This document shows positions 1-64,000 of a stretch of 64,000 nucleotides of DNA, one piece after another. This DNA comes from Bacilli bacterium (lineage in GTDB: Bacteria > Bacillota_I > Bacilli_A > RF39 > UBA660). The first letter of the stretch is position 1. Every line of letters begins with the position of its first letter. The notes under the pieces were generated by a model, which did not search any database, had not been told where the DNA came from, and was given only the letters and a program-made list of their open reading frames with translations. The stretch covers positions 18,946 to 82,945 of the forward strand of contig JAFYER010000001.1 in NCBI GenBank assembly GCA_017544165.1, read 5' to 3'. Both the position numbers and the translations under genes were made by a program.

Positions 1-70
1 CTAAAGTCGCAAAATAAGTTTAATTTTTTATTCCTTTATGTTAAAATTAACAATAAGGAAGTGATATAAA

Positions 71-2056
71 ATGGCTGTTAAAAATGATCTTACAGTTAAT
101 TCAATTAAAATGCTAGCCATCGATATGATAAATAAGGCGGGAAGTGGTCATCCAGGAGTTGTCTTCAGTAGTGCGCCTATTTTGTATGCGCTTTATATGT
201 ATCAATTAAATATTACCGCTAATAACCCAACTTGGATAAATCGAGATAGATTTATTTTATCTAATGGTCATGCTAGTGCTGCTTTATATTCAACTTTATA
301 TCACGCTGGTTTTAATTATAGTGTTGAGGATTTAAAAAGATTTAGAGATATTGATTCATATACACCAGGTCATCCCGAATTAAATGTCGAACTAGGTATT
401 GAATGCTCAACTGGGTTATTGGGACAAGGCGTTGCAAGTGCAGTAGGGATTGCTTTAGGTGAAAGATATTTGGAAAGTATTTGTAAAAGTGTCAATAAAA
501 AAAGTAAACTAATTGATTTTAATACTTTTGTTTTGTGCGGCGATGGCGACATGGAAGAGGGCATTACTTACGAAGCTTTATCATTTGCGGGAACTCAAAA
601 GCTTAATAAATTAACAGTAATTTATGATTCAAATAAAATGCAAATTGATGGGGAAGTAGACAATACTTTTATTGATAATATGGAAGATCGATTTGCCTCA
701 ATTGGTTTTGAAGTAATAAATGTTAAAAATGGTCATAATGTTTCTGATATAGTAGATGCTCTTGATGAGGCTGTAAAGAATGATGCTCCAACTTTAATAA
801 TAGTTAATACTAAAATTGGTTATGGAACGTCCCTTGAAGGAACAAATGCTGCTCATAGTAAGCTTTTAGATGAAGAAGAGATTAATGATTTAAAACAAAA
901 AGCTAAATTAAATACTGAACCATTTATGGTATCAGACGCAATAAAAAATAATATGTCTGACTCAATTATTAAAAGAGTAGCTAAAAAGTATGAAAATTGG
1001 CTTAAAGAATATGATCTTGCACGGCAAAGTCAAGATTCTAGTATATTATCTTTAATAAACCTTTTAGAAAAAGATGAATTTGAAATTGATTTTGATAGTA
1101 CAAATTATAAAATAAATGAAAATTATTGTGAAGAGGGACGGGTATCTAATTGCAAAGTAATGAACTTCATTGCTCCGAAAACGCATTTCTTTCTTGGGGG
1201 TAGTGCCGATTTAGCGGTATCCACTAAAGCAGTAATTGATAAAAGTGGACTAATGAGTGACGATAACCCAAGTGGTAGAAATATCGCTTTTGGTGTAAGA
1301 GAAGTGGCTATGGCTGCTATATTAAATGGACTATCATTACTTAATATTAGGACATTTGGCAGTACTTTCTTAACTTTTGCAGATTATTTAAAGCCTTCGA
1401 TGCGAATGAGTGCTATGATGAATTTACCGGTTACGTATATTTTTACACATGACAGTGTTAGTGTTGGTTTTGATGGAGCTTCACATGAACCTATTGAGCA
1501 GCTTACAATGCTTCGAAGTATTCCAAATATGTTAGTCTTTAGACCTGCTGATATCAATGAAATAATTGGTTCATGGGAATATATTTTAAAAAATAAAGGC
1601 CCAGCGTGTATTGTATTATCTAAAGAAAAAATTAATATATTAAGACATACAAATGGCAAATATGTTCAATATGGTGCTTATATAGTACGTAAAGAAAAAT
1701 ATCGTTTAGATGGTGTAATTATCGCAACAGGTAGTGAAGTAACGACTGCTATCAAAATAGCGGAAGAATTATTTACAGGAGGAATTGATTTAAGAGTTGT
1801 ATCGATGCCTTCGATGGAACTGTTTGAAAAACAAAATCCTTTATATGAAGAAAAGTTATTACCAAAAGATGTTAAAATTATCACTTTAGAAGCTGGTTCA
1901 AACAAATTATGGTATCGCTTTGCTTCGAATAAAGAAAGTGCAATAGGAATAAATATGTTTGGAGCGTCTGGCACAAAAGATGATGTCCTAAAATACTGTG
2001 AATTTGATTACAATAGTTTATTAATTAGAATTAAAAAAATGTTTGAGTCTAATTAA
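71..2056 (+). CDS. tkt: transketolase
   Basis: 661-aa ORF with a full-length transketolase layout. Thiamine-diphosphate motifs are present (GSGHPG near the N-terminus; CGDGDMEEG). RBS AAGGAAGTG lies upstream. Confidence 0.93.
   Translation: MAVKNDLTVNSIKMLAIDMINKAGSGHPGVVFSSAPILYALYMYQLNITANNPTWINRDRFILSNGHASAALYSTLYHAGFNYSVEDLKRFRDIDSYTPGHPELNVELGIECSTGLLGQGVASAVGIALGERYLESICKSVNKKSKLIDFNTFVLCGDGDMEEGITYEALSFAGTQKLNKLTVIYDSNKMQIDGEVDNTFIDNMEDRFASIGFEVINVKNGHNVSDIVDALDEAVKNDAPTLIIVNTKIGYGTSLEGTNAAHSKLLDEEEINDLKQKAKLNTEPFMVSDAIKNNMSDSIIKRVAKKYENWLKEYDLARQSQDSSILSLINLLEKDEFEIDFDSTNYKINENYCEEGRVSNCKVMNFIAPKTHFFLGGSADLAVSTKAVIDKSGLMSDDNPSGRNIAFGVREVAMAAILNGLSLLNIRTFGSTFLTFADYLKPSMRMSAMMNLPVTYIFTHDSVSVGFDGASHEPIEQLTMLRSIPNMLVFRPADINEIIGSWEYILKNKGPACIVLSKEKINILRHTNGKYVQYGAYIVRKEKYRLDGVIIATGSEVTTAIKIAEELFTGGIDLRVVSMPSMELFEKQNPLYEEKLLPKDVKIITLEAGSNKLWYRFASNKESAIGINMFGASGTKDDVLKYCEFDYNSLLIRIKKMFESN
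2031..2056 (+). repeat. direct repeat copy 1 (last codons of tkt, KKMFESN*)
   Basis: TTAAAAAAATGTTTGAGTCTAATTAA. Its 17-nt core is identical to 3624-3640, and 23/26 positions match overall. Confidence 0.8.
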
Positions 2057-2079
2057 TATATTTTGATGATGGGGGTGTT

Positions 2080-2934
2080 ATGGAAAAATATCAAATTAAA
2101 AAATTAGAAAGAGATTTTAAACTTATTAAAGAGGAACCTATTACACGAGGAACTCGAAAAAAAGTGCTAGCAATTACTAATAAAAAAGAAATTGTCATGT
2201 TTAAATATGAACATGCTGACTATATTTGCAGTGAAGCGTGCTCTGAGAAAATTGCATACGAGATTGCTAAAATACTTGGTTATAATTGTGCAAAGGTTGA
2301 ATTAGCAACTGATGACGAAAATAAATTGGGCGTTTTAAATTATTATTTTACAAATAAAGTTGATACAACCCATACGGATATAGTCGCTTTCCTAAATAAA
2401 GATGTTAAGGAAAGAAATAATTATTATACAATATCTAATATTAAAAGTGTTCTTGACAATATAGATATGAATTTATTTAAAGATTTTATTAAAATTATGG
2501 TATTTGATGCCTTGATTGGCGAGCAAGATAGACATGAAGAAAATTGGGGTATTATTCAAATGAATGGTAAAAATAATATATCACCTTTATACGATAATGG
2601 AGATAGTTTATTAAGGGAGTTTAAAAATATTAAATATGCACAAAAATATTATGATGGTTTAAAAGATTTTGATGCATTTATTAATAATAGTAAGTCGTTG
2701 ATTTATAAAGAAAATCATAAAAATAAATACAAGCATTTCGAGTTAATAAAATATTTATATGATAAATATCCAGAATATATGGTTTCAGAGATTAATAATT
2801 TAAAAAAACTAACAAATAAGAAGATAACTAATGTGATAGCTAAAATACCTGATGATTTGTTGACTAGTAAGCATAAAGAATATATAATAAAGTATCTAGG
2901 AAAAAGAAGAGACATATTGTTAAACATAAGATAA
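2080..2934 (+). CDS. HipA-family Ser/Thr kinase core (HipT-like, lacks the HipA N-subdomain)
   Basis: 284 aa. Catalytic-loop-like IGEQDRHEENWG and SPLYDNGDS resemble the HipA_C D-x-H-x-x-N and P-x-YD motifs. The protein is too short to contain the HipA N-terminal domain. Confidence 0.65.
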   Translation: MEKYQIKKLERDFKLIKEEPITRGTRKKVLAITNKKEIVMFKYEHADYICSEACSEKIAYEIAKILGYNCAKVELATDDENKLGVLNYYFTNKVDTTHTDIVAFLNKDVKERNNYYTISNIKSVLDNIDMNLFKDFIKIMVFDALIGEQDRHEENWGIIQMNGKNNISPLYDNGDSLLREFKNIKYAQKYYDGLKDFDAFINNSKSLIYKENHKNKYKHFELIKYLYDKYPEYMVSEINNLKKLTNKKITNVIAKIPDDLLTSKHKEYIIKYLGKRRDILLNIR

Positions 2935-2949
2935 AAAGAGGAGATAAAA

Positions 2950-3627
2950 ATGAAAGAGGAATTATGGTTAATTTGGAAAGATCCAATTTCCCGTCGAAGA
3001 TATAAAATAGGCTCTTTAATAAAAAACGTTAATAGCTATACTTTTTCTTATATTAATCCTGAATTAGAGGCTGCTAAAAATGTAGGGTTTACATATTACC
3101 CTGGATTTGAAAATTTAGAAAAAGTATACGAAAGTAATAAACTATTTGCTAATATTCTATCAAGACTTCCTAATGAAACAAGACCGGATTATTTAGATAT
3201 TCTTAATTGTTATAACCTTGATAAAGATTCTAATGAATTTGATATTTTGAAAGCTACTCGGGGAAGATTATTCACTGATAATTATGAGTTTGTACCAGCA
3301 TTTGACGTTGGAAAAATAGAGTTCGATGTTGCAGGAACAAATTATTGTAATGACATTAATGATTGTAAAGAACTTCTTAAAGTAAATAATAATTTATATT
3401 TGGAACATGAAATAAATAATCCAAAAGATGCTAATGCAATAAAGATTATTTATAAAGTTAATAATAAAACGTATCATTTAGGTTATGTTCCAAGATATTA
3501 TAGTAAAGAATTGTTAAACGAATTAAATAAAGGAGTTAAATATTCTGCTATGATTCAAAGTTTAAAATTTGATTCACAAATTAGTGATGAGGTTATTACC
3601 GCTGGTGTAAAGATTATATTTGATTAA
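2950..3627 (+). CDS. HipA-N-subdomain-like (HipS-like) domain fused to a HIRAN domain
   Basis: 225 aa. The N-terminus (LWLIWKD..RRYKIGSL..YTFSY; LFANILSRLPNE; EFDILKATRGRL) resembles the HipA N-terminal/Couple_hipA region. The C-terminus has HIRAN hallmarks (VAGTNY; LEHEINNPKDANAIKI; HLGYVPRYYSKELLNEL). Confidence 0.6.
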   Translation: MKEELWLIWKDPISRRRYKIGSLIKNVNSYTFSYINPELEAAKNVGFTYYPGFENLEKVYESNKLFANILSRLPNETRPDYLDILNCYNLDKDSNEFDILKATRGRLFTDNYEFVPAFDVGKIEFDVAGTNYCNDINDCKELLKVNNNLYLEHEINNPKDANAIKIIYKVNNKTYHLGYVPRYYSKELLNELNKGVKYSAMIQSLKFDSQISDEVITAGVKIIFD

Positions 3628-3649
3628 AAAAATGTTTGAGCCTAACTAG
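3624..3649 (+). repeat. direct repeat copy 2 (pseudo tkt tail, KKMFEPN*)
   Basis: TTAAAAAAATGTTTGAGCCTAACTAG. It overlaps the stop codon of the HIRAN gene. Confidence 0.8.
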
Positions 3650-3701
3650 ATTCGACATTTTTTTTATGTTTTATATGATATGTTTTTTTAGGTGATTTTT
3701 T

Positions 3702-4118
3702 ATGAGAACGTATTATATTTTTAATATTAATAAGGAAATGAGCATATTAACAAAAGATAGTCCTTACATGTTATTTAAAAGTCTAGAATCAATTTATAAA
3801 TCAAACCGTAATGATTTATTTATAGCAACTAATCTTTATGAACAACTAGCCTCAAAATTTAACAAGGAACTTGTAAACAATCGTATTTCATGTGACTTTC
3901 AAGAAAATCAATTTTATATGTATACTCATAATAATCATTCTTATTATAATAAATATCGCGACGAAACATGTAATATCGAGGTGAAAAATAGTTATTTAAT
4001 ATGTAAATGTAAAAATAGCCGTTTTGAACTGCTCAAAAGATTAAAAGATTTTAGTCTTTTTGCTTGTGATTTTGAAAACAAAGACTATTTTTGGCTAGAT
4101 GAAGTTTTAAGCATGTAA
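3702..4118 (+). CDS. hypothetical protein (Cys-containing, no recognisable domain)
   Basis: 138-aa ORF with its own upstream AT-rich region and a GGTG RBS. I recognise no motif. Confidence 0.45.
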   Translation: MRTYYIFNINKEMSILTKDSPYMLFKSLESIYKSNRNDLFIATNLYEQLASKFNKELVNNRISCDFQENQFYMYTHNNHSYYNKYRDETCNIEVKNSYLICKCKNSRFELLKRLKDFSLFACDFENKDYFWLDEVLSM

Positions 4119-4172
4119 AAAAGGTTGTTAAAAATGCTTATTTATAGTAAAATTGTTCTTGGGTGATTTTAT

Positions 4173-4382
4173 ATGTTAGAAACAATTATATGGAGTATTA
4201 TTTCCTTAATCGTAGGAATTATATTAGGATTTTTAATTGCAAGAATTGTAACAAAGAAGACTTTAGAGAAAAATCCACCAATTAATGAAAAAATGATTGA
4301 AGCTATGATGAGTAGCATGGGTAGAAAACCAAGCCAAAAACAAGTTAAACAAGTTATGGCTCAAATGAATCGTTTTAAATAA
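4173..4382 (+). CDS. UPF0154 (YneF-like) small membrane protein
   Basis: 69 aa with one N-terminal TM helix. The conserved NPPINEKMIEAMMSSMGRKPSQKQVKQVM stretch is typical of the YneF family. Confidence 0.8.
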   Translation: MLETIIWSIISLIVGIILGFLIARIVTKKTLEKNPPINEKMIEAMMSSMGRKPSQKQVKQVMAQMNRFK

Positions 4383-4405
4383 GATAAACATTCGTTTATC
4401 TTTTT
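4382..4405 (+). terminator. rho-independent terminator
   Basis: AGATAAAC-ATTC-GTTTATCT followed by TTTTT. Confidence 0.7.
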
Positions 4406-4431
4406 GTTGTTTTAGAAAGGGAGTTTTGTAA

Positions 4432-6303
4432 ATGACTTACGAGAATTTAAAAGATTATAAACAAAAATTATTAGAGTTATCTAAAGAGGATAAGAAAAAA
4501 AGAGATGAATATTTAAGACAGTTAGCTAATGGGACTATTCAAGGTCCTCCGGTTGGTTATCCAAGTGTTGATATACCTGCTTTGGCTTACTATAATTTTG
4601 AAGAGTATATTAAGGATAATCCAAAAGAAACAATTACTGAGGCTTTATTTAGAAATAACATAGACCATTTAAAGGATACGGCTATTGAGTATTTTGGAAC
4701 CAAAATTTCATATTATGAATTATTTAAAAATATTTATGCGTTAGTTGATGCGCTTGATGTAAGTGGTGTAAAAAAAGGTGATGGCATAATTGCTACTCTT
4801 CCAGGTATTCCTGAGTCAATGTATTCATTATATGCAGCTGGTTATTTAGGAGCTACATGTGTTTTCATGCTTCCATATTTAAAAAAAGAGTCGATGATTG
4901 CTGATATCAACAAAGATCATAGTAGAATACTTATAATTATGGATGTTTTGTATGAACAATATAAAGAAGTTTATGATGAAGTATTAGAAAAATCAACTTT
5001 AGAAAGAATTATTGTTGTGCCAACCCTTAATTCTTCGAAACTTGGTAAAATAAAAAAAGGTAAAAAATTTCCAGGAACAACACCTTATAATGATTTTGTC
5101 AAAGAAGGGGAAGGTAATATAACTCCCGACATATGTCCTTATGAGGAAAATATGCCAGTAGCAGTTGTCTATTCTTCGGGGACTACTGGTGATATCAAGG
5201 GTGTACTTCTTTCTCATGATTCAATTAATAATTCAGCACTTTCTTATTTGCCATTTGGTTTTGATTTAAAAAGAGGACAAAAGTTTTATCAAACTATACC
5301 AGTATGGACTTCAACTGGTTTAGTTGCTAATGGAACCTCACCGCTTTATTATGGTTCTATTTTACATCAAGATCCTAGATTTGACCCACTTACTTTCTCT
5401 AAAAATATTGGTAAGTCAAAATCTAACTGGGGCATTGGTACAACCGAATTGTTTAATGGTTTAGAGGAAATCAGTAAAAAGAAAGTATTTGGTTTACTTA
5501 CAAAAATGCATATTTTAGATTATACTAAACTTAATAATGCCTATGTCGGAGGAACATTATCAACTCCGAATGATAAGGCTAAATTAAATGAATTGTTCAA
5601 AAGAATTGGCAGTCCTGCTGTTGCTAATAGTAGTTATGGAACATGTGAAAATGGTTCAATTGTAACTGCTGAACTTAATGATTTACCACATTATGATTAT
5701 TCAGTTGGTATCCCAATTCCTGGAGCTACTATAATAGCTATTGATAAGGATGAACATGAACTTCCATACAATACACGTGGCGAACTTGCTGTAAGCACTA
5801 ATTGTGGGATGCTTCGTTACTATAATCGTCCTGATTTAAAAGATGTTTTTTATACTGACGAAACAGATGGCGTGAGATATAAACATACTGGTGATATTGG
5901 CTATGTCAGAAGTGATGGCTTTGTAATATATGAAGGAAGAGCTAATGACATTTCTATAGTAGATGGAACGCAAATCTATAATTTTGATGTAAAACAAGTT
6001 ATAATTAAAGATCCAGATGTGTTTGATTGTGAAGTATTTATGCATGATGAAAAATTATGTGCTCATTTAGTTTTCAAACATCCAGTTGAGGATATAAATC
6101 TCAAATTTGCTCAAATTCAAACTGAAATTATGCATGTTCTTAAAGATGATGTGTATGTACCAGAATTATTTAAAGTACGTACATCATTCCCAATGGCTGC
6201 GTCTACTAAAAGGAATTATAAGGCTTTAAAAGAGGAACAAGATGGATATGTTTATATTCCTAAAAATAGATATGCTAGAGAAAGAAAATGTGATATACTA
6301 TAA
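4432..6303 (+). CDS. AMP-dependent synthetase/ligase (adenylate-forming enzyme, substrate unknown)
   Basis: 623 aa. AMP-binding signature VVYSSGTTGDIKGVLLSH; downstream YKHTGDIGYVRSDGFVIYEGR. Confidence 0.8.
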   Translation: MTYENLKDYKQKLLELSKEDKKKRDEYLRQLANGTIQGPPVGYPSVDIPALAYYNFEEYIKDNPKETITEALFRNNIDHLKDTAIEYFGTKISYYELFKNIYALVDALDVSGVKKGDGIIATLPGIPESMYSLYAAGYLGATCVFMLPYLKKESMIADINKDHSRILIIMDVLYEQYKEVYDEVLEKSTLERIIVVPTLNSSKLGKIKKGKKFPGTTPYNDFVKEGEGNITPDICPYEENMPVAVVYSSGTTGDIKGVLLSHDSINNSALSYLPFGFDLKRGQKFYQTIPVWTSTGLVANGTSPLYYGSILHQDPRFDPLTFSKNIGKSKSNWGIGTTELFNGLEEISKKKVFGLLTKMHILDYTKLNNAYVGGTLSTPNDKAKLNELFKRIGSPAVANSSYGTCENGSIVTAELNDLPHYDYSVGIPIPGATIIAIDKDEHELPYNTRGELAVSTNCGMLRYYNRPDLKDVFYTDETDGVRYKHTGDIGYVRSDGFVIYEGRANDISIVDGTQIYNFDVKQVIIKDPDVFDCEVFMHDEKLCAHLVFKHPVEDINLKFAQIQTEIMHVLKDDVYVPELFKVRTSFPMAASTKRNYKALKEEQDGYVYIPKNRYARERKCDIL

Positions 6304-6321
6304 AAAGTAGGGTGATAGATA

Positions 6322-8100
6322 GTGATTGTTACTAAATTAACATGTTTAACTGTTTTTTGCATTATTTTCATGATTTCTTTGATAATTATCTATTTTTCAA
6401 AGCAAAGAATTAAAAGTGAAGAAAATCGTGTTTATAAAATAATGCTAGTTGTAAACTTAATAGGTATTTTTTTGCAAGTTGCTTCGAAATATTGTGCGTT
6501 TTATTATGATGTATTACCTCCAATATTTTGCCAATTTATGTTTAAATCATTCTTAGCTTACTTTAATGTATTTGCAATGCTTATTTTAAACTATGTTATT
6601 ATTTTAGTAATTCCTAAAGAAAAAATCAAAAAGGTCAATACTATTAATTATGTCTTTTTTGGTATTTTGTCTTTAATCACTTATTTTTTACCGATATCTG
6701 TTCATTGTGATTTAGAATCACAAGTTGCCTATACTTATGGCTTTGCGGTTACTTATTCATTTATTGTGGCAGGATTAGCATCATTAATCCTTCTTATATT
6801 GCTACTACCAAATTTGCGTAAAACTTCAAAAAAGAAAGTGTTACCACTTTTCATTTTCTTATTATTTTGCATGGTAGCTATTGCTATTCAAAAAGTAATG
6901 CCAGATCTTATGATGATGTGTTTTGTCGAAAGTTTCCTATGTTTTATAATGTTTCATACCATAGAAAATCCAGATATCATGATGCTTAACGAATTATATG
7001 AAAATCGAAGAATTATTGAAAGTAGCAATCAAGACATGTCTAATTTCTTATTTAAAATTTCTCAAGAGATTAGAAAACCAGTTAAGGAATTAATAGAGAT
7101 AAGCGATGGAAAAAATGATAATGAACTTAAGGAAATTAATAATATTAGTAAACATCTCGACTATTTAATCGATGATGCTCTTGATTTATCAGGTCTTTCT
7201 ACGAAAAAATTAAAACTATATAATAATAAATATAATATACGTAATTTATTTGACGAAATAAGAATTAAAGCTAAAAATAGTATAAATAAAGATACTAAAC
7301 TAGATTATAAAGTAAGTAGTAGTATTCCCGAGTATGTCTATGGCGATGGTGTAAGATTAAAGCAAATCTTAGGGGCTGTTGTAAATAACGCAATTGCTCA
7401 CACCGAAAAAGGGTATATTACCATTGAAATAAACACAATTATTAAATATGATATATGCCGTTTTATTATTGATGTTACCGATTCTGGAAAGGGCATGACA
7501 TTAGATAAAATTAATGAAATACTAAACTTAAAAGAACTTGATTTTGAAGCTGATTTGGATGATAATACCGATAATCTCAAAGTAGTTAAGGTACTTACCA
7601 ATAAAATTGGTGGAAGTTTCATGGTTCAAGCTGACGATAAGGGTACAACTGTAAGTATTACTATTGATCAAAAAATTGTGGAAAATACTGAAACTGAAAT
7701 ATCTAAAAAATTAGATTTATATGAAGAATCACTTCATTTAAATAAAAAGATAATGGTTGTCGATGAAAACATAAAAGAACTTACTCGGATAACCCATTTT
7801 CTCGAGGATAAAGGAAATATTGTATCTTCCTCATTATACGCAAATGATGTAATTGAAAAAATATACAAAAAATATAAATATGATTTAATTATTCTTGATG
7901 ATGAAACAAGTACTTCTAGCGCTTACGATGTTTTAAAAGAACTTAAGAAAATAGAAAAGTTTAATACACCAGTAGTTATAATGATTGATGATAATAAAGA
8001 ATTTATTAAGCTTCATTATTTAAAAGATGGATTTGCCGATGTCATAATGAAATCAAAACTCACAAGTGAACTTGAAAGAGTAATTAAAAAAGAATTATAA
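6322..8100 (+). CDS. membrane sensor kinase-like protein with HATPase_c and a C-terminal receiver-like domain; H-box histidine replaced by Gln
   Basis: 592 aa with about 6 N-terminal TM helices. N box VVNNAIAHTEKG, G1 DSGKGM, G2 GGSF. The H-box position reads FKISQEIRKPV. The receiver-like tail has VVDEN...LIILDDE. Confidence 0.7.
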   Translation: MIVTKLTCLTVFCIIFMISLIIIYFSKQRIKSEENRVYKIMLVVNLIGIFLQVASKYCAFYYDVLPPIFCQFMFKSFLAYFNVFAMLILNYVIILVIPKEKIKKVNTINYVFFGILSLITYFLPISVHCDLESQVAYTYGFAVTYSFIVAGLASLILLILLLPNLRKTSKKKVLPLFIFLLFCMVAIAIQKVMPDLMMMCFVESFLCFIMFHTIENPDIMMLNELYENRRIIESSNQDMSNFLFKISQEIRKPVKELIEISDGKNDNELKEINNISKHLDYLIDDALDLSGLSTKKLKLYNNKYNIRNLFDEIRIKAKNSINKDTKLDYKVSSSIPEYVYGDGVRLKQILGAVVNNAIAHTEKGYITIEINTIIKYDICRFIIDVTDSGKGMTLDKINEILNLKELDFEADLDDNTDNLKVVKVLTNKIGGSFMVQADDKGTTVSITIDQKIVENTETEISKKLDLYEESLHLNKKIMVVDENIKELTRITHFLEDKGNIVSSSLYANDVIEKIYKKYKYDLIILDDETSTSSAYDVLKELKKIEKFNTPVVIMIDDNKEFIKLHYLKDGFADVIMKSKLTSELERVIKKEL

Positions 8101-8108
8101 GCAAAATA

Positions 8109-8137
8109 AAACCCCAATAAATGGGGTTTATTTTTTT
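8109..8137. terminator. bidirectional rho-independent terminator between the kinase-like gene and rpmB
   Basis: AAACCCCA-ATAAA-TGGGGTTT, flanked by an A-run on the 5' side and a T-run on the 3' side. Confidence 0.8.
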
Positions 8138-8139
8138 GA

Positions 8140-8307
8140 TTAATTTTCTTTATTAAGAGTTCTTGCTTCTCTTGCTGAGATAATAACCTTTTGACCATTA
8201 ATTGTCTTTTTAACAAGATTTGGTTTTTGAACTTTTTTAGTAGCATTTAATGCATGAGAACGATTATTGCCTGTTAAAGGTTTTTTACTTGTAACTTTTG
8301 TAGCCAT
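8140..8307 (-). CDS. rpmB: 50S ribosomal protein L28
   Basis: MATKVTSKKPLTGNNRSHALNATKKVQKPNL... carries the L28 signature GNNRSHA.N.TKR. I place the start at the ATG preceded by AGGAGGG, not at the longer track ORF (8340). Confidence 0.9.
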   Translation of the reverse strand: MATKVTSKKPLTGNNRSHALNATKKVQKPNLVKKTINGQKVIISAREARTLNKEN

Positions 8308-8376
8308 AGTTTCCCTCCTAGTCGATAATAAGTTTATCAAAAAGAGGCTTAATTGTCAATTATCGATGGGTTCATA

Positions 8377-8405
8377 TTGTCAAAAAAATATTGATGTTAT
8401 ATAAT
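8377..8405 (+). promoter_or_regulatory. sigma-A-type promoter of paralogue 1
   Basis: TTGTCA-17 nt-TATAAT, located 17 nt upstream of the RBS region. Confidence 0.55.
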
Positions 8406-8421
8406 TACAATGAGGTAGCAT

Positions 8422-10230
8422 ATGAAAAAGAATAACATTGTATTATCTGTAATAGCCATTATAATGCTTTTAAGTATGTTTGCAATTGCATCATATGCTT
8501 TTTTTGATATAGGTAATTTAAATATAACCAATGTAACAAATTTTACTGCTACATCTGAACGAAATAACATGGTGTTTGATTCTCTTGGTGGAATAATGGA
8601 ATTAAATGTTACGGCCATCAATATGTCAAATAGTTTAAGTGGCAGTGTAGCGGCAGAAAATACAGCAATATTAACAGTTAACTTTCAAGCAAATACTACA
8701 GAAAGTATGGTATGTTCCTACGATATCATGTATGAATGGACGTCGACTGATAAATATCAAGTTCATTCAAATGGTGTAACTGAAAATGAATATACTATTC
8801 AAGCAAGTTTAGCAGCTAATGAACATGTAAGTGAGGGAGTAAACCATATAGCAAACGATTTAGATTTATCAGTAGCAGTAGGAAGTAATAATAGTGCAAT
8901 AGTTGTAAGTGGGGCGCAAATAGATAGTACGGGAACCTCGACGAGCACAGCAGTATGGACCATGACAAGTAAATTTTTTAATGTCGATGCTGATCAAGAC
9001 AATTTAGCTGGTAAAAATTATGCTGGAAGATTTAAAGTAGCAAATGTTTCTTGCGTATCAGGAACAAGACAATTAACTTTGGTGGAGTATATCTCCAATG
9101 AAGCACCAAGAAGTGGGACAGATGCAGTATCAAATAGTCCATGGATATTAACGGAAGATCATACAGGTGAATGGCGTTATGCTGGTAAAAACCCCGATAA
9201 TTATGTTCAGTTTAATGGAGAGCTTTGGCGAATAATTGGTGTCATGCCTAACATGACTTATTGTACCGGAACATATGGAACAGAAACCGAATGTAATACA
9301 ACCAAAACTGGAAATTTAATAAAAATAATAAGAAACCAAACTATCAGCAGTAGCACCCTAAGTTGGGATTATAAACAAACTGGCGTAGGCTCGTCCATAT
9401 CAGAATATGGTTCAAACGACTGGAGTGATAGCCAGTTAATGCTTATGTTAAATGGAACAAACTATTTAAAAACAGGATATGATGTAAATGGCAATAAATT
9501 ACATCAAAGTTATACTATAACAAGTAATGTAGTAAAAGGAAATGGATATAACTATTATAATGCAACATATAGCTATCTAGATGGAAATGGAACAACCGTA
9601 AATATTCCAAGTCAGGCTTCAACAAGCGCATATACAGCAACAAGTGGAAGTGTTTATAAGAAAATAGAAAGCACAGCCCTTGCTCAAATAGCAACAGTAA
9701 AATGGGATTTATATGGAACGAATAGTTATAATAATACCTCTATACCAAGTCTTGGAAGTCCAATCGACTTTTATAATAAAGAAAGAAATATAAATGATCT
9801 TGGAGCAGTATATATAGGAACAACACCAGAAAATAGACCAGTGTATTGGTATGGAAAGATAGGCCTAATGTATCCAAGTGATTATGGTTACGCCACAAAT
9901 GGTGGAAGTACATATAATAGAGATGCTTGTTTAGATTATAGAATGGTCGGCTGGCATAGTGGTGATTATAAAACGGATTGTGCAACAAATAGTTATCTCT
10001 GGTATAATAACATAACGTCTTCTGCTCCAAGGACAAGTGGAACAAATCAATGGACAATGTCTCCGTACTCTGGTCACGCGTACATTGTGTTCTATGTCAG
10101 TAGCAGCGGCGTCGTGCTCATCGTTAGCGCCTACACTACCTATGCGGTCCGCCCCGTCTTGTATCTGAAAGCTGAATTAGGGTTTGGCGGTGGAAATGGA
10201 ACATACAATTCACCATATTTACTAAGTTAG
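8422..10230 (+). CDS. surface protein, paralogue 1 of a 3-member family (N-terminal anchor/signal, C-terminal lectin-like module with VR-like segment)
   Basis: 602 aa with a hydrophobic N-terminus ending ..ASYAFFDIGN (TasA/SipW-type-like). Long blocks are near-identical to 18035..19837 and 49807..52056 (SPWILT.DH.GEWRYAGKNPDNY..FNGELWRIIGVMP; WSDSQLMLMLNG.NYLKTGYDV; VYWYGKIGLMYPSD.GYA). The C-terminal pattern QWT.SP.SG.A..VF.V...G.V....(V/A)RP.LYLKA resembles DUF1566/C-type-lectin-fold ends. Confidence 0.75.
   Translation: MKKNNIVLSVIAIIMLLSMFAIASYAFFDIGNLNITNVTNFTATSERNNMVFDSLGGIMELNVTAINMSNSLSGSVAAENTAILTVNFQANTTESMVCSYDIMYEWTSTDKYQVHSNGVTENEYTIQASLAANEHVSEGVNHIANDLDLSVAVGSNNSAIVVSGAQIDSTGTSTSTAVWTMTSKFFNVDADQDNLAGKNYAGRFKVANVSCVSGTRQLTLVEYISNEAPRSGTDAVSNSPWILTEDHTGEWRYAGKNPDNYVQFNGELWRIIGVMPNMTYCTGTYGTETECNTTKTGNLIKIIRNQTISSSTLSWDYKQTGVGSSISEYGSNDWSDSQLMLMLNGTNYLKTGYDVNGNKLHQSYTITSNVVKGNGYNYYNATYSYLDGNGTTVNIPSQASTSAYTATSGSVYKKIESTALAQIATVKWDLYGTNSYNNTSIPSLGSPIDFYNKERNINDLGAVYIGTTPENRPVYWYGKIGLMYPSDYGYATNGGSTYNRDACLDYRMVGWHSGDYKTDCATNSYLWYNNITSSAPRTSGTNQWTMSPYSGHAYIVFYVSSSGVVLIVSAYTTYAVRPVLYLKAELGFGGGNGTYNSPYLLS
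10061..10160 (+). other. GC-rich, A-poor, NNY-codon hypervariable (VR-like) segment inside paralogue 1
   Basis: By hand count, 57 G+C and 14 A in these 100 nt. Codons 10072-10143 are 21/24 NNY. Confidence 0.7.
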
Positions 10231-10249
10231 AGGCAGTCCGAAGGACAAC

Positions 10250-10278
10250 GTCCCTGCCGGCTCTTAATCCGGCAGGAC
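10250..10278 (+). other. GC-rich stem-loop 20 nt after the stop codon of paralogue 1
   Basis: CCTGCCGG (10253-10260) pairs with CCGGCAGG (10269-10276) across an 8-nt loop. No T-tract follows. Confidence 0.7.
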
Positions 10279-10286
10279 ATATATAT

Positions 10287-10475
10287 GGAGTAATCTTTAC
10301 AAAAAACGAAAGTTCAGGCAACGCCAACAATGTGTTCCGTGTGGTTGGAGATGGTTGTGTGAACAGCAACCCCGCTAACTACGCCAATGGGGCGCGCCCA
10401 ACATTATATCTAAATGCTAATACATTATTTAATGGTGGGACGGGCAAGTGGAATGATTCATATACAATTAAATAA
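10287..10475 (+). pseudogene. promoterless, start-less duplicate of the paralogue C-terminal module (AAY-rich cassette; TR-like or gene remnant)
   Basis: This frame (+2 relative to paralogue 1) is open over 10176-10475 and has no ATG. It encodes GVIFTKNESSGNANNVFRVVGDGCVNSNPANYANGARPTLYLNANTLFNGGTGKWNDSYTIK*. 7 of the 24 codons in 10317-10388 are AAC/AAT. G+C is 57% over 10321-10400. Confidence 0.6.
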
Positions 10476-10532
10476 GTAATGTTTTTATACATTGCTTTTT
10501 ATATGTGATATAATTAATTAAAGAGGTAGCTT

Positions 10533-13370
10533 ATGACACCAATAAAGATAATTACAGAATATACATTATTAAAAAGCTTAATTAAAATACCTGAATTAAT
10601 ATCCTTTTTACGTGAAAAAAATATTTCTGTATGTGGAATATGTGATGAAGAACTTTTTGGTGTTATGGAGTTTTATGAAGCTTGTAAGAATAATAATATT
10701 AAACCCATTATTGGTTTATCTATAAATATTGAGGGTCATAATATCTATTTATATCCTAAAAATTATGATGGATATCAAAAATTACTTAAGATTAATACTA
10801 ATAAGTTTAGTAATGAAAATACTTTTGAAAATATCGAAGATAATAATCTTTTTATTGTAATTGATTATAAATCAAAAGATATTTATGAAAAATTTTCTTT
10901 AAAGAAAAATGTTTATATTTCTTATCAAAATAAAGATGAAAAATTAAATGCTTTACTTATAACTAATAATGTTTTATATATAAAAGAAATTAGATGCTTT
11001 AATAAAGAAGATGTTAAGTATTTAGATTATTTAAAAATAATTGGTAGTGATTTTTCTTATTCAAAAGATTGTTATTTTTATAGTAATTGTGATGAAGATG
11101 ATGAAAAAAGATTAAATGATTTTGTAAAACAAATAAATATTGAAATGCCTTTTGATCATAGGTATATTCCTGTATTTAAAAAAGGTATTAATTCTTTGGA
11201 ATATTTAGAGAAATTAGCTACAGCGGGTTTAAATAAAAGGCTTGATGGAAAAGTTTTTAAAAAATATAGTGATCGTTTAAAAGAAGAACTTAATGTTATA
11301 AATGAAATGGGTTTTGTTGATTATTTCTTAATAGTATATGATTACGTTTTATATGCCAAGAAAAATCATGTTTTAATAGGCCCAGGAAGAGGTTCAGCGG
11401 CGGGAAGTTTAGTTAGTTTCGCAATTGGTATTACCGATATTGACCCAATTAAGTATGATTTGTTATTTGCTAGATTCCTAAATCCATATCGAAAGAAAAT
11501 GCCTGATATTGATATCGATTTCGAGGATACTAAAAGAGATATGATAATAGATTATGTAAGAGAAAAATATGGAAGTGATAAAGTTGCTACGGGTCTTACC
11601 TTTAATACTTTAAAAGCAAAACTTGTCTTAAGAGATTTAGCGCGTGGCTTAAAAGTAGATAGTAATCTATTTGAAAAATTTATAAAGTTTATTGATCGAA
11701 ATAAGTCTTTAGAGGAAAATAAAGAAGATAAACTTGTCTTAAAATATTTAGAAATGTATCCTGAACTTAACAAAACATATGATATAGCTATGCATTTAGA
11801 AAATCTTAAGAAAAATGTTTCTACCCATGCTGCTGGTATTGTTATTTCATCAGTTAATCTGGATGAAGTAATACCTGTTTATAAAAATGGTGATGCTATT
11901 CAAACAGGGATTGCCATGGATTATTTAGAAAAATTAGGCTTACTTAAGATGGATTTTCTAGCTCTTAGAAATTTGACAATTATTGATAGCATCCTTAAAA
12001 AAATAAAAGGATTTAATATAAATGAAATAGATTTAAATGATCCAAACGTATATGAAATATTTAAAAATGCTGATACTGATGATATTTTTCAATTCGAATC
12101 GAGATATGCTAAAAATAATTTATTAAAATTACAAGTTTCTAATTTCGAAGAATTATGTATTATGATGGCTTTTTTAAGACCTGGACCTAGTAATCAAATT
12201 GATGAATATGTCAAAAATAAAAATAGTAATGATTATTATATTCATCCTGATTTAAAGAAAACACTTCAAAGTACGTATGGAGTAATCATTTTTCAAGAAC
12301 AAGTCATGAAAATACTTGAAATTGTTGGGGGATACTCTTTATATGAAGCGGATAATATTCGAACAGCGATGAGTAAGAAAAAAGAAGATATTATCGAAAA
12401 AGAAAGAGAAAAGTTTATTTCTAATGCTCTAGAAAAAGGATATGAAAAAGATTTTGTAATAGATATCTTTGAAAAAATCAAAAGATTTGCGGAGTATGGT
12501 TTTAATAAAGCTCACTCAGTATCTTATGCTTATATTTCTTATGAACTAGCATATTTTAAGACATACTATCCAAATGAGTTTTATATATCACTTTTAGATT
12601 TTGCTAAAGATAATAATGATCGAGTAAGACTATTTAATCTTTTGAAAAAAAATAAAGTAAAAATATTAAAACCTAATTTAAATGTATCTAGTTTTAATTA
12701 TCAATTTAAGAATAATTATTTATTACTTCCAGTAAGTATGGTTAGAACTATTCAAGGAAATGTTTTAAAGGATATTCTTGATAAAAAAGATTCTAGTTTT
12801 AGTGATATTTATGATTTTATGTTAAAATGTCATAATATTTTAAATGATAAAATTTATAATGATTTAGTTAGAAGTGGCCTTTTAGACATCTTTGGTTTTA
12901 ATCATCAAACATTAATTCAAAATAAAGATACATTATTTAATTATGCTATTTTAGAAGATCCTAATGCACAAAAACCACTTTTAAGGCAGTATCCTGAATA
13001 TCCTTTAGAAGAAATTAGAAAAGATGAACTTGATTCTTTTGGCTTTTATATTGGCAATCATCCAACTTCAGTTTATAAAAACGTTATTAAAGTAAAAGAT
13101 ACGCAAAAATATTTATTTAAAAATATTGATATGGCACTACTTGTCAAAAAAGTAACATGTATCAAAACTAAAAATAATGAGGAAATGACCTTTATACAAG
13201 CTGAGGATGAAACAGGTAGTATTGAAATAACTTTATTTCCCGAAGTTTGGAAAAAATGCCCAAGTATCAAAAATAATGATATAATACTTATTAATGGAAA
13301 ATCATCGAAAAGATATGATAAATATCAAATAATTGTTAATAAGGTAAAATTAGAAAGAAGTGAAGCATGA
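10533..13370 (+). CDS. dnaE: DNA polymerase III alpha subunit, DnaE type
   Basis: 945 aa with the characteristic polymerase core (GPGRGSAAGSLVSFAIGITDIDP; PDIDIDF; HAAGIVIS; FNKAHSVSYA). The N-terminal PHP ligands are degenerate. Confidence 0.9.
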   Translation: MTPIKIITEYTLLKSLIKIPELISFLREKNISVCGICDEELFGVMEFYEACKNNNIKPIIGLSINIEGHNIYLYPKNYDGYQKLLKINTNKFSNENTFENIEDNNLFIVIDYKSKDIYEKFSLKKNVYISYQNKDEKLNALLITNNVLYIKEIRCFNKEDVKYLDYLKIIGSDFSYSKDCYFYSNCDEDDEKRLNDFVKQINIEMPFDHRYIPVFKKGINSLEYLEKLATAGLNKRLDGKVFKKYSDRLKEELNVINEMGFVDYFLIVYDYVLYAKKNHVLIGPGRGSAAGSLVSFAIGITDIDPIKYDLLFARFLNPYRKKMPDIDIDFEDTKRDMIIDYVREKYGSDKVATGLTFNTLKAKLVLRDLARGLKVDSNLFEKFIKFIDRNKSLEENKEDKLVLKYLEMYPELNKTYDIAMHLENLKKNVSTHAAGIVISSVNLDEVIPVYKNGDAIQTGIAMDYLEKLGLLKMDFLALRNLTIIDSILKKIKGFNINEIDLNDPNVYEIFKNADTDDIFQFESRYAKNNLLKLQVSNFEELCIMMAFLRPGPSNQIDEYVKNKNSNDYYIHPDLKKTLQSTYGVIIFQEQVMKILEIVGGYSLYEADNIRTAMSKKKEDIIEKEREKFISNALEKGYEKDFVIDIFEKIKRFAEYGFNKAHSVSYAYISYELAYFKTYYPNEFYISLLDFAKDNNDRVRLFNLLKKNKVKILKPNLNVSSFNYQFKNNYLLLPVSMVRTIQGNVLKDILDKKDSSFSDIYDFMLKCHNILNDKIYNDLVRSGLLDIFGFNHQTLIQNKDTLFNYAILEDPNAQKPLLRQYPEYPLEEIRKDELDSFGFYIGNHPTSVYKNVIKVKDTQKYLFKNIDMALLVKKVTCIKTKNNEEMTFIQAEDETGSIEITLFPEVWKKCPSIKNNDIILINGKSSKRYDKYQIIVNKVKLERSEA

Positions 13371-16300
13371 TGTTAAATGACGAAGTAAAAAGATTTTTTG
13401 ATAGTATTAATTTTACAACTGATTCTTTTTTAGATACTAAAGTAGAAAAAGTTATTTATTTTTCTTCATTAGATGAATATGAAGTTGTTTTAACATCTAA
13501 TAAACTTATTTTAAAAGAAGATTTAGATAGTCTTTTTAAAGCTACCTTAAATAAGATAAAAGGTGAAAAGAATTGCCATGTCAAAATCAATTATGTTTTA
13601 GAGGATGATGAAGGTATTTTTGATTATGTCAAAAAAATATATACAGATTATTTTTCAAGGAAACCATCTTTAAAAAATTTACCTTTATCTATTGATAATA
13701 AAAATATCATTATTAGTATTACTTCCAAAATCGAGCAAAATCTTTTTGATGAAAAACTAAAAGAATTAAATAAATTATTAGAAAAATATGGTTTTGGTGA
13801 TTACAGTTTTTGTTATGCCTTAAATGAAGATGCTGCCAAAACCGTTAAGGAAGAAATTGCTAAAGAAAAAACAGTAGAAATCAAAAAAGAAGATTCGCCA
13901 ATTGTATTTGGCTCTCACAGGGATGGTGAAGTAACTAAGCTTTCTAATATCTATGGTGAAGTTGATAACATTATTATGGAATGTTATATTTTCGGTATAG
14001 ATAGTTCTGAAAGAAAAGGTAAAAAAGGCCCTGTCTTTATTAATAATATTGAAGTAAGTGATAAAACTGATAGTTATTTAATGAAAATTGTAAAGTTTGA
14101 TGCTGATGAAAATAAAACAATCATGAAAAGACTTAAAGAGGGCATGTGGATTAGAATATTCGGCAATATTGAAATGGATGATTTTTTACATTCATTTGTT
14201 ATTAATCCAAAAAGTATTGAAATAATTAAGAGTAAAGAAGAAAAAATAGTTGATAATGCCGAAGTTAAAAGAGTAGAGCTTCATGCCCACACAATGATGA
14301 GTCAAATGGATGGTTTAACTAAAATTGATCTAGGGGCTCATACTTGTGAACTAGTTTCTAGGTGTATTGATATGGGATATAGGGGTGTAGCTATAACTGA
14401 TCATAATGGGTGTCAAGCTTTCCCAATTGCATATCAAATAATTAAAGGTTATAACAGCAAAATCGAAGATCCTGCCAAACATTTTAAGGGTTTATATGGT
14501 ACGGAACTTACTTTAGTTGATGATACAGTTGCTATATCCGTAAGAGGTGATGATACCCCTTTAGAGGGAACAACTTATGTTATATTTGATACTGAGACAA
14601 CAGGGTTTAATGCTGCCGGTGGCGACCAAATGATTGAAATCGGAGCGGTCAAATTAAAAGATGGTGTAATCATTGATCGTTTTGATGAGTTTATTAATCC
14701 TGGGAGACATATTCCAGATAAAATTACAGCTTTAACGGAAATAACTGATGATATGGTTAAGGATGCTGGTGATGAAAAAGAAGTAACTGAAAGGTTTTTA
14801 AAATGGGCTGGGGATGGTCCAATGGTTGCTCATAATGCTAAGTTTGATATATCCTTTATTGAAAGTGCAATGCACAAATATGATTTAGGCCCATTTAAGA
14901 ATACTGTCATCGATACACTTGAGTTTTCAAGAGCTTTAGAGCCAGGTTATTCAAGACACAGTCTGTCTGCTCTTGTCAAAAGATATAATGTCCCTTTTGA
15001 TGAAGAAAGTCACCATAGAGCTGACTATGATGCCGAAGGAACAGGACTTGTATTTGCCAAAATGCTTAAAAACGTTATAGGTCAAAACTATAAAACAATC
15101 AAAGATTTAGATAAATTAGTTTCTAAAGATGAAATTCATAAATTTGGTCGTACATATCATTTTAATGCTATTGCCATAAATAGGGAAGGCCTAAAAAATC
15201 TATTTAAAATAATTTCCCTTGCAAATACAACTTATCTATATAAGACACCAAGAATTCTTCGCAGTAAATTAAATGAATTAAGGGAAGGTCTTTTGATTGG
15301 TAGTGGTTGTTATGAATCAGAAGTTTTTACCGAGGCTAAAAGTAAAGATGATGACGATGTATTAAATATCATTAGTTTTTATGATTATGTTGAAGTCCAA
15401 CCTCCAGAAGTATATGATCATTTAATTCAAACAAGTGATTTTGCTAATGTCTATGATATTCAAAAACACATTGAAAGAATTGTTAATCTTACTAAATCTA
15501 AGGGTAAGATTATCGTAGCTACAGGTGATGTACATCACTTTACTAGAGAGGATAAAATTTATCGGGAAATAATTGTCAATCAAAAAGTTCCAGGTGGAGG
15601 CAGACATCCTCTTGCGAAAAACGAAATTAAAAATATTCCATCTCAGCATTTTCGAACGACGGAAGAGATGCTTAATGATTTTGCGTTTCTTGATAAAGAT
15701 TTAGCGTACGAGATAGTTGTAACTAATACAAATAAAATCTTAGATATGGTCGAAGAAATCGAGGTTATTATCGATACGCATGGTGTACCATTTTCGCCAA
15801 GAGTTAGAAGCGATGATGGTAAAAGCTATCTAGATTGTCCCGCCGTTGTTACTGATTTAGTTTTTACAAAGGCTGAGCAGCTTTATGGAAATCCACTTCC
15901 TCATAATATCGAAGAAAGAATTTCTAAAGAGCTTTATGGAGATGCTGTCTATAATTATTGGTATGAAAAACTCAAAAAAGAAAACCCCGACTTTGATGAG
16001 GAAAAACTATTAAATGAAACATTTTTAAATTTACATGAAACACTTCGAAGTGGTTTTGATAAAGTAAAAGAACTTATAGCTATCTATGTCAAAGAACACT
16101 GGACTGAGGATGATGGAGAAATTACTGATGATGCCGTAACTAAAAAAGTCAAAAAGACTTTAGGTGGTATCATTGGTGGAGGCTTTGACCCAATTTATCT
16201 AATTGCCCAAAGGCTTGTTAAACATTCAAATGATGATGGTTATTTAGTAGGATCTCGTGGTTCAGTAGGCTCATCGTTTGTAGCAACCCTTATGGGTATA

Positions 16301-17953
16301 ACCGAAGTAAATCCACTTCCAGCCCATTATCGCTGTCCAATATGTAAGCTAAGTTTATTTACGGATGATGATGGCAATGAATTTGGTGGAGACTATCCAA
16401 GTGGTTTTGATTTACCCGATAAAATGTGTCCAAATTGTAATAAAAAGCTATTAAAAGATGGTCAAGATATGCCATTTGCAACATTCTTAGGATTTAATGC
16501 TGACAAAGTTCCTGATATCGATCTAAATTTTTCCGATTTAAATCAAGCAGCTGCTCATGAATATACTAAAGTATTATTTGGGGTGGATAATGTATATCGA
16601 GCTGGAACTATTGGTACAGTGGCTGATAAGACTGCTTTTGGTTTTGTCAGGGGTTATTTCGAAGATAGAGGAATTTTAAATAAACAAAGTGCCGAAATAA
16701 AAAGACTAGCTATTGGTTGTACTGGCGTTAAAAGAACAACTGGGCAGCATCCAGGTGGAATTGTTGTTGTTCCTGATTATATGGATGTATCTGATGTTAC
16801 ACCATTTCAGTTTCCTGCCGAAGATCCAACATCTGCTTGGCGAACAACCCACTTTGATTATCACTCAATCGAGGAAAATTTACTTAAACTAGATATTTTA
16901 GGACACTCTGATCCAACGCAACTTCGTTTAATTCAAGATTTAAGTAAGACTAATGTCTTAGACGTCCCAATGGATGATAAAGAAACAATGAGTATTTTTA
17001 CTTCGACTGATATTTTAGGCGTTACAACTGAGCAAATAATGTGTCCGACCGGAACTCTTGGTATTCCTGAATTTGGAACACCATTTACAATAGGAATGGT
17101 TAACGACACTAAACCGACAACCTTTGCGGAACTAGTTAAAATATCTGGTCTTTCACATGGAACAGATGTATGGCTAGGTAATGCGCAAGAACTAATTAAG
17201 AATAATATAGTTCCTTTTAAAGAGGTTATTGGTTGTCGTGATGATATTATGGTTTATCTAATTTATCATGGTGTAAAACCAATTAAAGCATTTAAAATAA
17301 TGGAGTTTGTGCGTAAAGGAAAAGCATCAAAAGACCCAGAAGGTTGGAAAGAGCATCGCCAAACAATGGAAGATGCTGGCATTGAAAGTTGGTATATCGA
17401 TTCTTGTGAAAAAATCAAATATATGTTCCCGAAAGCCCATGCAACAGCTTATGTTATGAGTGCTTTTAGAATAGCTTGGTATAAAGTTCATATGCCTGCC
17501 TATTTTTATGCATCATGGTTTTCTACTAAAGCGACCGCTTTTGATATTGAAGCCATGATTAAAGGCTATGATGCCATTAAAGAAAAACTAGTGGAAATTA
17601 AAAACAAAGGATATGATGCTTCGAATAAAGAGGAAGGTGTATCTGAATGCTTAAATGTAGCTTTAGAGATGGCTGCTCGAAATATTAAAGTTCAACCATT
17701 TGATCTTTATGAAAGTAAGGGTCTAACATTTGGGGTTAAAGATGATAATACAATTATTCCTGCTTTTATTACTATAGATGGTTTAGGCGAAACAGTAGCA
17801 AAGAATATTGAAACTGAGGCTCAAAAGCATCCATTTATTAGCATCGAAGATTTTCAAAATCGTTGCAAAGTTTCACAAACTCTTGTTGATAAAATGCGTG
17901 AGTTAGGTATTTTTAGGGGTATGCCGGAAACAAGTCAATTAAGTCTATTTTAG
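13367..17953 (+). CDS. polC: DNA polymerase III PolC type (with 3'-5' exonuclease)
   Basis: 1528 aa. Exonuclease motif VIFDTETTGF, Zn-finger CPICK...CPNC, polymerase core PDIDLNF and KAHATAYV. The start overlaps the dnaE stop (ATGATG). Confidence 0.95.
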   Translation: MMLNDEVKRFFDSINFTTDSFLDTKVEKVIYFSSLDEYEVVLTSNKLILKEDLDSLFKATLNKIKGEKNCHVKINYVLEDDEGIFDYVKKIYTDYFSRKPSLKNLPLSIDNKNIIISITSKIEQNLFDEKLKELNKLLEKYGFGDYSFCYALNEDAAKTVKEEIAKEKTVEIKKEDSPIVFGSHRDGEVTKLSNIYGEVDNIIMECYIFGIDSSERKGKKGPVFINNIEVSDKTDSYLMKIVKFDADENKTIMKRLKEGMWIRIFGNIEMDDFLHSFVINPKSIEIIKSKEEKIVDNAEVKRVELHAHTMMSQMDGLTKIDLGAHTCELVSRCIDMGYRGVAITDHNGCQAFPIAYQIIKGYNSKIEDPAKHFKGLYGTELTLVDDTVAISVRGDDTPLEGTTYVIFDTETTGFNAAGGDQMIEIGAVKLKDGVIIDRFDEFINPGRHIPDKITALTEITDDMVKDAGDEKEVTERFLKWAGDGPMVAHNAKFDISFIESAMHKYDLGPFKNTVIDTLEFSRALEPGYSRHSLSALVKRYNVPFDEESHHRADYDAEGTGLVFAKMLKNVIGQNYKTIKDLDKLVSKDEIHKFGRTYHFNAIAINREGLKNLFKIISLANTTYLYKTPRILRSKLNELREGLLIGSGCYESEVFTEAKSKDDDDVLNIISFYDYVEVQPPEVYDHLIQTSDFANVYDIQKHIERIVNLTKSKGKIIVATGDVHHFTREDKIYREIIVNQKVPGGGRHPLAKNEIKNIPSQHFRTTEEMLNDFAFLDKDLAYEIVVTNTNKILDMVEEIEVIIDTHGVPFSPRVRSDDGKSYLDCPAVVTDLVFTKAEQLYGNPLPHNIEERISKELYGDAVYNYWYEKLKKENPDFDEEKLLNETFLNLHETLRSGFDKVKELIAIYVKEHWTEDDGEITDDAVTKKVKKTLGGIIGGGFDPIYLIAQRLVKHSNDDGYLVGSRGSVGSSFVATLMGITEVNPLPAHYRCPICKLSLFTDDDGNEFGGDYPSGFDLPDKMCPNCNKKLLKDGQDMPFATFLGFNADKVPDIDLNFSDLNQAAAHEYTKVLFGVDNVYRAGTIGTVADKTAFGFVRGYFEDRGILNKQSAEIKRLAIGCTGVKRTTGQHPGGIVVVPDYMDVSDVTPFQFPAEDPTSAWRTTHFDYHSIEENLLKLDILGHSDPTQLRLIQDLSKTNVLDVPMDDKETMSIFTSTDILGVTTEQIMCPTGTLGIPEFGTPFTIGMVNDTKPTTFAELVKISGLSHGTDVWLGNAQELIKNNIVPFKEVIGCRDDIMVYLIYHGVKPIKAFKIMEFVRKGKASKDPEGWKEHRQTMEDAGIESWYIDSCEKIKYMFPKAHATAYVMSAFRIAWYKVHMPAYFYASWFSTKATAFDIEAMIKGYDAIKEKLVEIKNKGYDASNKEEGVSECLNVALEMAARNIKVQPFDLYESKGLTFGVKDDNTIIPAFITIDGLGETVAKNIETEAQKHPFISIEDFQNRCKVSQTLVDKMRELGIFRGMPETSQLSLF

Positions 17954-17967
17954 ATAGACTTTTTTTA
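17941..17967 (+). terminator. rho-independent terminator after polC
   Basis: AAGTCTAT-TTTAG-ATAGACTT followed by TTTTTT. It overlaps the stop codon. Confidence 0.7.
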
Positions 17968-18034
17968 ATTTGGTATTTGTATTATATAAAAATAATGATA
18001 TAATGTTATTGTGTAATAAGATAGGGTGTATCAA

Positions 18035-19837
18035 ATGAATAATAATAGGCCTAAAAAAGCTTACATAGTGATAATTGCTAGTATTATTCTTTTAGTATTA
18101 ATAGGAATTGCGTCTTATTCTTTTTTTAATATTGGAAATTTAAGCGTTTCAAATGTTGTAAATCTTAATGCTGTTACAGAGGAAAATAATATGGTGTTTG
18201 ATACATTGGGTGGGAATACTAGCCTTAATGTTACAATAGACAATATGCTTGAAAGTGCTGCAGGTACGATTGCTGCTGAAAACACTACGACACTTAATGT
18301 AACTTTTCAAGCAAATACAAGTTATAGTGTAGTTTGTTCTTATGATATTGTTTGGGAATGGACATCCACAGATAAATACCAAACACATACTTCTGGCGTA
18401 ACTGAAAATGAAATAACTATCCATGCAGAGTTAGATGGAAATGGGGCTGAAGGTACAAATAATATTCAAAGCGAAACGGATTTAGCCGATTTTGTAGGAA
18501 GCCAAACTAGCAAAACTGTAGTAAGTAGAGCCGCAATTGCTTCAACTGGAAGCACTGCAAATACGGTAACATGGTATTTAACTACTAGGTTTTATAATGT
18601 CGATGCTGATCAAAGCACTTTAGCTGGAAAAAATTATACGGGCAGATTCAAAGTAACTAATGTTGATTGTCAAAAAGGTACAGTACAAGTATCATTAGCA
18701 AATCATATTAGACATAACTTGCCTAAAAGTGGAACCGATGTAGTATCAAATAGTCCATGGATATTAACATCTGATCATGCTGGTGAATGGCGATATGCAG
18801 GTAAAAATCCAGATAACTACATATCTTTTAATGGTGAATTATGGCGAATAATAGGGGTAATGCCTGGCATGACTTATTGTACTGGAGAATATGGAAACGC
18901 AAATGAATGTGATACCACCGCAATCGGTAGTTTAGTTAAAATAATTAGAAATGATGCTTTAGGTATTTTTTCCTGGGACTATAAGCAAATAGGCGTAGGA
19001 TCATCGTTGTCTGATAATGGTTCTAGTGACTGGAGCGATAGTCAGTTAATGCTAATGTTAAACGGAATTAATTATTTAAAAACTGGATATGATGTTGATG
19101 GAAATAAATTACATGATGATTATTTCAATTTTCAAGGAATTATTAAGGATGCAAGTGGGAATGGATATTATAACGTATCGAAGCATTATTTAGATGAAAA
19201 TGGAACAACAATTTATATGCCGGCCAGTGCAACAATTAATGATGGATATACTGGAACTAGTGGGACAATTTCAAAGAAGATAGAAAGTAGTGCGTTTTCT
19301 CAAATAGCAACAGTAAAATGGGATTTGTATGGAGCAAATAATTATTCAACAGCTGCTGAGGGAAACACTTCCGCATTATATAATAAAGAAAGGAATATTA
19401 ATAATACAGGATCAGTATATATAGGAACAGCATCAGAAAAAAGAGCAGTATATTGGTATGGGAAAATAGGCTTAATGTATCCAAGCGATTTGGGATATGC
19501 AACTAACGGAGGAAGCACTTATGATAGAAACACATGTTTAGGATATCAAATAAAAGGATGGAATGTAAGTTCTTACAAAACGGATTGTATGAGAAATAGT
19601 TATTTATGGTTTTTAAATATAACTTCCTCTTCTCCAGGTAATTCAGGAAAAAACCAATGGACAATGATTCAAAATTCTAGTGTTTCTAGCAATATAATAT
19701 CTATTATATCATTAGGATTGATAAGTGATTTAAACGCAAAAGGTTCAGCTAATGTTAGACCCGCTTTGTATTTAAAAGCTGATACGCAGTTTGTTGGTGG
19801 AACGGGTACTTATAACGATCCATATACAATAGAGTAA
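18035..19837 (+). CDS. surface protein, paralogue 2 (AT-rich, non-VR-like C-terminal segment)
   Basis: About 600 aa. I chose the ATG at 18035, preceded by AGGGTG (the track ORF starts at GTG 18026). It shares the conserved blocks of paralogues 1 and 3. The C-terminal segment NQWTMIQNSSVSSNIISIISLGLISDLNAKGSANVRPALYLKA is encoded by ordinary AT-rich codons. Confidence 0.75.
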   Translation: MNNNRPKKAYIVIIASIILLVLIGIASYSFFNIGNLSVSNVVNLNAVTEENNMVFDTLGGNTSLNVTIDNMLESAAGTIAAENTTTLNVTFQANTSYSVVCSYDIVWEWTSTDKYQTHTSGVTENEITIHAELDGNGAEGTNNIQSETDLADFVGSQTSKTVVSRAAIASTGSTANTVTWYLTTRFYNVDADQSTLAGKNYTGRFKVTNVDCQKGTVQVSLANHIRHNLPKSGTDVVSNSPWILTSDHAGEWRYAGKNPDNYISFNGELWRIIGVMPGMTYCTGEYGNANECDTTAIGSLVKIIRNDALGIFSWDYKQIGVGSSLSDNGSSDWSDSQLMLMLNGINYLKTGYDVDGNKLHDDYFNFQGIIKDASGNGYYNVSKHYLDENGTTIYMPASATINDGYTGTSGTISKKIESSAFSQIATVKWDLYGANNYSTAAEGNTSALYNKERNINNTGSVYIGTASEKRAVYWYGKIGLMYPSDLGYATNGGSTYDRNTCLGYQIKGWNVSSYKTDCMRNSYLWFLNITSSSPGNSGKNQWTMIQNSSVSSNIISIISLGLISDLNAKGSANVRPALYLKADTQFVGGTGTYNDPYTIE

Positions 19838-19865
19838 GTTTATAATATTTACGTCAACTAAATAA

Positions 19866-19897
19866 AAAAGTAAGTATTTAAATATTTACTTTTTTTT
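19866..19897 (+). terminator. rho-independent terminator after paralogue 2
   Basis: AAAAGTAAGTATTT / AAATATTTACTTTT hairpin followed by a T-run. Confidence 0.65.
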
Positions 19898-19957
19898 ATG
19901 CTTGTAGTAATATAGTGGTAGACAGTGGTATACTGTGGAAGAAAGTGGGGGATGAAA

Positions 19958-20392
19958 ATGTTGATGGGTGAATTTCATCATAATATTGATGATAAAGGCC
20001 GTCTTGTAATTCCTACTAAATTCCGTATGGAGCTTGGCGAATCGTTTGTCCTAGCTCGTGGTCTTGAAAAGTGTTTATATGCTTATTCAATGACTGAATG
20101 GAATAAATTAGTAGAGAAATTAAACGAACTACCTTTTAATAAAAAAGATGTTCGAACATTTAACAGAACCTTCTTTTCTGGTGCTACTGTTTGTGAATTC
20201 GACAAAAACGGTCGGATAAACATTACCTCCCCATTGGTTAGTTACGCCGGTTTGGCAAGTAAATGTGTTATAATCGGCGTAAATGACCGACTAGAAATAT
20301 GGGATGAAAAAGCATTTGATAATTTCTTAACAGAATCTTCAGATAACATCGAATCTATCGCGGAGAATTTATTTGAAAACATATCATTATAG
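19958..20392 (+). CDS. mraZ: transcriptional regulator MraZ
   Basis: MLMGEFHHNIDDKGRLVIP... with duplicated SpoVT/AbrB-like halves (second DKNGRINIT). I chose the ATG at 19958 after the GTGGGGGA RBS. Confidence 0.9.
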   Translation: MLMGEFHHNIDDKGRLVIPTKFRMELGESFVLARGLEKCLYAYSMTEWNKLVEKLNELPFNKKDVRTFNRTFFSGATVCEFDKNGRINITSPLVSYAGLASKCVIIGVNDRLEIWDEKAFDNFLTESSDNIESIAENLFENISL

Positions 20393-21293
20393 TGTTTTAT
20401 TAAATGAAGTTATCGATGGCTTAAACATTAAGGAGGATGGCATATATATCGATGCCACAGTCGGATATGCTGGACATTCTAAGAAAATCTTAGAAAAGTG
20501 TAAAAAGGGTTTTTTGTTCGCCTTCGATGAAGATGCAACAGCGGTGGAGTATTCACAAAATTTGCTTCATAGCATAAGTGATAACTTTCAAATCTTTAGG
20601 GAAAATTTTGTAAACATGAAAGCGGTACTAAAAGATAAAAAAGTCGATGGTATCGTCTTTGACTTAGGATTTTCCTCACCACAAATTGATGATGAGACCC
20701 GGGGGTTCTCATTCATGGTGGATGGCCCACTTGATATGCGCATGGATCAAGCTAGCAATTTATCAGCTAGTGATATTGTAAACAATTATAGCGAAGAAGA
20801 TTTAACTAATATTTTCTATAGTTATGGGGAAGAAAAGTTATCTGGAGTTATAAGTAAAAAAATAATCGAAGAAAGAGCAAAGAAAAAGATAAGTACTACA
20901 ATGGAACTTGTCGAAATTATTAAAAAGGCAGTCGGAGCTAATTACTTTTTTAAAAATCATCCGGAAAGGAAAATATTTCAGGCTATTAGAATTGAAACTA
21001 ATAAAGAGCTTGAGGTTTTAAAAAAAGTATTACCCGAAGCAATTGACATGCTTAATCCCAGAGGAAGGATATGTGTAATTACATTTCATTCACTCGAGGA
21101 TAAGATCGTTAAAAATATTTTTAGAAAATATAGTGAAGTTGATGATATGGTCAAAGGCCTTCCTTTTGTACCCGATGAATATAAACCAATCATTAAACTT
21201 ATTAATAATAAACCGATAACAGCTAGTAGTAAGGAGCTAGCAGAAAATTCGCGTAGTCATAGTGCGAAACTTAGAATTATAGAAAGGATATAA
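20373..21293 (+). CDS. rsmH: 16S rRNA (cytosine1402-N4)-methyltransferase
   Basis: 306 aa. HYSVLLNEV, DATVGYAGHS, FDLGFSSPQID, SHSAKLR. Confidence 0.9.
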   Translation: MKTYHYSVLLNEVIDGLNIKEDGIYIDATVGYAGHSKKILEKCKKGFLFAFDEDATAVEYSQNLLHSISDNFQIFRENFVNMKAVLKDKKVDGIVFDLGFSSPQIDDETRGFSFMVDGPLDMRMDQASNLSASDIVNNYSEEDLTNIFYSYGEEKLSGVISKKIIEERAKKKISTTMELVEIIKKAVGANYFFKNHPERKIFQAIRIETNKELEVLKKVLPEAIDMLNPRGRICVITFHSLEDKIVKNIFRKYSEVDDMVKGLPFVPDEYKPIIKLINNKPITASSKELAENSRSHSAKLRIIERI

Positions 21294-21294
21294 G

Positions 21295-21591
21295 ATGGCA
21301 AAAAAGAAAGGTAAAAGATTAAAACTACTTAAGGGTGAAAAATTTATGGTAATTGTCGTAATACCTATGCTTTTTGCATTAATGCAAATTTTAAATGTTT
21401 ATACATCCTCAGTTATAACTAAAACTAATATTGAGGTCGAAGAATTAAAAATGAGCATTCAAAAACAAAAAGAGGAAAACGAAAGCTTATCTATGCAAAT
21501 TGATGAGCTTGCAAGTTTAGATAATATTCAAGAAGTAGCTAAAGAATATGGCCTTTCTTATAATAATTCCAACATCTTAAAAATCAAATAA
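21295..21591 (+). CDS. ftsL: cell division protein FtsL-like
   Basis: 98 aa with a single TM helix followed by a coiled coil. Its position between rsmH and the class B PBP supports the call. Confidence 0.6.
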   Translation: MAKKKGKRLKLLKGEKFMVIVVIPMLFALMQILNVYTSSVITKTNIEVEELKMSIQKQKEENESLSMQIDELASLDNIQEVAKEYGLSYNNSNILKIK

Positions 21592-21592
21592 T

Positions 21593-23692
21593 ATGAAAAA
21601 AAGAGTAACAGTTAAATCTAGTTTATTTGTACTATTAATTGTTGCTTTTTTATTATGCGCAGGCATAGTAAAACTTTTTTATGTGGCTGTATCAGATAAC
21701 GTCGATGGCGTTAATCTTCGGAAGTTTGCTGCTTCTCGTAATACCAAGGTTAAAACTTTACATGCCTCACGAGGAACTATTTATGATTCAAGTGGTGATG
21801 CCCTTGCCATGTCTGTTAATTCATATAAAATAATAGCTTATTTAAGTAAATCAAGAACCACTAATCCTGAAGAACCAAAGCATGTTGTCGATAAAGAAAT
21901 GACGGCAGAAAAATTATCACCAATTTTAGATATTCCTAAAGAACAAATCTTAGAATACTTAAATAAAGAAGCTTATCAAGTGGAATTTGGTAGTAAGGGT
22001 AAGAATTTAACCGAAATAACTAAAAAGCAAATCGAAGATTTAGAACTACCGGGTATAGATTTTATTGAAAGTACCCAAAGATATTATAAAATGAGTAATT
22101 TTGCTTCTTATATTATTGGCTATGCTAAAACAGATGATGATGGGCAAATAAAAGGTGAGCTTGGTATCGAAGGATATTATGATGATACCTTAAAGGGTAA
22201 AGATGGTTTTATTGAATATCAAAGTGATGCATATGGTTATCAACTTCCCAATGTCCCTGTTTACGAAGAAGAAGCTGAAAGTGGTAATGATATTTATTTG
22301 ACAATTGATAGCAATATTCAACTTATATGTGAAAATGCTATTCATGACTTAAGTGAAAACTATGATATGGATTGGGCAATACTTGCTATTATGGATGCCA
22401 AAACTGGAGCAATTGTGGCATCAGCGACTAATCCTAGTTTTAATCCAAATAATTTAAATACTTTAGAAAGTTATCTAAACCCTTTAGTATCATATTCTTA
22501 TGAACCAGGTTCAACAATGAAAATCTTTTCTTGGGCTGCTGCTATTGAAGAGGGCCTATATAAGGGCAGCGATACATTTAAATCAGGTTCAATTGATGTA
22601 GCAGATGTAACAATATCTGACTTTAACAAAGTGGGATGGGGTCAAATTACTTTTGATACAGGATTTGCTTATTCTTCGAATGTTGCTGCTACAATTTTAT
22701 CTCAAAAACTTGGCAAACATAAGTTATATGATCATTTAGATAGTTTTGGTTTTGGTCAAAAAACAGGAATAGAATTATCCGGAGAACTTGCTGGTGATAT
22801 TGATTTTGTCTATGAAAGTGAAGTTGCTACGGCATCATTTGGTCAAGGCATAAGTGTAACACCAATTCAGTTAATGAAGGCTTTAACAGCAATTTCTAAT
22901 GATGGTATTTTGCTTGAACCATATATTGTAAGTAGAATTGTAAGTTCAAGTGGTAAGGTTGTCAGCGAAAATAATCGGACAACAATTGGTAGAGTCATGA
23001 AAAAAGAAACTGCTAAAAAGATGCAAGAATTAATGTATAATGTTAACTATAATGGCCTTTCAAAAATATGGCAACCTCAGAGTGTCGAGATGATTATTAA
23101 AACTGGTACTGCGCAAATAGCTTCGACTAGTGGTGGTTATTTAGATGGACAATATGATAATATTTCATCCTTAGCAGGTATTTTTCCAGCTGAAAAACCA
23201 AGATATATTCTTTATGCAGCTGTCAAAAAACTTGTTGGTAATCAAAGTGTGGTGGCTAATATGGTGACAAAAACCGTTGATGAAATAGCGTCATATGCTA
23301 ACCTAACTGATGAAAAAGAAGTAAGTGTATATAAAGAAAACATCATTGAGATTCCTAATTATATGTCTAAAAAAACCGAAGATGTAGTAAATGATTTGAA
23401 TTCAAAAGGAATAAATGCGGTTATATTAGGAAATGGTGATTATGTAATTAGTTATTATCCATATACGTCTTCATCAGTGGTAAAGGGCTCTAAAGTATTT
23501 GTTATAACTAACGATAGTCATTATATTATGAATGACTTAACTAGCTGGAGTTTATCAGAGATAAAAACATATGCTAAACTCACTGGTTTAGATCTTGATT
23601 ATCATGGATATGGATATGCTATAAGTCAATCAATTCCTCCTGGTAGTGAACTTACCTATAATCAAAAATTAGAAATAGAATTAGAGAATTAA
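21593..23692 (+). CDS. class B penicillin-binding protein (FtsI/PBP2B-like) with two C-terminal PASTA domains
   Basis: 699 aa. Motifs SxxK (GSTMK), SxN (YSSN) and KTG (KTGTA), then two PASTA-like repeats. Confidence 0.88.
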   Translation: MKKRVTVKSSLFVLLIVAFLLCAGIVKLFYVAVSDNVDGVNLRKFAASRNTKVKTLHASRGTIYDSSGDALAMSVNSYKIIAYLSKSRTTNPEEPKHVVDKEMTAEKLSPILDIPKEQILEYLNKEAYQVEFGSKGKNLTEITKKQIEDLELPGIDFIESTQRYYKMSNFASYIIGYAKTDDDGQIKGELGIEGYYDDTLKGKDGFIEYQSDAYGYQLPNVPVYEEEAESGNDIYLTIDSNIQLICENAIHDLSENYDMDWAILAIMDAKTGAIVASATNPSFNPNNLNTLESYLNPLVSYSYEPGSTMKIFSWAAAIEEGLYKGSDTFKSGSIDVADVTISDFNKVGWGQITFDTGFAYSSNVAATILSQKLGKHKLYDHLDSFGFGQKTGIELSGELAGDIDFVYESEVATASFGQGISVTPIQLMKALTAISNDGILLEPYIVSRIVSSSGKVVSENNRTTIGRVMKKETAKKMQELMYNVNYNGLSKIWQPQSVEMIIKTGTAQIASTSGGYLDGQYDNISSLAGIFPAEKPRYILYAAVKKLVGNQSVVANMVTKTVDEIASYANLTDEKEVSVYKENIIEIPNYMSKKTEDVVNDLNSKGINAVILGNGDYVISYYPYTSSSVVKGSKVFVITNDSHYIMNDLTSWSLSEIKTYAKLTGLDLDYHGYGYAISQSIPPGSELTYNQKLEIELEN

Positions 23693-23694
23693 AA

Positions 23695-23723
23695 AAGTAG
23701 ATAATTTGAAAATCTACTTTTTA
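23695..23723 (+). terminator. rho-independent terminator after the PBP gene
   Basis: AAGTAGAT-loop-ATCTACTT followed by TTT. Confidence 0.65.
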
Positions 23724-23773
23724 TTATTAGATTAAATAGTAAAAAAATAATATGTAAAAAAAGTGTAATATGC

Positions 23774-23802
23774 TTTACAAATATCTTTTTCAAAACTATA
23801 AT
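23774..23802 (+). promoter_or_regulatory. sigma-A-type promoter of lon
   Basis: TTTACA-17 nt-TATAAT. Confidence 0.55.
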
Positions 23803-23830
23803 AAATTTTAATATTTTTGGAGGAGATTGT

Positions 23831-26089
23831 ATGACTAACTACATACCCGTTTTTATCCTAAGTGAATTAGTAATCCTTCCAAATCAAGAGATTAAAATTG
23901 ATTTAAATAATGACCTTAGTAAAAAAGTCATTAAGGAAGCATGCAAATTAGATGACGCGAGTGTGCTTGTTATTGCCCCCAAAAATTCTTTAGAAACATC
24001 AGTATCAATCGAGGATTTTCCCAAAGTTGGCGTTATTGCCAAAATTAAAAATAAAATAGAACTATCGAATGGTAATTTGAGAATTACTTTGAAAGGTAAG
24101 AAAAGAGTACATATATCAAAGTATTTTCAAAATAAAACTACTAAAATTTTAAAATGTTCATATGAGGAAATAGAACTACCTAAGTTTGATAAAGCTCAAG
24201 AATCGGCTATCAAAAGAAAGCTAATATCTTTAACCGAAGAATATATATCACTTAACCCTAGTATTTCTAATAGCATTTTAAATACTCTAAAAGAGGATCA
24301 TGATTTAAATCATATAACGGATGTTATCACTTCTTTTATGCCTTTTAAGTTTGCAAAAAAAACCGAATATATGGAGTGTATCAATGCTATTAAAAGAGCG
24401 GAAAAGTTAATCGATGATTTATCCGAAGAAATAAATATCAGTAATATCGATAAAAAAATCGAAGAAAAACTCCAAGAAAACTTAGAAAAAAGTCAAAGAG
24501 AGTATATTTTAAAAGAAAAGATTAAAGAAATTAATAGTGAACTTGGCAATGATCGGATTGATGAAATAGCTAGTCTTACTGAAATAGTTAATTCTTTAAA
24601 AGTCGATAATTCAATTAAAAACAAATTATTATTAGAAATAAAAAAGTATTCAATTTCCTCAGAGTATAGCCCTGAAAGCGCTCTTTTAAAAAACTATATT
24701 GACACAGTTATTAATCTTCCTTGGAATAAAAGAAGTGATGAAAATACAAATGTTAAAGAGATAAAAGATTATTTAAATGAAAGCCATTATGGACTTACGG
24801 AAATTAAAGATCGAATTACTGAGTATGTAACTATTAAGAAAAATAGTGAGCATATAAGCGCGCCAATTATTTGTTTGGTTGGTCCTCCGGGTGTAGGTAA
24901 AACCTCAATTGCCATGGCTATCGCGGGCAGTTTAAATCTTAAGTTTTATAAAATTAGTGTTGGTGGTCTTAATGACTCAACTGAGCTAATCGGTTCAAGA
25001 AAGACTTATCTTGGAGCTATGCCTGGTAAAATAATGCAAGCAATTATCAAGAGTGATGTTAAAAATCCGGTTATTTTAATTGACGAAGTAGATAAGTTAG
25101 TTAAAGATTATAAGGGAGATCCCGCGGCTACACTTCTTGAAATACTTGATGAAACCCAAAATAAATATTTTGTCGATAATTATATCGAAGAGCCTTTTGA
25201 TTTATCTGAAGTTATTTTTATCTTGACCGCTAATGAAGCAGATAAGATACCTAATACTTTACTTGATAGGCTAGAAATAATACCTATCGATAGCTATTCA
25301 ATTTATGAAAAAATTGGCATTGCTAAAAACTATTTATTAAAGGAAATATTCGAAGAATATAATGTGAATTATAAAGTTTCTAAAGAAGTTCTTGAATATA
25401 TCGTAACAAAATATACTAAAGAACCTGGTGTAAGAGAATTAAAAAGAATTTTAGAAAAACTAGTTAGAAAAATATATGTCTATGAGGAAGGCATGAAAAG
25501 TATAACAATTAACCTAGCCAATAAATATCTTGGCAAAGAAATAGTTAATTATCTTCCTAAGATAAGAAATTATGGTATTGCTAATACTTTAGCATATACT
25601 ACATTAGGCGGGCTTACATCTCATGTCGAAGTATCTAAAGTGGCAGGTACAGGTAAGCTTACCATTACTGGCAATACTGGTGACATCTTAAAAGAAAGCG
25701 TCGAAGTTGTAAAAGCCTTTTTAGCAAGTGAATATGAAATTGATACAAATAGTTTTGATATTCATGTTCATTTTCTATCTGCTTCTCAAAAGAAGGATGG
25801 ACCATCAGCGGGTGTTTCCATTGCGGTTGCCATGATTTCTCTATTTGAAAAAAGACTTGTTGATGGTGATGTTGCTTTTACGGGTGAAATGACTTTAAAA
25901 GGGGAAATTTTACCAGTCGGAGGTTTAAAAGAAAAATTAATTGCCTGCGCTAACGAAGGCATTAAAACAGTGTTTATTCCAAGAGCTAATGAAATGGATT
26001 TAATTGATATTCCCGAAAATGTTTTTGATTTAGTATCAATTAAGCTTGTAAGTGACTTTACGGAAATATATGATGCTCTTTTTCGTTAA
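23831..26089 (+). CDS. lon: ATP-dependent Lon protease (LonA)
   Basis: 752 aa. N-terminal LON domain, Walker A GPPGVGKTS, Walker B ILIDEVDK, protease motif KKDGPSAGVS with downstream GGLKEK. Confidence 0.93.
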   Translation: MTNYIPVFILSELVILPNQEIKIDLNNDLSKKVIKEACKLDDASVLVIAPKNSLETSVSIEDFPKVGVIAKIKNKIELSNGNLRITLKGKKRVHISKYFQNKTTKILKCSYEEIELPKFDKAQESAIKRKLISLTEEYISLNPSISNSILNTLKEDHDLNHITDVITSFMPFKFAKKTEYMECINAIKRAEKLIDDLSEEINISNIDKKIEEKLQENLEKSQREYILKEKIKEINSELGNDRIDEIASLTEIVNSLKVDNSIKNKLLLEIKKYSISSEYSPESALLKNYIDTVINLPWNKRSDENTNVKEIKDYLNESHYGLTEIKDRITEYVTIKKNSEHISAPIICLVGPPGVGKTSIAMAIAGSLNLKFYKISVGGLNDSTELIGSRKTYLGAMPGKIMQAIIKSDVKNPVILIDEVDKLVKDYKGDPAATLLEILDETQNKYFVDNYIEEPFDLSEVIFILTANEADKIPNTLLDRLEIIPIDSYSIYEKIGIAKNYLLKEIFEEYNVNYKVSKEVLEYIVTKYTKEPGVRELKRILEKLVRKIYVYEEGMKSITINLANKYLGKEIVNYLPKIRNYGIANTLAYTTLGGLTSHVEVSKVAGTGKLTITGNTGDILKESVEVVKAFLASEYEIDTNSFDIHVHFLSASQKKDGPSAGVSIAVAMISLFEKRLVDGDVAFTGEMTLKGEILPVGGLKEKLIACANEGIKTVFIPRANEMDLIDIPENVFDLVSIKLVSDFTEIYDALFR

Positions 26090-26132
26090 TTATGATATAA
26101 TCAGTATGAACTTTATAAAGGAATGAGAAGTA

Positions 26133-26852
26133 ATGAATTTAAAAGATATCAATTACCTTGATTATGGTAAAGATGAAAAAGGTACTATTGTATTACTTCA
26201 TGGATGGGGCCAAAATATCGAAATGATGGATATGCTTGGTAGACCATTTTCAGATAAGTTTCGCGTTATTGTTTTAGATTTGCCTGGTTTTGGGCAAACT
26301 CCTGAACCGAGTAAGCCTTGGTCAGTCGAAGATTATACGGAAATGTTATCTGATTTTTTAAGTTCCCTAAAAGTTAAAAATCCAATTCTTATAGGCCATT
26401 CATTCGGTGGAAGAATTGCTATTTGTTATGCGGCCAAATATGAGACAGAAAAGGTTGTTTTATTATCTAGTCCTTTTAGACCAAGCAAGAAAAAAAGTTC
26501 ATTTAAAACAAAGATATATAAATTAGTTAAAAAGGTTAAATTTCTAAGACCCCTTACTGAGAAATTAAGAAAGAAATGGGGGTCAGCTGATTACTTAAAT
26601 GCTAGTGAAATTAACAGGGGAACGCTTGTCAAAGTTGTCAATGAGGACTTAACTGAATATGCAAAAAACATCAAATGTCCAGTATTACTTATTTATGGCC
26701 AAAAAGATGTCGATGTGCCTATTACCGAAGGCCAAGCTTTAGAACAATTAATACCTGATGCTGGACTTGTTACCTACGAGGAAGCTCATCACTATGCTTA
26801 TTTAGAAAAGTTAAGTCAAACGTTATCAATTTTAAATAATTTTTTTGAATAA
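26133..26852 (+). CDS. alpha/beta-fold hydrolase
   Basis: 239 aa. HGWG oxyanion region, nucleophile elbow GHSFGG, C-terminal His (EEAHHY). Confidence 0.75.
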   Translation: MNLKDINYLDYGKDEKGTIVLLHGWGQNIEMMDMLGRPFSDKFRVIVLDLPGFGQTPEPSKPWSVEDYTEMLSDFLSSLKVKNPILIGHSFGGRIAICYAAKYETEKVVLLSSPFRPSKKKSSFKTKIYKLVKKVKFLRPLTEKLRKKWGSADYLNASEINRGTLVKVVNEDLTEYAKNIKCPVLLIYGQKDVDVPITEGQALEQLIPDAGLVTYEEAHHYAYLEKLSQTLSILNNFFE

Positions 26853-26863
26853 AAAGGAGATCT

Positions 26864-28444
26864 ATGAAAATATTATTGATTATTATCTTACTTGATACTT
26901 TGTTTATAATTTCATCACTTTTTGAACTTTTGATGCTTCAACAAAACAGCTATAACGAAAATAAGAGTTTTGCTAAATTTATGGCAAGTTTTGTAAAAAA
27001 AGAGTATCAAGTTTATTTTCTAAAATTTCTATTTGGTATATGTTTAATACTATTTACGGATTTTAGTAATATTTTAACAGTTTTTTATTTTGTAATTTGT
27101 TCTATATTGCTTTTAAAAGCTTATTTGGATTTTCGAAAATATAATGATAAATTACCTTTAAAATATACTAAAAGAATGATAAGAATTATGAGCTTTGATT
27201 ATCTTTTATTTTTGGTTTTAGAATTATTATTAAAAAGATTAGCACTACCAGTAAGCGTTGGTATTTTAATGCTTTATATAACCTTTAATAGTTTGATATT
27301 AATTGTTATTGTTTATTTACTAAGGCCAGTTGAAAAAACGATATTTAATCACTATAAAAAAGAAGCTTTAGATAAACTTTCTAAAATGCAAGGAATTAAT
27401 ATTATTGGTATTACGGGATCTTTTGGTAAAACGAGCACTAAAATGATTTTAGAAAGTATTTTAAGTACGACTTATAAAGGCTTTTATACACCAAATTCAT
27501 TTAACACCCCTAATGGCCTTTTGATGACGATTAATAAAGAGCAAACGATATTTAACGATTATTTTATTGCCGAAATGGGAGCTAAAAAAGTAGGAGAAAT
27601 AAAAGAGCTTGCGGATTTGGTTCATCCAAAATATGGCATTTTAACTTCGATTGGAGCTGCTCATCTCGAAACTTTTAAATCAATCGATAATATTTGTAAA
27701 ACCAAATTTGAATTAATTGAATCACTTCCAAGTGATGGAGTAGCAGTTTTAAATAAAGATGATGAATACATGGTTAATTATAACTTGAAAAATAATTGTG
27801 AAGTTATTTGGATAGGTATTGAAAATGATGCAGATGTCACGGCTAAAAATATCAAAGTATCAAATAAAGGAACTAGTTTTGATATCATCTTTAAAGATTC
27901 GAAAGAAAAGATTAAAGCAAATACAATATTGCTTGGCAATAAAAATGTCTATAATATTTTAGCTTCGGTAGCTTTAGCAAAAAAGTTAGGCGTAACAAAT
28001 GCAAATATTGCTAGGGGAATTAGTAATATTGCTCCTATCAATCATCGCTTAGAAATAAAAGAGTATCAAAATATTACAATTATTGATGATGCATTTAATT
28101 CTAATCCAGTGGGAGCCAAAAATGCACTAGATGTTTTATCACTTATGGATAATCAAAAATTTATTATTACCCCAGGTATGATTGAAATGGGTGAGGAAGA
28201 AGAAACATTAAACTATGAGTTTGGAAAACAAATAGCAAGTGTATGTGATATGGTTTTTCTAGTAGGACCTAAACATACCAAACCAATTTATTTAGGTTTA
28301 AAAGATGAAAACTATGATGAAAATGATATCATTGTCGTATCCTCTTTCAAGGAAGGATACCAAAAAGCTATGGAATTAGCTGGTAACAAAAAGACAAACA
28401 TTTTAATCGAAAATGATTTGCCAGATAGTTATACGGAGGGATAA
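26864..28444 (+). CDS. murF: UDP-MurNAc-tripeptide--D-Ala-D-Ala ligase with an unusual ~165-aa multi-TM N-terminal extension
   Basis: 526 aa. Mur ligase P-loop GITGSFGKTSTK lies at about residue 185, with DDAFNSNP near the C-terminus. Residues 1-165 are strongly hydrophobic (about 4-5 helices). Confidence 0.8.
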   Translation: MKILLIIILLDTLFIISSLFELLMLQQNSYNENKSFAKFMASFVKKEYQVYFLKFLFGICLILFTDFSNILTVFYFVICSILLLKAYLDFRKYNDKLPLKYTKRMIRIMSFDYLLFLVLELLLKRLALPVSVGILMLYITFNSLILIVIVYLLRPVEKTIFNHYKKEALDKLSKMQGINIIGITGSFGKTSTKMILESILSTTYKGFYTPNSFNTPNGLLMTINKEQTIFNDYFIAEMGAKKVGEIKELADLVHPKYGILTSIGAAHLETFKSIDNICKTKFELIESLPSDGVAVLNKDDEYMVNYNLKNNCEVIWIGIENDADVTAKNIKVSNKGTSFDIIFKDSKEKIKANTILLGNKNVYNILASVALAKKLGVTNANIARGISNIAPINHRLEIKEYQNITIIDDAFNSNPVGAKNALDVLSLMDNQKFIITPGMIEMGEEEETLNYEFGKQIASVCDMVFLVGPKHTKPIYLGLKDENYDENDIIVVSSFKEGYQKAMELAGNKKTNILIENDLPDSYTEG

Positions 28445-28446
28445 AA

Positions 28447-29613
28447 ATGAAAATTAATTTAGCTGTTTTATATGGTGGTAATTCAACTGAGCATGAAATA
28501 AGCATTATTAGTGCTGTTCAAGCAATTAATAATATTGATACAGAAAAATATGAGGTAATACCAATTTATCTTACAAAAGATAGTAAGATGTATACTTCAT
28601 CTAGCTTAACAAAGATGGATGTTTATAAAGATTTGGATAAAATTAAGACGTTAGCTACAGAAGTTCTATTAACTAAAAAAGATAATGATTTTGTTTTAAT
28701 TAAAAATCATTTTCCATATTCAGTAGTCAAAAAGATAGATATTGTTTTGCCAATTATGCATGGCTATAATACGGAAGATGGCTCAATTGCTGGCTTTTTA
28801 GAGGTATTAGGTATTCCATATTGTGAAAGTGATATTTATGCCTCAGTTATTGGTCAAGATAAGATTTTCCAAAAACAAATTTTAAAAGAAAATGGCATTC
28901 CGGTTGTTGATTATGAATACTTTTATGAAAGTGAATATACTCTTGATCAAAATAGTGTAATCAAAAAATTGGAAAAATTAGGATACCCATTGATTGTTAA
29001 ACCTGCAAGACAAGGTAGTAGTGTAGGAATTACAATAGCTAAGGATAAAAAAACTTTAGAAAAAGCTATCGATGATGCCCTAATGTATGATGAAAAAATA
29101 TTAGTTGAAAAAGTAGTCGAAAACTTGACTGAATTAAATTGCTCAGTTCTTGGTGATAATTCATCTTACGAAGCAAGTTTAATTGAACAAGTATTTGGCT
29201 CAGATGAAATTTTATCTTATCAAGATAAATATATGTCTAATAACTCTAAAACCGGAAGTAAAGGTATGGCCTCGACTGGTCGAAAAATTCCTGCGGATAT
29301 TTCAGATGAAATGACTAAAAAGATCGAAGAAATATCAATTGCGGCTTGCCGAGCACTTAATACTAATGGGGTAGTTAGAATTGATTATTTGATGGATAAA
29401 AAGACTAATGAAGTATATCTAAATGAATTAAATATAGTTCCTGGTTCTTTATCATTTTATTTATGGGATCCAAAGGGCGTAAAATATAAGGAATTATTAA
29501 ATAAAATCATTGATTGTGGTGTAAAAAGATATCAAAAGAAATCTAAAAAATTGTCGTCTTTTAAAACAAATGTTTTGGAAGGCTTCAGTGGAACTAAAGG
29601 TGTTAAAAAATAA
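28447..29613 (+). CDS. ddl: D-alanine--D-alanine ligase
   Basis: 388 aa. LYGGNSTEHEISIISA, ATP-grasp core (KPARQGSSVGI; ELNIVPG). Confidence 0.9.
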   Translation: MKINLAVLYGGNSTEHEISIISAVQAINNIDTEKYEVIPIYLTKDSKMYTSSSLTKMDVYKDLDKIKTLATEVLLTKKDNDFVLIKNHFPYSVVKKIDIVLPIMHGYNTEDGSIAGFLEVLGIPYCESDIYASVIGQDKIFQKQILKENGIPVVDYEYFYESEYTLDQNSVIKKLEKLGYPLIVKPARQGSSVGITIAKDKKTLEKAIDDALMYDEKILVEKVVENLTELNCSVLGDNSSYEASLIEQVFGSDEILSYQDKYMSNNSKTGSKGMASTGRKIPADISDEMTKKIEEISIAACRALNTNGVVRIDYLMDKKTNEVYLNELNIVPGSLSFYLWDPKGVKYKELLNKIIDCGVKRYQKKSKKLSSFKTNVLEGFSGTKGVKK

Positions 29614-29638
29614 CTTGCTAAAACAGCAAGTTTTTTTG
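29612..29638 (+). terminator. rho-independent terminator after ddl
   Basis: AACTTGCT-AAAAC-AGCAAGTT followed by TTTTTT. Confidence 0.8.
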
Positions 29639-29657
29639 TTTTTTTAAGGTTATTTAA

Positions 29658-29687
29658 TTGACTAGTAGTTGCATTATTTGATACAAT
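29658..29687 (+). promoter_or_regulatory. candidate promoter of the giant-protein/ATPase operon
   Basis: TTGACT-18 nt-TACAAT between the ddl terminator and the giant ORF. Confidence 0.4.
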
Positions 29688-29714
29688 AATAAATGATTAA
29701 GATAGGTGATAATA

Positions 29715-32700
29715 GTGAAGAATAAATCTTTAATTACTTTAGTAGCAATAAGCTTTTTAATCTTTTTTGGCTTAATTTTTTCTGTCTATAAAATTACTAC
29801 TAAAAAGTCAGAAAGTTTTTATACTAAGGGTTATATTAGCATAAGTGATTTTTCATCTTCAAAAAAGATTTATTTTGATGAGGGCACGAGTTACAAAAGG
29901 GGATATAGTAAACAATTAATATTTAGGGATAGTGAAAATGTTAAAAGAGAAGTACCTAAAGATTCTTTTGTTTTTTATAGTAATAAGTCTATTAATTATT
30001 TGAGCGACGGAGTTCTTATGGATTTAAATGGCCTTAATGGAACATTTATTCCTTATTACAACATTAAAAGTAATTATTTAATCGAGTATAAAGATGGTAG
30101 ATATGTTATTGATGCTAAAGAAAAGGATATTGTTTTAAATAATTTTATTGGTCGAATTAATGAACAAAAATATTTAGTAGCAGGTAATGATTTAAAATTA
30201 AAAGTAAGCAGTTCCGAAAAAATGATTTCTGGGTACTATTTCGAACTTAATTTTGGCGAGGGAAATTTAGTTAAAATTGATAATGATGAAATAAGTTTGG
30301 AAACTGTTAGTGATGAATGCTATATAATGGTTGGCGATGATATCAAAATTGATTTAAGTAAAAAGGTTATTTATTACAAAGATGAAGAAAAAGCTAATCT
30401 TTCGGAAATAATTATCGATAATGATGCCAATATTGATATTGAATATGACGAAAAACAGGGCGGCGGCGGTTCTGGCGAAGGCGGCGAAGGAAATGAAACA
30501 AATACTACACCTGGAGGCCAAACTATTATCGATGAACCTGAATATACGCCTGAAACAGTAATCGAATATAAAAATATTCCATACGTTGAAATAATTAATG
30601 CAAATTCAAGTGCTCATCAAATAGCACTCGATTTTAGAGTTATTGATACAAATAGATTAATTACGGGATCATTAAAGGTTAGATACACAAATCTTAAAAC
30701 TGGTTATTCAGAAGTTAAAGAATACAATAGCTATGCCGGAACGATTAATTATATAATTGATAATTTAACAAGTAATAACGATTATTTAGTAACTATTTAT
30801 GCTTCTTATATGCGTGGTGGAACGCTTTATACTGATTATAGAATGTTCCAACGAGTATTTACAACTAAAACTCTTGGGGTATTGCTAGCCAAAGATTATA
30901 CAACTTCTTCAGAAATAGCTTATAATGTTAATTTTGATGCTGATGCTAATTATGAATCAATAACAATTAGTTTATATGATAAGACAGGCCACAAAATTGA
31001 CTCAAAAACAATTAATCGAACTGCGGGTAATTCCACAATAATATTTGATGGTTTAAATAGTGATGAAAGATACAATATAGCTGTCGAAAGCTTTAATCAT
31101 GGTAACATCACTTATACAGCTGATGATTTTATTGAAAGTGTAGCAACAACATTAAAGAAAAATCCTTTTAGATCATCAGGAACTATTGTAAGCAATCCAA
31201 CTGCGATAATTAATAAAAAAGATTATAATGTCAAATTTAGTCTTGGTGAAATTAACGATTCTAATAATGCTGTGAAATCTGTGGTTTATAATGTATATAA
31301 TGCCAAAGACAATAGTTTAGTTGACACAATTACGAAAGATAATATTGCAGATTTTGAAATCCCATTTGGTGATAAGGTTAAGGCTTATATCGATGGTGAA
31401 GCTCAAACATATTATTTTAATGCTATTGTAACAATGGACGATAATGAAAAATTAGTTGATTATAAAACTTCTAATAGCAATAATTTCAATATGGAAACTA
31501 AGATTTATCCTACACTTAGATATATTTCCGAGGTTCTAACTGCTAATACTGCAAGAGGTAAATTTATTATAACCGATACTGATAATGCGATTGATACAAC
31601 AAAACAAGTATATGTTGAATATACTGATACTCTTGGAATTAAAGGTACAAAAGCTTTAGAATACACTACATGTCCAGAAGATGAAAGCGCTACTTCAAAA
31701 TGTATAAATATGTATATTGATGGGTTAAATAGTAGTGAAAGTTATACATTAAGTTTAATGGCTTATGTAGATACTAAAGATAAAGACGTAACTCCTGGGG
31801 TTGTTCAAATTGGTGCTGTTAAAGTCGTTACTGAAAAAGCAGATATAATTTTGACAAATATATCATCTAGAGATCTTGAAATCGAGGAAGCTACATCAAA
31901 GATGTTTGAATTAAGTATTGGCTTTAGCATTGATGAAATAACTGATGAAGCTATTAAGAATAATATGTCTAGTTTCGATATCCTTTTATATGAAGGGTCT
32001 GATATTAATGGTATTTATTTAGCTACCCTTCATGTTGACCATGATATTGTAAATGATTATTTTGATAATACCAAAACACTTACTTTAGGTGATTTTAATT
32101 TAACACTCGATGCAATTAGAAACATGCATATTGCTGAAGGAACACAAATATCTAAACGATATACTATTCGCTTAACAAATGGTATAAGCGGAACTGATTA
32201 TGTTGAATTTAAACCTTATACATTTACTTTTGAAATTAATTCCGCTTTGCTTGATATTTTAAATGGCAATTGTGAAATACAAGTAACACCTATTCTAAAT
32301 GGTAGTTTAGCTACTAAAGTTAGTGGTCTTGAGGATAACACCATAGTAGGCTTAAAAGTTACACCAACATTTGCTAATAAATTCTATGCCAAAAAGATAA
32401 ATATTACAATAATTGATGTCACAAGTAATTATAATAATTATGAATTAAATTCGACAAATAACATAAAAAAATCATTTAGTCTTAATCTTGAAAATAATAG
32501 TGTTATACCAGAGTATGAATTTTTAATGAGTGATGAAAGCTTATATTTAAATGATACTCAATTTTTGAAACGTGGTAGAGTATATAGAGTAATGTATACT
32601 GTTGAACTGGATTTAAACGGTGATGGTATTGCTGATATTGTATATCCATTTTCAAATAATGATGTTACAAAACCAGAGCCTGTTGTTTCAAATCCAATTG

Positions 32701-35693
32701 AAGTTCCAAAGCAATTGCCTTCGATGATGATATTCCCATGGGTAAGTGATAGCAATTCAGTTACTTATAAATATCATGCTGATGATATTGATGGAGCTTT
32801 ACAAGAAAATTACAATGTATCGTATACTATTGGTGACAATAATCACACAGGTCAAAAGGTTACATGTGCAAATCCAAGTGGGGTATCAAATTATACTTCA
32901 AAATACGATTGTGTTAAGATAACAGACTTAAACAAAAATGATAATTATAATATTTATGTGGTTCCATCATTAATTGATGGAAAAACTTCTGATAAATTAA
33001 TCATTAATAATTATACATTTGAATCCATTCACAATATTAGTAATTTAAGTTATGAAGTTTTAAAAGATGAATATAATAACCTTGCATTTAACAATCTTTT
33101 AGTCTTAAAAGTAAATGATGAAAATTTAGATAATAGTATTTTAAATACTGTTGCCTTTTATACACTTGAACTAAGCATTGATAATGGTAGCAAAAAATTC
33201 AAAATTGATAATATAACTGGTAGTAAGTCAAGTAATCCATTAAGTTCCAATTTAATTAATTATACATCTTCATCAGATAATATTTCATGGTCCTCAAGTG
33301 AAGGAACAGCATTATCTAAAGTTGCTTATGTTAATGATTGTGATGAAAATGGTGGTACTTGTATATACGTCGACTATTCAAAATTATATACATCTAGTAA
33401 ATTTAAAAATGTATTTTCATCCTTCAAGGATAAAAATATTAATATTTCGCTAAGTGCATATTATGATTCGGGCGTTGTGGGCTATAGTTCTGGTCAAGGT
33501 CAAAAATATGCTTTTCAAGTAGTATCTAGTGATAATATAACTTTTAAAAGTCAAACAATAAATAATAAATATTTTATTTTAAACAAATCGAACGCTAATA
33601 ATGATAGTAATATTGAGTTTAATACATCAGCACTTTCTGCAGTTTATCTTTATGATAGTGCAGAAGGGGGATTTGTTGATGATAAAGCTGCTGATAATGA
33701 TTTTGGCAAAGGTAAGATGTATTTTATCAACTCAATATATACAAATCTTCGGAACGTGACGGGCTGGGCTAATGTCGATTATACTGTTAATACACAAGGT
33801 ATTGTAGTTAATTTAGGAACTAGACCAGGTATAAGTGTTCCTGTTGTTGCAAAACTATTAAATAGTTCAATAGTTGGTGAAGACCAATCATTTAGATTTG
33901 ACCGAGTTGTACCATCACTAAATATAAATTTATCGCTACCTACTTTAAATGGTGTTAAACTTGGAATGGATTTGAGTGGAGTAACCGAAGAGGAAATAAC
34001 AGTTGAAAATGGTAAACGATATGTTTATTTAGAGGTTTATGATAATAATGAGACTCTTGTCAAAACTATCAAGATTAATAAAGATAATTTAACTAGTCAA
34101 AGTGGTAGCATTCAAAATAATAAGTTTAATATTGTAATTGATGATGATTATAAAGTCGAATTAGTTACAGTTAAGGTCAATAATGCTGATGTAAATACTA
34201 ATGCCTATTCATACAATTATAAAACCGGAGAAATTGTTTTCAAAGATGAGACTAGTGGTAGCATTGATATTACTTATCGAGTTGTTATCGATAATTTGGT
34301 TCACGCAAGTGCTTATAAGATTAAAGCGTATACTAAAATGGATGGCCATGGAAACGTTTATTTAGCAGGCCATAATGGTACTTTCTACGAAAATAAATAT
34401 CAAACTTTAGAGCATTCATTCACAACTAAAGATACAAACTCAGTAACAATCCAAAATGCTAGGTATGATGTTGAATCAGATCTTGATTATGCTACAAGAA
34501 GGCTTATAACCACTTATAATATTGATGATATTATTGGCATCGATAATTTGGCATATGAAATATGTAATAACAATAATGTTTGTGTTGATGCTACAAAATA
34601 TATAAATTGTAGTAATGATTATAATCATTTTGATGGATCTTGTTTCAATAAGGACAATGGTTATGATGTGAAAATTAAGCATGATATCAGCATTGCTGAG
34701 AACTATGATTTTGAATTTAATACTAGTTATACTTTAAAAATTAATGCCAAAATATTAGAAAACGGTACGTTAAATTCATATGAAATATATAATAATAGTT
34801 TATCTTTAAGATCACTTGCTTTGCCGACAATTAACGTTGTCAAAAAGAGTCATTTCGATAGTAATCATAACCCTTACTTAGAGTTTGAAGTAACTTTTAA
34901 AGATGATGATCGAGTAGTAAGTATTCCAACTGGCGGTATCAATAATGGCACATATAACGTATATTTAGCAACTGGTTCAGAGAAGATTAAAGTTATAGGT
35001 ACCGACGATGTATTAAATATCGTCCAAGATAATGCTATTCATACGGCCACTGTTAGATATAATAATTTAAATAAATTAACTGAGTATTATTTAATTGTTG
35101 AGTATAATACTCACGCTAATAACATTGGCAGTAGTGTAAATCAATCTTTTTCAGTACCATATTTGATTTATACACTTGATGATAATGGTGTAAGTATAGG
35201 TAAACTTGAATATCAAGCCCAAAAGACTGCTACAATATTAAAATTTGGTTATGCGACAAATATTCTTGAAGAAAAGATTCTTAATGAGAATAATGAATTA
35301 ATTGATGATCCACTTCAAGAAGCGTATGTAGCGGGAATTAATTATACAATCACCAGAAAAAGTGGAGATAACTTATTTAAGATGGATGGAAGTATTATTT
35401 TCAATAATAGTCATATCACAATTAAAGAAGATGATTCATCTTTAGGGGACAAATATTATGAACTTGTTATTAACCATGGTGTTGATGATGAATATATTTC
35501 GGGTTATCCAGTAACAGCAGGTTATAATATTATCTTTAAATTTTATTTAGGCGGCAATATTGCTAAAGATTTAAATACTGAGAGTTTATGTCTAGATAAT
35601 AATGTTTCAAACAGATGGGATAATGTAAAAAATAAATGTTATATCTTAGATACTGGTGAAGCTTATAAAGCTGATACAATTTATGGAGGATAG
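29715..35693 (+). CDS. giant membrane-anchored surface protein with many beta-sandwich (Ig/FN3-like) repeats
   Basis: About 1,992 aa. I prefer GTG 29715, which lies 6 nt after TAGGTG (the track ORF starts at 29706). It has an N-terminal TM helix, a ~200-aa juxtamembrane module, a Gly-rich linker QGGGGSGEGGEGNETN, then more than 10 divergent ~100-aa repeats with the recurring pattern ..Y.V.......L.S...Y.I... Confidence 0.7.
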   Translation: MKNKSLITLVAISFLIFFGLIFSVYKITTKKSESFYTKGYISISDFSSSKKIYFDEGTSYKRGYSKQLIFRDSENVKREVPKDSFVFYSNKSINYLSDGVLMDLNGLNGTFIPYYNIKSNYLIEYKDGRYVIDAKEKDIVLNNFIGRINEQKYLVAGNDLKLKVSSSEKMISGYYFELNFGEGNLVKIDNDEISLETVSDECYIMVGDDIKIDLSKKVIYYKDEEKANLSEIIIDNDANIDIEYDEKQGGGGSGEGGEGNETNTTPGGQTIIDEPEYTPETVIEYKNIPYVEIINANSSAHQIALDFRVIDTNRLITGSLKVRYTNLKTGYSEVKEYNSYAGTINYIIDNLTSNNDYLVTIYASYMRGGTLYTDYRMFQRVFTTKTLGVLLAKDYTTSSEIAYNVNFDADANYESITISLYDKTGHKIDSKTINRTAGNSTIIFDGLNSDERYNIAVESFNHGNITYTADDFIESVATTLKKNPFRSSGTIVSNPTAIINKKDYNVKFSLGEINDSNNAVKSVVYNVYNAKDNSLVDTITKDNIADFEIPFGDKVKAYIDGEAQTYYFNAIVTMDDNEKLVDYKTSNSNNFNMETKIYPTLRYISEVLTANTARGKFIITDTDNAIDTTKQVYVEYTDTLGIKGTKALEYTTCPEDESATSKCINMYIDGLNSSESYTLSLMAYVDTKDKDVTPGVVQIGAVKVVTEKADIILTNISSRDLEIEEATSKMFELSIGFSIDEITDEAIKNNMSSFDILLYEGSDINGIYLATLHVDHDIVNDYFDNTKTLTLGDFNLTLDAIRNMHIAEGTQISKRYTIRLTNGISGTDYVEFKPYTFTFEINSALLDILNGNCEIQVTPILNGSLATKVSGLEDNTIVGLKVTPTFANKFYAKKINITIIDVTSNYNNYELNSTNNIKKSFSLNLENNSVIPEYEFLMSDESLYLNDTQFLKRGRVYRVMYTVELDLNGDGIADIVYPFSNNDVTKPEPVVSNPIEVPKQLPSMMIFPWVSDSNSVTYKYHADDIDGALQENYNVSYTIGDNNHTGQKVTCANPSGVSNYTSKYDCVKITDLNKNDNYNIYVVPSLIDGKTSDKLIINNYTFESIHNISNLSYEVLKDEYNNLAFNNLLVLKVNDENLDNSILNTVAFYTLELSIDNGSKKFKIDNITGSKSSNPLSSNLINYTSSSDNISWSSSEGTALSKVAYVNDCDENGGTCIYVDYSKLYTSSKFKNVFSSFKDKNINISLSAYYDSGVVGYSSGQGQKYAFQVVSSDNITFKSQTINNKYFILNKSNANNDSNIEFNTSALSAVYLYDSAEGGFVDDKAADNDFGKGKMYFINSIYTNLRNVTGWANVDYTVNTQGIVVNLGTRPGISVPVVAKLLNSSIVGEDQSFRFDRVVPSLNINLSLPTLNGVKLGMDLSGVTEEEITVENGKRYVYLEVYDNNETLVKTIKINKDNLTSQSGSIQNNKFNIVIDDDYKVELVTVKVNNADVNTNAYSYNYKTGEIVFKDETSGSIDITYRVVIDNLVHASAYKIKAYTKMDGHGNVYLAGHNGTFYENKYQTLEHSFTTKDTNSVTIQNARYDVESDLDYATRRLITTYNIDDIIGIDNLAYEICNNNNVCVDATKYINCSNDYNHFDGSCFNKDNGYDVKIKHDISIAENYDFEFNTSYTLKINAKILENGTLNSYEIYNNSLSLRSLALPTINVVKKSHFDSNHNPYLEFEVTFKDDDRVVSIPTGGINNGTYNVYLATGSEKIKVIGTDDVLNIVQDNAIHTATVRYNNLNKLTEYYLIVEYNTHANNIGSSVNQSFSVPYLIYTLDDNGVSIGKLEYQAQKTATILKFGYATNILEEKILNENNELIDDPLQEAYVAGINYTITRKSGDNLFKMDGSIIFNNSHITIKEDDSSLGDKYYELVINHGVDDEYISGYPVTAGYNIIFKFYLGGNIAKDLNTESLCLDNNVSNRWDNVKNKCYILDTGEAYKADTIYGG

Positions 35694-35699
35694 GGTAAT

Positions 35700-37321
<1,622 letters not shown>

Positions 37322-37324
37322 TAT

Positions 37325-38060
37325 ATGGAAGTAATTGTATTAATTGTAATTATTTCTTTACTAACTGTCGTTTTATTCTTTGCTTTAAAAAAGCTTATAG
37401 ATAATATAACAAATGATAGTAAAGAGTATTATTTCAAAAAGGTTCAAGATTACGATCAAAAATTACTTGATAGAGAAAATGCTTTAAAAGATCTTGAACC
37501 TAATGAGATAAAAACTAATAATAATAGTAATAATGAGAATGAAAAGGGAAATAGAAATTATGAGATTGATAAAGGCTTTTTAGATGTCGTAAGTAACACT
37601 GATTATGAAACCGCTAATGCATTAAAAATAGCTAATCGCGTTGATGAAATTTTTCAAATAGATGAAGAAAAGATTATTAAAGATTTCATCACTAATTGTA
37701 AATATAATAAGAATTATAAAATATATGAAACATTACAAGCTCGTTTTAGTCCTAACTTAATATACAAGCTTAGAATGTTAAATCGAGATGGACAAATAAC
37801 GGCTATTAGTAAAATAATCAGTGATGAAGAATACGAAGTTTTTAATGCTTATATCAAATCACATAAATTTAAACTTGATAAGTTTTTACTTGATTTAGAT
37901 TCGGTTATTAAGAATAATAAACCGGAAATAGAAGTAATCGTAGGCAATCACTCAAAAAATTATGATTACTTATCTCCATATATTAAAACCACTTATAGTG
38001 AAGATGTATATAAGGGAATAATTATTAAATATCAAGATCGTATATACGATTATAGTATTA

Positions 38061-38077
<17 letters not shown>
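37325..38077 (+). CDS. single-TM coiled-coil protein, candidate b/delta-like stalk component
   Basis: 250 aa with an N-terminal TM helix followed by a charged helical region. Only its position between the c-like and alpha-like genes supports the call. Confidence 0.35.
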
Positions 38078-40995
<2,918 letters not shown>

Positions 40996-41003
<8 letters not shown>

Positions 41004-41511
41004 ATTAAGAGAGGTTCTAAATAGTTATCTTTACTTTGGCGTTGTTTTTGCAGTTTTTCTAGTGTTTCTTGCTTATGTGCTTTTATTTGTAAGTGGCAAG
41101 AAAAAAAGAAAATCATATTATCTATTTGGACTTCTTTTAGATTTTAGTAACGGGCAAGTGTTGGCATTATCACTCATAATTATTAATTTTTTACTTCTTG
41201 TTTATACATTACTTTTCAAAATAAAATTATCAATTAGTTTTGCGCTTGTCAGTTTATTATTAATTTTAATTGCGTTTGCTGTTATAAAAAGTGCTAAGTA
41301 TTTACTTATCAATGGAACAATTAATTTAGTTAATTTAGGATATATTTATTTAGCAAATTTAGTAAATACACTTAGATTGGAAAACACAGCAGGATCATAC
41401 ATTTTACAAATAATGATAAATGTATTAGGAGTATTATTTTATTTATTTACTTCCTTAAAGTTTTTTAGAAATATTCAGGGAAAGGAGTATCAAAATGAAA
41501 AAAATAGTTGA
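40996..41511 (+). CDS. polytopic membrane protein (about 4-5 TM) of the ATPase cluster
   Basis: 171 aa, very hydrophobic. The single intramembrane Arg in NTLRLENTAGS only vaguely recalls the a-subunit RL..N motif. Confidence 0.5.
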
Positions 41512-42223
41512 TATGATTAAAAGAAATTATATTGCTTTTACTATTTTTATGGTAATTTTCTTAGTAATTATTGCTTCGATTATCACAATTAGTGTTATTA
41601 GTCATAATCGTCATAAAATAGTTACTGAAAATGAAACAATTAGTTTATATCAATATATTGGTAAAATGAAAAACTCCTTCGAAGCGGATATTACTTATGA
41701 AGATGGACAAATAACTAAGATATCATCCTCTAAATACAGTATTGTAGATAGTATAATATATTACAAAGATAAAGATAAAGCTATTATTCCATATGATAGT
41801 GAAATAGTATTTTATTATAGAGATAATTTAACATATCAGTTGCCTAAATATAGTACACTAGGTAGCAACAAATATTTAAAAACAATAAATGTCGAAGGCA
41901 TAGATTATAGCGTGGATAACTTTATAATATATGATGGAAAAGATAATTATTTCTTACCTGATGCAAGTACTCTAACACTTGATGGCGAAAAAATAGAATT
42001 AAGTCCACTAAGTTATATTGAGGCAAATAGAGCTACCCTTATTTATTATGATTATGCTAAAAACAAAATAACAGTAAAGGAAAATGTTAAAGTTGCTAAT
42101 TTAAAAATAAATGATGCCAACATTGATTTGTTTGGCGATGTAGTTGTTTATAATAATAAAAGTATGCTAATTGACAGCGATGTAAAAAAGTATTCTATAT
42201 ATAAGGTAGAAAAGGAGGATTAA
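41495..42223 (+). CDS. single-pass membrane protein sharing the juxtamembrane module of the two surface proteins
   Basis: 242 aa. TM helix followed by a module alignable by eye to residues ~40-230 of the giant protein (NFIIYDGKDNYFLP vs NFIGRINEQKYLVAG; LKINDANIDL vs IIDNDANIDI). Confidence 0.55.
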   Translation: MKKIVDMIKRNYIAFTIFMVIFLVIIASIITISVISHNRHKIVTENETISLYQYIGKMKNSFEADITYEDGQITKISSSKYSIVDSIIYYKDKDKAIIPYDSEIVFYYRDNLTYQLPKYSTLGSNKYLKTINVEGIDYSVDNFIIYDGKDNYFLPDASTLTLDGEKIELSPLSYIEANRATLIYYDYAKNKITVKENVKVANLKINDANIDLFGDVVVYNNKSMLIDSDVKKYSIYKVEKED

Positions 42224-42224
42224 A

Positions 42225-42563
42225 ATGGAAGAAAACTATGTAGGTAAAACACTAAAAGATGACAAAGAAAATGAGTATATTATTCTTTCCCAAATTCGTT
42301 ATAAGAGTTTACCATGTGTTTATGCAATGAAAAATGATTCTAATGAAAGTGGTGAAAAAACATTTTTCCAAGTTGTAGTTGGCAAAAATCCTCATTTAAT
42401 GGAAATTAAAAGTGAAAAAATGAAAAAAACACTTTATGATTTAATGTTTAAAGAATCTATTAAAGAAGAAAAACCTCGTAAAATAAAAGATAATGAAAGT
42501 ATTACCGATTATTTTGCTTATTTAGATGATTATTATAAAACAAAAGTGACAACCATTTTATAG
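42225..42563 (+). CDS. small soluble protein of the ATPase cluster, unknown function
   Basis: 112-aa ORF tightly packed between its neighbours. I recognise no motif. Confidence 0.45.
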   Translation: MEENYVGKTLKDDKENEYIILSQIRYKSLPCVYAMKNDSNESGEKTFFQVVVGKNPHLMEIKSEKMKKTLYDLMFKESIKEEKPRKIKDNESITDYFAYLDDYYKTKVTTIL

Positions 42564-42571
42564 GAGGCACT

Positions 42572-43363
42572 ATGCGTAATATTAAACCAATTGTACAAGT
42601 TATGAATTTGTTCTCTCTTGTTCGAATTAATGCCGCGAAAACCCGGGTTGAAGAATTTGGTATGACAAGTTCCGTTTTGACGAGAATTATATCTTCGATT
42701 ATGTATAATGATAATATTGTACTTGATAAGAATAATGTAGTGCCAGATCCCACTAAACCGGTATTAAATATATATATTGCTTCTGACTTTGGTTTTTGCT
42801 CGACATATAATCAAGTTGTTTCAAATAAAATTAAAGAGACAAAAGATGCTTATAAAATTATTATTGGCAAGAAAATAGTTTATAATGATGATAAAACGGT
42901 AATGAAACTTTCGAAAGAAAACTTTTATGAAGATTTACCGATGATTAAAGACTTTCTTGTAAAAGCTGTCAATAATCGTGATTATAGTCAAATAAATATT
43001 TTTTACAATCATTATTACAATTATTCACGTAGTGATTTTACATCACTTCAAGTATTTCCAGTTGAATATAACGAAGAAGCAAAAGAAGATGTTGATTTCC
43101 TAGTGGAGACTGATATTGTCAGTTTTATCAATAATTTAATTGCTTATTATGTATGTTATCAACTAGAAATCTGTGAAGTCTTTTCTTGGGCTTCTGAAAA
43201 CGTTATTAGAAATACGATGACCGCCTCATCATTAAAAAAGATTGATGAACTTGAGTCAATTGAAAGGGTAAAAGCGATAAGAGAACAAAGGGAAAAAAGT
43301 TTGAAAAAGAACATAGAAAATTCTAAAAAAGTTATTTTTACAGATTATGAAGAGTTAGTTTGA
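42572..43363 (+). CDS. F1 gamma-subunit-like protein
   Basis: 263 aa. The N-terminal helix MRNIKPIVQVMNLFSLVRINAAKTRV and the C-terminal WASENVIRNTMTASSLKKIDEL match the gamma pattern (..I..I......I..AM.....K / ASE...R..AM..A..N...L). Confidence 0.55.
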   Translation: MRNIKPIVQVMNLFSLVRINAAKTRVEEFGMTSSVLTRIISSIMYNDNIVLDKNNVVPDPTKPVLNIYIASDFGFCSTYNQVVSNKIKETKDAYKIIIGKKIVYNDDKTVMKLSKENFYEDLPMIKDFLVKAVNNRDYSQINIFYNHYYNYSRSDFTSLQVFPVEYNEEAKEDVDFLVETDIVSFINNLIAYYVCYQLEICEVFSWASENVIRNTMTASSLKKIDELESIERVKAIREQREKSLKKNIENSKKVIFTDYEELV

Positions 43364-43386
43364 CAAAAAAGTTGATGTATTATAAA
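43359..43386 (+). promoter_or_regulatory. candidate promoter of flp
   Basis: TTGACA-16 nt-TATAAA, overlapping the stop codon of the gamma-like gene. Confidence 0.45.
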
Positions 43387-43406
43387 ATTATTATGGAGAT
43401 AGTGTT

Positions 43407-43601
43407 ATGAATAAAAAAGGACAAGCATTAGTGGAGTATATTTTAATAATTGCCCTGATAAGTGTAGTAATAATTGCACTTGTAAATTATTTTGGTGGTT
43501 ATTTAAAAGATGTCATTACTAAATCATCATGTTCGATGTTGGGTCAAACTTATGTCGCAGGGGAAAAACCTGGCGATGGTGTATGTTCAAATAGTGAATA
43601 G
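43407..43601 (+). CDS. flp: Flp/Fap-family type IVb pilin
   Basis: 64 aa. MNKKGQALVEYILIIALISVVIIAL carries the Flp G/xxxxEY processing motif followed by a hydrophobic helix. Confidence 0.8.
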   Translation: MNKKGQALVEYILIIALISVVIIALVNYFGGYLKDVITKSSCSMLGQTYVAGEKPGDGVCSNSE

Positions 43602-43605
43602 ACTA

Positions 43606-43629
43606 AACAAGGGTTGCCTTGTTTTTTTA
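43606..43629 (+). terminator. rho-independent terminator after flp
   Basis: AAACAAGG-GTTG-CCTTGTTT followed by TTTT. Confidence 0.8.
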
Positions 43630-43702
43630 TTGCTTTGCTAAAGTTGAATTATTTGTTCTAATTTGATAAAATATAGTTGTATTTCTAAAAAGAGGGATAA
43701 TT

Positions 43703-43948
43703 ATGATTGAAAATACAACTATTTTTAATGTAAATGTATTAAGACAAGAATTAATTATGATGACCATTAATGAAGTAGTTCTTTCACTTGAGAAAAATGG
43801 TTACAATCCAACTAATCAATTGATTGGTTATTTACTTACAAATGACTTAAGTTATATAACTAGTAAAGATAATGCTAGAGAAAAAATAAGCAAATATTCA
43901 AGAGAAGAGTTATTAATGGCAATTATAAATGGGTATATGGGAAGATGA
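43703..43948 (+). CDS. IreB/UPF0297 family regulatory protein (YrzL-like)
   Basis: 81 aa. LEKNGYNPTNQLIGYLLTNDLSYITSKDNAR matches the family core EKGYNP.NQI.GYL.SGDP.YI. Synteny with ruvX supports the call. Confidence 0.8.
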   Translation: MIENTTIFNVNVLRQELIMMTINEVVLSLEKNGYNPTNQLIGYLLTNDLSYITSKDNAREKISKYSREELLMAIINGYMGR

Positions 43949-44361
43949 AAAGATATTTAGGATTAGATTTAGGAACAAAAACACTTGGGGTGGCAATTAC
44001 TGATAGATCAAATACAATTATTTTTCCTCATAGTACGATTCGTTTTGCAAAAGAAGAGTATGATGAAGCAATTGAAAAGCTTGCTCCCATTATTGAAAAA
44101 GAGGATATTACAGATATTGCTATAGGTCTTCCGATAAATATGGATGGTTCATTAGGATATGCCACTGATCGAACTAAAAACTTTATTCCTAAACTAGAAA
44201 AATTAGGTGTTAAAGTTTATACCGTCGATGAAAGACTTACTTCAGTGGAAGCAGAAAGATTATTACATGAGAATAATTTAAAATCAAAAGAGTTTAAAGA
44301 TCGTGTCGATATGGAAGCCGCTGTCTTAATTCTTGAAAGTTATCTAAGGAGTATTTCGTAG
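43945..44361 (+). CDS. ruvX: Holliday junction resolvase-like nuclease RuvX/YqgF
   Basis: 138 aa. MKRYLGLDLGTKTLGVAITD, DERLTS. Confidence 0.9.
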   Translation: MKRYLGLDLGTKTLGVAITDRSNTIIFPHSTIRFAKEEYDEAIEKLAPIIEKEDITDIAIGLPINMDGSLGYATDRTKNFIPKLEKLGVKVYTVDERLTSVEAERLLHENNLKSKEFKDRVDMEAAVLILESYLRSIS

Positions 44362-44637
44362 ATGGAAGAAGATAGCAAAATTTATTTAATAGATGAAAAT
44401 GGTAAGTCAAAAGAGTATAAGGTGCTTTTGACTTTTACAGCTAAAGAAAACAATAATTTTTATGTTGTTTATACTGATGGCAGTCTTGATGAAGATGGTT
44501 ATGTTATAACTTATGCTGGTATCTATGATAAGAAAAATGATAAAAAAGTTCTTTTGCCAGTGGAAACCGATGCCGAATGGGAACTTATTGATCATTTACT
44601 TACAAAATTGGATGAAGAGGGAAAAAATGAAAATTAA
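44362..44637 (+). CDS. DUF1292/UPF0473 protein (YrzB-like)
   Basis: 91 aa, acidic. Typical DENG...Y.VL..F......YVVYTD pattern, and the gene follows ruvX. Confidence 0.75.
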   Translation: MEEDSKIYLIDENGKSKEYKVLLTFTAKENNNFYVVYTDGSLDEDGYVITYAGIYDKKNDKKVLLPVETDAEWELIDHLLTKLDEEGKNEN

Positions 44638-45673
44638 GAAGTTAATTATTTTAATAGTAATCGTTTTATTACTAATTGGTGGGGGAATTGCCTTTATGGT
44701 AGTATCACTTAAACCAGTTAGTAAAAATACTTCAGAAGTAACTTTTGAGGTTGCTCCAAATACCAGTAAAATAGATATTGTTAAAAATTTGAAATCAGCA
44801 GGTCTTATCAAAAATGAATTTGCTGCTCTTGTATATGTCTTTTTTAATTCCAATTTAAATTTGCAAGCGGGAAGTTATAAGATAAATAAGGCAAATTCAA
44901 CCCAAGAGATTATAGGGCAAATAGCTGATGGTAGAATTATTGATATTATTCCGACGGTTGAAGTAACATTTGTCGAAGGAAAAAGACTTGTCGATTATGC
45001 CAATTTAATCAGTAATAATTTTGGTATTGAATATAATGAATTTATCGAAAAATGTGCTGATAAAGAGTTTTTACAGGAACTCATAAATAATTATTGGTTT
45101 ATTGATGAATCGATTCTTAACGAAGATATTTATTATCCCCTTGAGGGATATCTTGCTCCGGATACTTATGAGTTTTATCAAAATTCATCGCCTGAGCAAA
45201 TTATAGTAAAAATGCTTAATAATCTTGATAAAAAACTTGCTCCTTTAAAAAGTGATATTGAAAAAAGTGGCAAAAGTGCTCATGAAATACTAACAATTGC
45301 CTCAATCGCAGAAAAAGAAGCAATTAATGAACCAGATAGAAAAAAGGTAAGTCAAGTTATTTATAAAAGATTAGAACTAGGGATGGCTCTTGGGATGGAT
45401 GTAACATCATATTATGGCGTTAATAAAGATATGAAAGAAGTTATTACGTATGCTGATTTAATCGCAGAAAACCCTTATAATACACGTAATTCGGATTTTA
45501 AGGGTTTACCAGTAGGAAGCATATGTAATCCATCACTTGAAAGCATTAAAGCGGCTATCTATCCAAGTGATACAGAATATGTTTATTTTATCGCGGATAT
45601 TGATACAGGCAAAGTCTTCTTCTTTAATACATACGACGAATTTAAAAATAAAAAAACAGATTTAGGTTTATAG
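44627..45673 (+). CDS. mltG: endolytic murein transglycosylase MltG (YceG-like)
   Basis: Start placed at ATG 44627 (MKIKKLIILIV.. TM anchor); the longer track ORF overlaps the upstream gene. YceG hallmarks: LEGYLAPDTYEF, ASIAEKEA, NPYNTR..GLP.G.I.NP. Confidence 0.88.
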   Translation: MKIKKLIILIVIVLLLIGGGIAFMVVSLKPVSKNTSEVTFEVAPNTSKIDIVKNLKSAGLIKNEFAALVYVFFNSNLNLQAGSYKINKANSTQEIIGQIADGRIIDIIPTVEVTFVEGKRLVDYANLISNNFGIEYNEFIEKCADKEFLQELINNYWFIDESILNEDIYYPLEGYLAPDTYEFYQNSSPEQIIVKMLNNLDKKLAPLKSDIEKSGKSAHEILTIASIAEKEAINEPDRKKVSQVIYKRLELGMALGMDVTSYYGVNKDMKEVITYADLIAENPYNTRNSDFKGLPVGSICNPSLESIKAAIYPSDTEYVYFIADIDTGKVFFFNTYDEFKNKKTDLGL

Positions 45674-45680
45674 GTGAAAC

Positions 45681-46277
45681 ATGAAAGAAAAATTATTAGA
45701 AATGGAAAAGTATGCTGTTGAAAAAAATGTACCAATCATTGAAAAAGCCTCAATAGCATTCATAATGAATTATATCAAAGAACATAATGTTAAAAATATT
45801 TTGGAAATAGGTAGTGCTATTGGTTATTCAACTATTTTAATGGCTAGTGCTAAGAACGACGTTTATGTGACAACTATCGAAAGAGATGAAACTCGTTATA
45901 TGGAATGTCTTAAAAATGTTAAGGCTTGTGATATGGATAAAAAGATAAATGTTGTCTATCAAGATGCTTTAGAGGTTAATTTATCAAATGACTTAAAATT
46001 TGATTTAATTTTTATTGATGCTGCGAAAGGACAATATACGAAATTTTTTGAAAAGTTTAAATACTTTTTAAAAGATGATGGAGCCATCATTACTGATAAT
46101 ATCAATTTCCATGGATATGTTGGTCATAGTGATGAACTAGAAAATGGTAATTTAAAAAGTTTAGTTACAAAAATCGAAGGTTACATTGACTTTTTAAAGA
46201 ATAATGATGAATTTGTTACCGAATTTCTAAACATCGGTGATGGTTTATCAATAAGTGTGCGTAAAAATGAAAAATAA
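45681..46277 (+). CDS. trmR: class I SAM-dependent O-methyltransferase (YrrM/TrmR-like)
   Basis: 198 aa. SAM motif ILEIGSAIGYST and DLIFIDAAK. The gene sits after mltG, as in B. subtilis. Confidence 0.65.
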   Translation: MKEKLLEMEKYAVEKNVPIIEKASIAFIMNYIKEHNVKNILEIGSAIGYSTILMASAKNDVYVTTIERDETRYMECLKNVKACDMDKKINVVYQDALEVNLSNDLKFDLIFIDAAKGQYTKFFEKFKYFLKDDGAIITDNINFHGYVGHSDELENGNLKSLVTKIEGYIDFLKNNDEFVTEFLNIGDGLSISVRKNEK

Positions 46278-47043
46278 TTGTTTATTTACCGTTACAAATT
46301 TGGAATTAATAGAAAAACTTAAAGGACTTAAAATTAATAATTTTGTTTATCCTTTATCTTTTTTTTGTGTAGGAATTCCAAATACTTTTACAATTGATCA
46401 AATAAAAGAGGAAAGTTCTTATCTTTTCATTAATCGGATACTTGATTCAAAGGATATTGATAAGTTAAATGAAGTTCTTCATAATTTACCAAGTAATATC
46501 AAAGGTATTATTTTTGATGATGTGGGAATTATTGAAATAACTAAAGATTTAAAACTAGAAAAAATATTATTTTTAAGTCATTTTAACACTAACTTTGAAT
46601 CAATAAATTATTTTTTTGAATATGTCGATGATATCATTGTTTCTACTGATATTACTGAAGAAGAAATAGATGAAATAATCACAAAGACTAAGAAAAAGGT
46701 TAGTTTATTTGTTTTTGGTTTAATATCTTCATTATACTCAAGAAGAACGCTACTTACTTCTCATGCTAAACATTATAATATTAAAAAAGAAAATCAAAAA
46801 GATTTAAATATTCAAGATAAAAAATTTATCAGCATTGAAAATGAATTTGGAACAGTACTTTACCACTATCCATATTTTAATGGTAAAAGACTTCTTAATA
46901 AAGATGTAAACTATCTATTTTACTTTCCAATCCTACTTGAGGATGCTAAAGTTTTAGAAGTTGCTAAAAATAATTTTGATTGCATTCCAAATGATTTCGG
47001 CTTTTTAGATACTAAAACTATTTATAAGGTTAAAAATAATTAG
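46267..47043 (+). CDS. YrrN-like protein (peptidase U32-related by position)
   Basis: About 258 aa (ATG 46267). The call rests mainly on conserved gene order yrrM-yrrN-yrrO. The sequence motifs are weak. Confidence 0.45.
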   Translation: MKNNCLFTVTNLELIEKLKGLKINNFVYPLSFFCVGIPNTFTIDQIKEESSYLFINRILDSKDIDKLNEVLHNLPSNIKGIIFDDVGIIEITKDLKLEKILFLSHFNTNFESINYFFEYVDDIIVSTDITEEEIDEIITKTKKKVSLFVFGLISSLYSRRTLLTSHAKHYNIKKENQKDLNIQDKKFISIENEFGTVLYHYPYFNGKRLLNKDVNYLFYFPILLEDAKVLEVAKNNFDCIPNDFGFLDTKTIYKVKNN

Positions 47044-47057
47044 AAAGGGTGAAATAG

Positions 47058-48230
47058 ATGATAGAATTACTTGCTCCGGCAGGAGATAAAGAAAGATTAG
47101 AGTTTGCCCTTTTATATGGCGCAGATGCGGTCTATTTTGGGGGAAAAGATTTCTCTTTAAGAGCTAATGCAAAGAACTTTTCAAGGGAAGACATTCTAGA
47201 GGCAACAAAGTTTGCTCATGACTTAGATAAAAAAGTATATGTGACAGTCAATATTGTCTTTCATAATGAAGATTTAAACGGTCTTGAGGATTATCTTAAG
47301 TTTTTAGGAGAGGCTAAGGTTGATGGTATTATTGCAAGTGATATAGTGGTACTTAAAAAGATTCAAGAACTTGGTATTAAGGCAAAAGTTATTCTTTCAA
47401 CGCAAGCAAGTACTTTAAATCATGAAGCTGCTAAGTTTTATAAAAGTCTTGGGGTAAAACAAATTGTTTTGGCAAGAGAGGCCATGAAAGAAGACATTCA
47501 AAGGATAAAAAAAGAAACAGGTCTTGAAATAGAATGTTTTATTCATGGGGCAATGTGTACCTCAATTTCGGGGAAGTGTATTATGTCTAATTACATGACA
47601 AATAGGGATTCTAACCGGGGAGGATGCGCACAAATATGTCGCTGGGTTTTCAATGAAGATGATGAATATCCTTTTACCATGACTCCGAAGGATTTAAATT
47701 TTATCGATTATATCAAAGATATGATTGAATCTGGGGTTAATACTTTCAAAGTCGAGGGTAGAATGCGATCAATTTATTATATTTCGACCGTTATTCTTTG
47801 CTATCGAAGAGTTATTGATAAACTATTAAATAATACACTTACAAAAGAAGATAAAGATTATTATTTAAAAATATTAAATCGCTGTGCAAATAGAGAAAGT
47901 AGTCCTCAGTTTTTTGCTAAAATGCCTTCCTTTAACGAACAATATTACAATTTAAAAGATGAAGAAAGTAATCAAGACTTTTTAGGTATAGTAAAAGATT
48001 TTGATAAAGACAAAATGATTGCCACCATTGAAGAAAGAAACTATTTTAAAGTAGGGGATGAGGTTGAATTTATCGGCCCTAATACAGAAACTTTTTCATG
48101 TATTATAACGGATATTTTTGATGAAAAGGGTCAAAAGATTGATACCGCTAATAAACCTAAAATGATTGTTAAAATAAGCGTTCCAAAAGTTGTAAATGTT
48201 AATGATTTAATGAGAGTAAAAATCTCATAA
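47058..48230 (+). CDS. peptidase U32 family protein (YrrO-like)
   Basis: 390 aa. ELLAPAGDKERLEFALLYGADAVYFGG, ECFIHGAMCTSISGKC, FKVEGRMRS. Confidence 0.88.
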   Translation: MIELLAPAGDKERLEFALLYGADAVYFGGKDFSLRANAKNFSREDILEATKFAHDLDKKVYVTVNIVFHNEDLNGLEDYLKFLGEAKVDGIIASDIVVLKKIQELGIKAKVILSTQASTLNHEAAKFYKSLGVKQIVLAREAMKEDIQRIKKETGLEIECFIHGAMCTSISGKCIMSNYMTNRDSNRGGCAQICRWVFNEDDEYPFTMTPKDLNFIDYIKDMIESGVNTFKVEGRMRSIYYISTVILCYRRVIDKLLNNTLTKEDKDYYLKILNRCANRESSPQFFAKMPSFNEQYYNLKDEESNQDFLGIVKDFDKDKMIATIEERNYFKVGDEVEFIGPNTETFSCIITDIFDEKGQKIDTANKPKMIVKISVPKVVNVNDLMRVKIS

Positions 48231-48257
48231 TTTCATATACTAATATAGGTATATTAT

Positions 48258-48286
48258 TTGACTTTTTCTAAGGTTTATAGTATACT
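48258..48286 (+). promoter_or_regulatory. promoter of the type III TA locus
   Basis: TTGACT-17 nt-TATACT. Confidence 0.65.
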
Positions 48287-48310
48287 TTACCTGTATTGAA
48301 GAAATTCAAT

Positions 48311-48410
48311 AGCAAATGCAACCGCTCTTGGATGGTGCGGTATATAAATTATTCCAAATGCGAAATGTTAATCGCTCCCGGATGGTGCGATCAATAAAAT
48401 ATTCCGGAGG
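48311..48410 (+). ncRNA. type III antitoxin-like RNA: two tandem ~50-nt repeats
   Basis: The unit AAATG..(A/T)(A/C)CGCTC..GGATGGTGCG(G/A)....ATAAA.TATTCC occurs twice with a 50-nt period (GGATGGTGCG at 48330 and 48380; ATTCC at 48351 and 48401). Each unit has a CCGC/GCGG or TCGC/GCGA mini-stem. Confidence 0.6.
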
Positions 48411-48419
48411 AAAATTTCA

Positions 48420-48453
48420 GAAAACTTTTATCTTTTGATAGAGTTTTCTTTTT
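48420..48453 (+). terminator. intrinsic terminator between antitoxin repeats and toxin ORF
   Basis: GAAAACTTTTATC-TTTT-GATAGAGTTTTC followed by TTTTT. This placement is typical of type III TA loci. Confidence 0.7.
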
Positions 48454-48491
48454 CTTTGTGATAAAATTGCTTTACTAGGAGGTTTTGGATT

Positions 48492-48959
48492 ATGGAAGTA
48501 AGAACAGGATACATTTATCATATAAAAGATGAGTTTTTTGATAAGATAAATGATAAAGGTTTAATGATTAACCATGAAAATGGCAAATCAAGGCCCACAT
48601 ATTTTACTATTAAAGATAAAGATATATTATGGTTTATTCCTTTAAGTAGTAAAGTTGAAAAATATGAAAAAATAATAGATTCAAAAATAAAAAAGTATGG
48701 TTCTTGTTAATCTATTATGATTAGCGAAATTGCTGGTAAAAAATCAGTTATCTTGATTCAAAATGCTTTTCCAACCTTAGAAAAATATATTGATCACCCC
48801 CATATGTTGGATGGAAAACCACTAAAAGTTATTAATACGCTCAAAAATGAAATATTAGATAATTTCAATTATTTAATGGAATTAAAAAAAGCTGGTAAAA
48901 ACTTATTTTTTCCTGATGTTGACAAAATAAAACAAATTATGTTAGAGGAATTAGAATGA
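48492..48959 (+). pseudogene. ToxN/AbiQ-family (type III TA) endoribonuclease toxin interrupted by one in-frame TAA
   Basis: Track ORFs 48492..48710 and 48717..48959 are in the same frame, separated only by TAA (48708-48710) plus two codons. The N-terminal half has the family pattern (YIYHIKDEFFDKI...GKSRPTYF.....WFIPLSSKVEKY). The combined length is about 155 aa. Confidence 0.55.
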
Positions 48960-49018
48960 TTTATTATTCAATTTCAAAGATTTATAGTATAATATAAAAT
49001 GTATTAAAGGAATTGGGT

Positions 49019-49129
49019 AGCAAATGTTAGCCGCTTATGGATGGCGCGGGTTATAAATGATTCCAATCGCGAAATGTTAGTCGCTTACGGGTGGTGCGAG
49101 TTATAAATGATCCCGATAGAAAATGTTAG
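49019..49129 (+). ncRNA. second (orphan) copy of the antitoxin repeat array, 2 full units plus a partial third
   Basis: AAATGTTAG occurs at 49022, 49072 and 49121. GGATGGCGCG and GGGTGGTGCG are spaced 50 nt apart. A TATAAT lies at 48988-48993. No toxin ORF follows. Confidence 0.55.
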
Positions 49130-49162
49130 GAAACTTTTATCTTTTGATAGAGTTTTCTTTTT
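49130..49162 (+). terminator. terminator copy 2 (near-identical to 48420-48453)
   Basis: GAAACTTTTATC-TTTT-GATAGAGTTTTC followed by TTTTT. The following ~25 nt are also identical to copy 1 except for one base. Confidence 0.65.
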
Positions 49163-49216
49163 CTTTGCGATAAAATTGCTTTACAATAATATAATTAAAA
49201 TTAGAATAATATTTTA

Positions 49217-49245
49217 TTGACAAGAACATATAATTATTGTATACT
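49217..49245 (+). promoter_or_regulatory. promoter of greA
   Basis: TTGACA-17 nt-TATACT. Confidence 0.6.
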
Positions 49246-49277
49246 TTCATAGTAAAAAAAGGGAGATGTTAAAAAAC

Positions 49278-49745
49278 ATGAAAAAAGAAAACACCTTAAT
49301 CCTAACAGCTGAAGGATTTTTAAAATTAGAAGAAGAATTAAATGAATTAAAAACGGTAAGAAGACCGCAAATAATTCAAGCAATAAAAGACGCAAGAGCG
49401 CAAGGAGATTTATCAGAAAATGCTGATTATGATGCAGCTCGTAATGAACAAGCTCAAATTGAAGCAAAGATTAAAGAACTTGAATATCGTTTAGAGCACA
49501 GTGAAATAGCTACAAATGCTAAAAAAGGTGCTATTAATGTTGGTTCAACTGTTACCGTAGTTGATGAAGATGGCGATGAGGATACTTACACTTTAGTAGG
49601 TTCTATCGAGGCTGATTCATTTAATAATAAGATAAGTAATGAATCACCTCTAGGAATTGCTCTAATAGGTCATAAAGAAGGCGATGATGTCGCTGTCGAA
49701 TCTCCGAATGGTACATATTCATTAAAAATTGTCAAAGTATGTTAA
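49278..49745 (+). CDS. greA: transcription elongation factor GreA
   Basis: MKKENTLILTAEGFLKLEEELNELK..., DLSENADYDAA, C-terminal FKBP-like domain. ATG 49266 is an alternative start, but it abuts the RBS. Confidence 0.9.
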   Translation: MKKENTLILTAEGFLKLEEELNELKTVRRPQIIQAIKDARAQGDLSENADYDAARNEQAQIEAKIKELEYRLEHSEIATNAKKGAINVGSTVTVVDEDGDEDTYTLVGSIEADSFNNKISNESPLGIALIGHKEGDDVAVESPNGTYSLKIVKVC

Positions 49746-49806
49746 AAGCAACCATAATTGGTTGTTTTTTTTTGCGTTTTAGGTTATATTTATTATAGGT
49801 GTGAAA

Positions 49807-52056
49807 ATGAAAAAAGTATCAATATATATAGTGATTATTATTGCAGTACTAGCAGTTATTATTGGCCTTGCGGCTTATGCAATGCGAGCTCCAATTGTTA
49901 ATGTTGAAAACTTGAACACTAACACTTATTTGGGTGGACAAGTATCACTTACAACTTCTGGTGGTGGAGCAATGTCTAGCAGTATATCCACACTTTTAAT
50001 GTCGGAAGCTAGTGCTAATAATAAAATAGAAGTTGCTAATAACATTTTAAATGTAACACTTACTACCTCTAATGATAAACAAATATGTTGCTCATACGAT
50101 ATTGTTTGGGAATGGGATCAAACAAACGTAACAGCAAATCAATATAGTTTAACATCGGGTGCTACAAAAGAATTTACCTTATCAGGCTCTTATAGTGATT
50201 ATTATGGAAATTCTACAGCCAATACATTAGGTGGTTCAAATATTTCTTGGTTCGAAAGACAATTACAAAACTATAATGCATCAGCACGTTCTTCATCAAT
50301 GACTAGAGCTACAATTTGCAATAATCCAACCCAATCCTCCAAAGTTAGAACACATTCATGGAATCTTGCGACAAATTTTTATAATCTTAATATAAATCAA
50401 GATGCTTTTAAACAATCAGCATTTTCTGGTAAAGCTAAAGTTGCTAATGTTTCATGTACAAATCAAAAAACATTTGCCGATTACTTAGCAAGTGGTGCTC
50501 CAAGAAGTGGAATCGATGCTGTATCAAGTAGTCCATGGATATTAACATCAGATCATCCAGGTGAATGGCGCTATGCCGGCAAAAACCCAGATAACTATAT
50601 ATCTTTTAATGGAGAACTATGGCGAATAATCGGCGTAATGCCAGATATGACATATTGTACAGGTGAATATGGTAATGCAAATGAGTGCAATACAACTGCA
50701 ACAGGAAGTTTAGTTAAAATAATTAGAAACGATTCATTAGGATCATTTTTATTAGATTATAAACAAACAGGAGTAGGCTCATCCATAACAACTGCTGGGT
50801 CCAACGATTGGAGTGATAGTCAATTAATGTTAATGTTAAATGGAACAAATTATTTAAAAACAGGGTATGATGTAAATAATACTAAGTTGCATAATTCCTA
50901 TACAATAACAAGTAATATAGTCGCAGGAAATGGATATAATTTTTACAATGCAACATATAGCTATTTAGATGGGAATGGAACAACAGTATATGTACCTAGT
51001 AGTGCAACAACAAGTAGCTATACCGCAACAAGTGGAACGGTCCCAAAGAAAATAGGAACAACAGCACTATCCCAAATAGCAACCGTAAAATGGGATTTAT
51101 ATGGAACAAGTAGTTTTACAACTGCAGCAGAAGGAAGTCCAGCAGCCTTTTATAATAAAGAAAGAAATATTGGTAACACAGGTGCTGTTTATAATGTAAC
51201 TGCAACTGGACGTGAAAAAAGAGCAGTATATTGGTATGGAAAGATAGGACTAATGTATCCAAGTGATTATGGATATGCTAGTAATGGCGATGGAAGTACG
51301 TATAGTAGAAGTGATTGTATGGGAACAGAAATGTATAACTGGGATAGCGCAGAAGCATGTTATGAAAATGATTGGATGTATTACGTAAATGCAACAGCCT
51401 CATCAGTGGGAACAAGTAACACGTATCAATGGGCCTTAAGCCCGCATTCAGGTAATGCCGCCAATGCTTTCTGCGTGGATATTGATGGTTATGTGGCCAA
51501 CTGCAGCGTCGTCGACGACTCCAATGGGGTCCGGACCGTCTTGTATCTTAAAGCTGATACAACATTTACTGGTGGATCAGGTACATATAATGATCCTTTT
51601 ATAATAGATTCAAGATTGTATTGGCTTGCTTATGGTACTTATACATATCCAAATCATGGTGGTACTTTATATACTAGTGGCTCAGATACTGATTCTCTCG
51701 TATATATCGGTCAGGATACAAAACATTATGCTTGCGCAACTATTCAAAATCAAGAAATATGTTTATCTCAGCCATATGCACAATATGGTCTTAGGGGTCA
51801 CACTGTAGGTACAAATTTTACTACTGAACAGCAAAATAGTATTGCTAATGCTTTGAAAAAAGTCTTTGCCGATGCGGGAGTTAGCGTTGATATTGAGAAC
51901 GATTGTTATAAGAATTCTGGATATGTTAATTGCTACGATCCTAATGCTGAAATATATTGTGGGGTTAATAGTGATGGATCTATTGACTGTGGTGATGAAG
52001 AGGAAAATTACGAATATTGTTGGCTTAACCCTGATGGTACAGCTGAGTGTGGATAA
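49807..52056 (+). CDS. surface protein, paralogue 3 (divergent N-terminal third, VR-like segment, extra Cys-rich C-terminal extension)
   Basis: About 749 aa (ATG 49807 after AGGTG). The central 350 aa are highly similar to paralogues 1 and 2. After ..VRTVLYLKADTTFTGGSGTYNDPFII there is an additional ~170 aa with 10 or more Cys (..CYKNSGYVNCYDPNAEIYCGVNSDGSIDCG..CWLNPDGTAECG). Confidence 0.75.
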   Translation: MKKVSIYIVIIIAVLAVIIGLAAYAMRAPIVNVENLNTNTYLGGQVSLTTSGGGAMSSSISTLLMSEASANNKIEVANNILNVTLTTSNDKQICCSYDIVWEWDQTNVTANQYSLTSGATKEFTLSGSYSDYYGNSTANTLGGSNISWFERQLQNYNASARSSSMTRATICNNPTQSSKVRTHSWNLATNFYNLNINQDAFKQSAFSGKAKVANVSCTNQKTFADYLASGAPRSGIDAVSSSPWILTSDHPGEWRYAGKNPDNYISFNGELWRIIGVMPDMTYCTGEYGNANECNTTATGSLVKIIRNDSLGSFLLDYKQTGVGSSITTAGSNDWSDSQLMLMLNGTNYLKTGYDVNNTKLHNSYTITSNIVAGNGYNFYNATYSYLDGNGTTVYVPSSATTSSYTATSGTVPKKIGTTALSQIATVKWDLYGTSSFTTAAEGSPAAFYNKERNIGNTGAVYNVTATGREKRAVYWYGKIGLMYPSDYGYASNGDGSTYSRSDCMGTEMYNWDSAEACYENDWMYYVNATASSVGTSNTYQWALSPHSGNAANAFCVDIDGYVANCSVVDDSNGVRTVLYLKADTTFTGGSGTYNDPFIIDSRLYWLAYGTYTYPNHGGTLYTSGSDTDSLVYIGQDTKHYACATIQNQEICLSQPYAQYGLRGHTVGTNFTTEQQNSIANALKKVFADAGVSVDIENDCYKNSGYVNCYDPNAEIYCGVNSDGSIDCGDEEENYEYCWLNPDGTAECG
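51441..51545 (+). other. GC-rich NNY-codon hypervariable (VR-like) segment inside paralogue 3
   Basis: By hand count, 57 G+C in 51441-51540. Codons 51451-51525 are 23/25 NNY. Confidence 0.7.
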
Positions 52057-52150
52057 TATATTAAAGTTTTGATATTATGCTTATTTTTTAAGGAAGATAA
52101 ACTTTATCTTTCTTTTTTTTGTTATTTATTTTATAATTAAAATAGGGTAG

Positions 52151-52462
52151 ATGGTTATGAGTAAGAAGGGTCAAGCACTTGTTGAGTTTATAATTATATT
52201 ACCAGTTTTTTTAATGCTGCTTCTTGCAGTTTTTGATTATGTCAAAATAATTCAGACAAAAATGGATTTAGAATCGGTTATTGAAGATTATTCGTTAAAT
52301 GAAGAATATGAATTATCTAAAGATATTGTTTTGAAAGAAGAAACTTCTGGAGGAGTAAAAACTTATACTCTTTCTAAATCAGTGGAAATAACATCACCAG
52401 TTCTTATTCCTATTATATCCAAATCATATGATGTTAAAGTAACAAGGAGCATGTATGAATAA
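52151..52462 (+). CDS. TadE-like pseudopilin
   Basis: 103 aa. KKGQALVEFIIILPVFLMLLLAVFD matches the TadE N-terminal motif. Confidence 0.7.
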   Translation: MVMSKKGQALVEFIIILPVFLMLLLAVFDYVKIIQTKMDLESVIEDYSLNEEYELSKDIVLKEETSGGVKTYTLSKSVEITSPVLIPIISKSYDVKVTRSMYE

Positions 52463-52814
52463 GCATGGTCAAGTACTAGTTACTTTTGTAATTATGGTAC
52501 CTTTAATACTTCTATTAATATCGGTATTAATCGAGCTTAGCTTAATTAGTTATAATAAACATCATTTATATTCTTTAACTAAAACAATTATTGCATCTTG
52601 TATTGATAATCCTAATAAAAATGATATAATTAATTTATATAATAAAAATGGTGTAAATGATGAAATAAATGTTAATTTAGAAGAAGGCATAGAAATTTTT
52701 TTTAATCATAAAATAGAAGGTTTTTTTAAAAAAGAATATGATATTAAAATTGATATAGTAGGTAAAAAATCTGGTGACAAGATAATTTATACGAAGGGGT
52801 CAAGAAATGAATAG
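52455..52814 (+). CDS. TadE/TadG-like pilus assembly protein
   Basis: 119 aa. NKHGQVLVTFVIMVPLILLLISVLIE is a pseudopilin-like N-terminus. Confidence 0.55.
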   Translation: MNKHGQVLVTFVIMVPLILLLISVLIELSLISYNKHHLYSLTKTIIASCIDNPNKNDIINLYNKNGVNDEINVNLEEGIEIFFNHKIEGFFKKEYDIKIDIVGKKSGDKIIYTKGSRNE

Positions 52815-53574
52815 TGTAAAGGGAAAAAGCATTTGTATATTCTCTGCGAAAGGTGGAGTTGGTAAAACTGTTACAGCAGTTAACTTAGCTGGTGTTTTTT
52901 CGCGTTTACAAAAAAAGGTTGTTATTATCGATTTTGACCTTACAGGTGGTGGAGTAGCAGCTTATCTTAATAAACCGTTTGAAAAAAACTCTTATAATTT
53001 TGTCGAAGATTATGCTAATAACCATTATCAATCATTAAAAAATTATGTGACTAAATTTGATGATGACATTGACTTTTTGGCATCTCCGAAAGATCCTAGA
53101 CAAGGAACGAGAATATCTGCTTCTTACATCGAAGTAATATTAGAAAAAGCTACTAATGAATACGATATTGTTATCGTGGATACTAATCATACATTAAGTG
53201 AGTTTAATGTAACGCTTTTAGATAAATGTGATGAAGTTTTACTTGTCGTATCAAATGATATGTTAGATTTAAAAAATACTCGTAATTTAATTCATATTTT
53301 TAAAGATGCCGAAAAGACAAATTATAAAGTTATGCTCAATAATTCTGTTCATCCTTCAAAAAAATATTATTCACTTTATGATGTTAAAAGTATGATTAAA
53401 GCTAATATTGATTATTTAATAGATTCATCATTTTTCTTAAAAACAATGGATCAATATATATCTGATGGAGTCATTTTAACAAAAGAAGCTAAAATGCCTA
53501 AAGTATATCCTAAAGTATATCGAGCATTTCTTACAATATGTAATGATTTAATGGAGTTGGAACATGAAAAATAA
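52807..53574 (+). CDS. tadZ: TadZ/CpaE-like ParA/MinD-family ATPase
   Basis: 255 aa. Deviant Walker A SAKGGVGKT. The gene sits directly upstream of tadA. Confidence 0.75.
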   Translation: MNSVKGKSICIFSAKGGVGKTVTAVNLAGVFSRLQKKVVIIDFDLTGGGVAAYLNKPFEKNSYNFVEDYANNHYQSLKNYVTKFDDDIDFLASPKDPRQGTRISASYIEVILEKATNEYDIVIVDTNHTLSEFNVTLLDKCDEVLLVVSNDMLDLKNTRNLIHIFKDAEKTNYKVMLNNSVHPSKKYYSLYDVKSMIKANIDYLIDSSFFLKTMDQYISDGVILTKEAKMPKVYPKVYRAFLTICNDLMELEHEK

Positions 53575-54886
53575 TTTAAGAAATATGTTTGAGTATGCTG
53601 ATAATGATGCTAAAGTTAATACGATAAATGATTATGATATTTTTAAAGATAAAGAGCTACTTGATAAACTGCGTACTAAAATCGTTGAAAATATAATTGA
53701 TGCAAATATCTCAGATGAAGAAGATTTAAAAACATATATAGATGATGAAATTGAAAGAACCATTGCGGATTATGATTTATCTACATTAGAAAGGAACCAT
53801 TTATTTACTTTGATTGATAATGAAATAAATGGATATGGGCCCTTAACTGAACTTTTAAAGGATAGTAATATTACGGAAATTATGGTTAATTCGCCGAAAG
53901 AAATATATATAGAAATTGATGGTAATTTAATAAAGGATGAAAGTATATCATTTATTAATAATGCTCATATCATAAGAACTATTCAAAGATTAATTGAACC
54001 AATGGGAAGAACGATTGACTCTAATAGTCCAATGGTTGACTCTAGACTTAAAGATGGTTCACGTATTAATGCGGTAATACCACCGCTTTCGACTAAAGGG
54101 CCAGTTATTACCATTCGTAAGTTTGCTCCTTCGATGAATCATATCGAAGAACTTATTAGAGTAGGAACAATGACTCCCGAAATGGCTGAGTTTTTGCAAG
54201 CTGCCGTCAAAGCTAAGCTAAACATAATAGTGTGCGGTGGTACTGGTTCTGGTAAAACAACACTTTTAAATGTATTAAGTAGCTTTATTGGTATAAGTGA
54301 AAGAATTGTAACTATCGAAGATGCAGCCGAACTTAGATTAAAACAACCGCATGTTATTGGTCTTGAAACAAGAACAACAAATTATGAAAAAAGTGGCGAA
54401 ATAACAATAAGAGATTTGGTACGTAATTCCCTAAGAATGCGTCCTGATCGAATAATTGTCGGTGAGGTAAGAGGTAAGGAAGCATTTGATATGCTACAAG
54501 CAATGAATACAGGTCATGAAGGAAGTTTGACAACACTGCATGCTAATGGTCCGCTTGACGCATTACATCGCCTTGAAACGATGGTTTTAATGGCAAGTAT
54601 AGATTTACCGGTTAAGGCTGTTCGTGAGTATATCGAAGCTGCTATAAACTTAGTAGTCAATATTGAAAGGTTATCTGATGGTAAAAGAAAAATAACTTCA
54701 ATAAGTGAAATAATTGGTTTTACTGAAGATGAAATTAAACTACAAGATATCTTTAATTTTCAAAGACTTGGTCTTACACAAAATGGGGAAGTAAATGGTC
54801 AATTTGTCAAGATGCATGGCAAACCAAAATGTTTAAATCAAATTGTCGCATATGGTAATCCTCAGATAAAAAATATATTTAATTAG
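53564..54886 (+). CDS. tadA: TadA/CpaF secretion ATPase
   Basis: 440 aa. [48 protein letters not shown]. Confidence 0.9.
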
Positions 54887-54896
54887 AAAGGTAAAA

Positions 54897-55904
54897 ATGG
54901 ATAAACTAGTAATAAGACTTTTAATTAAACAACTTACAATATGTAGTATTTTCTTAATACTAGTTTTTCTTTTTGTGAAAATTTATTATTCCGTATTAAG
55001 TGAAAAAAGAATATCAGCATTTGCCATGGACAATAAAACTAATGATGAAATATCAATCGTTGATATTATAATTCGGTTTATTAAGAAAATAATTGGTTTT
55101 TTTGCAAAAATATTAAAAAAATCATCATTATTAAAAAAGTACGGTGATTCTCTTTCTAAGTATTTAATATATATTAATACTAAAATCGAAGGAATGAGCT
55201 TAATTGCGATAAAGTTTATTATCATGATACTTATGCAAATAATTTATATTTTTACAGTACTTATTGATAGTAATAATTTTAATATTATGACATTTTTACT
55301 TATTTCGATAGTATCATTTTTATTTATAGATTTATTAATTTTAATTGTTTATCGTAATCAAAGAAAACTTATTGAAGAACAATTATTACAAGCAATTGTC
55401 ATTATGAATAGTGCTTTTAAAAGTGGAAAGAATATTACGGAAGCAATTATGATTGTTAAAAAAGAATTACCAAGTCCCATCAAAGATGAATTTGATATTA
55501 TTTACAAGGATATTAGTTATGGGCTTTCTTTAGAGGATTCTTTTTCAAGATTTTATAATCGGGTTAAACTTGAGGAAGCTAAATATATTATGGCATCTTT
55601 ATCACTACTTTCCAAAACAGGCGGTAATATTGTAACTGTCTTTAATATGATAGAAAAAAATTTCTATAATCGTCTAAAGATCCGAAATGAACTAGGCTCA
55701 CTTACATCCTCAAGTAAATTTTTATATAGGATGCTTATGGTTATGCCATTTATTTTTATTTTAGTAATTGTAGCGCTAAGTCCTGATTATTTTGCGCCTT
55801 TTTATAATAGTAAAATCGGTTTTGTTTTAATGATGATTATGTTATTTTTATACATTATATATTTACTTATCATCCGAAGAATAATGAGGGTGGATGAAGT
55901 ATGA
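54897..55904 (+). CDS. tadB: TadB-like type II secretion F-family membrane protein
   Basis: 335 aa, polytopic. T2SSF-like region (AFKSGKNITEAI... LSKTGGNI). Confidence 0.75.
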   Translation: MDKLVIRLLIKQLTICSIFLILVFLFVKIYYSVLSEKRISAFAMDNKTNDEISIVDIIIRFIKKIIGFFAKILKKSSLLKKYGDSLSKYLIYINTKIEGMSLIAIKFIIMILMQIIYIFTVLIDSNNFNIMTFLLISIVSFLFIDLLILIVYRNQRKLIEEQLLQAIVIMNSAFKSGKNITEAIMIVKKELPSPIKDEFDIIYKDISYGLSLEDSFSRFYNRVKLEEAKYIMASLSLLSKTGGNIVTVFNMIEKNFYNRLKIRNELGSLTSSSKFLYRMLMVMPFIFILVIVALSPDYFAPFYNSKIGFVLMMIMLFLYIIYLLIIRRIMRVDEV

Positions 55905-56599
55905 AAAACGATATATTTATTAAAAGGTTAATGTCTCGTAAAGAGATTAGTAGAGTTGAAAAGAAAATATTGATGCTTGGCCCAAATACGAAATTAGAAA
56001 CTTACCATTATTTAAATCTCAAATTTATAACTTTATTTTTTACATTTATTCTATTATTATTTGGAAAGCTCGGTTTTTTTGTAGCACCAATTGTGGTATT
56101 TGCTTTGTATTTTTTATACGATTATATATTTTTAACAATTCCAATAAAAAAAAGAGCTAACACTTTAGAACATGATGCTATCTTCTTTTTTGAAGTTTTA
56201 GTTCTTACTTTACAAAGTGAAAATAATCTTAAATTATGTTTAGAAACTGCAAGTAATGCAATTGATAGTGAAATGTCTTCGGAAATAAAAGAGACTTTAA
56301 AAGAAATGCAACTTGGTAAATCTCTAACTGAGGCTCTTGAGGATCTTCGCTTAAGAATTCCTTCGAAAACGGTCAATAATGTAATACTAAACTTAATTGA
56401 GACAAGTGAATATGGTAATTCGATAATCGATGCTCTTAATAATCAAATAGAATATATTACTGATAAAAGAATCCTGGCAATAAAGGGTCAAATAAATAAA
56501 ATGCCTACTAAGATTTCTGTTATCTCTGTACTTGTTTTTATTCCTTTAGTATTAATTTTGATACTAGGTCCAGTATTTATCAATTATTTATTTAAGTAA
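55901..56599 (+). CDS. tadC: TadC-like type II secretion F-family membrane protein
   Basis: 232 aa with a T2SSF-like region (LQLGKSLTEALEDL... ETSEYGNSI). The start overlaps the tadB stop. Confidence 0.7.
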   Translation: MKNDIFIKRLMSRKEISRVEKKILMLGPNTKLETYHYLNLKFITLFFTFILLLFGKLGFFVAPIVVFALYFLYDYIFLTIPIKKRANTLEHDAIFFFEVLVLTLQSENNLKLCLETASNAIDSEMSSEIKETLKEMQLGKSLTEALEDLRLRIPSKTVNNVILNLIETSEYGNSIIDALNNQIEYITDKRILAIKGQINKMPTKISVISVLVFIPLVLILILGPVFINYLFK

Positions 56600-56620
56600 A
56601 GTGGCTTAACCACTTTTTTT
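56599..56620 (+). terminator. rho-independent terminator after tadC
   Basis: AAGTGG-CTTAA-CCACTT followed by TTTTT. Confidence 0.75.
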
Positions 56621-56662
56621 CTTGTTTAAAAACAAATATTATGATATATTTTTTATGGAGTT

Positions 56663-56736
56663 GCTGATTTAGTTTAGTGGTAAAACGGAAGCATGGTAAG
56701 CTTCAGAGGACTGTTCAATTCAGTCATTCAGCACCA
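56663..56736 (+). tRNA. tRNA-Thr (anticodon GGT)
   Basis: Hand-folded 74-nt cloverleaf. Acceptor GCTGATT/ATTCAGC (one T-T mismatch); D arm GTTT-AGTGGTA-AAAC; anticodon arm GAAGC-ATGGTAA-GCTTC; T arm GACTG-TTCAATT-CAGTC; discriminator A and an encoded CCA. Confidence 0.88.
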
Positions 56737-56768
56737 TTAAAGAATCTGGTTGAACTTTGGTTCAATTT
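56731..56768 (+). repeat. left junction repeat (tRNA 3' end plus hairpin), candidate attL
   Basis: GCACCATTA aagaatctg GTTGAACTTT g GTTCAATTT. Confidence 0.55.
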
Positions 56769-56834
56769 ACTAATAAATATCAATTCTAGAAATGGAATTG
56801 ATTTTTTGTTGTGTGAAAAGAAGGGGATGATTTA

Positions 56835-57107
56835 ATGGTAAATATTATTAAAGAAGATTTAGATATTGAAGAAGCACTTAAAAAGAAATTAGAATTTATA
56901 TGTAGTTTTTGTAATACTAGTTGTGAAATAAAGAAAGGTTCAATTAGAACAATTGAAAGAACAAATCTTTCTTATGTAGAGCCACATAGAATAATAATTA
57001 AAGGTATTACATTTCTAGCATTCAATTATGAAACAAGTATCTATATAGAAAACTTAAGTAAAAGCATTTTAATTAGAGATTTAGAAGAATATATAAAAAA
57101 TATATAA
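56835..57107 (+). CDS. hypothetical protein (element-borne)
   Basis: 90-aa ORF with a GGGGA RBS. I recognise no motif. Confidence 0.4.
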   Translation: MVNIIKEDLDIEEALKKKLEFICSFCNTSCEIKKGSIRTIERTNLSYVEPHRIIIKGITFLAFNYETSIYIENLSKSILIRDLEEYIKNI

Positions 57108-57150
57108 AGACTTAGCAATTCCATTTTAAAGACTATTTTAAGCCAAAAAT

Positions 57151-57178
57151 TTGACATTTTATTAAAAAGTGATAGAAT
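57151..57178 (+). promoter_or_regulatory. strong extended -10 promoter upstream of the recombinase leader
   Basis: TTGACA-16 nt-(TGa)TAGAAT. Confidence 0.6.
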
Positions 57179-57222
57179 ATAAGCCAATCAAGGGAAACTA
57201 TCTATTTAAGGGGGTTAAATAG

Positions 57223-57282
57223 ATGAGATGGAAAGATAATTTAATTATATTTTATTATTTAGAATTAGTAAGGTGTCATTAG
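57223..57282 (+). CDS. candidate 19-codon leader ORF ahead of the recombinase gene
   Basis: ATG lies 6 nt after AAGGGGG and encodes MRWKDNLIIFYYLELVRCH*. Its last codons overlap the 5' arm of the downstream terminator hairpin. Confidence 0.3.
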   Translation: MRWKDNLIIFYYLELVRCH

Positions 57283-57317
57283 TATTATTATCCTTAATAC
57301 TTTTGACACCTTTTTTG
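57270..57317 (+). terminator. long terminator-like hairpin between promoter and recombinase start
   Basis: AAGGTGTCA..AGTATTA-loop-TAATACT..TGACACCTT followed by TTTTT, located 20 nt before the recombinase ATG. Confidence 0.55.
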
Positions 57318-57321
57318 TTAG

Positions 57322-59166
<1,845 letters not shown>

Positions 59167-59414
59167 ATACGAACACGTTTTGTTGAAACGAAGTTTCAAT
59201 GAAAGTGGGAAAAGTATTTATTTTGGAACTTTATGTAGTTTTAACTATTTACGAAGTTTATAGTTATTACGGAATAAAGTAAACGGATTCTAAGGTGTTA
59301 AACCTTAGCCCACTGGATATTTTGTATGGAACGTACAAAATTCCTAGGGGGTTAGAAATTTTGGATGACCAAAATGGCCACTCAAGTGGTCACTTCTAGA
59401 AAGGAGGAAAGCTT

Positions 59415-60761
59415 GTGTCAGAACTTGCTTATTCATTACATTTAGGTAGTGATAAAAATAGAAAAAACATATCTAAACAAAATGGTAAAAATAATTTAAG
59501 TGGAACAACTTCTTTACCAAATAATGCTATTCAAAATGTAAGACAATTATCAAAGGTAGATAAACATAATTATAGAAAATATGATAATGACCAAGACTTA
59601 ATAGAAATAGTAAGAGGTACTTCTTCTCCACTTGATGATGTAAAAGAATTATACTTAAGCGAATTTGAAGAAGCAAGATTAGAATATAATTCTAAACAAT
59701 CAAGACCTAGTAGAATGATAGATAATTACTTTGATAATGTATCTAATAATGAAAAAAAGGATCTTGCTTGTGAAATAATTCTTGAACTTGGAGATAAAGA
59801 ATATTGGGATACTAAAGATGAAAATTTTAAAAAGAAAATGTCAGAAGTTTATAAAAAACAAGTTGATGATTTAGAATTATTAGTTCCAAATTTTAAAGTA
59901 GCTAGTGCCATAATTCATTATGATGAAACAAGTCCACATTTACATATTGTTGGAGTTCCAATTAAATATAAAAATAAAAATGGAATGGAAAAACAAGTTG
60001 GTAAATCTGATGTATTTACAAAAGAATCTTTAATTAGATTACAAGATAAAATGAGAACCTTATGTATTGAGGAATTTAACCAAGTATATAGTTTAGATTC
60101 CACCTTAAAGCAAAAACAAAAAGGTAGAAATAGAGATATTCATGTATCTGATATGGATAACTATATTGAAATGAAAAAACAAATTGAAAAGAATACTGAA
60201 AACTTAAAACAAGCCAACATAAAATCTTCAGAGTTAAAACAAAACTCTAAAGATATAAAAGATAAAATTGATAAATTAAAAATATCTAAATTAAATAAAG
60301 ATAATTATATTTTATCAAAAGAGGATAAAGACTCTTTTATCAACTTTATCGAACAAGCAAATAATACTAGTAAAGAATATGATAAAATACAAACTCTATC
60401 TAATACATTAATAAATGCACATGAGCAATTAAAAGATAAGAATAATAAGATTAAAACTCTTACTGAAAATAATGAAGCACTTAATTTAAGAGTAAAGACT
60501 TTAAATGATACGATTAAAGAAAAAGATAATGAAATATCATTTTTAAAATCTAAAATAAATGATTTAAAAAACACACTAGATTATTGGAAAGATAAGTTTG
60601 AAAAACTAATATCTTTCCTACATGATAAATTACACAGTTGGTATGATAAAGACGATAAATATTTTGATGTCATTAATGATATGTATGAAGATAACGTATT
60701 AGATGATGATGACATTGAAGAATTAGATTTAAGTAAAGAAAAAGATGACTTTGAGAGATAA
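59415..60761 (+). CDS. MobV-family (Mob/Pre) relaxase
   Basis: 448 aa, GTG start after AAGGAGG. Motif I HNYR; motif III HYDETSPHLHIVGVP (HxDE..PHxH); long coiled-coil C-terminus. Confidence 0.85.
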   Translation: MSELAYSLHLGSDKNRKNISKQNGKNNLSGTTSLPNNAIQNVRQLSKVDKHNYRKYDNDQDLIEIVRGTSSPLDDVKELYLSEFEEARLEYNSKQSRPSRMIDNYFDNVSNNEKKDLACEIILELGDKEYWDTKDENFKKKMSEVYKKQVDDLELLVPNFKVASAIIHYDETSPHLHIVGVPIKYKNKNGMEKQVGKSDVFTKESLIRLQDKMRTLCIEEFNQVYSLDSTLKQKQKGRNRDIHVSDMDNYIEMKKQIEKNTENLKQANIKSSELKQNSKDIKDKIDKLKISKLNKDNYILSKEDKDSFINFIEQANNTSKEYDKIQTLSNTLINAHEQLKDKNNKIKTLTENNEALNLRVKTLNDTIKEKDNEISFLKSKINDLKNTLDYWKDKFEKLISFLHDKLHSWYDKDDKYFDVINDMYEDNVLDDDDIEELDLSKEKDDFER

Positions 60762-60776
60762 AACTCAATTTCATCT

Positions 60777-62258
60777 TTATTTTTTTATTAATTTTTTAGC
60801 CGCTCCTTCTTGTAGTGCGTTTTCAATACCAAATAATGTTAGAATGTCTTTAACACTAGTCGTTCCTAAGTTATCAGTTACATTAATCATTTTTTCAATT
60901 ATTGTATTATCATTATTTCTTCTATTTAATACTTGCTCAACTAAATAAGAATCCAGTAAATATTGGTATCCATTTATTACAAGTAATCCTTCTTTTATAA
61001 ATGAGTCTATCATTAAATCACATTCATCATCAACATCTTTTTCTATATCTACCTTTATTTCCTCAAAAGCACTTAGGTCTTCTACTTGCTCTCCAGCATC
61101 TGTTATGATTTTTAACAATTTTTTTCTCGTGCGATTTATTGATTCAATTAGATTTTTATAAAAAGACATTTTATCACTTTTATTTATTTCACCATAATTA
61201 ATGTATCTAATTAAATCACTAAACAACGGCTGCATAGATGTGATTAATGAATAATTATTACTTTCTCTATCGTTAATTATTTGATTTACTATTTGATTTG
61301 AATAACCTTTTTCTTCTAAAAATTCAGCAGATATTTTTTCAAAAAATATACTTGGAAATTCCGAAACTGCCATTTTTTCTATTGATAAACCTTTTTGCCT
61401 TGAAACATAATGAATAAATTCATGAACAAAATTACAAAATCCTCTCAAATTGTCCCCATTGCCTATTAAAATTTTAAAAATTCCATCATTATCTAAGAAA
61501 CACATAGAATTATCATATTCTTTTTCTTTTTCAATTATAATTAATCCTTTCACTTTAAGTTCGTTGTAAATTTTTATCCATTCAACTGGTGCATTAATAT
61601 AATTTAAAAATTCATAGAATAGAGTGTCAAATTCTTTTTCAGATATTTTTTGATATTCTTTATTTGAATCATCTTTATACTGAATGTTATCAATGACACG
61701 GCCAAACCAAATACTTGTTATATAATTCATTTGCTTAAAGAACTCATTATCATCTGTTTTTAAAAAGTTAGATGTAATATTTAATAAATAATTATATGTA
61801 TCCCATCTAGAAACATCTTGCAACCATTGAAATATCTTTTCTTCATTATTTCTATCTTTTAAATATTCCACAAAATCATCAAAAGTTCCATTTGATTCAA
61901 AGTATTTATATGCTATCAATGAAGATAACAATTCATCACTCATATTTGGATTTTGTTCCACAATAGTAGTATTAAAAAATTTCTTTCTTCTAATCAATGC
62001 TTCAACATGTAGTGCTGATAAGAAATCTTTATCACTAAATGCTTGTTTATTGTTATCATTATTAAATACTTCTTTAACTATATAATAAAATGTATCATTA
62101 AAATTTGATTCATCTTTTGAAATATCAATTGTCTTATTTTCACCTAGACAGCTAAGTATTAATTCATAATTGTTTTGAATTGTCATTTTAATTTTATCTA
62201 AAAATTGTTGTTGATTTTCAGAAAAAACAAGTTCTATATCTTTTATTTGTATTTTCAT
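60777..62258 (-). CDS. HExxH zinc-metallopeptidase-like protein (M3/PepF-like signature), element cargo
   Basis: 493 aa and the only long minus-strand gene besides rpmB. VHEFIHYVS is followed by SEFPSIFFE about 22 residues later (the HExxH...E arrangement). Its own TG-extended TATAGT promoter lies on the minus strand near 62287-62295. Confidence 0.45.
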   Translation of the reverse strand: MKIQIKDIELVFSENQQQFLDKIKMTIQNNYELILSCLGENKTIDISKDESNFNDTFYYIVKEVFNNDNNKQAFSDKDFLSALHVEALIRRKKFFNTTIVEQNPNMSDELLSSLIAYKYFESNGTFDDFVEYLKDRNNEEKIFQWLQDVSRWDTYNYLLNITSNFLKTDDNEFFKQMNYITSIWFGRVIDNIQYKDDSNKEYQKISEKEFDTLFYEFLNYINAPVEWIKIYNELKVKGLIIIEKEKEYDNSMCFLDNDGIFKILIGNGDNLRGFCNFVHEFIHYVSRQKGLSIEKMAVSEFPSIFFEKISAEFLEEKGYSNQIVNQIINDRESNNYSLITSMQPLFSDLIRYINYGEINKSDKMSFYKNLIESINRTRKKLLKIITDAGEQVEDLSAFEEIKVDIEKDVDDECDLMIDSFIKEGLLVINGYQYLLDSYLVEQVLNRRNNDNTIIEKMINVTDNLGTTSVKDILTLFGIENALQEGAAKKLIKK

Positions 62259-62428
62259 AAAATTTTCCCCCTTTGAAACGGTTAATACTATACCACATTT
62301 TTTCTAAAAAAGCAAAAAAGTGCCATAAAAATTGTTGATATTACTAAAAAATATGGTATATTATATATAGAACTGATATTTATTAGTTGTTCTTTTAGAT
62401 ATAAGTGTTCAAAATAGACTCTTGTATC

Positions 62429-62474
62429 GCACCATTAGTATATTTAGTTGAACTTTTTAGTTAAAGTTCAATTT
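62429..62474 (+). repeat. right junction repeat (copy of the tRNA 3' tail plus a bona fide terminator hairpin), candidate attR
   Basis: GCACCATTA gtatattta GTTGAACTTT ttagtt AAAGTTCAA TTTTT. Confidence 0.55.
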
Positions 62475-62511
62475 TTAACATATAATAGTTTAAAATAGAA
62501 ATATTTAACTC

Positions 62512-62540
62512 TTTACAATGAATAACACTTATTTTATAAT
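62512..62540 (+). promoter_or_regulatory. promoter of the hisS leader
   Basis: TTTACA-17 nt-TATAAT. Confidence 0.6.
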
Positions 62541-62565
62541 TATAACTAAGAAAGGGAGTATTATT

Positions 62566-62628
62566 ATGATATATATTAATGTTTTTAAACATCATCATAG
62601 TAATATGCGCTTGTTATTGCAATTTTAA
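62566..62628 (+). CDS. His-rich leader peptide (MIYINVFKHHHSNMRLLLQF)
   Basis: ATG lies 7 nt after AAAGGGAG. Three consecutive CAT codons occupy 62590-62598. Alternative hairpins and a terminator follow, upstream of hisS. Confidence 0.55.
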   Translation: MIYINVFKHHHSNMRLLLQF

Positions 62629-62675
62629 TTTTGCATGTACAAGTGCTGTTTTGTGTGCTTGTACATAGTTATATA

Positions 62676-62711
62676 AAAAATGCTATTACAAGTATATGTA
62701 ATAGCATTTTT
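62676..62711 (+). terminator. attenuator terminator in the hisS leader
   Basis: AAAAATGCTATTACA-AGTATA-TGTAATAGCATTTTT, ending 24 nt before the hisS ATG. Confidence 0.75.
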
Positions 62712-62734
62712 CTTTTAGAAAGGGATGAATAATT

Positions 62735-64000
62735 ATGAAAATTCAAAATGTTAAAGGAGGTTATGATTTTTTACCAAAAGAACAAAGGGTAAGAAATTAT
62801 ATTGTCGATACACTTCGAAAAGTATTCGAAGAATACGGATACAACTCAATTGAAACGCCAATATTATGTTATTATGATATTTTAAGTGATAAATATGATG
62901 AAAAAAGTGATATTTTAAAAGAGATATATCAATTATCTGACCAAGGAGAAAGAAAACTTGGACTTAGATATGATTTAACTGTACCATTTGCTAAATTTAT
63001 AGCTCTTAATAAAAATGTATTAAATATGCCTTTTAAAAGATATGAGATAAATAAAGTGTTTAGAGATGGCCCTGTAAAATTAGGCAGAGATCGTGAGTTT
63101 ACCCAATGTGATGTCGATGTTGTCGGTTTAGAGGGGCAATTTATTGAAGCAGAACTTATGACTTTATATATTGAAGGCTTTAAAAGACTAGGTATAGATG
63201 TTTTCATTAAATATAACAGTCGTAAATTTATGAATGGCATCTTAATTGAAAGCGGCTTAGATGAAAGTAAGATTTCTTTAGCTACTACTATAATTGACAA
63301 AATGAATAAAATGTCTAAAGAGGAATTTAAGAAAGAATTATTAGATATTGGTATTAAAGAAAATGAATATAATTTTATAATTGATAATTTTTCTTTATCA
63401 CTTGCCGATCTTACTAAAAAATATAGTAATAGTAATAATGAATCACTTGTAAATGGTTTAAATGAACTTAATAGTTTAAATGATTATTTTAAAAAGTTAA
63501 ATATTACTGAAGATTGTCTATTTGATCCTACTCTTGCTAGAGGTCAAAACTATTATACGGGAAATGTTTTTGAGGTATATGATAAACAAAAACGTCTTAC
63601 TTGTAGCTTAGGTGGTGGAGGAAGGTATGATAATATCATTACTAATTTTATTAATGATGGTAATTTATATCCCACTGTTGGAATCAGCTTTGGTTTATCG
63701 CCAATATATGAAATATTAAAAAATGAACCAATGTTTAATGATAAGAGTAATATAACAATTTATATTATCCCAATGAATACTGAAGTAGAGTGTTTATCAC
63801 TTGCAAATATGTTAAGAAATTTAGGTATAAATGTTGAAATAGAGATGAAAAGAAAAAAGGTTGGTAAAGCCCTTGACTATGCTAACCGTGAAAAAATTCC
63901 TTATGTCATTGTCCTTGGCGAAGATGAAATCAAAAATAATCGATTCGTTTTAAAAGATATGTTAAATGGCAATGATACAGAAATAAAAATAGGGGATATT
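62735..64000 (+). CDS. hisS: histidine--tRNA ligase (3' end beyond the window)
   Basis: An open frame runs from ATG 62735 to the window end (422 codons). It is absent from the ORF track because no stop codon is reached. Class II motifs are present (KGGYDFLP, LRYDLTVPFAKF, FKRYEINKVFRDGPVKLGRDREFTQCDVDV, GGGGRYD). Confidence 0.9.
   Translation, partial: MKIQNVKGGYDFLPKEQRVRNYIVDTLRKVFEEYGYNSIETPILCYYDILSDKYDEKSDILKEIYQLSDQGERKLGLRYDLTVPFAKFIALNKNVLNMPFKRYEINKVFRDGPVKLGRDREFTQCDVDVVGLEGQFIEAELMTLYIEGFKRLGIDVFIKYNSRKFMNGILIESGLDESKISLATTIIDKMNKMSKEEFKKELLDIGIKENEYNFIIDNFSLSLADLTKKYSNSNNESLVNGLNELNSLNDYFKKLNITEDCLFDPTLARGQNYYTGNVFEVYDKQKRLTCSLGGGGRYDNIITNFINDGNLYPTVGISFGLSPIYEILKNEPMFNDKSNITIYIIPMNTEVECLSLANMLRNLGINVEIEMKRKKVGKALDYANREKIPYVIVLGEDEIKNNRFVLKDMLNGNDTEIKIGDI

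Follow-up and report, generated by a model that had tools for sequence, protein, structure and literature searches.

The window, by which we mean the whole 64,000-nucleotide stretch of DNA analysed here, derives from the MAG of an uncultured rumen Bacilli bacterium of low G+C and carries three paralogous surface-protein genes (Table 1). The first of these, paralogue 1 (par1), encodes an N-terminal membrane anchor followed by a variable N-terminal half and a conserved region spanning residues ~215–602, the C-terminal part of which (residues ~415–602) is a DUF6273-like domain. Par1 is one member of a large family of paralogous surface proteins that occurs in uncultured rumen and gut Bacilli. Over 2,000 homologues were found in uncultured Bacilli, and the MAG, which has IKR74_ locus tags, contains at least eight paralogues. 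Family genes have housekeeping neighbours, e.g. dnaE, polC, mraZ and greA, and the halves of family members have been shuffled, as in P0044 and P0050, whose C-terminal halves are the same and whose N-termini differ. A phage origin of the family was considered and rejected, since no relatives were present in IMG/VR or INPHARED and the scaffold pattern described below was missing from viral contigs. Elsewhere in the window, Rfam, Pfam and PADLOC searches of the segment at 48.3–49.2 kb all came back empty.

Table 1. Features of the par1 locus and of the equivalent segments in paralogues 2 and 3 (positions are those of the window).
Feature	Position	Strand	Basis
Paralogue 1 (par1, P0001, 602 aa)	8422..10230	+	ORF and translation
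par1 variable region (VR), 93 nt, gapless alignment to the genome's template repeat (TR)	~10063..10155	+	composition, NNY codons, TR comparison
IMH-like 3' boundary: G+C run GCGGTCCGCCCC, then GTCTTGTATCTGAAAGCT	10144..10173	+	comparison with cognate cassette
Post-stop element: G+C hairpin (stem 10253-10260 / 10269-10276, loop CTCTTAAT) and GGAGTAATCTTTAC spacer	10231..10306	+	homologous to 5' flank of the functional TR
Pseudo-TR, degenerate TR copy (...SGNANNVFRVVGDGCVNSNPANYANGARP)	10307..10399	+	alignment to the L107 cassette
Paralogue C-terminal tail and stop (TLYLNANTLFNGGTGKWNDSYTIK, stop), fused to the pseudo-TR in place of post-TR RNA	10400..10475	+	repeat family D6, alignment
dnaE-type DNA polymerase III alpha gene	10533..13370	+	identical L001 gene, Pfam annotation
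Paralogue 2 equivalent segment (ORF 18026-19837), A+T-rich, 28% G+C	19670..19762	+	alignment, composition
Paralogue 3 VR (ORF 49801-52056), G+C-rich, NNY-rich, scaffold different, one codon longer	51441..51536	+	alignment, composition

The 3' end of par1 stands out by composition. Positions 10061–10160, in frame with the par1 ORF, contain C33, T29, G24 and A14, i.e. 57% G+C by base count, and form the peak G+C spot of a 29% G+C window. Relative to 100-nt windows taken across the whole window (G+C 29.0 ± 6.2, A 37.7 ± 5.9), this corresponds to z = +4.5 for G+C and z = -4.0 for A. A count of 57 G+C was attained in only 10 of ~64,000 such windows, at ~10057 and at ~51441, where the corresponding segment of paralogue 3 lies, and only seven windows held 14 or fewer A, of which the five listed all fall within 10058–10062. 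The codons of 10072–10143 (GGT CAC GCG TAC ATT GTG TTC TAT GTC AGT AGC AGC GGC GTC GTG CTC ATC GTT AGC GCC TAC ACT ACC TAT) are of the NNY form in 21 of 24 cases, against an ORF-wide third-position pyrimidine fraction of 0.52 (binomial p = 2.8e-4); the non-pyrimidine endings are GCG, GTG and GTG. These recounts agree exactly with the original prediction, which had proposed a DGR-like variable region here on the basis of its 57 G+C, its 14 A and its 21 pyrimidine-ending codons with two GTG and one GCG as exceptions. Its description of the surroundings was also borne out: the flanks NQWTMSP... and ...VRPVLYLKA are conserved in all three paralogues, the paralogue 3 segment is of like composition, and the predicted scaffold, G-x-A-x-x-V-F-x-V-x-x-x-G-x-V, agrees with the non-Asn positions of the template repeat identified below (SGNANNVFNVNSTGNV...).

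We found that variability within the family is concentrated in the same segment. Across 96 homologues, mean entropy was 2.75 bits at par1 residues 549–575 vs 1.24 elsewhere, with peaks at residues 549, 552, 554, 555, 558, 560, 562, 564, 566–569, 571, 572 and 574; with the exception of 562, 564 and 569, the peak residues are Asn codons (AAY) in the TRs found. Amino acids out of reach of NNY codons (K, E, Q, M and W) accounted for 4.3% of residues at 549–575, compared with 12.6% elsewhere and with 18% in the remaining high-entropy columns. Par1 and its paralogue P0062 have common scaffold nucleotides, and their differences fall almost entirely at positions 1 and 2 of NNY codons. Two paralogues depart from this composition, the VRs of paralogue 2 and P0051 having 28–39% G+C, and the paralogue 2 segment is a VR that has decayed or was never diversified.

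The ~15 hypervariable residues are displayed by the conserved C-terminal domain. Par1 matched Pfam DUF6273 with 18.8 bits over residues 525–583 and P0030, a family member discussed below, with 21.0 bits, both below the cut-off of 23.5, and the two matches cover the last 40–60 profile positions. Using AF2 models of par1 regions (pLDDT 95 and 90), Foldseek searches with residues 415–602 recovered gut-phage DUF6273 proteins from BFVD with probability 1.0 (E = 3.5e-4 to 5.5e-4), at a TM of only ~0.4, while residues 215–602 gave a weak match to the Legionella Lcl (DUF1566) domain (probability 0.8 over 42 columns) and weak matches to classical C-type lectin domains. A PDB sequence-profile search returned no match. 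The C-terminal domain is thus predicted, from sequence and models, to be DUF6273-like and hence C-type-lectin-like, a consistent resemblance that lies below curated-threshold membership; the lectin-like fold first suggested for it finds its match in the DUF6273 phage proteins and, weakly, in Lcl and C-type lectins. Published work describes DUF6273 as a C-type-lectin-like domain targeted by DGRs (PMC11792537, PMC10743442).

A complete DGR lies on another contig of the same MAG (L107), in the order target gene P0030 (MBR4230882.1, IKR74_01830), hairpin, TR, MutS-like ORF, bAvd and RT. The RT, P0201 (MBR4230886.1, 354 aa), four accession numbers after the target, matches RVT_1 at 2e-18 and contains the motifs LPIGNMSSQ and YMDD (GKGLPIGNMSSQ, CYMDD), which are of the IGxxxSQ and YxDD types. 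The bAvd gene is a 121-aa ORF overlapping the RT start that matched PF22296 at E = 2e-7 (31.9 bits; cut-off 40) and is also bAvd in precomputed Pfam annotation; the putative MutS-like ORF (MSL) matched MutS_I weakly, at E = 1.6e-3, under the Pfam cut-off. An Rfam search of the cassette RNA returned nothing meaningful. The TR (93 nt, L107 5645–5737) and the cognate VR (L107 5402–5494) differ at 17 TR adenines and at 0 other positions. In a second sample (SAMN15830045, contig L112) the TR is identical, and its VR differs from it at 13 adenine sites and at 0 others. The two samples are near-clonal, with 19 differences over 9,483 nt between the contigs, 17 of them within the VR; likewise, 13 of 13 amino-acid differences between P0030 and P0241 lie in the VR. 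Since the cognate VR differs between two near-clonal samples, this DGR is active now or was very recently. The match between cognate TR and VR continues to the end of GGCGTCCGGCCC and breaks off at once (GTCTTG... in the VR vs AATTTT... in the TR).

The cassette is tied to the window's contig by MAG binning, assembly co-occurrence and near-identical shared elements, and not by a closed genome. The RT is in the same NCBI MAG as paralogues located on a contig with the window's genes (accessions MBR4230549.1 and MBR4231072.1; P0060, IKR74_00095, and P0051, IKR74_02825), and cassette and window contig co-occur in assemblies ERZ28019129 and ERZ28653687. Inside the window, a six-frame scan for IGxxxSQ/YxDD motifs and tblastn with the cassette proteins detected no RT, and tblastn detected no homology to MSL or bAvd. 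Relatives carry canonical cassettes of this TR design (L011/L104, L083, L084, L093, L101, L105 and L113), and a metagenome scan with an AAY-type TR pattern yielded 23 loci and led to the cassettes. Among 75 GTDB loci (1 Mb), no RT adjoined family genes and only L011 had a clean TR/VR pair; the ORF after the L011 TR had been a candidate MutS start, an assignment we rejected: it is the DGR's small MutS-like accessory ORF, which in complete cassettes lies ahead of avd and RT. The DGR-type RT anticipated in the original prediction therefore exists in the same MAG, with bAvd and a MutS-like ORF adjoining it. The anticipated template was recovered in part: a 93-nt TR exists and its AAY codons coincide with the family's hypervariable columns, but the par1 VR has 11–12 non-adenine mismatches to it. 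With RT, TR and fold together, a DGR origin of the variable region is favoured.

Aligned to the L107 TR, the par1 VR has 17–18 mismatches at TR adenines and those 11–12 at other bases, an adenine bias with binomial p = 0.004, and the non-adenine differences are spread along the entire VR; 10063–10155 is thus not equal to the only TR found outside TR adenines. The same segment is NNY-restricted and A-depleted at the AAY positions of the family's TRs and its scaffold is conserved, as in a DGR-written VR. Paralogue 3 presents a similar picture, with 16 adenine-site and 12 non-adenine differences from the TR and an indel. At the 3' boundary, the par1 G+C run GCGGTCCGCCCC differs from the TR's GGCGTCCGGCCC at 3 of 12 nt, and the subsequent GTCTTGTATCT is the same as in the cognate VR. 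The relatives' cassettes would speak for a DGR origin of the VR even if the MAG were chimeric, and the composition of 10061–10160 is the footprint of mutagenic retrohoming.

A TR-like, A-rich copy that the original prediction did not mention lies ~150 nt downstream of the VR. Between the stop codon and the end of the hairpin, the window is nearly identical to L107, with one loop substitution; the adjoining spacer is also conserved, though it has several changes and a 2-nt indel. L107 cassette positions 3–168 and window 10223–10390 share 82.7% identity. This post-stop element is also kept after P0062, where it is better conserved than the coding tail, and a G+C hairpin occurs ~40 nt 5' of the TR in L083, L086, L093, L100 and L104, with differing stem sequences, and is present in L113. 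We rejected the hairpin as an intrinsic terminator, as it has no T-run and was not called in a terminator scan. The pseudo-TR differs from the functional TR at 13 adenine sites and 11 non-adenine sites, and from the par1 VR at ~18 and ~31, respectively (hand count from the alignment). It was rejected as the cognate TR of the par1 VR, since non-adenine mismatches exceed adenine-site mismatches and the post-TR RNA and RT genes are missing. Its locus has only the 5' flank and TR body in common with the functional locus: the functional TR is followed by a conserved ~145-nt segment (L107 vs L113) that does not occur in the window, and dnaE stands where MSL, avd and RT would be in a complete cassette. 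Judged by sequence comparison, the segment 3' of par1 appears to be a decayed copy of a TR locus (hairpin, spacer and pseudo-TR) without post-TR RNA, MSL, avd and RT, which were probably lost through recombination between a TR and a paralogue's VR.

The par1 VR was identical in seven contigs from at least five assemblies, these being consensus assemblies from one study cohort in which minority read variants are invisible. Two of the contigs, L001 and L002, represent the pair of samples with differing cognate VRs and are 100% identical to the window over 17–20 kb, and L003 has 3 SNPs, none in the VR; 10063–10155 therefore did not vary between close genomes, including samples with a changed cognate VR. 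Seven non-adjacent family genes, four from this MAG and three from related metagenome contigs, were represented by near-identical allele pairs, and these differed outside the VR only, except for a single I-to-K in the decayed VR of paralogue 2. Given the 11–12 non-adenine differences across the VR and its invariance in the sampled contigs, we infer that the extant TR does not now rewrite par1. Occasional retrohoming to par1 may occur, as the IMH-like boundary and the post-stop element are kept.

We read 10063–10155 as a DGR-written VR of a surface-protein target gene and consider it most likely the orphaned and frozen product of past DGR activity. An AAY-rich TR RNA would have served as template for an error-prone RT, which inserts wrong nucleotides opposite adenines, and the mutagenised cDNA would have overwritten the VR as far as the G+C-rich 3' boundary (IMH), the G+C-rich, A-poor NNY composition being the trace that such retrohoming would leave. 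The template for par1 would have been a related but different TR allele, hereafter type A, with the scaffold common to par1 and P0062.

Alternatively, the par1 VR could be an active remote target, rewritten in trans either by the extant TR despite its mismatches or from an unseen type A TR or DGR elsewhere. We regard this as an unlikely, though not negligible, reading. The VR is still G+C-rich and A-poor, whereas paralogue 2 and P0051 have decayed, which argues for recent writing; a common template is implied for par1 and P0062, whose scaffolds share their non-adenine departures from the known TR; the IMH-like boundary and conserved post-stop hairpin persist; and chromosomal DGRs with remote targets are documented. 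Retrohoming from the only TR found would, however, erase the non-adenine mismatches, the VR is the same in 7 of 7 contigs, including those from the two samples with a rewritten cognate VR, and only one RT of this clade could be linked to contigs of the MAG. A type A TR was absent from 115 loci, from the cassette of the closest RT relative (L113) and from the results of two metagenome scans, the one with the par1/P0062 scaffold pattern giving 0 matches; a second DGR or TR in an unsampled part of the genome is therefore possible.

Recombination could enter in two ways. In contig L110, the par1 3' end is joined directly to the functional TR-RT cassette at a conserved 41-nt stop/hairpin stretch, window ~10228–10268 running into L107 from ~5606 onward; if the join is real, the par1 VR occupies the cognate slot in some strains. 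Diversification might then be two-tiered, the RT-adjacent slot being rewritten by adenine mutagenesis and the other paralogues serving as a reservoir swapped by recombination at that 41-nt junction. This is a speculative scheme to which we give little weight. Each reservoir paralogue would keep a DGR-written VR and the junction, exactly where L110 joins, and the window's hairpin, pseudo-TR and tail would be the footprint of exchanges between TR and VR or, alternatively, an intermediate stage in which a TR is being gained or lost from a duplicated target 3' end. It is more doubtful still that gene conversion between paralogues, or from a silent 3' cassette, coupled with diversifying selection, produced the VR without reverse transcription, the downstream fragment being the silent donor. 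Such a donor would fit the VR-like segment, complete gene tail and stop codon at 10307–10475, the shuffled N- and C-terminal halves of P0044 and P0050, and the exchange suggested by L110, but it leaves unexplained the NNY restriction, the A depletion and the exclusion of K, E, Q, M and W, the exact coincidence of the variable columns with the AAY codons of TRs adjoining bAvd and RT, and the 17:0 and 13:0 adenine-only patterns of the cognate pair. Recombination may move VRs around; it does not write them. A foreign G+C-rich insertion or chance compositional outlier, which the bare composition alone would allow, can be dismissed: this z = 4.5 segment keeps the reading frame, matches the paralogues and the TR codon by codon in the alignment, and has counterparts with the same anomaly at the equivalent position of paralogue 3, P0062 and P0030.

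The preferred reading, a frozen VR written by past DGR activity, leaves the known DGR mechanism unchanged, and the DGR described here is a clear example of an already known system. It does indicate that composition alone (G+C-rich, A-poor and NNY-only in an A+T-rich genome) can flag DGR VRs whose RT and TR are on another contig; VRs remote from the RT tend to be missed by RT-centred DGR pipelines. It also adds a chromosomal DGR with MSL and Avd accessories and DUF6273-type targets from uncultured rumen Bacilli, each genome holding at least eight target-like paralogues. Inside a single population, frozen sister VRs can be cleanly contrasted with a VR still undergoing rewriting, and a decayed TR locus is present as well, which is useful for thinking about the gain, orphaning and loss of DGR targets.

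The system resembles the BPP-1 DGR (mtd VR, avd, TR, brt) in its adenine-specific mutagenesis from an AAY-rich TR, the position of the VR at the C-terminal end of a C-type-lectin-type fold, the G+C-rich IMH-type 3' boundary where TR and VR diverge, and an Avd-family accessory with an RT bearing IGxxxSQ and YMDD. Unlike the phage-borne BPP-1 element, it is chromosomal, is ordered target, TR, MSL, avd, RT, and has an extra MutS-like ORF, a conserved hairpin 5' of the TR and many paralogous target-like genes, the window's copy not being cognate to the TR. The BPP-1 hairpin sits just 3' of the VR. The DUF6273 targets of gut phages (Faecalibacterium prophages, PMC11792537; 'tentaclins', PMC10743442) likewise have the VR at the C-terminal end of DUF6273, but they are phage receptor-binding or tail proteins, and the par1 family was not found in IMG/VR or INPHARED.

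The Treponema denticola DGR (TvpA) offers a parallel in combining one RT and TR with several paralogous C-type-lectin-type targets across the chromosome; its element has an HRDC accessory gene where the Bacilli cassette has MSL. Wu et al. (PMC5758913) assigned non-adjacent targets, seven in Treponema, only where they had A-to-N differences from the TR, with minor exceptions allowed, and the non-adjacent Bacilli paralogues, unlike those of T. denticola, would fail this criterion with their 11–12 non-adenine differences. In the same work (Wu et al. 2018), MSL-containing DGRs, including the Legionella pneumophila DGR, form 'Architecture D'. The Bacilli system differs from these in its DUF6273-like target from a Firmicute surface-protein family and in the weakness of its MutS_I match (E = 1.6e-3), and is like them in having a small MutS-like ORF together with avd beside the RT, in a cellular rather than a phage setting.

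The composition claimed for 10061–10160 was confirmed on recounting: the 100 nt comprise C33, T29, G24 and A14 (57% G+C), and 21/24 codons at 10072–10143 end in a pyrimidine, the exceptions being one GCG and two GTG. The segment is in frame with ORF 8422–10230, which encodes the surface protein P0001 (paralogue 1), and the three paralogues with conserved flanks described in the original prediction are present. Per 100 nt the window averages 29 ± 6 G+C and 38 ± 6 A, placing the segment at z = +4.5 and z = −4.0, respectively, and 57 G+C is attained at only 10 of ~64,000 positions, all of them here or in the equivalent segment of paralogue 3, at ~51441. The NNY excess at 10072–10143 is also marked relative to the gene's own third-position usage (p = 2.8e-4).

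The surrounding DNA is chromosomal and from a low-G+C Firmicute, carrying tkt, dnaE, polC, mraZ/rsmH, lon, ddl, V-ATPase genes, greA and Tad-pilus genes. P0001 has >2,000 homologues, which are multi-copy in MAGs of uncultured gut and rumen Bacilli (e.g. 'Mycoplasma sp. CAG:956', Ca. Ventrenecus and Tb.RUG.19), and an identical protein is encoded on 7 contigs from a ruminant-gut study, the longest being 173,496 bp. In an alignment of 96 homologues, residues 549–575 are far more variable than any other stretch within the conserved half (mean entropy 2.75 bits versus 1.24 elsewhere), their variable columns being interleaved with a conserved scaffold (S550, A553, V556, F557, V559, G563, V565, A570 and V576-R577-P578). 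K, E, Q, M and W, the five residues for which no NNY codon exists, account for 4.3% in the variable columns, compared with 12.6% elsewhere and 18% in the remaining high-entropy columns. A sub-threshold Pfam match to DUF6273, known from the literature as a C-type-lectin-like target domain in diversity-generating retroelement (DGR) systems, with the variable region (VR) at its C-terminal end, spans residues 525–583 and covers the last 60 profile positions.

AlphaFold models of residues 215–602 and 415–602 have pLDDT values of 95 and 90. Using Foldseek, the C-terminal model matched gut-phage DUF6273 proteins (probability 1.0, E down to 3.5e-4), while the larger model matched the C-terminal (DUF1566) domain of Legionella Lcl (probability 0.8) and, weakly, classical C-type lectin domains. 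The top PDB match of both was a domain of the Thomasclavelia ramosa IgA peptidase (9qa6; for residues 215–602, window 9064–10227, E = 3e-7 over 359 columns, TM 0.40), a match suggesting that the conserved region shares its scaffold with an enzyme, from a related gut Firmicute, that binds host proteins. Within the family, P0044/P0050 and P0066/P0068, pairs from related loci, have identical C-terminal halves including the VR and unrelated N-terminal domains, and there are also forms of ~750 aa with a Cys-rich C-terminal extension, such as paralogue 3, and of ~375 aa without the VR domain; together these point to extensive domain shuffling. Paralogue 3 lies directly upstream of a Tad-type pilus cluster (52151–56599), and the paralogue P0051 lies ~9 kb downstream of T2SSF and prepilin-peptidase genes (L081, 1–796).

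No reverse transcriptase (RT) motif was found in any frame of the 64-kb window or in the 1 Mb flanking 75 family genes in GTDB genomes. Self-comparison of related loci, filtered on adenine-biased mismatches, identified one (L011) with a VR at the C-terminus of a family gene and, 220 nt past the stop codon, a 100-nt repeat encoding APNSSNANNVFNVNTTGYVNNNNVNNTNGVRPA; 20/24 mismatches between the two fall at repeat adenines. A metagenome scan with a pattern modelled on this repeat (AAY GCN AAY AAY GTN TTY AAY GTN AAY) returned 23 loci. In five low-G+C loci an RT of ~350 aa lies roughly 900 nt downstream of the template repeat (TR), with the motifs LPIGNMTSQ and YMDD in L083, L084, L093 and L101, and LPIGNLSSQ and YMDD in L105. 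The full order, visible in L083, L093 and L101, is family target, TR, a 126-aa ORF, a 117–119-aa ORF and RT; L105 is visible from the TR on, its two ORFs being 107 and 117 aa long.

A search with the L093 RT identified P0201 (354 aa; MBR4230886.1), an RT for which, as for the paralogue P0030 (MBR4230882.1; IKR74_01830), the longest contig is 135,184 bp. The DGR RT sought on the original prediction is present in the same MAG, on a different contig. Two further paralogues of this MAG tie it to the window: on L001, P0060 (IKR74_00095) ends ~900 bp before the window begins, and P0051 (IKR74_02825) is on the 173-kb contig with the window's genes. The cassette and the window contig also co-occur in assemblies ERZ28019129 and ERZ28653687. 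The pairing of a MutS-like ORF (MSL) with avd in this cassette, L107, corresponds to 'Architecture D' (Wu et al. 2018, PMC5758913). A segment of ~145 nt after the TR (L107 5738–5880; about 390–535 in the related cassette L113) is ~90% identical between the two cassettes, whose RTs are only 75% identical; it probably forms a structured 3' portion of the DGR RNA, comparable to the BPP-1 spacer region, and no Rfam family was found for it.

Features of the same-MAG DGR cassette (L107 coordinates) and of the mobilisable island (window coordinates)
Locus	Feature	Position	Strand	Remarks
L107	Target gene	3806–5569		
L107	VR	5402–5494		Inside target gene
L107	Stop codon, then G+C hairpin, then spacer			Between target gene and TR
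L107	TR	5645–5737		
L107	112-aa ORF			After TR
L107	129-aa MutS_I-like ORF			After 112-aa ORF
L107	bAvd			After MutS_I-like ORF, before RT
L107	RT	6894–7958		GKGLPIGNMSSQ + CYMDD
L107	nusB			After RT
Island	Large serine recombinase	57337–59166		
Island	Mob_Pre relaxase	59415–60761		
Island	ORF without Pfam match	60777–62258	minus	

The predicted template repeat was found as a 93-nt TR with adenine-only differences, but from the VR of P0030 rather than that of paralogue 1. All 17 mismatches between the L107 VR and TR are at TR adenines. Its counterpart from sample SAMN15830045 (L112) has an identical TR, from which the VR departs at 13 positions, 13/13 adenines. Over 9,483 aligned nt the two cassettes differ at 19 positions, 17 of them inside the VR, and at the protein level 13/13 differences in the cognate target are in the VR. 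The DGR of this MAG is active, or was so very recently.

The VR of paralogue 1 (10063–10155) has a different status. Gapless comparison with the L107 TR gave 17–18 mismatches at TR adenines and 11–12 at other positions; the expected adenine bias therefore stands (p = 0.004; A at 30/87 TR positions), while the expected match outside adenines does not. The non-adenine differences (GCC->GCG, GGT->GGC, GCT->GCC, ACT->AGC, GGC->GCG, CGG->CGC and several third-position C->T) are scattered over the whole VR and would be erased by retrohoming from this TR. P0062, a paralogue on the same 173-kb contig, has scaffold nucleotides in common with paralogue 1 and differs from it almost only at NNY codon positions 1–2, so on sequence comparison the two VRs look like products of one TR allele, other than the extant one. 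No TR allele fitting this scaffold was found in two metagenome scans, the 115 fetched loci or the L113 cassette.

Nor was the predicted variation at these codons seen, the VR being identical in 7/7 contigs. L001 (SAMN15830045) and L002 (SAMN15830042) are 100% identical to the window over 17–20 kb, while their cognate VRs differ; the 3 SNPs of L003 all fall outside the VR. For seven non-adjacent members of the family, four of them in this MAG and three on related metagenome contigs, near-identical allele pairs show 1–14 residue differences outside the VR, the sole change within it being one I-to-K in the already decayed VR of paralogue 2 (ORF 18026–19837). With VR G+C of 28% and 39%, respectively, paralogue 2 and P0051 appear to show what a VR becomes after long decay in an A+T-rich genome; the VRs of paralogue 1, P0062 and paralogue 3 are still fresh. 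Since the extant TR does not match and the VR shows no change across the sampled population, in which the paralogue next to the RT is being rewritten, the VR of paralogue 1 most likely represents the orphaned product of a related TR allele.

Overlooked in the original prediction was a TR-like copy at 10307–10399, encoding ...SGNANNVFRVVGDGCVNSNPANYANGARP. Window 10223–10390 is homologous to the stop codon, hairpin, spacer and TR of the cassette (82.7% identity), identical from stop codon through hairpin bar one loop substitution, and on this homology we regard the segment as a second, paralogous version of the TR locus. The copy is ruled out as a working TR, having 13 adenine and 11 non-adenine differences from the functional TR and running, past ...CGCCCA, into the family C-terminal tail and stop (TLYLNANTLFNGGTGKWNDSYTIK*) where the functional TR has the ~145-nt post-TR segment; it is likewise ruled out as the template of paralogue 1, to whose VR it is not cognate. 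No MSL, avd or RT remnants were found in the 64-kb window, and dnaE follows next. Recombination between a TR and a paralogue's VR probably deleted the rest of a cassette downstream of paralogue 1; alternatively, the copy could be an intermediate in the birth of a TR.

The G+C hairpin is conserved in position, ~40–60 nt 5' of the TR, its stem differing between clades and its loop between paralogues. The stem is CCTGCCGG/CCGGCAGG in the window (10253–10276), L107 (about 5592–5617) and L113, and CTCGCCC/GGGCGAG in L083, L086, L093, L100 and L104. The hairpin persists past the stop codon of P0062 without any TR (L080, after 11785); it may form the 5' end of the TR RNA, mark a processing site or act as a recognition element. 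One 4.9-kb contig (L110; ERZ27256850 k141_2316338) matches the window exactly as far as ~10266 and L107 exactly from the hairpin loop on, placing the 3' end of paralogue 1 in front of the functional TR-MSL-avd-RT cassette. The crossover lies within a 41-nt stretch common to both loci (window about 10228–10268), and the contig is either an assembly chimera or a real, recent recombinant.

Elsewhere in the window, the 1 kb separating a U32 peptidase gene from greA holds two ~190-nt leader-like copies, 86% identical (48322–48475 and 49031–49184), each with two tandem ~45-nt sub-repeats bearing small G+C hairpins, then an intrinsic terminator. Adjacent ORFs of 72 aa (48492–48710) and 80 aa (48717–48959), in different frames and 6 nt apart, follow the first copy. 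The layout at 48.3–49.2 kb is reminiscent of type III toxin-antitoxin loci, which combine RNA repeats, a terminator and a ToxN/AbiQ-like gene; searches of the region with Rfam, Pfam and PADLOC were all negative. A small mobilisable island (56663–62258) adjoins tRNA-Thr (56663–56736), and GC skew is locally inverted within it, at 61–62 kb.

Together, the RT, Avd and TR in the genome and the DUF6273-like fold support the original reading of 10061–10160 as the variable region of a DGR target, carried on a domain that resembles DUF6273 and C-type lectins. The system belongs to a known kind: it is a DGR in the chromosome, equipped with the accessory genes MSL and avd and accompanied by numerous paralogues that resemble targets. 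Its unusual points are limited to the degenerate TR-like copy, the hairpin conserved on the 5' side of the TR and the slot-swapping that L110 may reflect.

Follow-up and report, generated by a model that had tools for sequence, protein, structure and literature searches.

Positions 10231 to 10475 of the window, i.e., the whole 64,000-nucleotide stretch of Bacilli DNA analyzed here, most probably hold an orphan and non-functional copy of a hairpin-lead-template repeat (TR) module. We consider this copy to be a chimera of TR and variable region (VR) that arose when the old 3′ end of a gene was displaced by recombination, and we put the probability of this reading at about 0.72. The segment is taken to be a relic rather than a working part because it is a broken copy, and the working module and its reverse transcriptase (RT) are found elsewhere in the genome. 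The system overall is of a known kind, a diversity-generating retroelement (DGR).

Paralogue 1 and its variable 3′ end

The gene directly upstream, paralogue 1 (P0001; 8422 to 10230, plus strand), is a DGR-type target gene encoding a 602-aa protein with a signal-anchor N-terminus and a DUF6273-like domain. The match to DUF6273 is weak (E = 0.0015, 18.8 bits, against a Pfam cutoff of 23.5). The best structural match of its AF2 model (pLDDT 94) was the T. ramosa IgA peptidase (E = 1e-7), and the authors of the structure paper on that peptidase assign its N-terminal domain to DUF6273. C-type lectin domains gave only short, weak matches to the model. The protein family has more than 2000 homologues in uncultured ruminant-gut Bacilli, and its C-terminal block is hypervariable. 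Two other members lie on the plus strand of the window, neither of them followed by the hairpin element described below: paralogue 2 (P0027; 18026 to 19837), the variable block of which has decayed to 27% GC, and paralogue 3 (P0059; 49801 to 52056), which has a GC-rich internal VR-like block at about 51430 to 51540 and then an extension of about 150 aa. The ORFs at 4432 to 6303 and 6322 to 8100 were considered as paralogues and rejected, being an AMP-binding enzyme and a sensor kinase.

The 3′ end of the paralogue 1 ORF evidently contains a genuine variable region of the DGR type. The VR core, called type 1, comprises 26 codons at 10069 to 10146 (plus strand). It is GC-rich (53 to 56%, compared with 29% for the genome), A-depleted, and negative in AT skew, and its variable codons are NNY in 15 of 15 cases. 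Its differences from the P0004 VR fall almost solely at codon positions 1 and 2. Across the family, the residues K, E, Q, M, and W, which are not encoded by NNY, make up 2.2% in the 17 variable columns versus 13.5% in the background. The type 1 VR is common to paralogue 1, P0004, P0008, P0062, and P0026. Behind the core lies a constant GC-rich 3′ end, GTCCGCCCCGTCTTGTATCTGAAA (10147 to 10170, plus strand), which occupies the IMH position and is identical in P1, P0003, P0004, and P0008; the genuine TR/VR homology of the working cassette stops within this constant end, at GTCCGGCCC.

The paralogue 1 VR is not cognate to the current TR of the genome, since the two mismatch at 11 of 57 non-A positions in addition to 17 of 30 adenines, and its source is probably a different or earlier TR variant (type 1). 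Upstream of the VR, paralogue 1 shares about 80% identity with P0004, compared with 92 to 98% in the tail and the hairpin element, and the 3′ modules of the family, judged from such alignments, recombine at the VR.

A conserved hairpin behind the stop codon

The TAG stop codon of paralogue 1 is directly followed by a conserved element, E (10231 to 10281, plus strand), of about 50 nt starting from the stop codon (AAGTTAG-AGGCAGTCCGAAG...). It contains a hairpin with the arms CCTGCCGG (10253 to 10260) and CCGGCAGG (10269 to 10276), forming an 8-bp stem with 7 G:C pairs, an 8-nt loop (CTCTTAAT), and no T-tract. A reading made earlier from the sequence alone had described the same stem and loop and had implied their position correctly within 1 nt. 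Folded as DNA, the hairpin reached −12 kcal/mol (z = −2.9), which was equalled by 1 of 200 shuffles. It was rejected as an intrinsic terminator, there being no T-tract and no terminator-like site scored, in agreement with the earlier statement that this is not a classical terminator.

The element was found at six distinct target-gene 3′ ends, always right behind the stop codon, and was absent from the rest of 569 kb of related sequence. These loci include P0030, the target gene of the working cassette, and P0062, behind which there is no TR. Across the six loci, the stem is invariant and the loop is variable (8 to 11 nt; CTCTTAAT, CTCTCAAT, CTCGTGGGT, and GCTCGAAAGTA). The hairpin is present behind the GC-rich targets P1, P0062, P0030, P0003, and P0004 and absent behind P0008. 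Exact-pattern scans for the E element in viral contigs and for the VR 3′ end in JGI metagenomes found none. This distribution is that of an element evidently associated with DGR targets, and the association suggests that the hairpin may function in targeting.

Published DGR target hairpins have a GC-rich stem of 7 to 10 bp and a 4-nt GRNA loop, and lie 4 to 34 bp after the VR (Guo et al. 2011, PMC3240598). The E hairpin is like them in having a GC-rich 8-bp stem 3′ of the VR, with a conserved stem and a variable loop, and in going with the target genes, not with the TRs. It is unlike them in loop size, loop sequence, and distance from the VR, all beyond the published range; its stem starts about 97 nt past the end of the TR/VR homology and 22 nt past the stop codon. 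The earlier suggestion of a DGR target hairpin is thus favored by the same element standing behind a genuine cassette target, but does not fit the published loop and spacing.

A working DGR cassette on another contig

The source genome evidently has a canonical DGR. Another of its contigs (L031/L032) carries P0030, E, lead, TR, a spacer, two small ORFs, bAvd, and a DGR-type RT, and the order target-stop-hairpin-lead-TR is common to this cassette and the window locus. The cassette TR (L031 6540 to 6626) and the P0030 VR differ at 15 of 30 adenines and at 0 of 57 other positions (p = 6e-9). The RT (L031 7783 to 8847) matches RVT_1 (E = 2e-18), has the motifs LPIGNMSSQ and YMDD, and aligns with the Brt of BPP-1 (BLASTP 2e-23). 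The bAvd gene (L031 7428 to 7793) matches PF22296 with E = 2e-7 and 31.9 bits, below the Pfam gathering score of 40. Several links place the cassette and the window in the same genome: P0030, P0051, P0060, and P0082 share the IKR74_ locus tags of one NCBI MAG, P0060 and paralogue 1 share a contig, with P0060 located 9 kb upstream, and L032 and the 173-kb contig are in one assembly. The lack of any RT in the genome, which the sequence-only reading had named as an argument against a functional role, therefore does not apply, as bAvd and a DGR-type RT are present on this other contig.

Inside the window, no RT was found by a scan for the YxDD and (I/L)GxxxSQ motifs or by tblastn with BPP-1 Brt; a YVDD at 46621 was rejected as an RT motif since it falls in a U32 peptidase. 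The same tblastn query gave no match over 515 kb of other loci, and there was no RT in the neighborhoods of P0062, P0051, P0060, P0102, and P0082. A related-locus search of genome and metagenome contigs returned only the distant MAG Tb.RUG.19 and fragments, with no RT.

Anatomy of the segment

The segment behind the hairpin lies on the plus strand throughout and starts with a lead, ACATATATATGGAGTAATCTTTACAAAAAACGAAAGT (10277 to 10313). This is a TR-type upstream flank, unlike the gene sequence upstream of VRs, and it aligns with the sequence before the true TR in L031 and before the orphan TRs in two loci of relatives, L030 and L004. Codons 1 to 8 of the module, TCAGGCAACGCCAACAATGTGTTC (10314 to 10337), are a 5′ part in the TR state, with 0 adenines changed; 23 of their 24 nt agree with both the cassette TR and the L030 TR, the difference being the third base of GGC/GGT. 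Codons 9 to 26 (10338 to 10391) are the adenine-mutagenized, VR-state part and have CGT..GTT GGA in common with the VR of P0007, a full-length gene. The VR-type 3′ end that follows, GCGCGCCCAACATTATATCTAAAT (10392 to 10415), encodes ARPTLYLN, with Arg and Tyr as in VRs and with neither the Trp/Cys of the orphan TRs nor the spacer of the cassette TR; within it, CGCCCAACATTATATCTAAA is identical to the P0082 gene. An in-frame C-terminal tail, ANTLFNGGTGKWNDSYTIK, and a TAA stop (10416 to 10475) complete the segment and are what remains of the 3′ end of a gene.

The reading frame stays open between 10176 and the TAA (10473 to 10475), and ORF analysis confirmed the earlier observation that no start codon yields an ORF in it. 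It had also been observed correctly that the homology reaches the stop codon and that dnaE rather than an RT follows; dnaE (10533 to 13370) is in turn followed by polC. A promoter-like site for dnaE, TATACA-17-TGnTATAAT (10486 to 10514, plus strand), lies downstream of the segment. None was found between the stop codon of paralogue 1 and the segment, and likewise none for the genuine TR in L031. The segment is probably co-transcribed as the 3′ UTR of paralogue 1 and decaying. An Rfam search of 9900 to 10600 returned no family, and a protein search with the segment only gave no candidates, possibly due to a word-index limit.

The segment had been described as a 63-codon copy of the C-terminal module. 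The homology is real (tblastn 5e-8 to paralogue 3, with a query cut one base off the module frame; blastn 74% identity over 166 nt to another family member), but the copy comprises 55 codons, because the homology begins only at 10314 (TCAGGC). Similarly, the seven AAC/AAT codons stand, as claimed, opposite CAC, TAC, ATT, CTC, GTT, TAC, and TAT of paralogue 1, but in a core of 26 codons, not 24. The estimate of 55 to 60% identity with many non-A mismatches was borne out, with about 56% identity to the paralogue 1 module over 102 nt and core mismatches at 13 of 19 adenines and 23 of 59 other positions.

Template ancestry and product state

The segment begins at the same point as a genuine TR, has the same flanks, and is evidently homologous to it by descent. 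Window positions 10228 to 10390 are colinear with the stop-E-lead-TR of the cassette (82% over 163 nt, E = 2e-41), with about 88% identity across the first 107 nt, and the segment also aligns colinearly with the orphan TRs of L030 and L004. E and lead together show 88 to 95% identity with the sequences flanking true and orphan TRs, and the homology to family genes starts exactly at the TR start.

The changes within the segment are distributed unevenly. Against the pure-adenine TR of L030, which is that of another genome (the cassette TR of the window genome being a different variant), the lead and codons 1 to 8 diverge in the ordinary way, with changes at 0 of 20 adenines and 4 of 37 other positions, and codons 9 to 26 show changes at 9 of 21 adenines and 0 of 33 other positions (Fisher p = 5.5e-5). 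Such adenine-only changes relative to a pure TR are the signature of a product, i.e., a VR, and not of a donor. Since the CGT of codon 9 is common in family VRs, a TR variant not yet seen could have fixed non-A bases at some of the apparently mutated positions. In the reverse direction, with the segment as the template and the L030 TR as the product, mismatches fell at 0 of 19 adenines and 10 of 59 other positions. The L030-type TR itself is a valid template sequence, as seen from its differences to P0003 (13 of 26 adenines and 3 of 49 other positions, the latter three clustered at one edge of the core, nt 1 to 6) and to P0007 (14 of 28 and 3 of 50, the latter three likewise at an edge, in the last core codon).

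No cognate VR was found for the segment as a template among the seven VRs compared, which include P1, P0003, P0004, P0007, P0008, and P0062 and gave 8 to 23 non-A mismatches of 58 to 59, the MAG being incomplete. Paralogue 3 is also non-cognate by eye, and the cassette TR mismatches the segment at 13 of 30 adenines and 11 of 57 other positions. Counterparts of the cassette spacer, ORFs, Avd, and RT gave no match in the window; Handa and colleagues reportedly found in 2018 that the BPP-1 spacer is required for priming. In its present state, the segment evidently is not a template. In the tail, Asn codons (AAT in place of AAA or GAT) result from ordinary decay and not from DGR design. The sequence-only reading, which took the enrichment in Asn codons as a hallmark of a template repeat, was right to think of a DGR and of homology to TRs, but codons 9 to 26 are in the product state and the 3′ end, tail, and stop are target-gene sequence. 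Given this homology, a decayed or ancestral TR was the closest of the four origins it offered.

The segment in relatives

The segment is not conserved among the relatives examined. All available copies of the exact locus are identical and thus uninformative on selection or activity. The syntenic locus L003 (L28-gene-dnaE) has kept E, but a deletion has removed the TR-like part, so that the segment survives there only as its tail end, with an unchanged downstream junction (..ATACAAT.AA.TAAGTAATGTTTTTATACATT), and in the paralogous locus L004 the TR is internally deleted (SGNANNNNNAVWPVLCLK). The full-length fourth paralogue that had been envisaged for this site was found in none of the relatives, where there is deletion (L003) or truncation (L004) instead. 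Deletions between direct repeats are seen in relatives, and the hairpin-lead-TR copies of the clade range from intact to truncated, deleted, or chimeric. Relatives also have pure orphan TRs with tails, together with VRs that match them. The orphan TRs of L030 and L004 have altered 3′ ends (Trp/Cys) and are unmutated; the window copy has an Arg/Tyr 3′ end and is mutated. A 120-aa ORF behind the orphan TR of L030/L005 was rejected as an Avd, having no bAvd hit and being present also where there is no TR. The adjacency of dnaE is incidental because the module also adjoins a tyrosine recombinase (L004), a GerA operon (L030), and Avd-RT (L031), and a part for dnaE in the mechanism was rejected on the same neighbors.

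Origin of the segment

A 5′ part in the template state joined to VR-type codons 9 to 26, 3′ end, tail, and stop makes the segment a TR(5′)/VR(3′) chimera. We infer that a cassette-like donor (VR-tail-stop-hairpin-lead-TR) would have recombined homologously with a resident gene, the distal crossover being located in the TR/VR homology. In this way, the resident gene would receive a new 3′ module, while the 3′ part of its former VR, the tail, and the stop would be displaced downstream and end up fused to the TR 5′ end. As a variant, partial mutagenic retrohoming into an orphan TR copy with a VR-like 3′ end would give the same product. The recombination history was pieced together from four loci that belong to different genomes. 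Insertion of one long mutagenized cDNA covering TR, lead, hairpin, and tail was rejected, as 0 of 20 adenines are changed in the lead and codons 1 to 8 versus 9 of 21 afterwards.

Other histories share part of this evidence. An orphan TR copy might have gained a VR-like 3′ end and then been hit by mutagenic retrohoming, so that the template became a target. The adenine-only changes are limited to the 3′ two-thirds of the core, as expected for cDNA integration from the 3′ end with a variable 5′ crossover, and only the Arg/Tyr-ended copy is mutated while the Trp/Cys-ended ones of L030 and L004 are not; in BPP-1, 3′-end mismatches determine directionality (PMC3240598). However, the segment has no E hairpin behind it, unlike P1, P0062, P0030, P0003, and P0004 (P0008 also lacks one), and its gene-like in-frame tail and the substitutions shared with P0007 are simpler under VR ancestry, making this history rather unlikely. 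It is very improbable that the segment is a working second TR used in trans by the distant Avd-RT for a target outside the window. Its place behind a target and a hairpin is exactly that of the genuine TR, its core retains 19 adenines and 7 AAY codons, it lacks its own promoter and would, like the genuine TR, be co-transcribed, and the pure orphan TRs with tails of relatives do match VRs. Nevertheless, it lacks a spacer counterpart and a nearby Avd or RT, shows 8 to 23 non-A mismatches to all seven VRs compared, is marked as a product by its adenine-only differences from a pure TR, and has been deleted or truncated in relatives.

Two explanations remain. A fourth, tandem paralogue without template ancestry, of which only the decayed 3′ end is left, would account for the homology running through the tail to a stop at the usual position, for the frame that is still open, and for a diversified, VR-like core that shares CGT..GTT GGA with the P0007 VR. 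Yet the 5′ flank is not gene body but a TR-type lead plus E (88 to 95% identical to TR flanks), the gene homology sets in exactly where the TR does, codons 1 to 8 are still template-like and unmutated, and a syntenic relative has no gene at the site, all of which leave this origin improbable. A silent cassette serving as donor in a programmed conversion of the expressed 3′ end, as known from pilS, vls, or MgPar antigenic variation, would likewise lack a promoter, start codon, and RBS and adjoin an expressed gene, and the family 3′ modules are indeed mosaic with breakpoints at the VR, as are there deletions between direct repeats in relatives. There is only one copy, however, and no array; paralogue 1 is an identical protein on 7 contigs from several samples; the segment is lost or truncated in relatives; and the adenine/NNY variation of the family (2.2% versus 13.5%) is explained by a DGR and not by cassette shuffling. 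We therefore consider such a cassette highly unlikely.

Comparison with known systems

The cassette is like the DGR of Bordetella phage BPP-1 (mtd VR-avd-TR-brt) in its adenine-only TR-to-VR changes (15 of 30 adenines versus 0 of 57 other positions) and in combining an Avd-family protein with an RT that aligns with Brt (2e-23) and has the (I/L)GxxxSQ and YMDD motifs. The VR is likewise at the 3′ end of the target, with a GC-rich constant end and TR/VR divergence beyond it, and a GC-rich inverted repeat lies behind the target stop codon. The order target-hairpin-TR-ORFs-Avd-RT is different, as is the hairpin (a loop of 8 to 11 nt and not 4-nt GRNA, about 97 nt and not 4 to 34 nt past the TR/VR homology). 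Unlike BPP-1, this is a chromosomal system with many dispersed paralogous targets, of which the window holds a dead copy of the template module only.

In the DGR of Trichodesmium erythraeum, at least 12 VR genes are served by one TR (PMC4143802). The present system is like such multi-target chromosomal DGRs in having one RT locus and paralogous targets among housekeeping genes, some of them close to the TR and others decayed. It is unlike them in that several targets in the clade own hairpin-lead-TR copies, none of these beside the RT; we found no description of orphan TR copies behind targets in the literature searched. The target domain gives a weak match to DUF6273, recalling the DUF6273 and C-type-lectin-like targets of gut phages and prophages (tentaclins, PMC10743442), and the segment profile recovered TR-encoded peptides of the form ..NVNNNG.VNNNNANN.NGVRP... 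Unlike the tentaclins, which are phage tail proteins, the targets here are cellular proteins of about 600 aa with a signal-anchor N-terminus in uncultured ruminant-gut Bacilli, and their Pfam DUF6273 match is below the gathering score.

Implications

Orphan TR-like pieces such as this one may mislead DGR finders that expect one TR beside the RT, and in annotation they are to be treated as neither genes nor templates. The three paralogues of the window belong to a large, previously uncharacterized family of DGR-diversified surface proteins in uncultured ruminant-gut Bacilli, the RT cassette of which is now located. As a fossil, the segment suggests that the template and the post-stop hairpin move between paralogues along with the 3′ module of the target, with crossovers inside the TR/VR homology. 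More tentatively, and with considerable doubt, TR/VR homology may drive the spread of the VR-tail-stop-hairpin-lead-TR module at the DNA or cDNA level, recruiting paralogues as DGR targets via the hairpin and leaving orphan templates behind. If so, some of these templates would still be pure and possibly usable in trans, the window copy would be one overwritten by adenine mutagenesis, and together they would form a natural record of DGR target gain and template inactivation.

Paralogue 1 and its family

Paralogue 1 (ORF at 8422-10230, TAG stop at 10228-10230) has two further paralogues in the window, at 18026-19837 and 49801-52056, and belongs to a family of >2000 members, all of them found in MAGs or metagenomes of uncultured ruminant-gut Bacilli. 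The two ORFs immediately 5′ of it were considered as members and found to be unrelated. Family C-termini have a constant frame (QWT.SP.S ... VRPVLYLKADT) flanking a hypervariable block. Across 50 modules of canonical length, each of the 17 variable columns held at most 15 residue types, and K/E/Q/M/W, for which there is no NNY codon, made up 2.2% of the residues in these columns versus a background of 13.5% in the same proteins. In paralogue 1, all variable codons were NNY (15/15), adenine was avoided in the scaffold codons, and differences from the family protein P0004 in this block fell almost only at codon positions 1 and 2. At its 3′ end, the gene has a GC-rich block (53-56% GC) whose AT skew is negative, the window having 29% GC. 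Its domain weakly matched DUF6273, a domain of C-type-lectin-like fold already known as a DGR target (PMC10743442), and the best structural match of its confident AF2 model (pLDDT 94) was the Thomasclavelia ramosa IgA peptidase, whose N-terminal domain was assigned to DUF6273 by the authors of that structure. With its hypervariable NNY block and DUF6273-type domain, paralogue 1 therefore has a DGR-type variable region (VR).

The VRs of paralogue 1, P0004, P0008, P0062, and P0026 (window 10069-10170; L004 3750-3850; L027 17730-17830; L014 11625-11725; L033 6830-6930) have a common set of non-A positions, "type 1" (GCG..GTC..GGC..GCC..GCGGTCCGCCCC). The template repeat (TR) of the source genome's DGR cassette departs from this set at about 10 positions, so by this comparison another TR variant, a second or an older one, must exist or have existed as the source of type 1; no TR matching the type 1 VRs was found among the examined sequences. 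Paralogue 2 (18026-19837), P0051, and P0082 (L015, L028) have variable blocks with GC contents down to 27-44% that include NNA/NNG codons, and they lack the E element described below; they were apparently once DGR targets, and rewriting has since ceased. Many relatives of about 380 aa (P0097-P0120) end in a second hypervariable module, which is Cys-rich (..DIDNDCGA....C.VG.L.C.V...GYV.C.D.SE.V.C.VDPAGRA.C), and a decayed copy forms the C-terminal extension of paralogue 3 (window ~51610-52056). Its variable positions look NNY-restricted too, suggesting a second DGR-diversified domain type in the clade.

A conserved hairpin element behind target genes

Directly 3′ of the paralogue 1 stop lies a hairpin with 8-bp arms (CCTGCCGG, 10253-10260, and CCGGCAGG, 10269-10276) and an 8-nt loop (CTCTTAAT). 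As the sequence-only reading had it, no T-tract follows. A scan for terminators likewise scored no terminator-like site here. Folded as DNA, it reached -12 kcal/mol (z = -2.9), with 1 of 200 shuffles equally good. The hairpin is part of a conserved sequence of about 50 nt, the E element (AGAGGCAGTCCGAAG..CCTGCCGG-loop-CCGGCAGGACATA), which begins at the stop codon of six different targets: paralogue 1, P0062 (L014), and P0030 (L031) of the same genome, P0003 (L003), P0004 (L004), and the gene at the start of L030. None was found elsewhere within the 569 kb searched. Copies of the element have an invariant stem and differing loops, so this is a pattern of conservation, not of covariation. Since P0062 has an E element with no TR-like sequence behind it, the element is tied to targets, not templates. 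It resembles the DGR target hairpin (7- to 10-bp GC stem, 4-nt GRNA loop, 4-34 bp after the VR; Guo et al. 2011, PMC3240598), but its loops are 8-11 nt and its stem lies about 97 nt past the end of TR/VR homology; with both values outside that range, a role in homing may be proposed from association only.

The DGR cassette of the source genome

On another contig, the target P0030 (NCBI IKR74_01830) is followed by an identical E element, a lead (the TR-type upstream flank), and the TR (L031 6540-6626). Next come a 160-nt spacer and two small ORFs (94 and 126 aa), and then bAvd and an RT of 354 aa. The RT (RVT_1, LPIGNMSSQ and YMDD motifs, 2e-23 to BPP-1 Brt) is of the DGR type, and the TR differs from the P0030 VR at 15 of 30 adenines and 0 of 57 other positions. 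The cassette is linked to the window's genome by a locus-tag prefix of one MAG common to P0030, P0051, P0060, and P0082, by the position of P0060 on the paralogue 1 contig, 9 kb upstream of that gene, and by the assembly of L032, which is that holding the 173-kb contig. The 126-aa ORF (L031 7060-7440), between TR and bAvd, matched Pfam MutS_I, a mismatch-binding domain, below the cutoff (19.2 versus 20.6 bits, E = 0.0015); a MutS-domain-I-like accessory protein would, if true, be unusual in a DGR.

In a relative, the P0030 ortholog P0026 (86% identical, same trmD...nusB locus, L033 5216-7850 versus L031 4695-9021) has a C-terminal extension of about 150 aa in place of the cassette module, and this locus had no E hairpin, TR, Avd, or RT. 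Presence of the RT cassette thus varies, by gain or loss, between close lineages.

The segment behind the hairpin is a relic

An open frame runs from 10176, without a usable start codon, to a TAA at 10473-10475. It was claimed to re-encode the C-terminal module, and it does carry the family module (SGNANNVFRVVGDGCVNSNPANYANGARPTLYLNANTLFNGGTGKWNDSYTIK), with homology starting at 10314, not 10287. This start point was the single correction needed, and every other factual point of the earlier description was borne out: the seven AAY codons face CAC, TAC, ATT, CTC, GTT, TAC, and TAT of paralogue 1, the segment is about 56% identical to paralogue 1 (estimated at ~55-60%) with many non-A mismatches, and dnaE, not an RT, follows. 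polC also lies downstream. Because no promoter-like site precedes the segment, we predict that it is probably transcribed as the 3′ UTR of paralogue 1; none precedes the true cassette TR either.

Window 10228-10390 was colinear with the stop-E-lead-TR of the cassette (82% over 163 nt, E = 2e-41; about 88% in the first 107 nt). By position, flanks, and start point, the segment is homologous to a template module. Compared with the pure TR of L030, the lead (10277-10313) and codons 1-8 had changes at 0/20 adenines and 4/37 other bases, which is ordinary divergence, and codons 9-26 at 9/21 adenines and 0/33 other bases (Fisher p = 5.5e-5; p = 0.0013 for the 5′ part against the 3′ part). In the reverse direction, 0 of 19 of the segment's own adenines were mismatched. 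The adenine-only changes thus place the 3′ two-thirds in the product (VR) state. Past the core, the segment ends like a VR (Arg-Pro-x-Leu-Tyr-Leu) and runs on in frame through a complete tail to a stop; 20 nt of this stretch are identical to gene P0082, and codons 9-12 (CGT GTG GTT GGA) also occur in the VR of the full-length gene P0007. The extra Asn codons of the tail, standing in place of AAA and GAT, are ordinary decay.

The segment is not a template now, since the window offers nothing equivalent to the cassette spacer, ORFs, Avd, and RT, it shows 8-23 non-A mismatches to every VR examined, its 3′ part is in product state, and it has a VR-type end, tail, and stop. Nor does the paralogue 1 VR have its cognate in the current TR of the genome, with mismatches at 17/30 A and 11/57 non-A positions. 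Of the explanations first offered, a decayed TR came closest; the feature is a relic, and its Asn-rich core is a TR/VR chimera in product state.

Orphan templates and the origin of the segment

A profile of the segment and idealised all-Asn versions retrieved short TR-encoded ORFs, among them P0121 (L030), the intact counterpart of the segment. L030 contains a target gene end, E, a spacer ending in a decayed tail and a second diverged E, the lead GGGTAATCTTTACAAAAGCCGAAAG, and the pure template SGNANNVFNVDEDGYVNNNNANNANGVWPVLCLK. Relative to this TR, the P0003 VR differs at 13/26 adenines and only 3 non-A positions, grouped at core nt 1-6, and the P0007 VR at 14/28 adenines and only 3 non-A positions, grouped in the last codon. 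L004 has an E-lead-TR unit with an internal deletion (SGNANNNNNAVWPVLCLK), and L003, which is syntenic and orthologous to the window locus (L28-gene-dnaE), has kept E and the extreme tail end and lost the TR-like part. Both have a spacer of about 130 nt between E and the template remnant (L003 7850-7950, L004 3962-4060), with a promoter-like TTGACA-N18-TAAACG inside and a decayed gene-tail copy plus a second, diverged E at its end, so the units look like nested remains of successive 3′-end insertions. A XerC/D-like tyrosine recombinase gene (L004 4280-5173) starts 10 nt past the truncated orphan template of P0004, probably coincidentally, as other module copies have different neighbours.

In the simplest history, a cassette-like donor (gene body-VR-tail-stop-E-lead-TR) and a resident gene would have undergone homologous recombination, with crossovers on the upstream side and, near codon 8, within the TR/VR homology. 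The resident gene would gain a new VR-tail-E module, and the 3′ part of its old VR, along with the old tail and stop, would be pushed downstream and fused to the lead and TR 5′ end. This is supported by paralogue 1 and P0004, whose identity is about 80% ahead of the VR and rises to 92-98% behind it, indicating that 3′ modules recombine at the VR. Two further points support it: crossovers at the TR 3′ end would yield pure orphan TRs with tails, as in L030 and L004, and direct repeats might later be lost by deletion (L003), or recombination might take place between E1 and E2, the window junction (GGACATATATA) belonging to the E2 type. Alternatively, partial retrohoming into an orphan TR with a VR-like 3′ end would give the same product, directionality in BPP-1 being set by 3′ mismatches (PMC3240598), and these data do not separate it from recombination. 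The untouched lead adenines exclude origin from one long mutagenised cDNA.

The system is a canonical DGR of a known kind, with DUF6273-type domains and many dispersed paralogous targets, as in the Trichodesmium DGR (PMC4143802). Unusual here are the target-TR-Avd-RT order, the hairpin with its large loop and long distance from the VR, and copies of orphan templates that travel with target 3′ modules; a literature search on orphan or degenerate TRs turned up no account of such copies. The finding would carry greater weight only if orphan templates could serve in trans, or if new targets were recruited through module spread guided by TR/VR homology.

Follow-up and report, generated by a model that had tools for sequence, protein, structure and literature searches.

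We conclude that the variable region (VR) inside paralogue 3 (P3), here called VR3, was probably once written by a diversity-generating retroelement (DGR) whose present target is a paralogue of P3, and that it has since become uncoupled from the element and fixed. The adenine-poor, G+C-rich patch in P3 is a genuine DGR-made signature, and the known DGR no longer appears to rewrite it. The gene lies in a window of 64,000 nucleotides, the whole stretch of DNA that was analysed, and carries the following features.

49801..52056, + strand: P3, 751 aa, described from the ORF, the family alignment, structural models, Foldseek and the neighbouring genes.
51439..51537, + strand: VR3, the flagged segment, 33 codons homologous to a 32-codon DGR template repeat (TR); A-poor, about 55% G+C, rich in NNY codons.
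51526..51537, + strand: G+C-rich 3' box GGGGTCCGGACC, counterpart of GGCGTCCGGCCC, from which it differs at 2 of 12 positions.
51538..51562, + strand: 3' flank of VR3, GTCTTGTATCTTAAAGCTGATACA, of which 24 nt are identical to the flank of the active target.
51610..52056, + strand: C-terminal extension of P3, 148 aa with 8 Cys, delimited by alignment and confidently modelled.

In a DGR, the reverse transcriptase (RT) and Avd copy the TR RNA and misincorporate only opposite adenines, and the resulting cDNA replaces the VR of the target gene, by which AAY codons of the TR become NNY codons of the VR. The scaffold codons of the TR avoid A. Writing of this kind on an A-avoiding scaffold therefore leaves an A-poor, G+C-rich island in a genome of 29% G+C. 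VR3 reached about 55% G+C against about 36% for the P3 gene; the 100-nt G+C profile peaked there at 53% and ran at about 30-40% over the remainder of the gene, and adenine made up 19% of the patch as against 35% of the gene. The preliminary description had noted this G+C richness correctly, although its figure of 57% for 51441-51545 was measured as 55.2%. Its count of 23 NNY codons among 25, starting at 51451, was reproduced, and 13 of the same 25 codons were NNC, on a background of 8.1% NNC in 13,450 codons. Among the 22 other ORFs no 25-codon window held more than 9 NNC codons, and 23 NNY codons were reached in 1 of 13,425 such windows. The binomial probabilities for the VR3 codons were 1e-8 (NNC) and 7e-5 (NNY). 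The scaffold residues around the variable positions, SG.A..VF.V...G.V....A......VRPVLYLKA, are conserved family-wide.

The segment had been read as a DGR-type variable region, with a search for an RT and a TR as the proposed check. Both were found in the genome, together with bAvd, and all of them lie outside the window, which itself held no RT, Avd, accessory ORF or TR-downstream region in its 64,000 nt. The cassette sits on another contig of the same MAG, from the same samples, in the order target paralogue (PX), G+C hairpin, TR, two small ORFs, bAvd and RT.

6531-6626 of contig L011: TR of the DGR cassette.
7428-7793 of contig L011: bAvd, profile match at E 2e-7.
7783-8847 of contig L011: RVT_1 reverse transcriptase, E 2e-18, with motifs IGNMSSQ and YMDD.

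The best PDB match of the RT was 8ub7_A, which we take to be the BPP-1 bRT. Samples SAMN15830042 and SAMN15830045 yielded contigs L011 and L013, and their contigs L002 and L001 match the window over 17-20 kb at 100% identity; cluster and contig records assign the window proteins and P0017 (IKR74_01830) to one NCBI MAG. Between TR and cognate VR, mismatches fell at 17/33 and 13/33 adenines in the two samples' versions and at 0/63 other positions. L011 and L013 differed at 17 sites in 15,483 bp, every one of them in the cognate VR (6295-6370) and at a TR adenine, and the proteins P0017 and P0125 differed by 13 amino acids, all within residues 534-559. The DGR is active on its adjacent target. 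The homologue search returned no second close RT copy (P0134 at 100% identity, the next match at 75%), and an Rfam search with the hairpin, the TR and the spacer region gave no meaningful match. Among GTDB genomes a single related MAG, Tb.RUG.19, was found; the flanks of its homologues held no RT by motif, and its VR equivalents are AT-rich.

VR3 aligned codon for codon with this true TR/VR pair of the same genome, which bears out its reading as a DGR-type variable region. Mismatches with the TR occurred at 16/33 adenines and 12/63 non-adenines (Fisher p = 0.003). VR3 thus combines DNA homology to a TR with adenine-enriched mismatches and the AAY-to-NNY signature, the features by which DGR-derived sequence is recognised. 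The cognate VRs differ from the TR of their own genome only at TR adenines (17/0 and 13/0 adenine/non-adenine mismatches), and VR3 does not. Its 12 non-adenine mismatches are spread across TR positions 18-94, and a 3-nt insertion adds one codon by the (AAC)4 run. Because of these mismatches and the extra codon, VR3 is, as judged from sequence comparison, not a current product of the known TR.

The same comparison was made for the other family members in the window, which has the following features.

8422..10230, + strand: P1, 602 aa, from the family alignment.
10060..10155, + strand: VR1, 32 codons as in the TR, 54% G+C; a diverged VR.
10253..10276, + strand: G+C hairpin CCTGCCGG-N8-CCGGCAGG, after the P1 stop codon; its single occurrence in the window.
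10305..10400, + strand: TRc, an orphan TR-derived copy rich in AAC/AAT.
18026..19837, + strand: P2, 603 aa, with its VR-equivalent at 19667-19762.

VR1 differed from the TR at 19/33 adenines and 14/63 non-adenines and was identical in L001-L003. Codon alignment confirmed that VR3 is one codon longer than VR1, and the 13-nt 3' boundary said to be common to P1 and P3, CCGTCTTGTATCT, was found at 10154 and 51536 and nowhere else in the window. The earlier suspicion that no single template could account for both segments is borne out by their mismatches to the real TR (12 non-adenine mismatches plus a 3-nt insertion for VR3, 14 for VR1). The VR-equivalent of P2 has 28% G+C and is unlike the TR, with mismatches at 20/33 adenines and 37/63 non-adenines and hence no adenine enrichment; the VR of P0050 has 44% G+C. 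Both of these genes encode the family scaffold in AT-rich codons. G+C-rich VRs are kept in three paralogues (P1, P3 and P0130) of a family with at least 8 paralogues in this genome; across uncultured Bacilli of the gut and rumen the family exceeds 100 members. In a sister species, the P3 orthologue has a decayed VR of 34 codons and 41% G+C.

Ungapped scans at an identity of at least 55% found no template for VR1 or VR3 within the window. A better template for VR3 was absent from the roughly 250 kb of DNA searched and from JGI metagenomes, and pattern scans of JGI metagenomes and IMG/VR returned neither a VR3-compatible template nor a cognate TR; of this genome itself, only about 100 kb was examined for a second TR or a second DGR. 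The AAC/AAT-rich cassette noted earlier at 10317-10388 is indeed TR-derived. In its 5' half and in the leader upstream, TRc matches the active TR almost exactly; its 3' half has diverged and reads on into a piece that looks like the C-terminal end of a gene (small ORF 10284-10475), and it lacks the conserved region found 3' of the active TR. TRc was ruled out as a template because its non-adenine mismatches number 22-23 for VR3 and 29 for VR1. The TR of the sister species (L021) has one more AAC codon, so template length varies; as a better match for the 33-codon VR3 it was ruled out by about 25 non-adenine mismatches, counted by eye.

The sequences downstream of VR3 gave a mixed picture. In the active cassette, GGCGTCCGGCCC is the last 12 bases common to TR and VR. 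The flank of VR3 contains a weak AT-rich 7-bp inverted repeat, TTGTATC/GATACAA. The G+C hairpin that follows the P1 stop codon is also found 3' of the stop codons of the active target PX and of P0130, and none was found near VR3, where the P3 ORF runs on into its 148-aa tail and for that reason lacks a post-stop hairpin. The tail occupies the position that stop codon and hairpin hold in the short paralogues.

VR3 was base-identical in four assemblies (the window, L004, L014 and L015), which are consensus sequences from which low-frequency variants would escape and which are near-clonal, so that the VR is static over a short time span only. Two of these four assemblies carried one SNP each elsewhere in the P3 gene (50873 and 51024), and the exact P3 protein was present on 6 contigs. 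VR3 was thus without variation in 4 assemblies or 6-7 contigs, and the cognate VR of its sister gene changes between samples. Variation confined to the VR and patterned on adenines was not seen in P3, and in the adjacent target 17 of 17 differences lay inside the VR. The ongoing diversification implied by the preliminary description therefore found no support, with no cognate template found in the DNA searched and an identical VR in all four assemblies.

From its N-terminus onward, P3 consists of a membrane anchor, a beta-rich region, a DUF6273-like domain with the VR, and the Cys-rich tail, and its gene immediately precedes a Tad pilus operon. The VR is internal, as had been described: residue 603 is the last one homologous to the short paralogues, which leaves the 148-aa tail, and about 170 aa follow the end of the VR. 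The VR domain could not be used from the full-length model (40-sequence alignment, pLDDT < 50), and we remodelled residues 225-625 with 113 sequences (pLDDT 93.9). Foldseek against BFVD matched this model to several phage proteins annotated as DUF6273 (E 3e-7 to 1e-4, probability 1.0) at TM-scores of only 0.28-0.36. At the sequence level P3 gave no match to Pfam DUF6273 (PF19789) at E <= 0.1, and P1 and PX scored 18.8 and 21.0 bits, below the gathering cut-off of 23.5. The best PDB match was the Thomasclavelia ramosa IgA peptidase 9qa6 (E 5e-8); matches to C-type lectins (CD94/NKG2A, MBP-C) were weak and local, with E > 1. On the evidence of the predicted model, the VR-bearing domain of P3 structurally resembles DUF6273.

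An origin of the island outside any DGR, either as a compositional quirk of selection for a conserved motif or as a horizontally acquired fragment, is effectively refuted. The family-wide conservation of the scaffold residues would be in its favor, but P2 and P0050 encode the same scaffold in AT-rich codons, VR3 can be aligned as DNA to a proven TR, with mismatches enriched at adenines, and chance would give such an excess of NNC with a probability of 1e-8. That VR3 is still a live remote target, served either by a second TR in the unsampled part of the genome or by rare, non-canonical retrohoming from the known TR, we consider unlikely. Such a route would produce non-A changes and slippage on an AAC run, and the extra codon of VR3 does lie by (AAC)4; the sister species has a TR with one AAC codon more. 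Action in trans on distant targets is documented for DGRs, and the targets accepted so far include some with 7-11 non-A differences and with indels of 3 nt (PMC5758913). The 24-nt flank shared with the active target and the weak inverted repeat have been kept, P1, P3 and P0130 retain G+C-rich VRs, and the G+C content of VR3 is still high for a region supposedly drifting in a 29% G+C genome. However, one full homing from the known TR would wipe out the 12 non-A mismatches, which span the whole VR including its 3' end. The invariance of VR3 in 4 assemblies and 6-7 contigs beside a variable cognate VR, the lack of the hairpin that follows three other targets, a next RT homologue at only 75% and the lack of a template in the DNA searched all argue against continued rewriting.

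It is also improbable that P3 itself never underwent retrohoming and obtained the patch by gene conversion from a DGR-written paralogue, or by duplication within the family, followed by drift. The 81% identity of VR3 and TR at non-adenines is about that of P3 and PX DNA in the 25 codons downstream (81%) and slightly above that in the 100 codons upstream (71%), which speaks for this history; the family has its many paralogues, and the VR of the sister-species P3 orthologue has decayed. Inheritance through an old duplication, however, predicts decay such as that seen in P2 and P0050, and with the present data this history is indistinguishable from past retrohoming, the sequence being DGR-made either way. 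In the explanation that we prefer, a VR once written and now fixed, the sequence would have come either from past retrohoming by the ancestor of this TR or from a DGR-written paralogue, through inheritance or gene conversion. The VR would later have been disconnected, the likely causes being an altered G+C box and a post-stop hairpin lost upon fusion to the Cys-rich tail. VR3 may now specify one unchanging binding surface in a surface protein associated with the Tad pilus locus.

The DGR of Treponema denticola, which has seven remote targets (Wu et al. 2018, PMC5758913), is among the closest comparisons. Both elements are cellular and non-prophage, with one adjacent target and, at other chromosomal sites, paralogues whose 3' regions are homologous to the VR, and both show the AAY-to-NNY codon type. 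A gene is assigned as a remote target when its differences from the template fall only or almost only at adenines, whereas VR3 has 12 non-adenine mismatches, an indel and no variation; the maximum for accepted targets in the survey was 11 non-A differences. Non-A substitutions were reported in 23% of DGRs and indels in 7%, often of 3 nt opposite AAC repeats, and the authors discussed both as possible non-canonical mutagenesis (Wu et al. 2018, PMC5758913). As in those cases, one target here is purely A-to-N and another has non-A differences and a 3-nt indel at an AAC run. In the present case a direct comparison of samples shows that the canonical target changes while the non-canonical VR3 stays fixed, which favors decay over an extra mutagenic mode.

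The target site of Bordetella phage BPP-1 Mtd comprises the VR, the IMH and a hairpin/cruciform (Guo et al. 2011, PMC3240598). Similarly, a G+C-rich box ends the TR/VR homology here, and the active cassette and two paralogues carry a downstream inverted repeat of 8 bp that is rich in G+C. In contrast to BPP-1, the hairpin is about 95 nt past the VR and after the stop codon, its loop is 8-9 nt and not GRNA, and VR3 itself has none. In gut phages (Faecalibacterium prophages), DUF6273 has been described as a scaffold of DGR targets, and its C-terminal end carries the VR (PMC11792537). The predicted fold of P3 residues 225-625 matches phage DUF6273 proteins and the VR is likewise at the C-terminal end of the domain, but the family studied here is chromosomal, membrane-anchored and rich in paralogues in an uncultured Bacilli lineage, its Pfam DUF6273 match is sub-threshold or absent, and P3 has a Cys-rich domain after the VR.

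A broader scheme is possible, though we hold it only tentatively, in which the family would diversify and then freeze: one DGR-coupled copy would explore specificities, and useful duplicates would be uncoupled and banked as fixed receptors or adhesins. Uncoupling could occur when the G+C box or the hairpin is altered, or when another domain is fused on. P3 would then be one variant of this bank, having gained a Cys-rich domain by fusion and been recruited to lead the Tad pilus operon. PX could represent the active stage, P0130, P1 and P3 a G+C-rich but mismatched stage, and P0050 and P2 a decayed one, with the orphan TR copy beside P1 as a possible remnant of the process.

An A-poor, NNY-rich island located where a conserved scaffold ends, the raw-sequence signature on which the preliminary description relied, does detect DGR-made sequence; it cannot separate a live target from a fixed one. 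Live and fixed target states occur here in one genome, and the live one was seen changing in natural samples. For annotation, the family can be labelled as DGR target-type surface proteins. It offers a convenient natural system for asking what uncouples targets and how fast abandoned VRs decay, and it is also suited to asking whether fixed variants are kept for function, for example with the Tad pilus.

The segment resembling a diversity-generating retroelement (DGR) variable region in paralogue P3 (VR3, 51439-51537) lies in a compositional island. G+C content was 55.2% across 51441-51545 in a window of 29% G+C, and the 100-nt profile peaked at 53% at the patch versus roughly 30-40% elsewhere in the P3 gene, while adenine content was 19% versus 35% for the gene. 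Among the 25 codons from 51451, 23 were NNY and 13 NNC. Across 22 other ORFs, NNC accounted for 8.1% of 13,450 codons, with no 25-codon window above 9, and 23 NNY codons were reached in 1 of 13,425 windows (binomial probability 1e-8 for NNC, 7e-5 for NNY). VR3 was one codon longer than the paralogue 1 segment (VR1), the 13-mer CCGTCTTGTATCT occurred in the window only at 10154 and 51536, and P3 continued in a 148-aa tail with 8 Cys beyond the end point of the short paralogues. The observations made on 51441-51545 in the preliminary description were confirmed.

8422-10230, paralogue P1
18026-19837, paralogue P2
49801-52056, P3 ORF (751 aa), enclosing 51441-51545

The three paralogues share 50-60% pairwise identity. 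A database search yielded 511 relatives, the majority of them in metagenome bins of uncultured organisms labelled 'Bacilli bacterium', and in more than 80 of the 120 relatives listed a hypervariable stretch lies between QWT.SP.S and VRPVLYLKA, over the scaffold SG.A..VF.V...G.V....A. P2 builds the same scaffold from AT-rich codons (28% G+C), so the protein motif does not force a G+C island. The sister-species orthologue of P3 (P0002), which has the neighbourhood greA-P3-tadE as in the window, carries a decayed VR of 34 codons with 41% G+C and many non-NNY codons.

Comparison within 90%-identity clusters picked out two homologous proteins, P0017 and P0125, each of 587 aa, whose 13 residue differences all fall at 534-559. 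On the contigs of both, the order is target, hairpin, template repeat (TR), two ORFs, bAvd and reverse transcriptase (RT), as follows for contig L011.

L011 4695-6458, target gene (PX), first in the cassette
between target gene and TR, G+C hairpin, CCTGCCGG-N8-CCGGCAGG
L011 6531-6626, TR, 96 nt, AAC-rich
L011 6786-7070 and 7060-7440, two small ORFs between TR and bAvd
L011 7428-7793, bAvd
L011 7783-8847, RVT_1 reverse transcriptase with IGNMSSQ and YMDD motifs

L011 and L013, from samples SAMN15830042 and SAMN15830045, differed at 17 of 15,483 aligned bases, all within the VR (6295-6370), and the two cognate VR alleles carried 17 and 13 mismatches to the TR, all at TR adenines. This pattern is the signature of a working DGR. 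Its neighbours are the housekeeping genes rimM, trmD, nusB and xseA/B, so the element is chromosomal, with no obvious prophage around it. The DGR of a sister species (L021) has an unchanged layout, an RT 75% identical and a TR longer by one AAC codon, showing that template length changes over time. About 150 nt 3' of the TR (L011 6627-6780; L021 about 396-540) are well conserved between the two DGRs, which suggests a functional RNA, probably a structured 'spacer' for priming; Rfam held no family matching this region. The two small ORFs are also kept (L021 547-831 and 821-1213), and for one of them, of 126 aa, a match to MutS domain I fell short of the cut-off (E 0.0015; 19.2 against 20.6 bits); this ORF might encode an accessory protein of the DGR with a link to mismatch binding.

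The window has neither RT nor Avd, and it also lacks the accessory ORFs and the region downstream of the TR. Over 17-20 kb it matches contigs L002 and L001, from the same two samples, at 100% identity. Window proteins and IKR74_ proteins of an NCBI MAG lie on one 173,496-bp contig, and the same MAG includes P0017 as IKR74_01830. That window and DGR belong to one genome is well supported by bin membership, though not proved absolutely.

VR3 aligned codon for codon with the TR over 51439-51537, its extra codon adjoining the (AAC)4 run.

Mismatches to the TR at its 33 adenines and 63 non-adenines, with Fisher test for enrichment at adenines
Sequence; adenine; non-adenine; Fisher p
Cognate VR, L011; 17/33; 0/63; 4e-10
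Cognate VR, L013; 13/33; 0/63; 1e-7
VR3 (P3); 16/33; 12/63 plus one extra codon; 0.003
VR1 (P1); 19/33; 14/63; 0.0007
VR of P0130, a paralogue on another contig (69% G+C); 23/33; 12/63; 1e-6
P2 equivalent; 20/33; 37/63; 0.52

The alignment and these counts identify VR3 as a DGR-made sequence and kin to this TR; its proposed VR-like nature was borne out. The non-adenine mismatches of VR3 fall at TR positions 18, 29, 30, 39, 44, 45, 47, 54, 71, 72, 87 and 94. We therefore rejected VR3 as a product of the present TR, since complete homing would have reset these 12 positions and the length, and we excluded a recent partial homing event from the 3' end because the mismatches extend to that end. The non-adenine mismatches of VR3 and VR1 together also upheld the earlier proposal that no single template explains both segments. 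A second TR may lie elsewhere in the genome, of which about 100 kb was covered. No better fit than the known TR for VR1, VR3 or the P0130 VR was found in about 250 kb searched, and a pattern fixing the third codon positions and scaffold codons of VR3 had no match in JGI metagenomes. The RT homologue search returned P0134 at 100% identity (7 contigs) and next a 75% relative from another organism, and thus gave no hint of another close RT.

Targets of the BPP-1 phage system need 5' homology as well as an IMH with a hairpin or cruciform behind it (PMC3240598). In the active cassette, the TR/VR homology closes with the 12-nt G+C box GGCGTCCGGCCC; its counterpart in VR3 is GGGGTCCGGACC. A post-stop G+C hairpin follows PX, P1 and P0130, the sole window copy being that after P1, and this distal element may be one that the DGR relies on. 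The P3 ORF runs on into its Cys-rich tail where the hairpin would stand, and all that is left there is a weak, AT-rich inverted repeat of 7 bp, which PX also has. P0130 (IKR74_02695; same genome) carries its VR-like patch at L016 5615-5710, and its hairpin, altered in the loop and in the inner part of the stem, looks conserved in structure rather than in sequence.

Beyond the P1 stop (10231-10475), a G+C hairpin (10253-10276) precedes an AAC/AAT-rich TR copy (10305-10400). The leader and 5' half of the copy are ~93% identical to L011 6458-6565; its 3' half is diverged and continues into a gene-C-terminus-like fragment, and it lacks the conserved post-TR region of the active cassette. This yields a 63-aa ORF (10284-10475), perhaps served by an AGGA ribosome-binding site; the copy is an orphan TR without avd or RT. 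At a P1 orthologue locus of another species (L020), the hairpin is present together with an internally deleted remnant of the TR.

P3 carries a membrane anchor at its N-terminus. A model of residues 225-625, built on a 113-sequence alignment, reached pLDDT 93.9 and pTM 0.92 and matched several DUF6273-annotated phage proteins (E 3e-7 to 1e-4, TM-scores 0.28-0.36); Pfam sequence matches were below the family threshold. DUF6273 is a reported phage DGR target scaffold with its VR at the C-terminal end (PMC11792537). Among solved structures, the model was best matched by 9qa6, the IgA peptidase of Thomasclavelia ramosa (Foldseek E 5e-8, 16% identity across 357 columns), a hint that in gut Bacillota the VR domain might be a module for binding host glycoproteins or immunoglobulins. 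The Cys-rich extension (51610-52053, residues 604-751) is common to a long subfamily (e.g. P0126, P0002-P0011) and reached pLDDT 70-95 in an otherwise poor full-length model. P3 lies directly upstream of TadE-like, CpaE/TadZ-like, CpaF-like and TadB/C-like genes and may be a pilus-linked component or adhesin. This Tad/Flp-type set (52151-56599) begins about 95 nt 3' of P3, its CpaE/TadZ-like and CpaF-like products are ATPases, and the greA-P3-tadE order is kept on sister-species contig L024. Just upstream of greA, a 154-nt direct repeat (48322-48475 and 49031-49184, 84% identical) flanks small ORFs at 48492-48710 and 48717-48959, which may be a small inserted module.

Present diversification of VR3, as first suggested, was not supported. 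VR3 was base-identical in three further assemblies of the locus (L004, L014 and L015, all consensus assemblies), of which L004 and L014 have one point mutation each in P3 outside VR3, at 50873 and 51024, and the exact P3 protein was present on 6 contigs. Together with the altered G+C box and the missing post-stop hairpin, this invariance suggests that VR3 has become uncoupled from the DGR. VR1 and the orphan TR copy were identical in the two samples where the cognate VR differs. The literature describes remote DGR targets, and also targets that carry 3-nt indels and depart from the TR at non-adenines, with at most 11 non-adenine differences in the survey (PMC5758913); VR3, with 12, stands just past this extreme. 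Taken as a natural control, the change in the cognate VR argues that the mismatched copies are abandoned targets and not the output of a second mutagenic mode.
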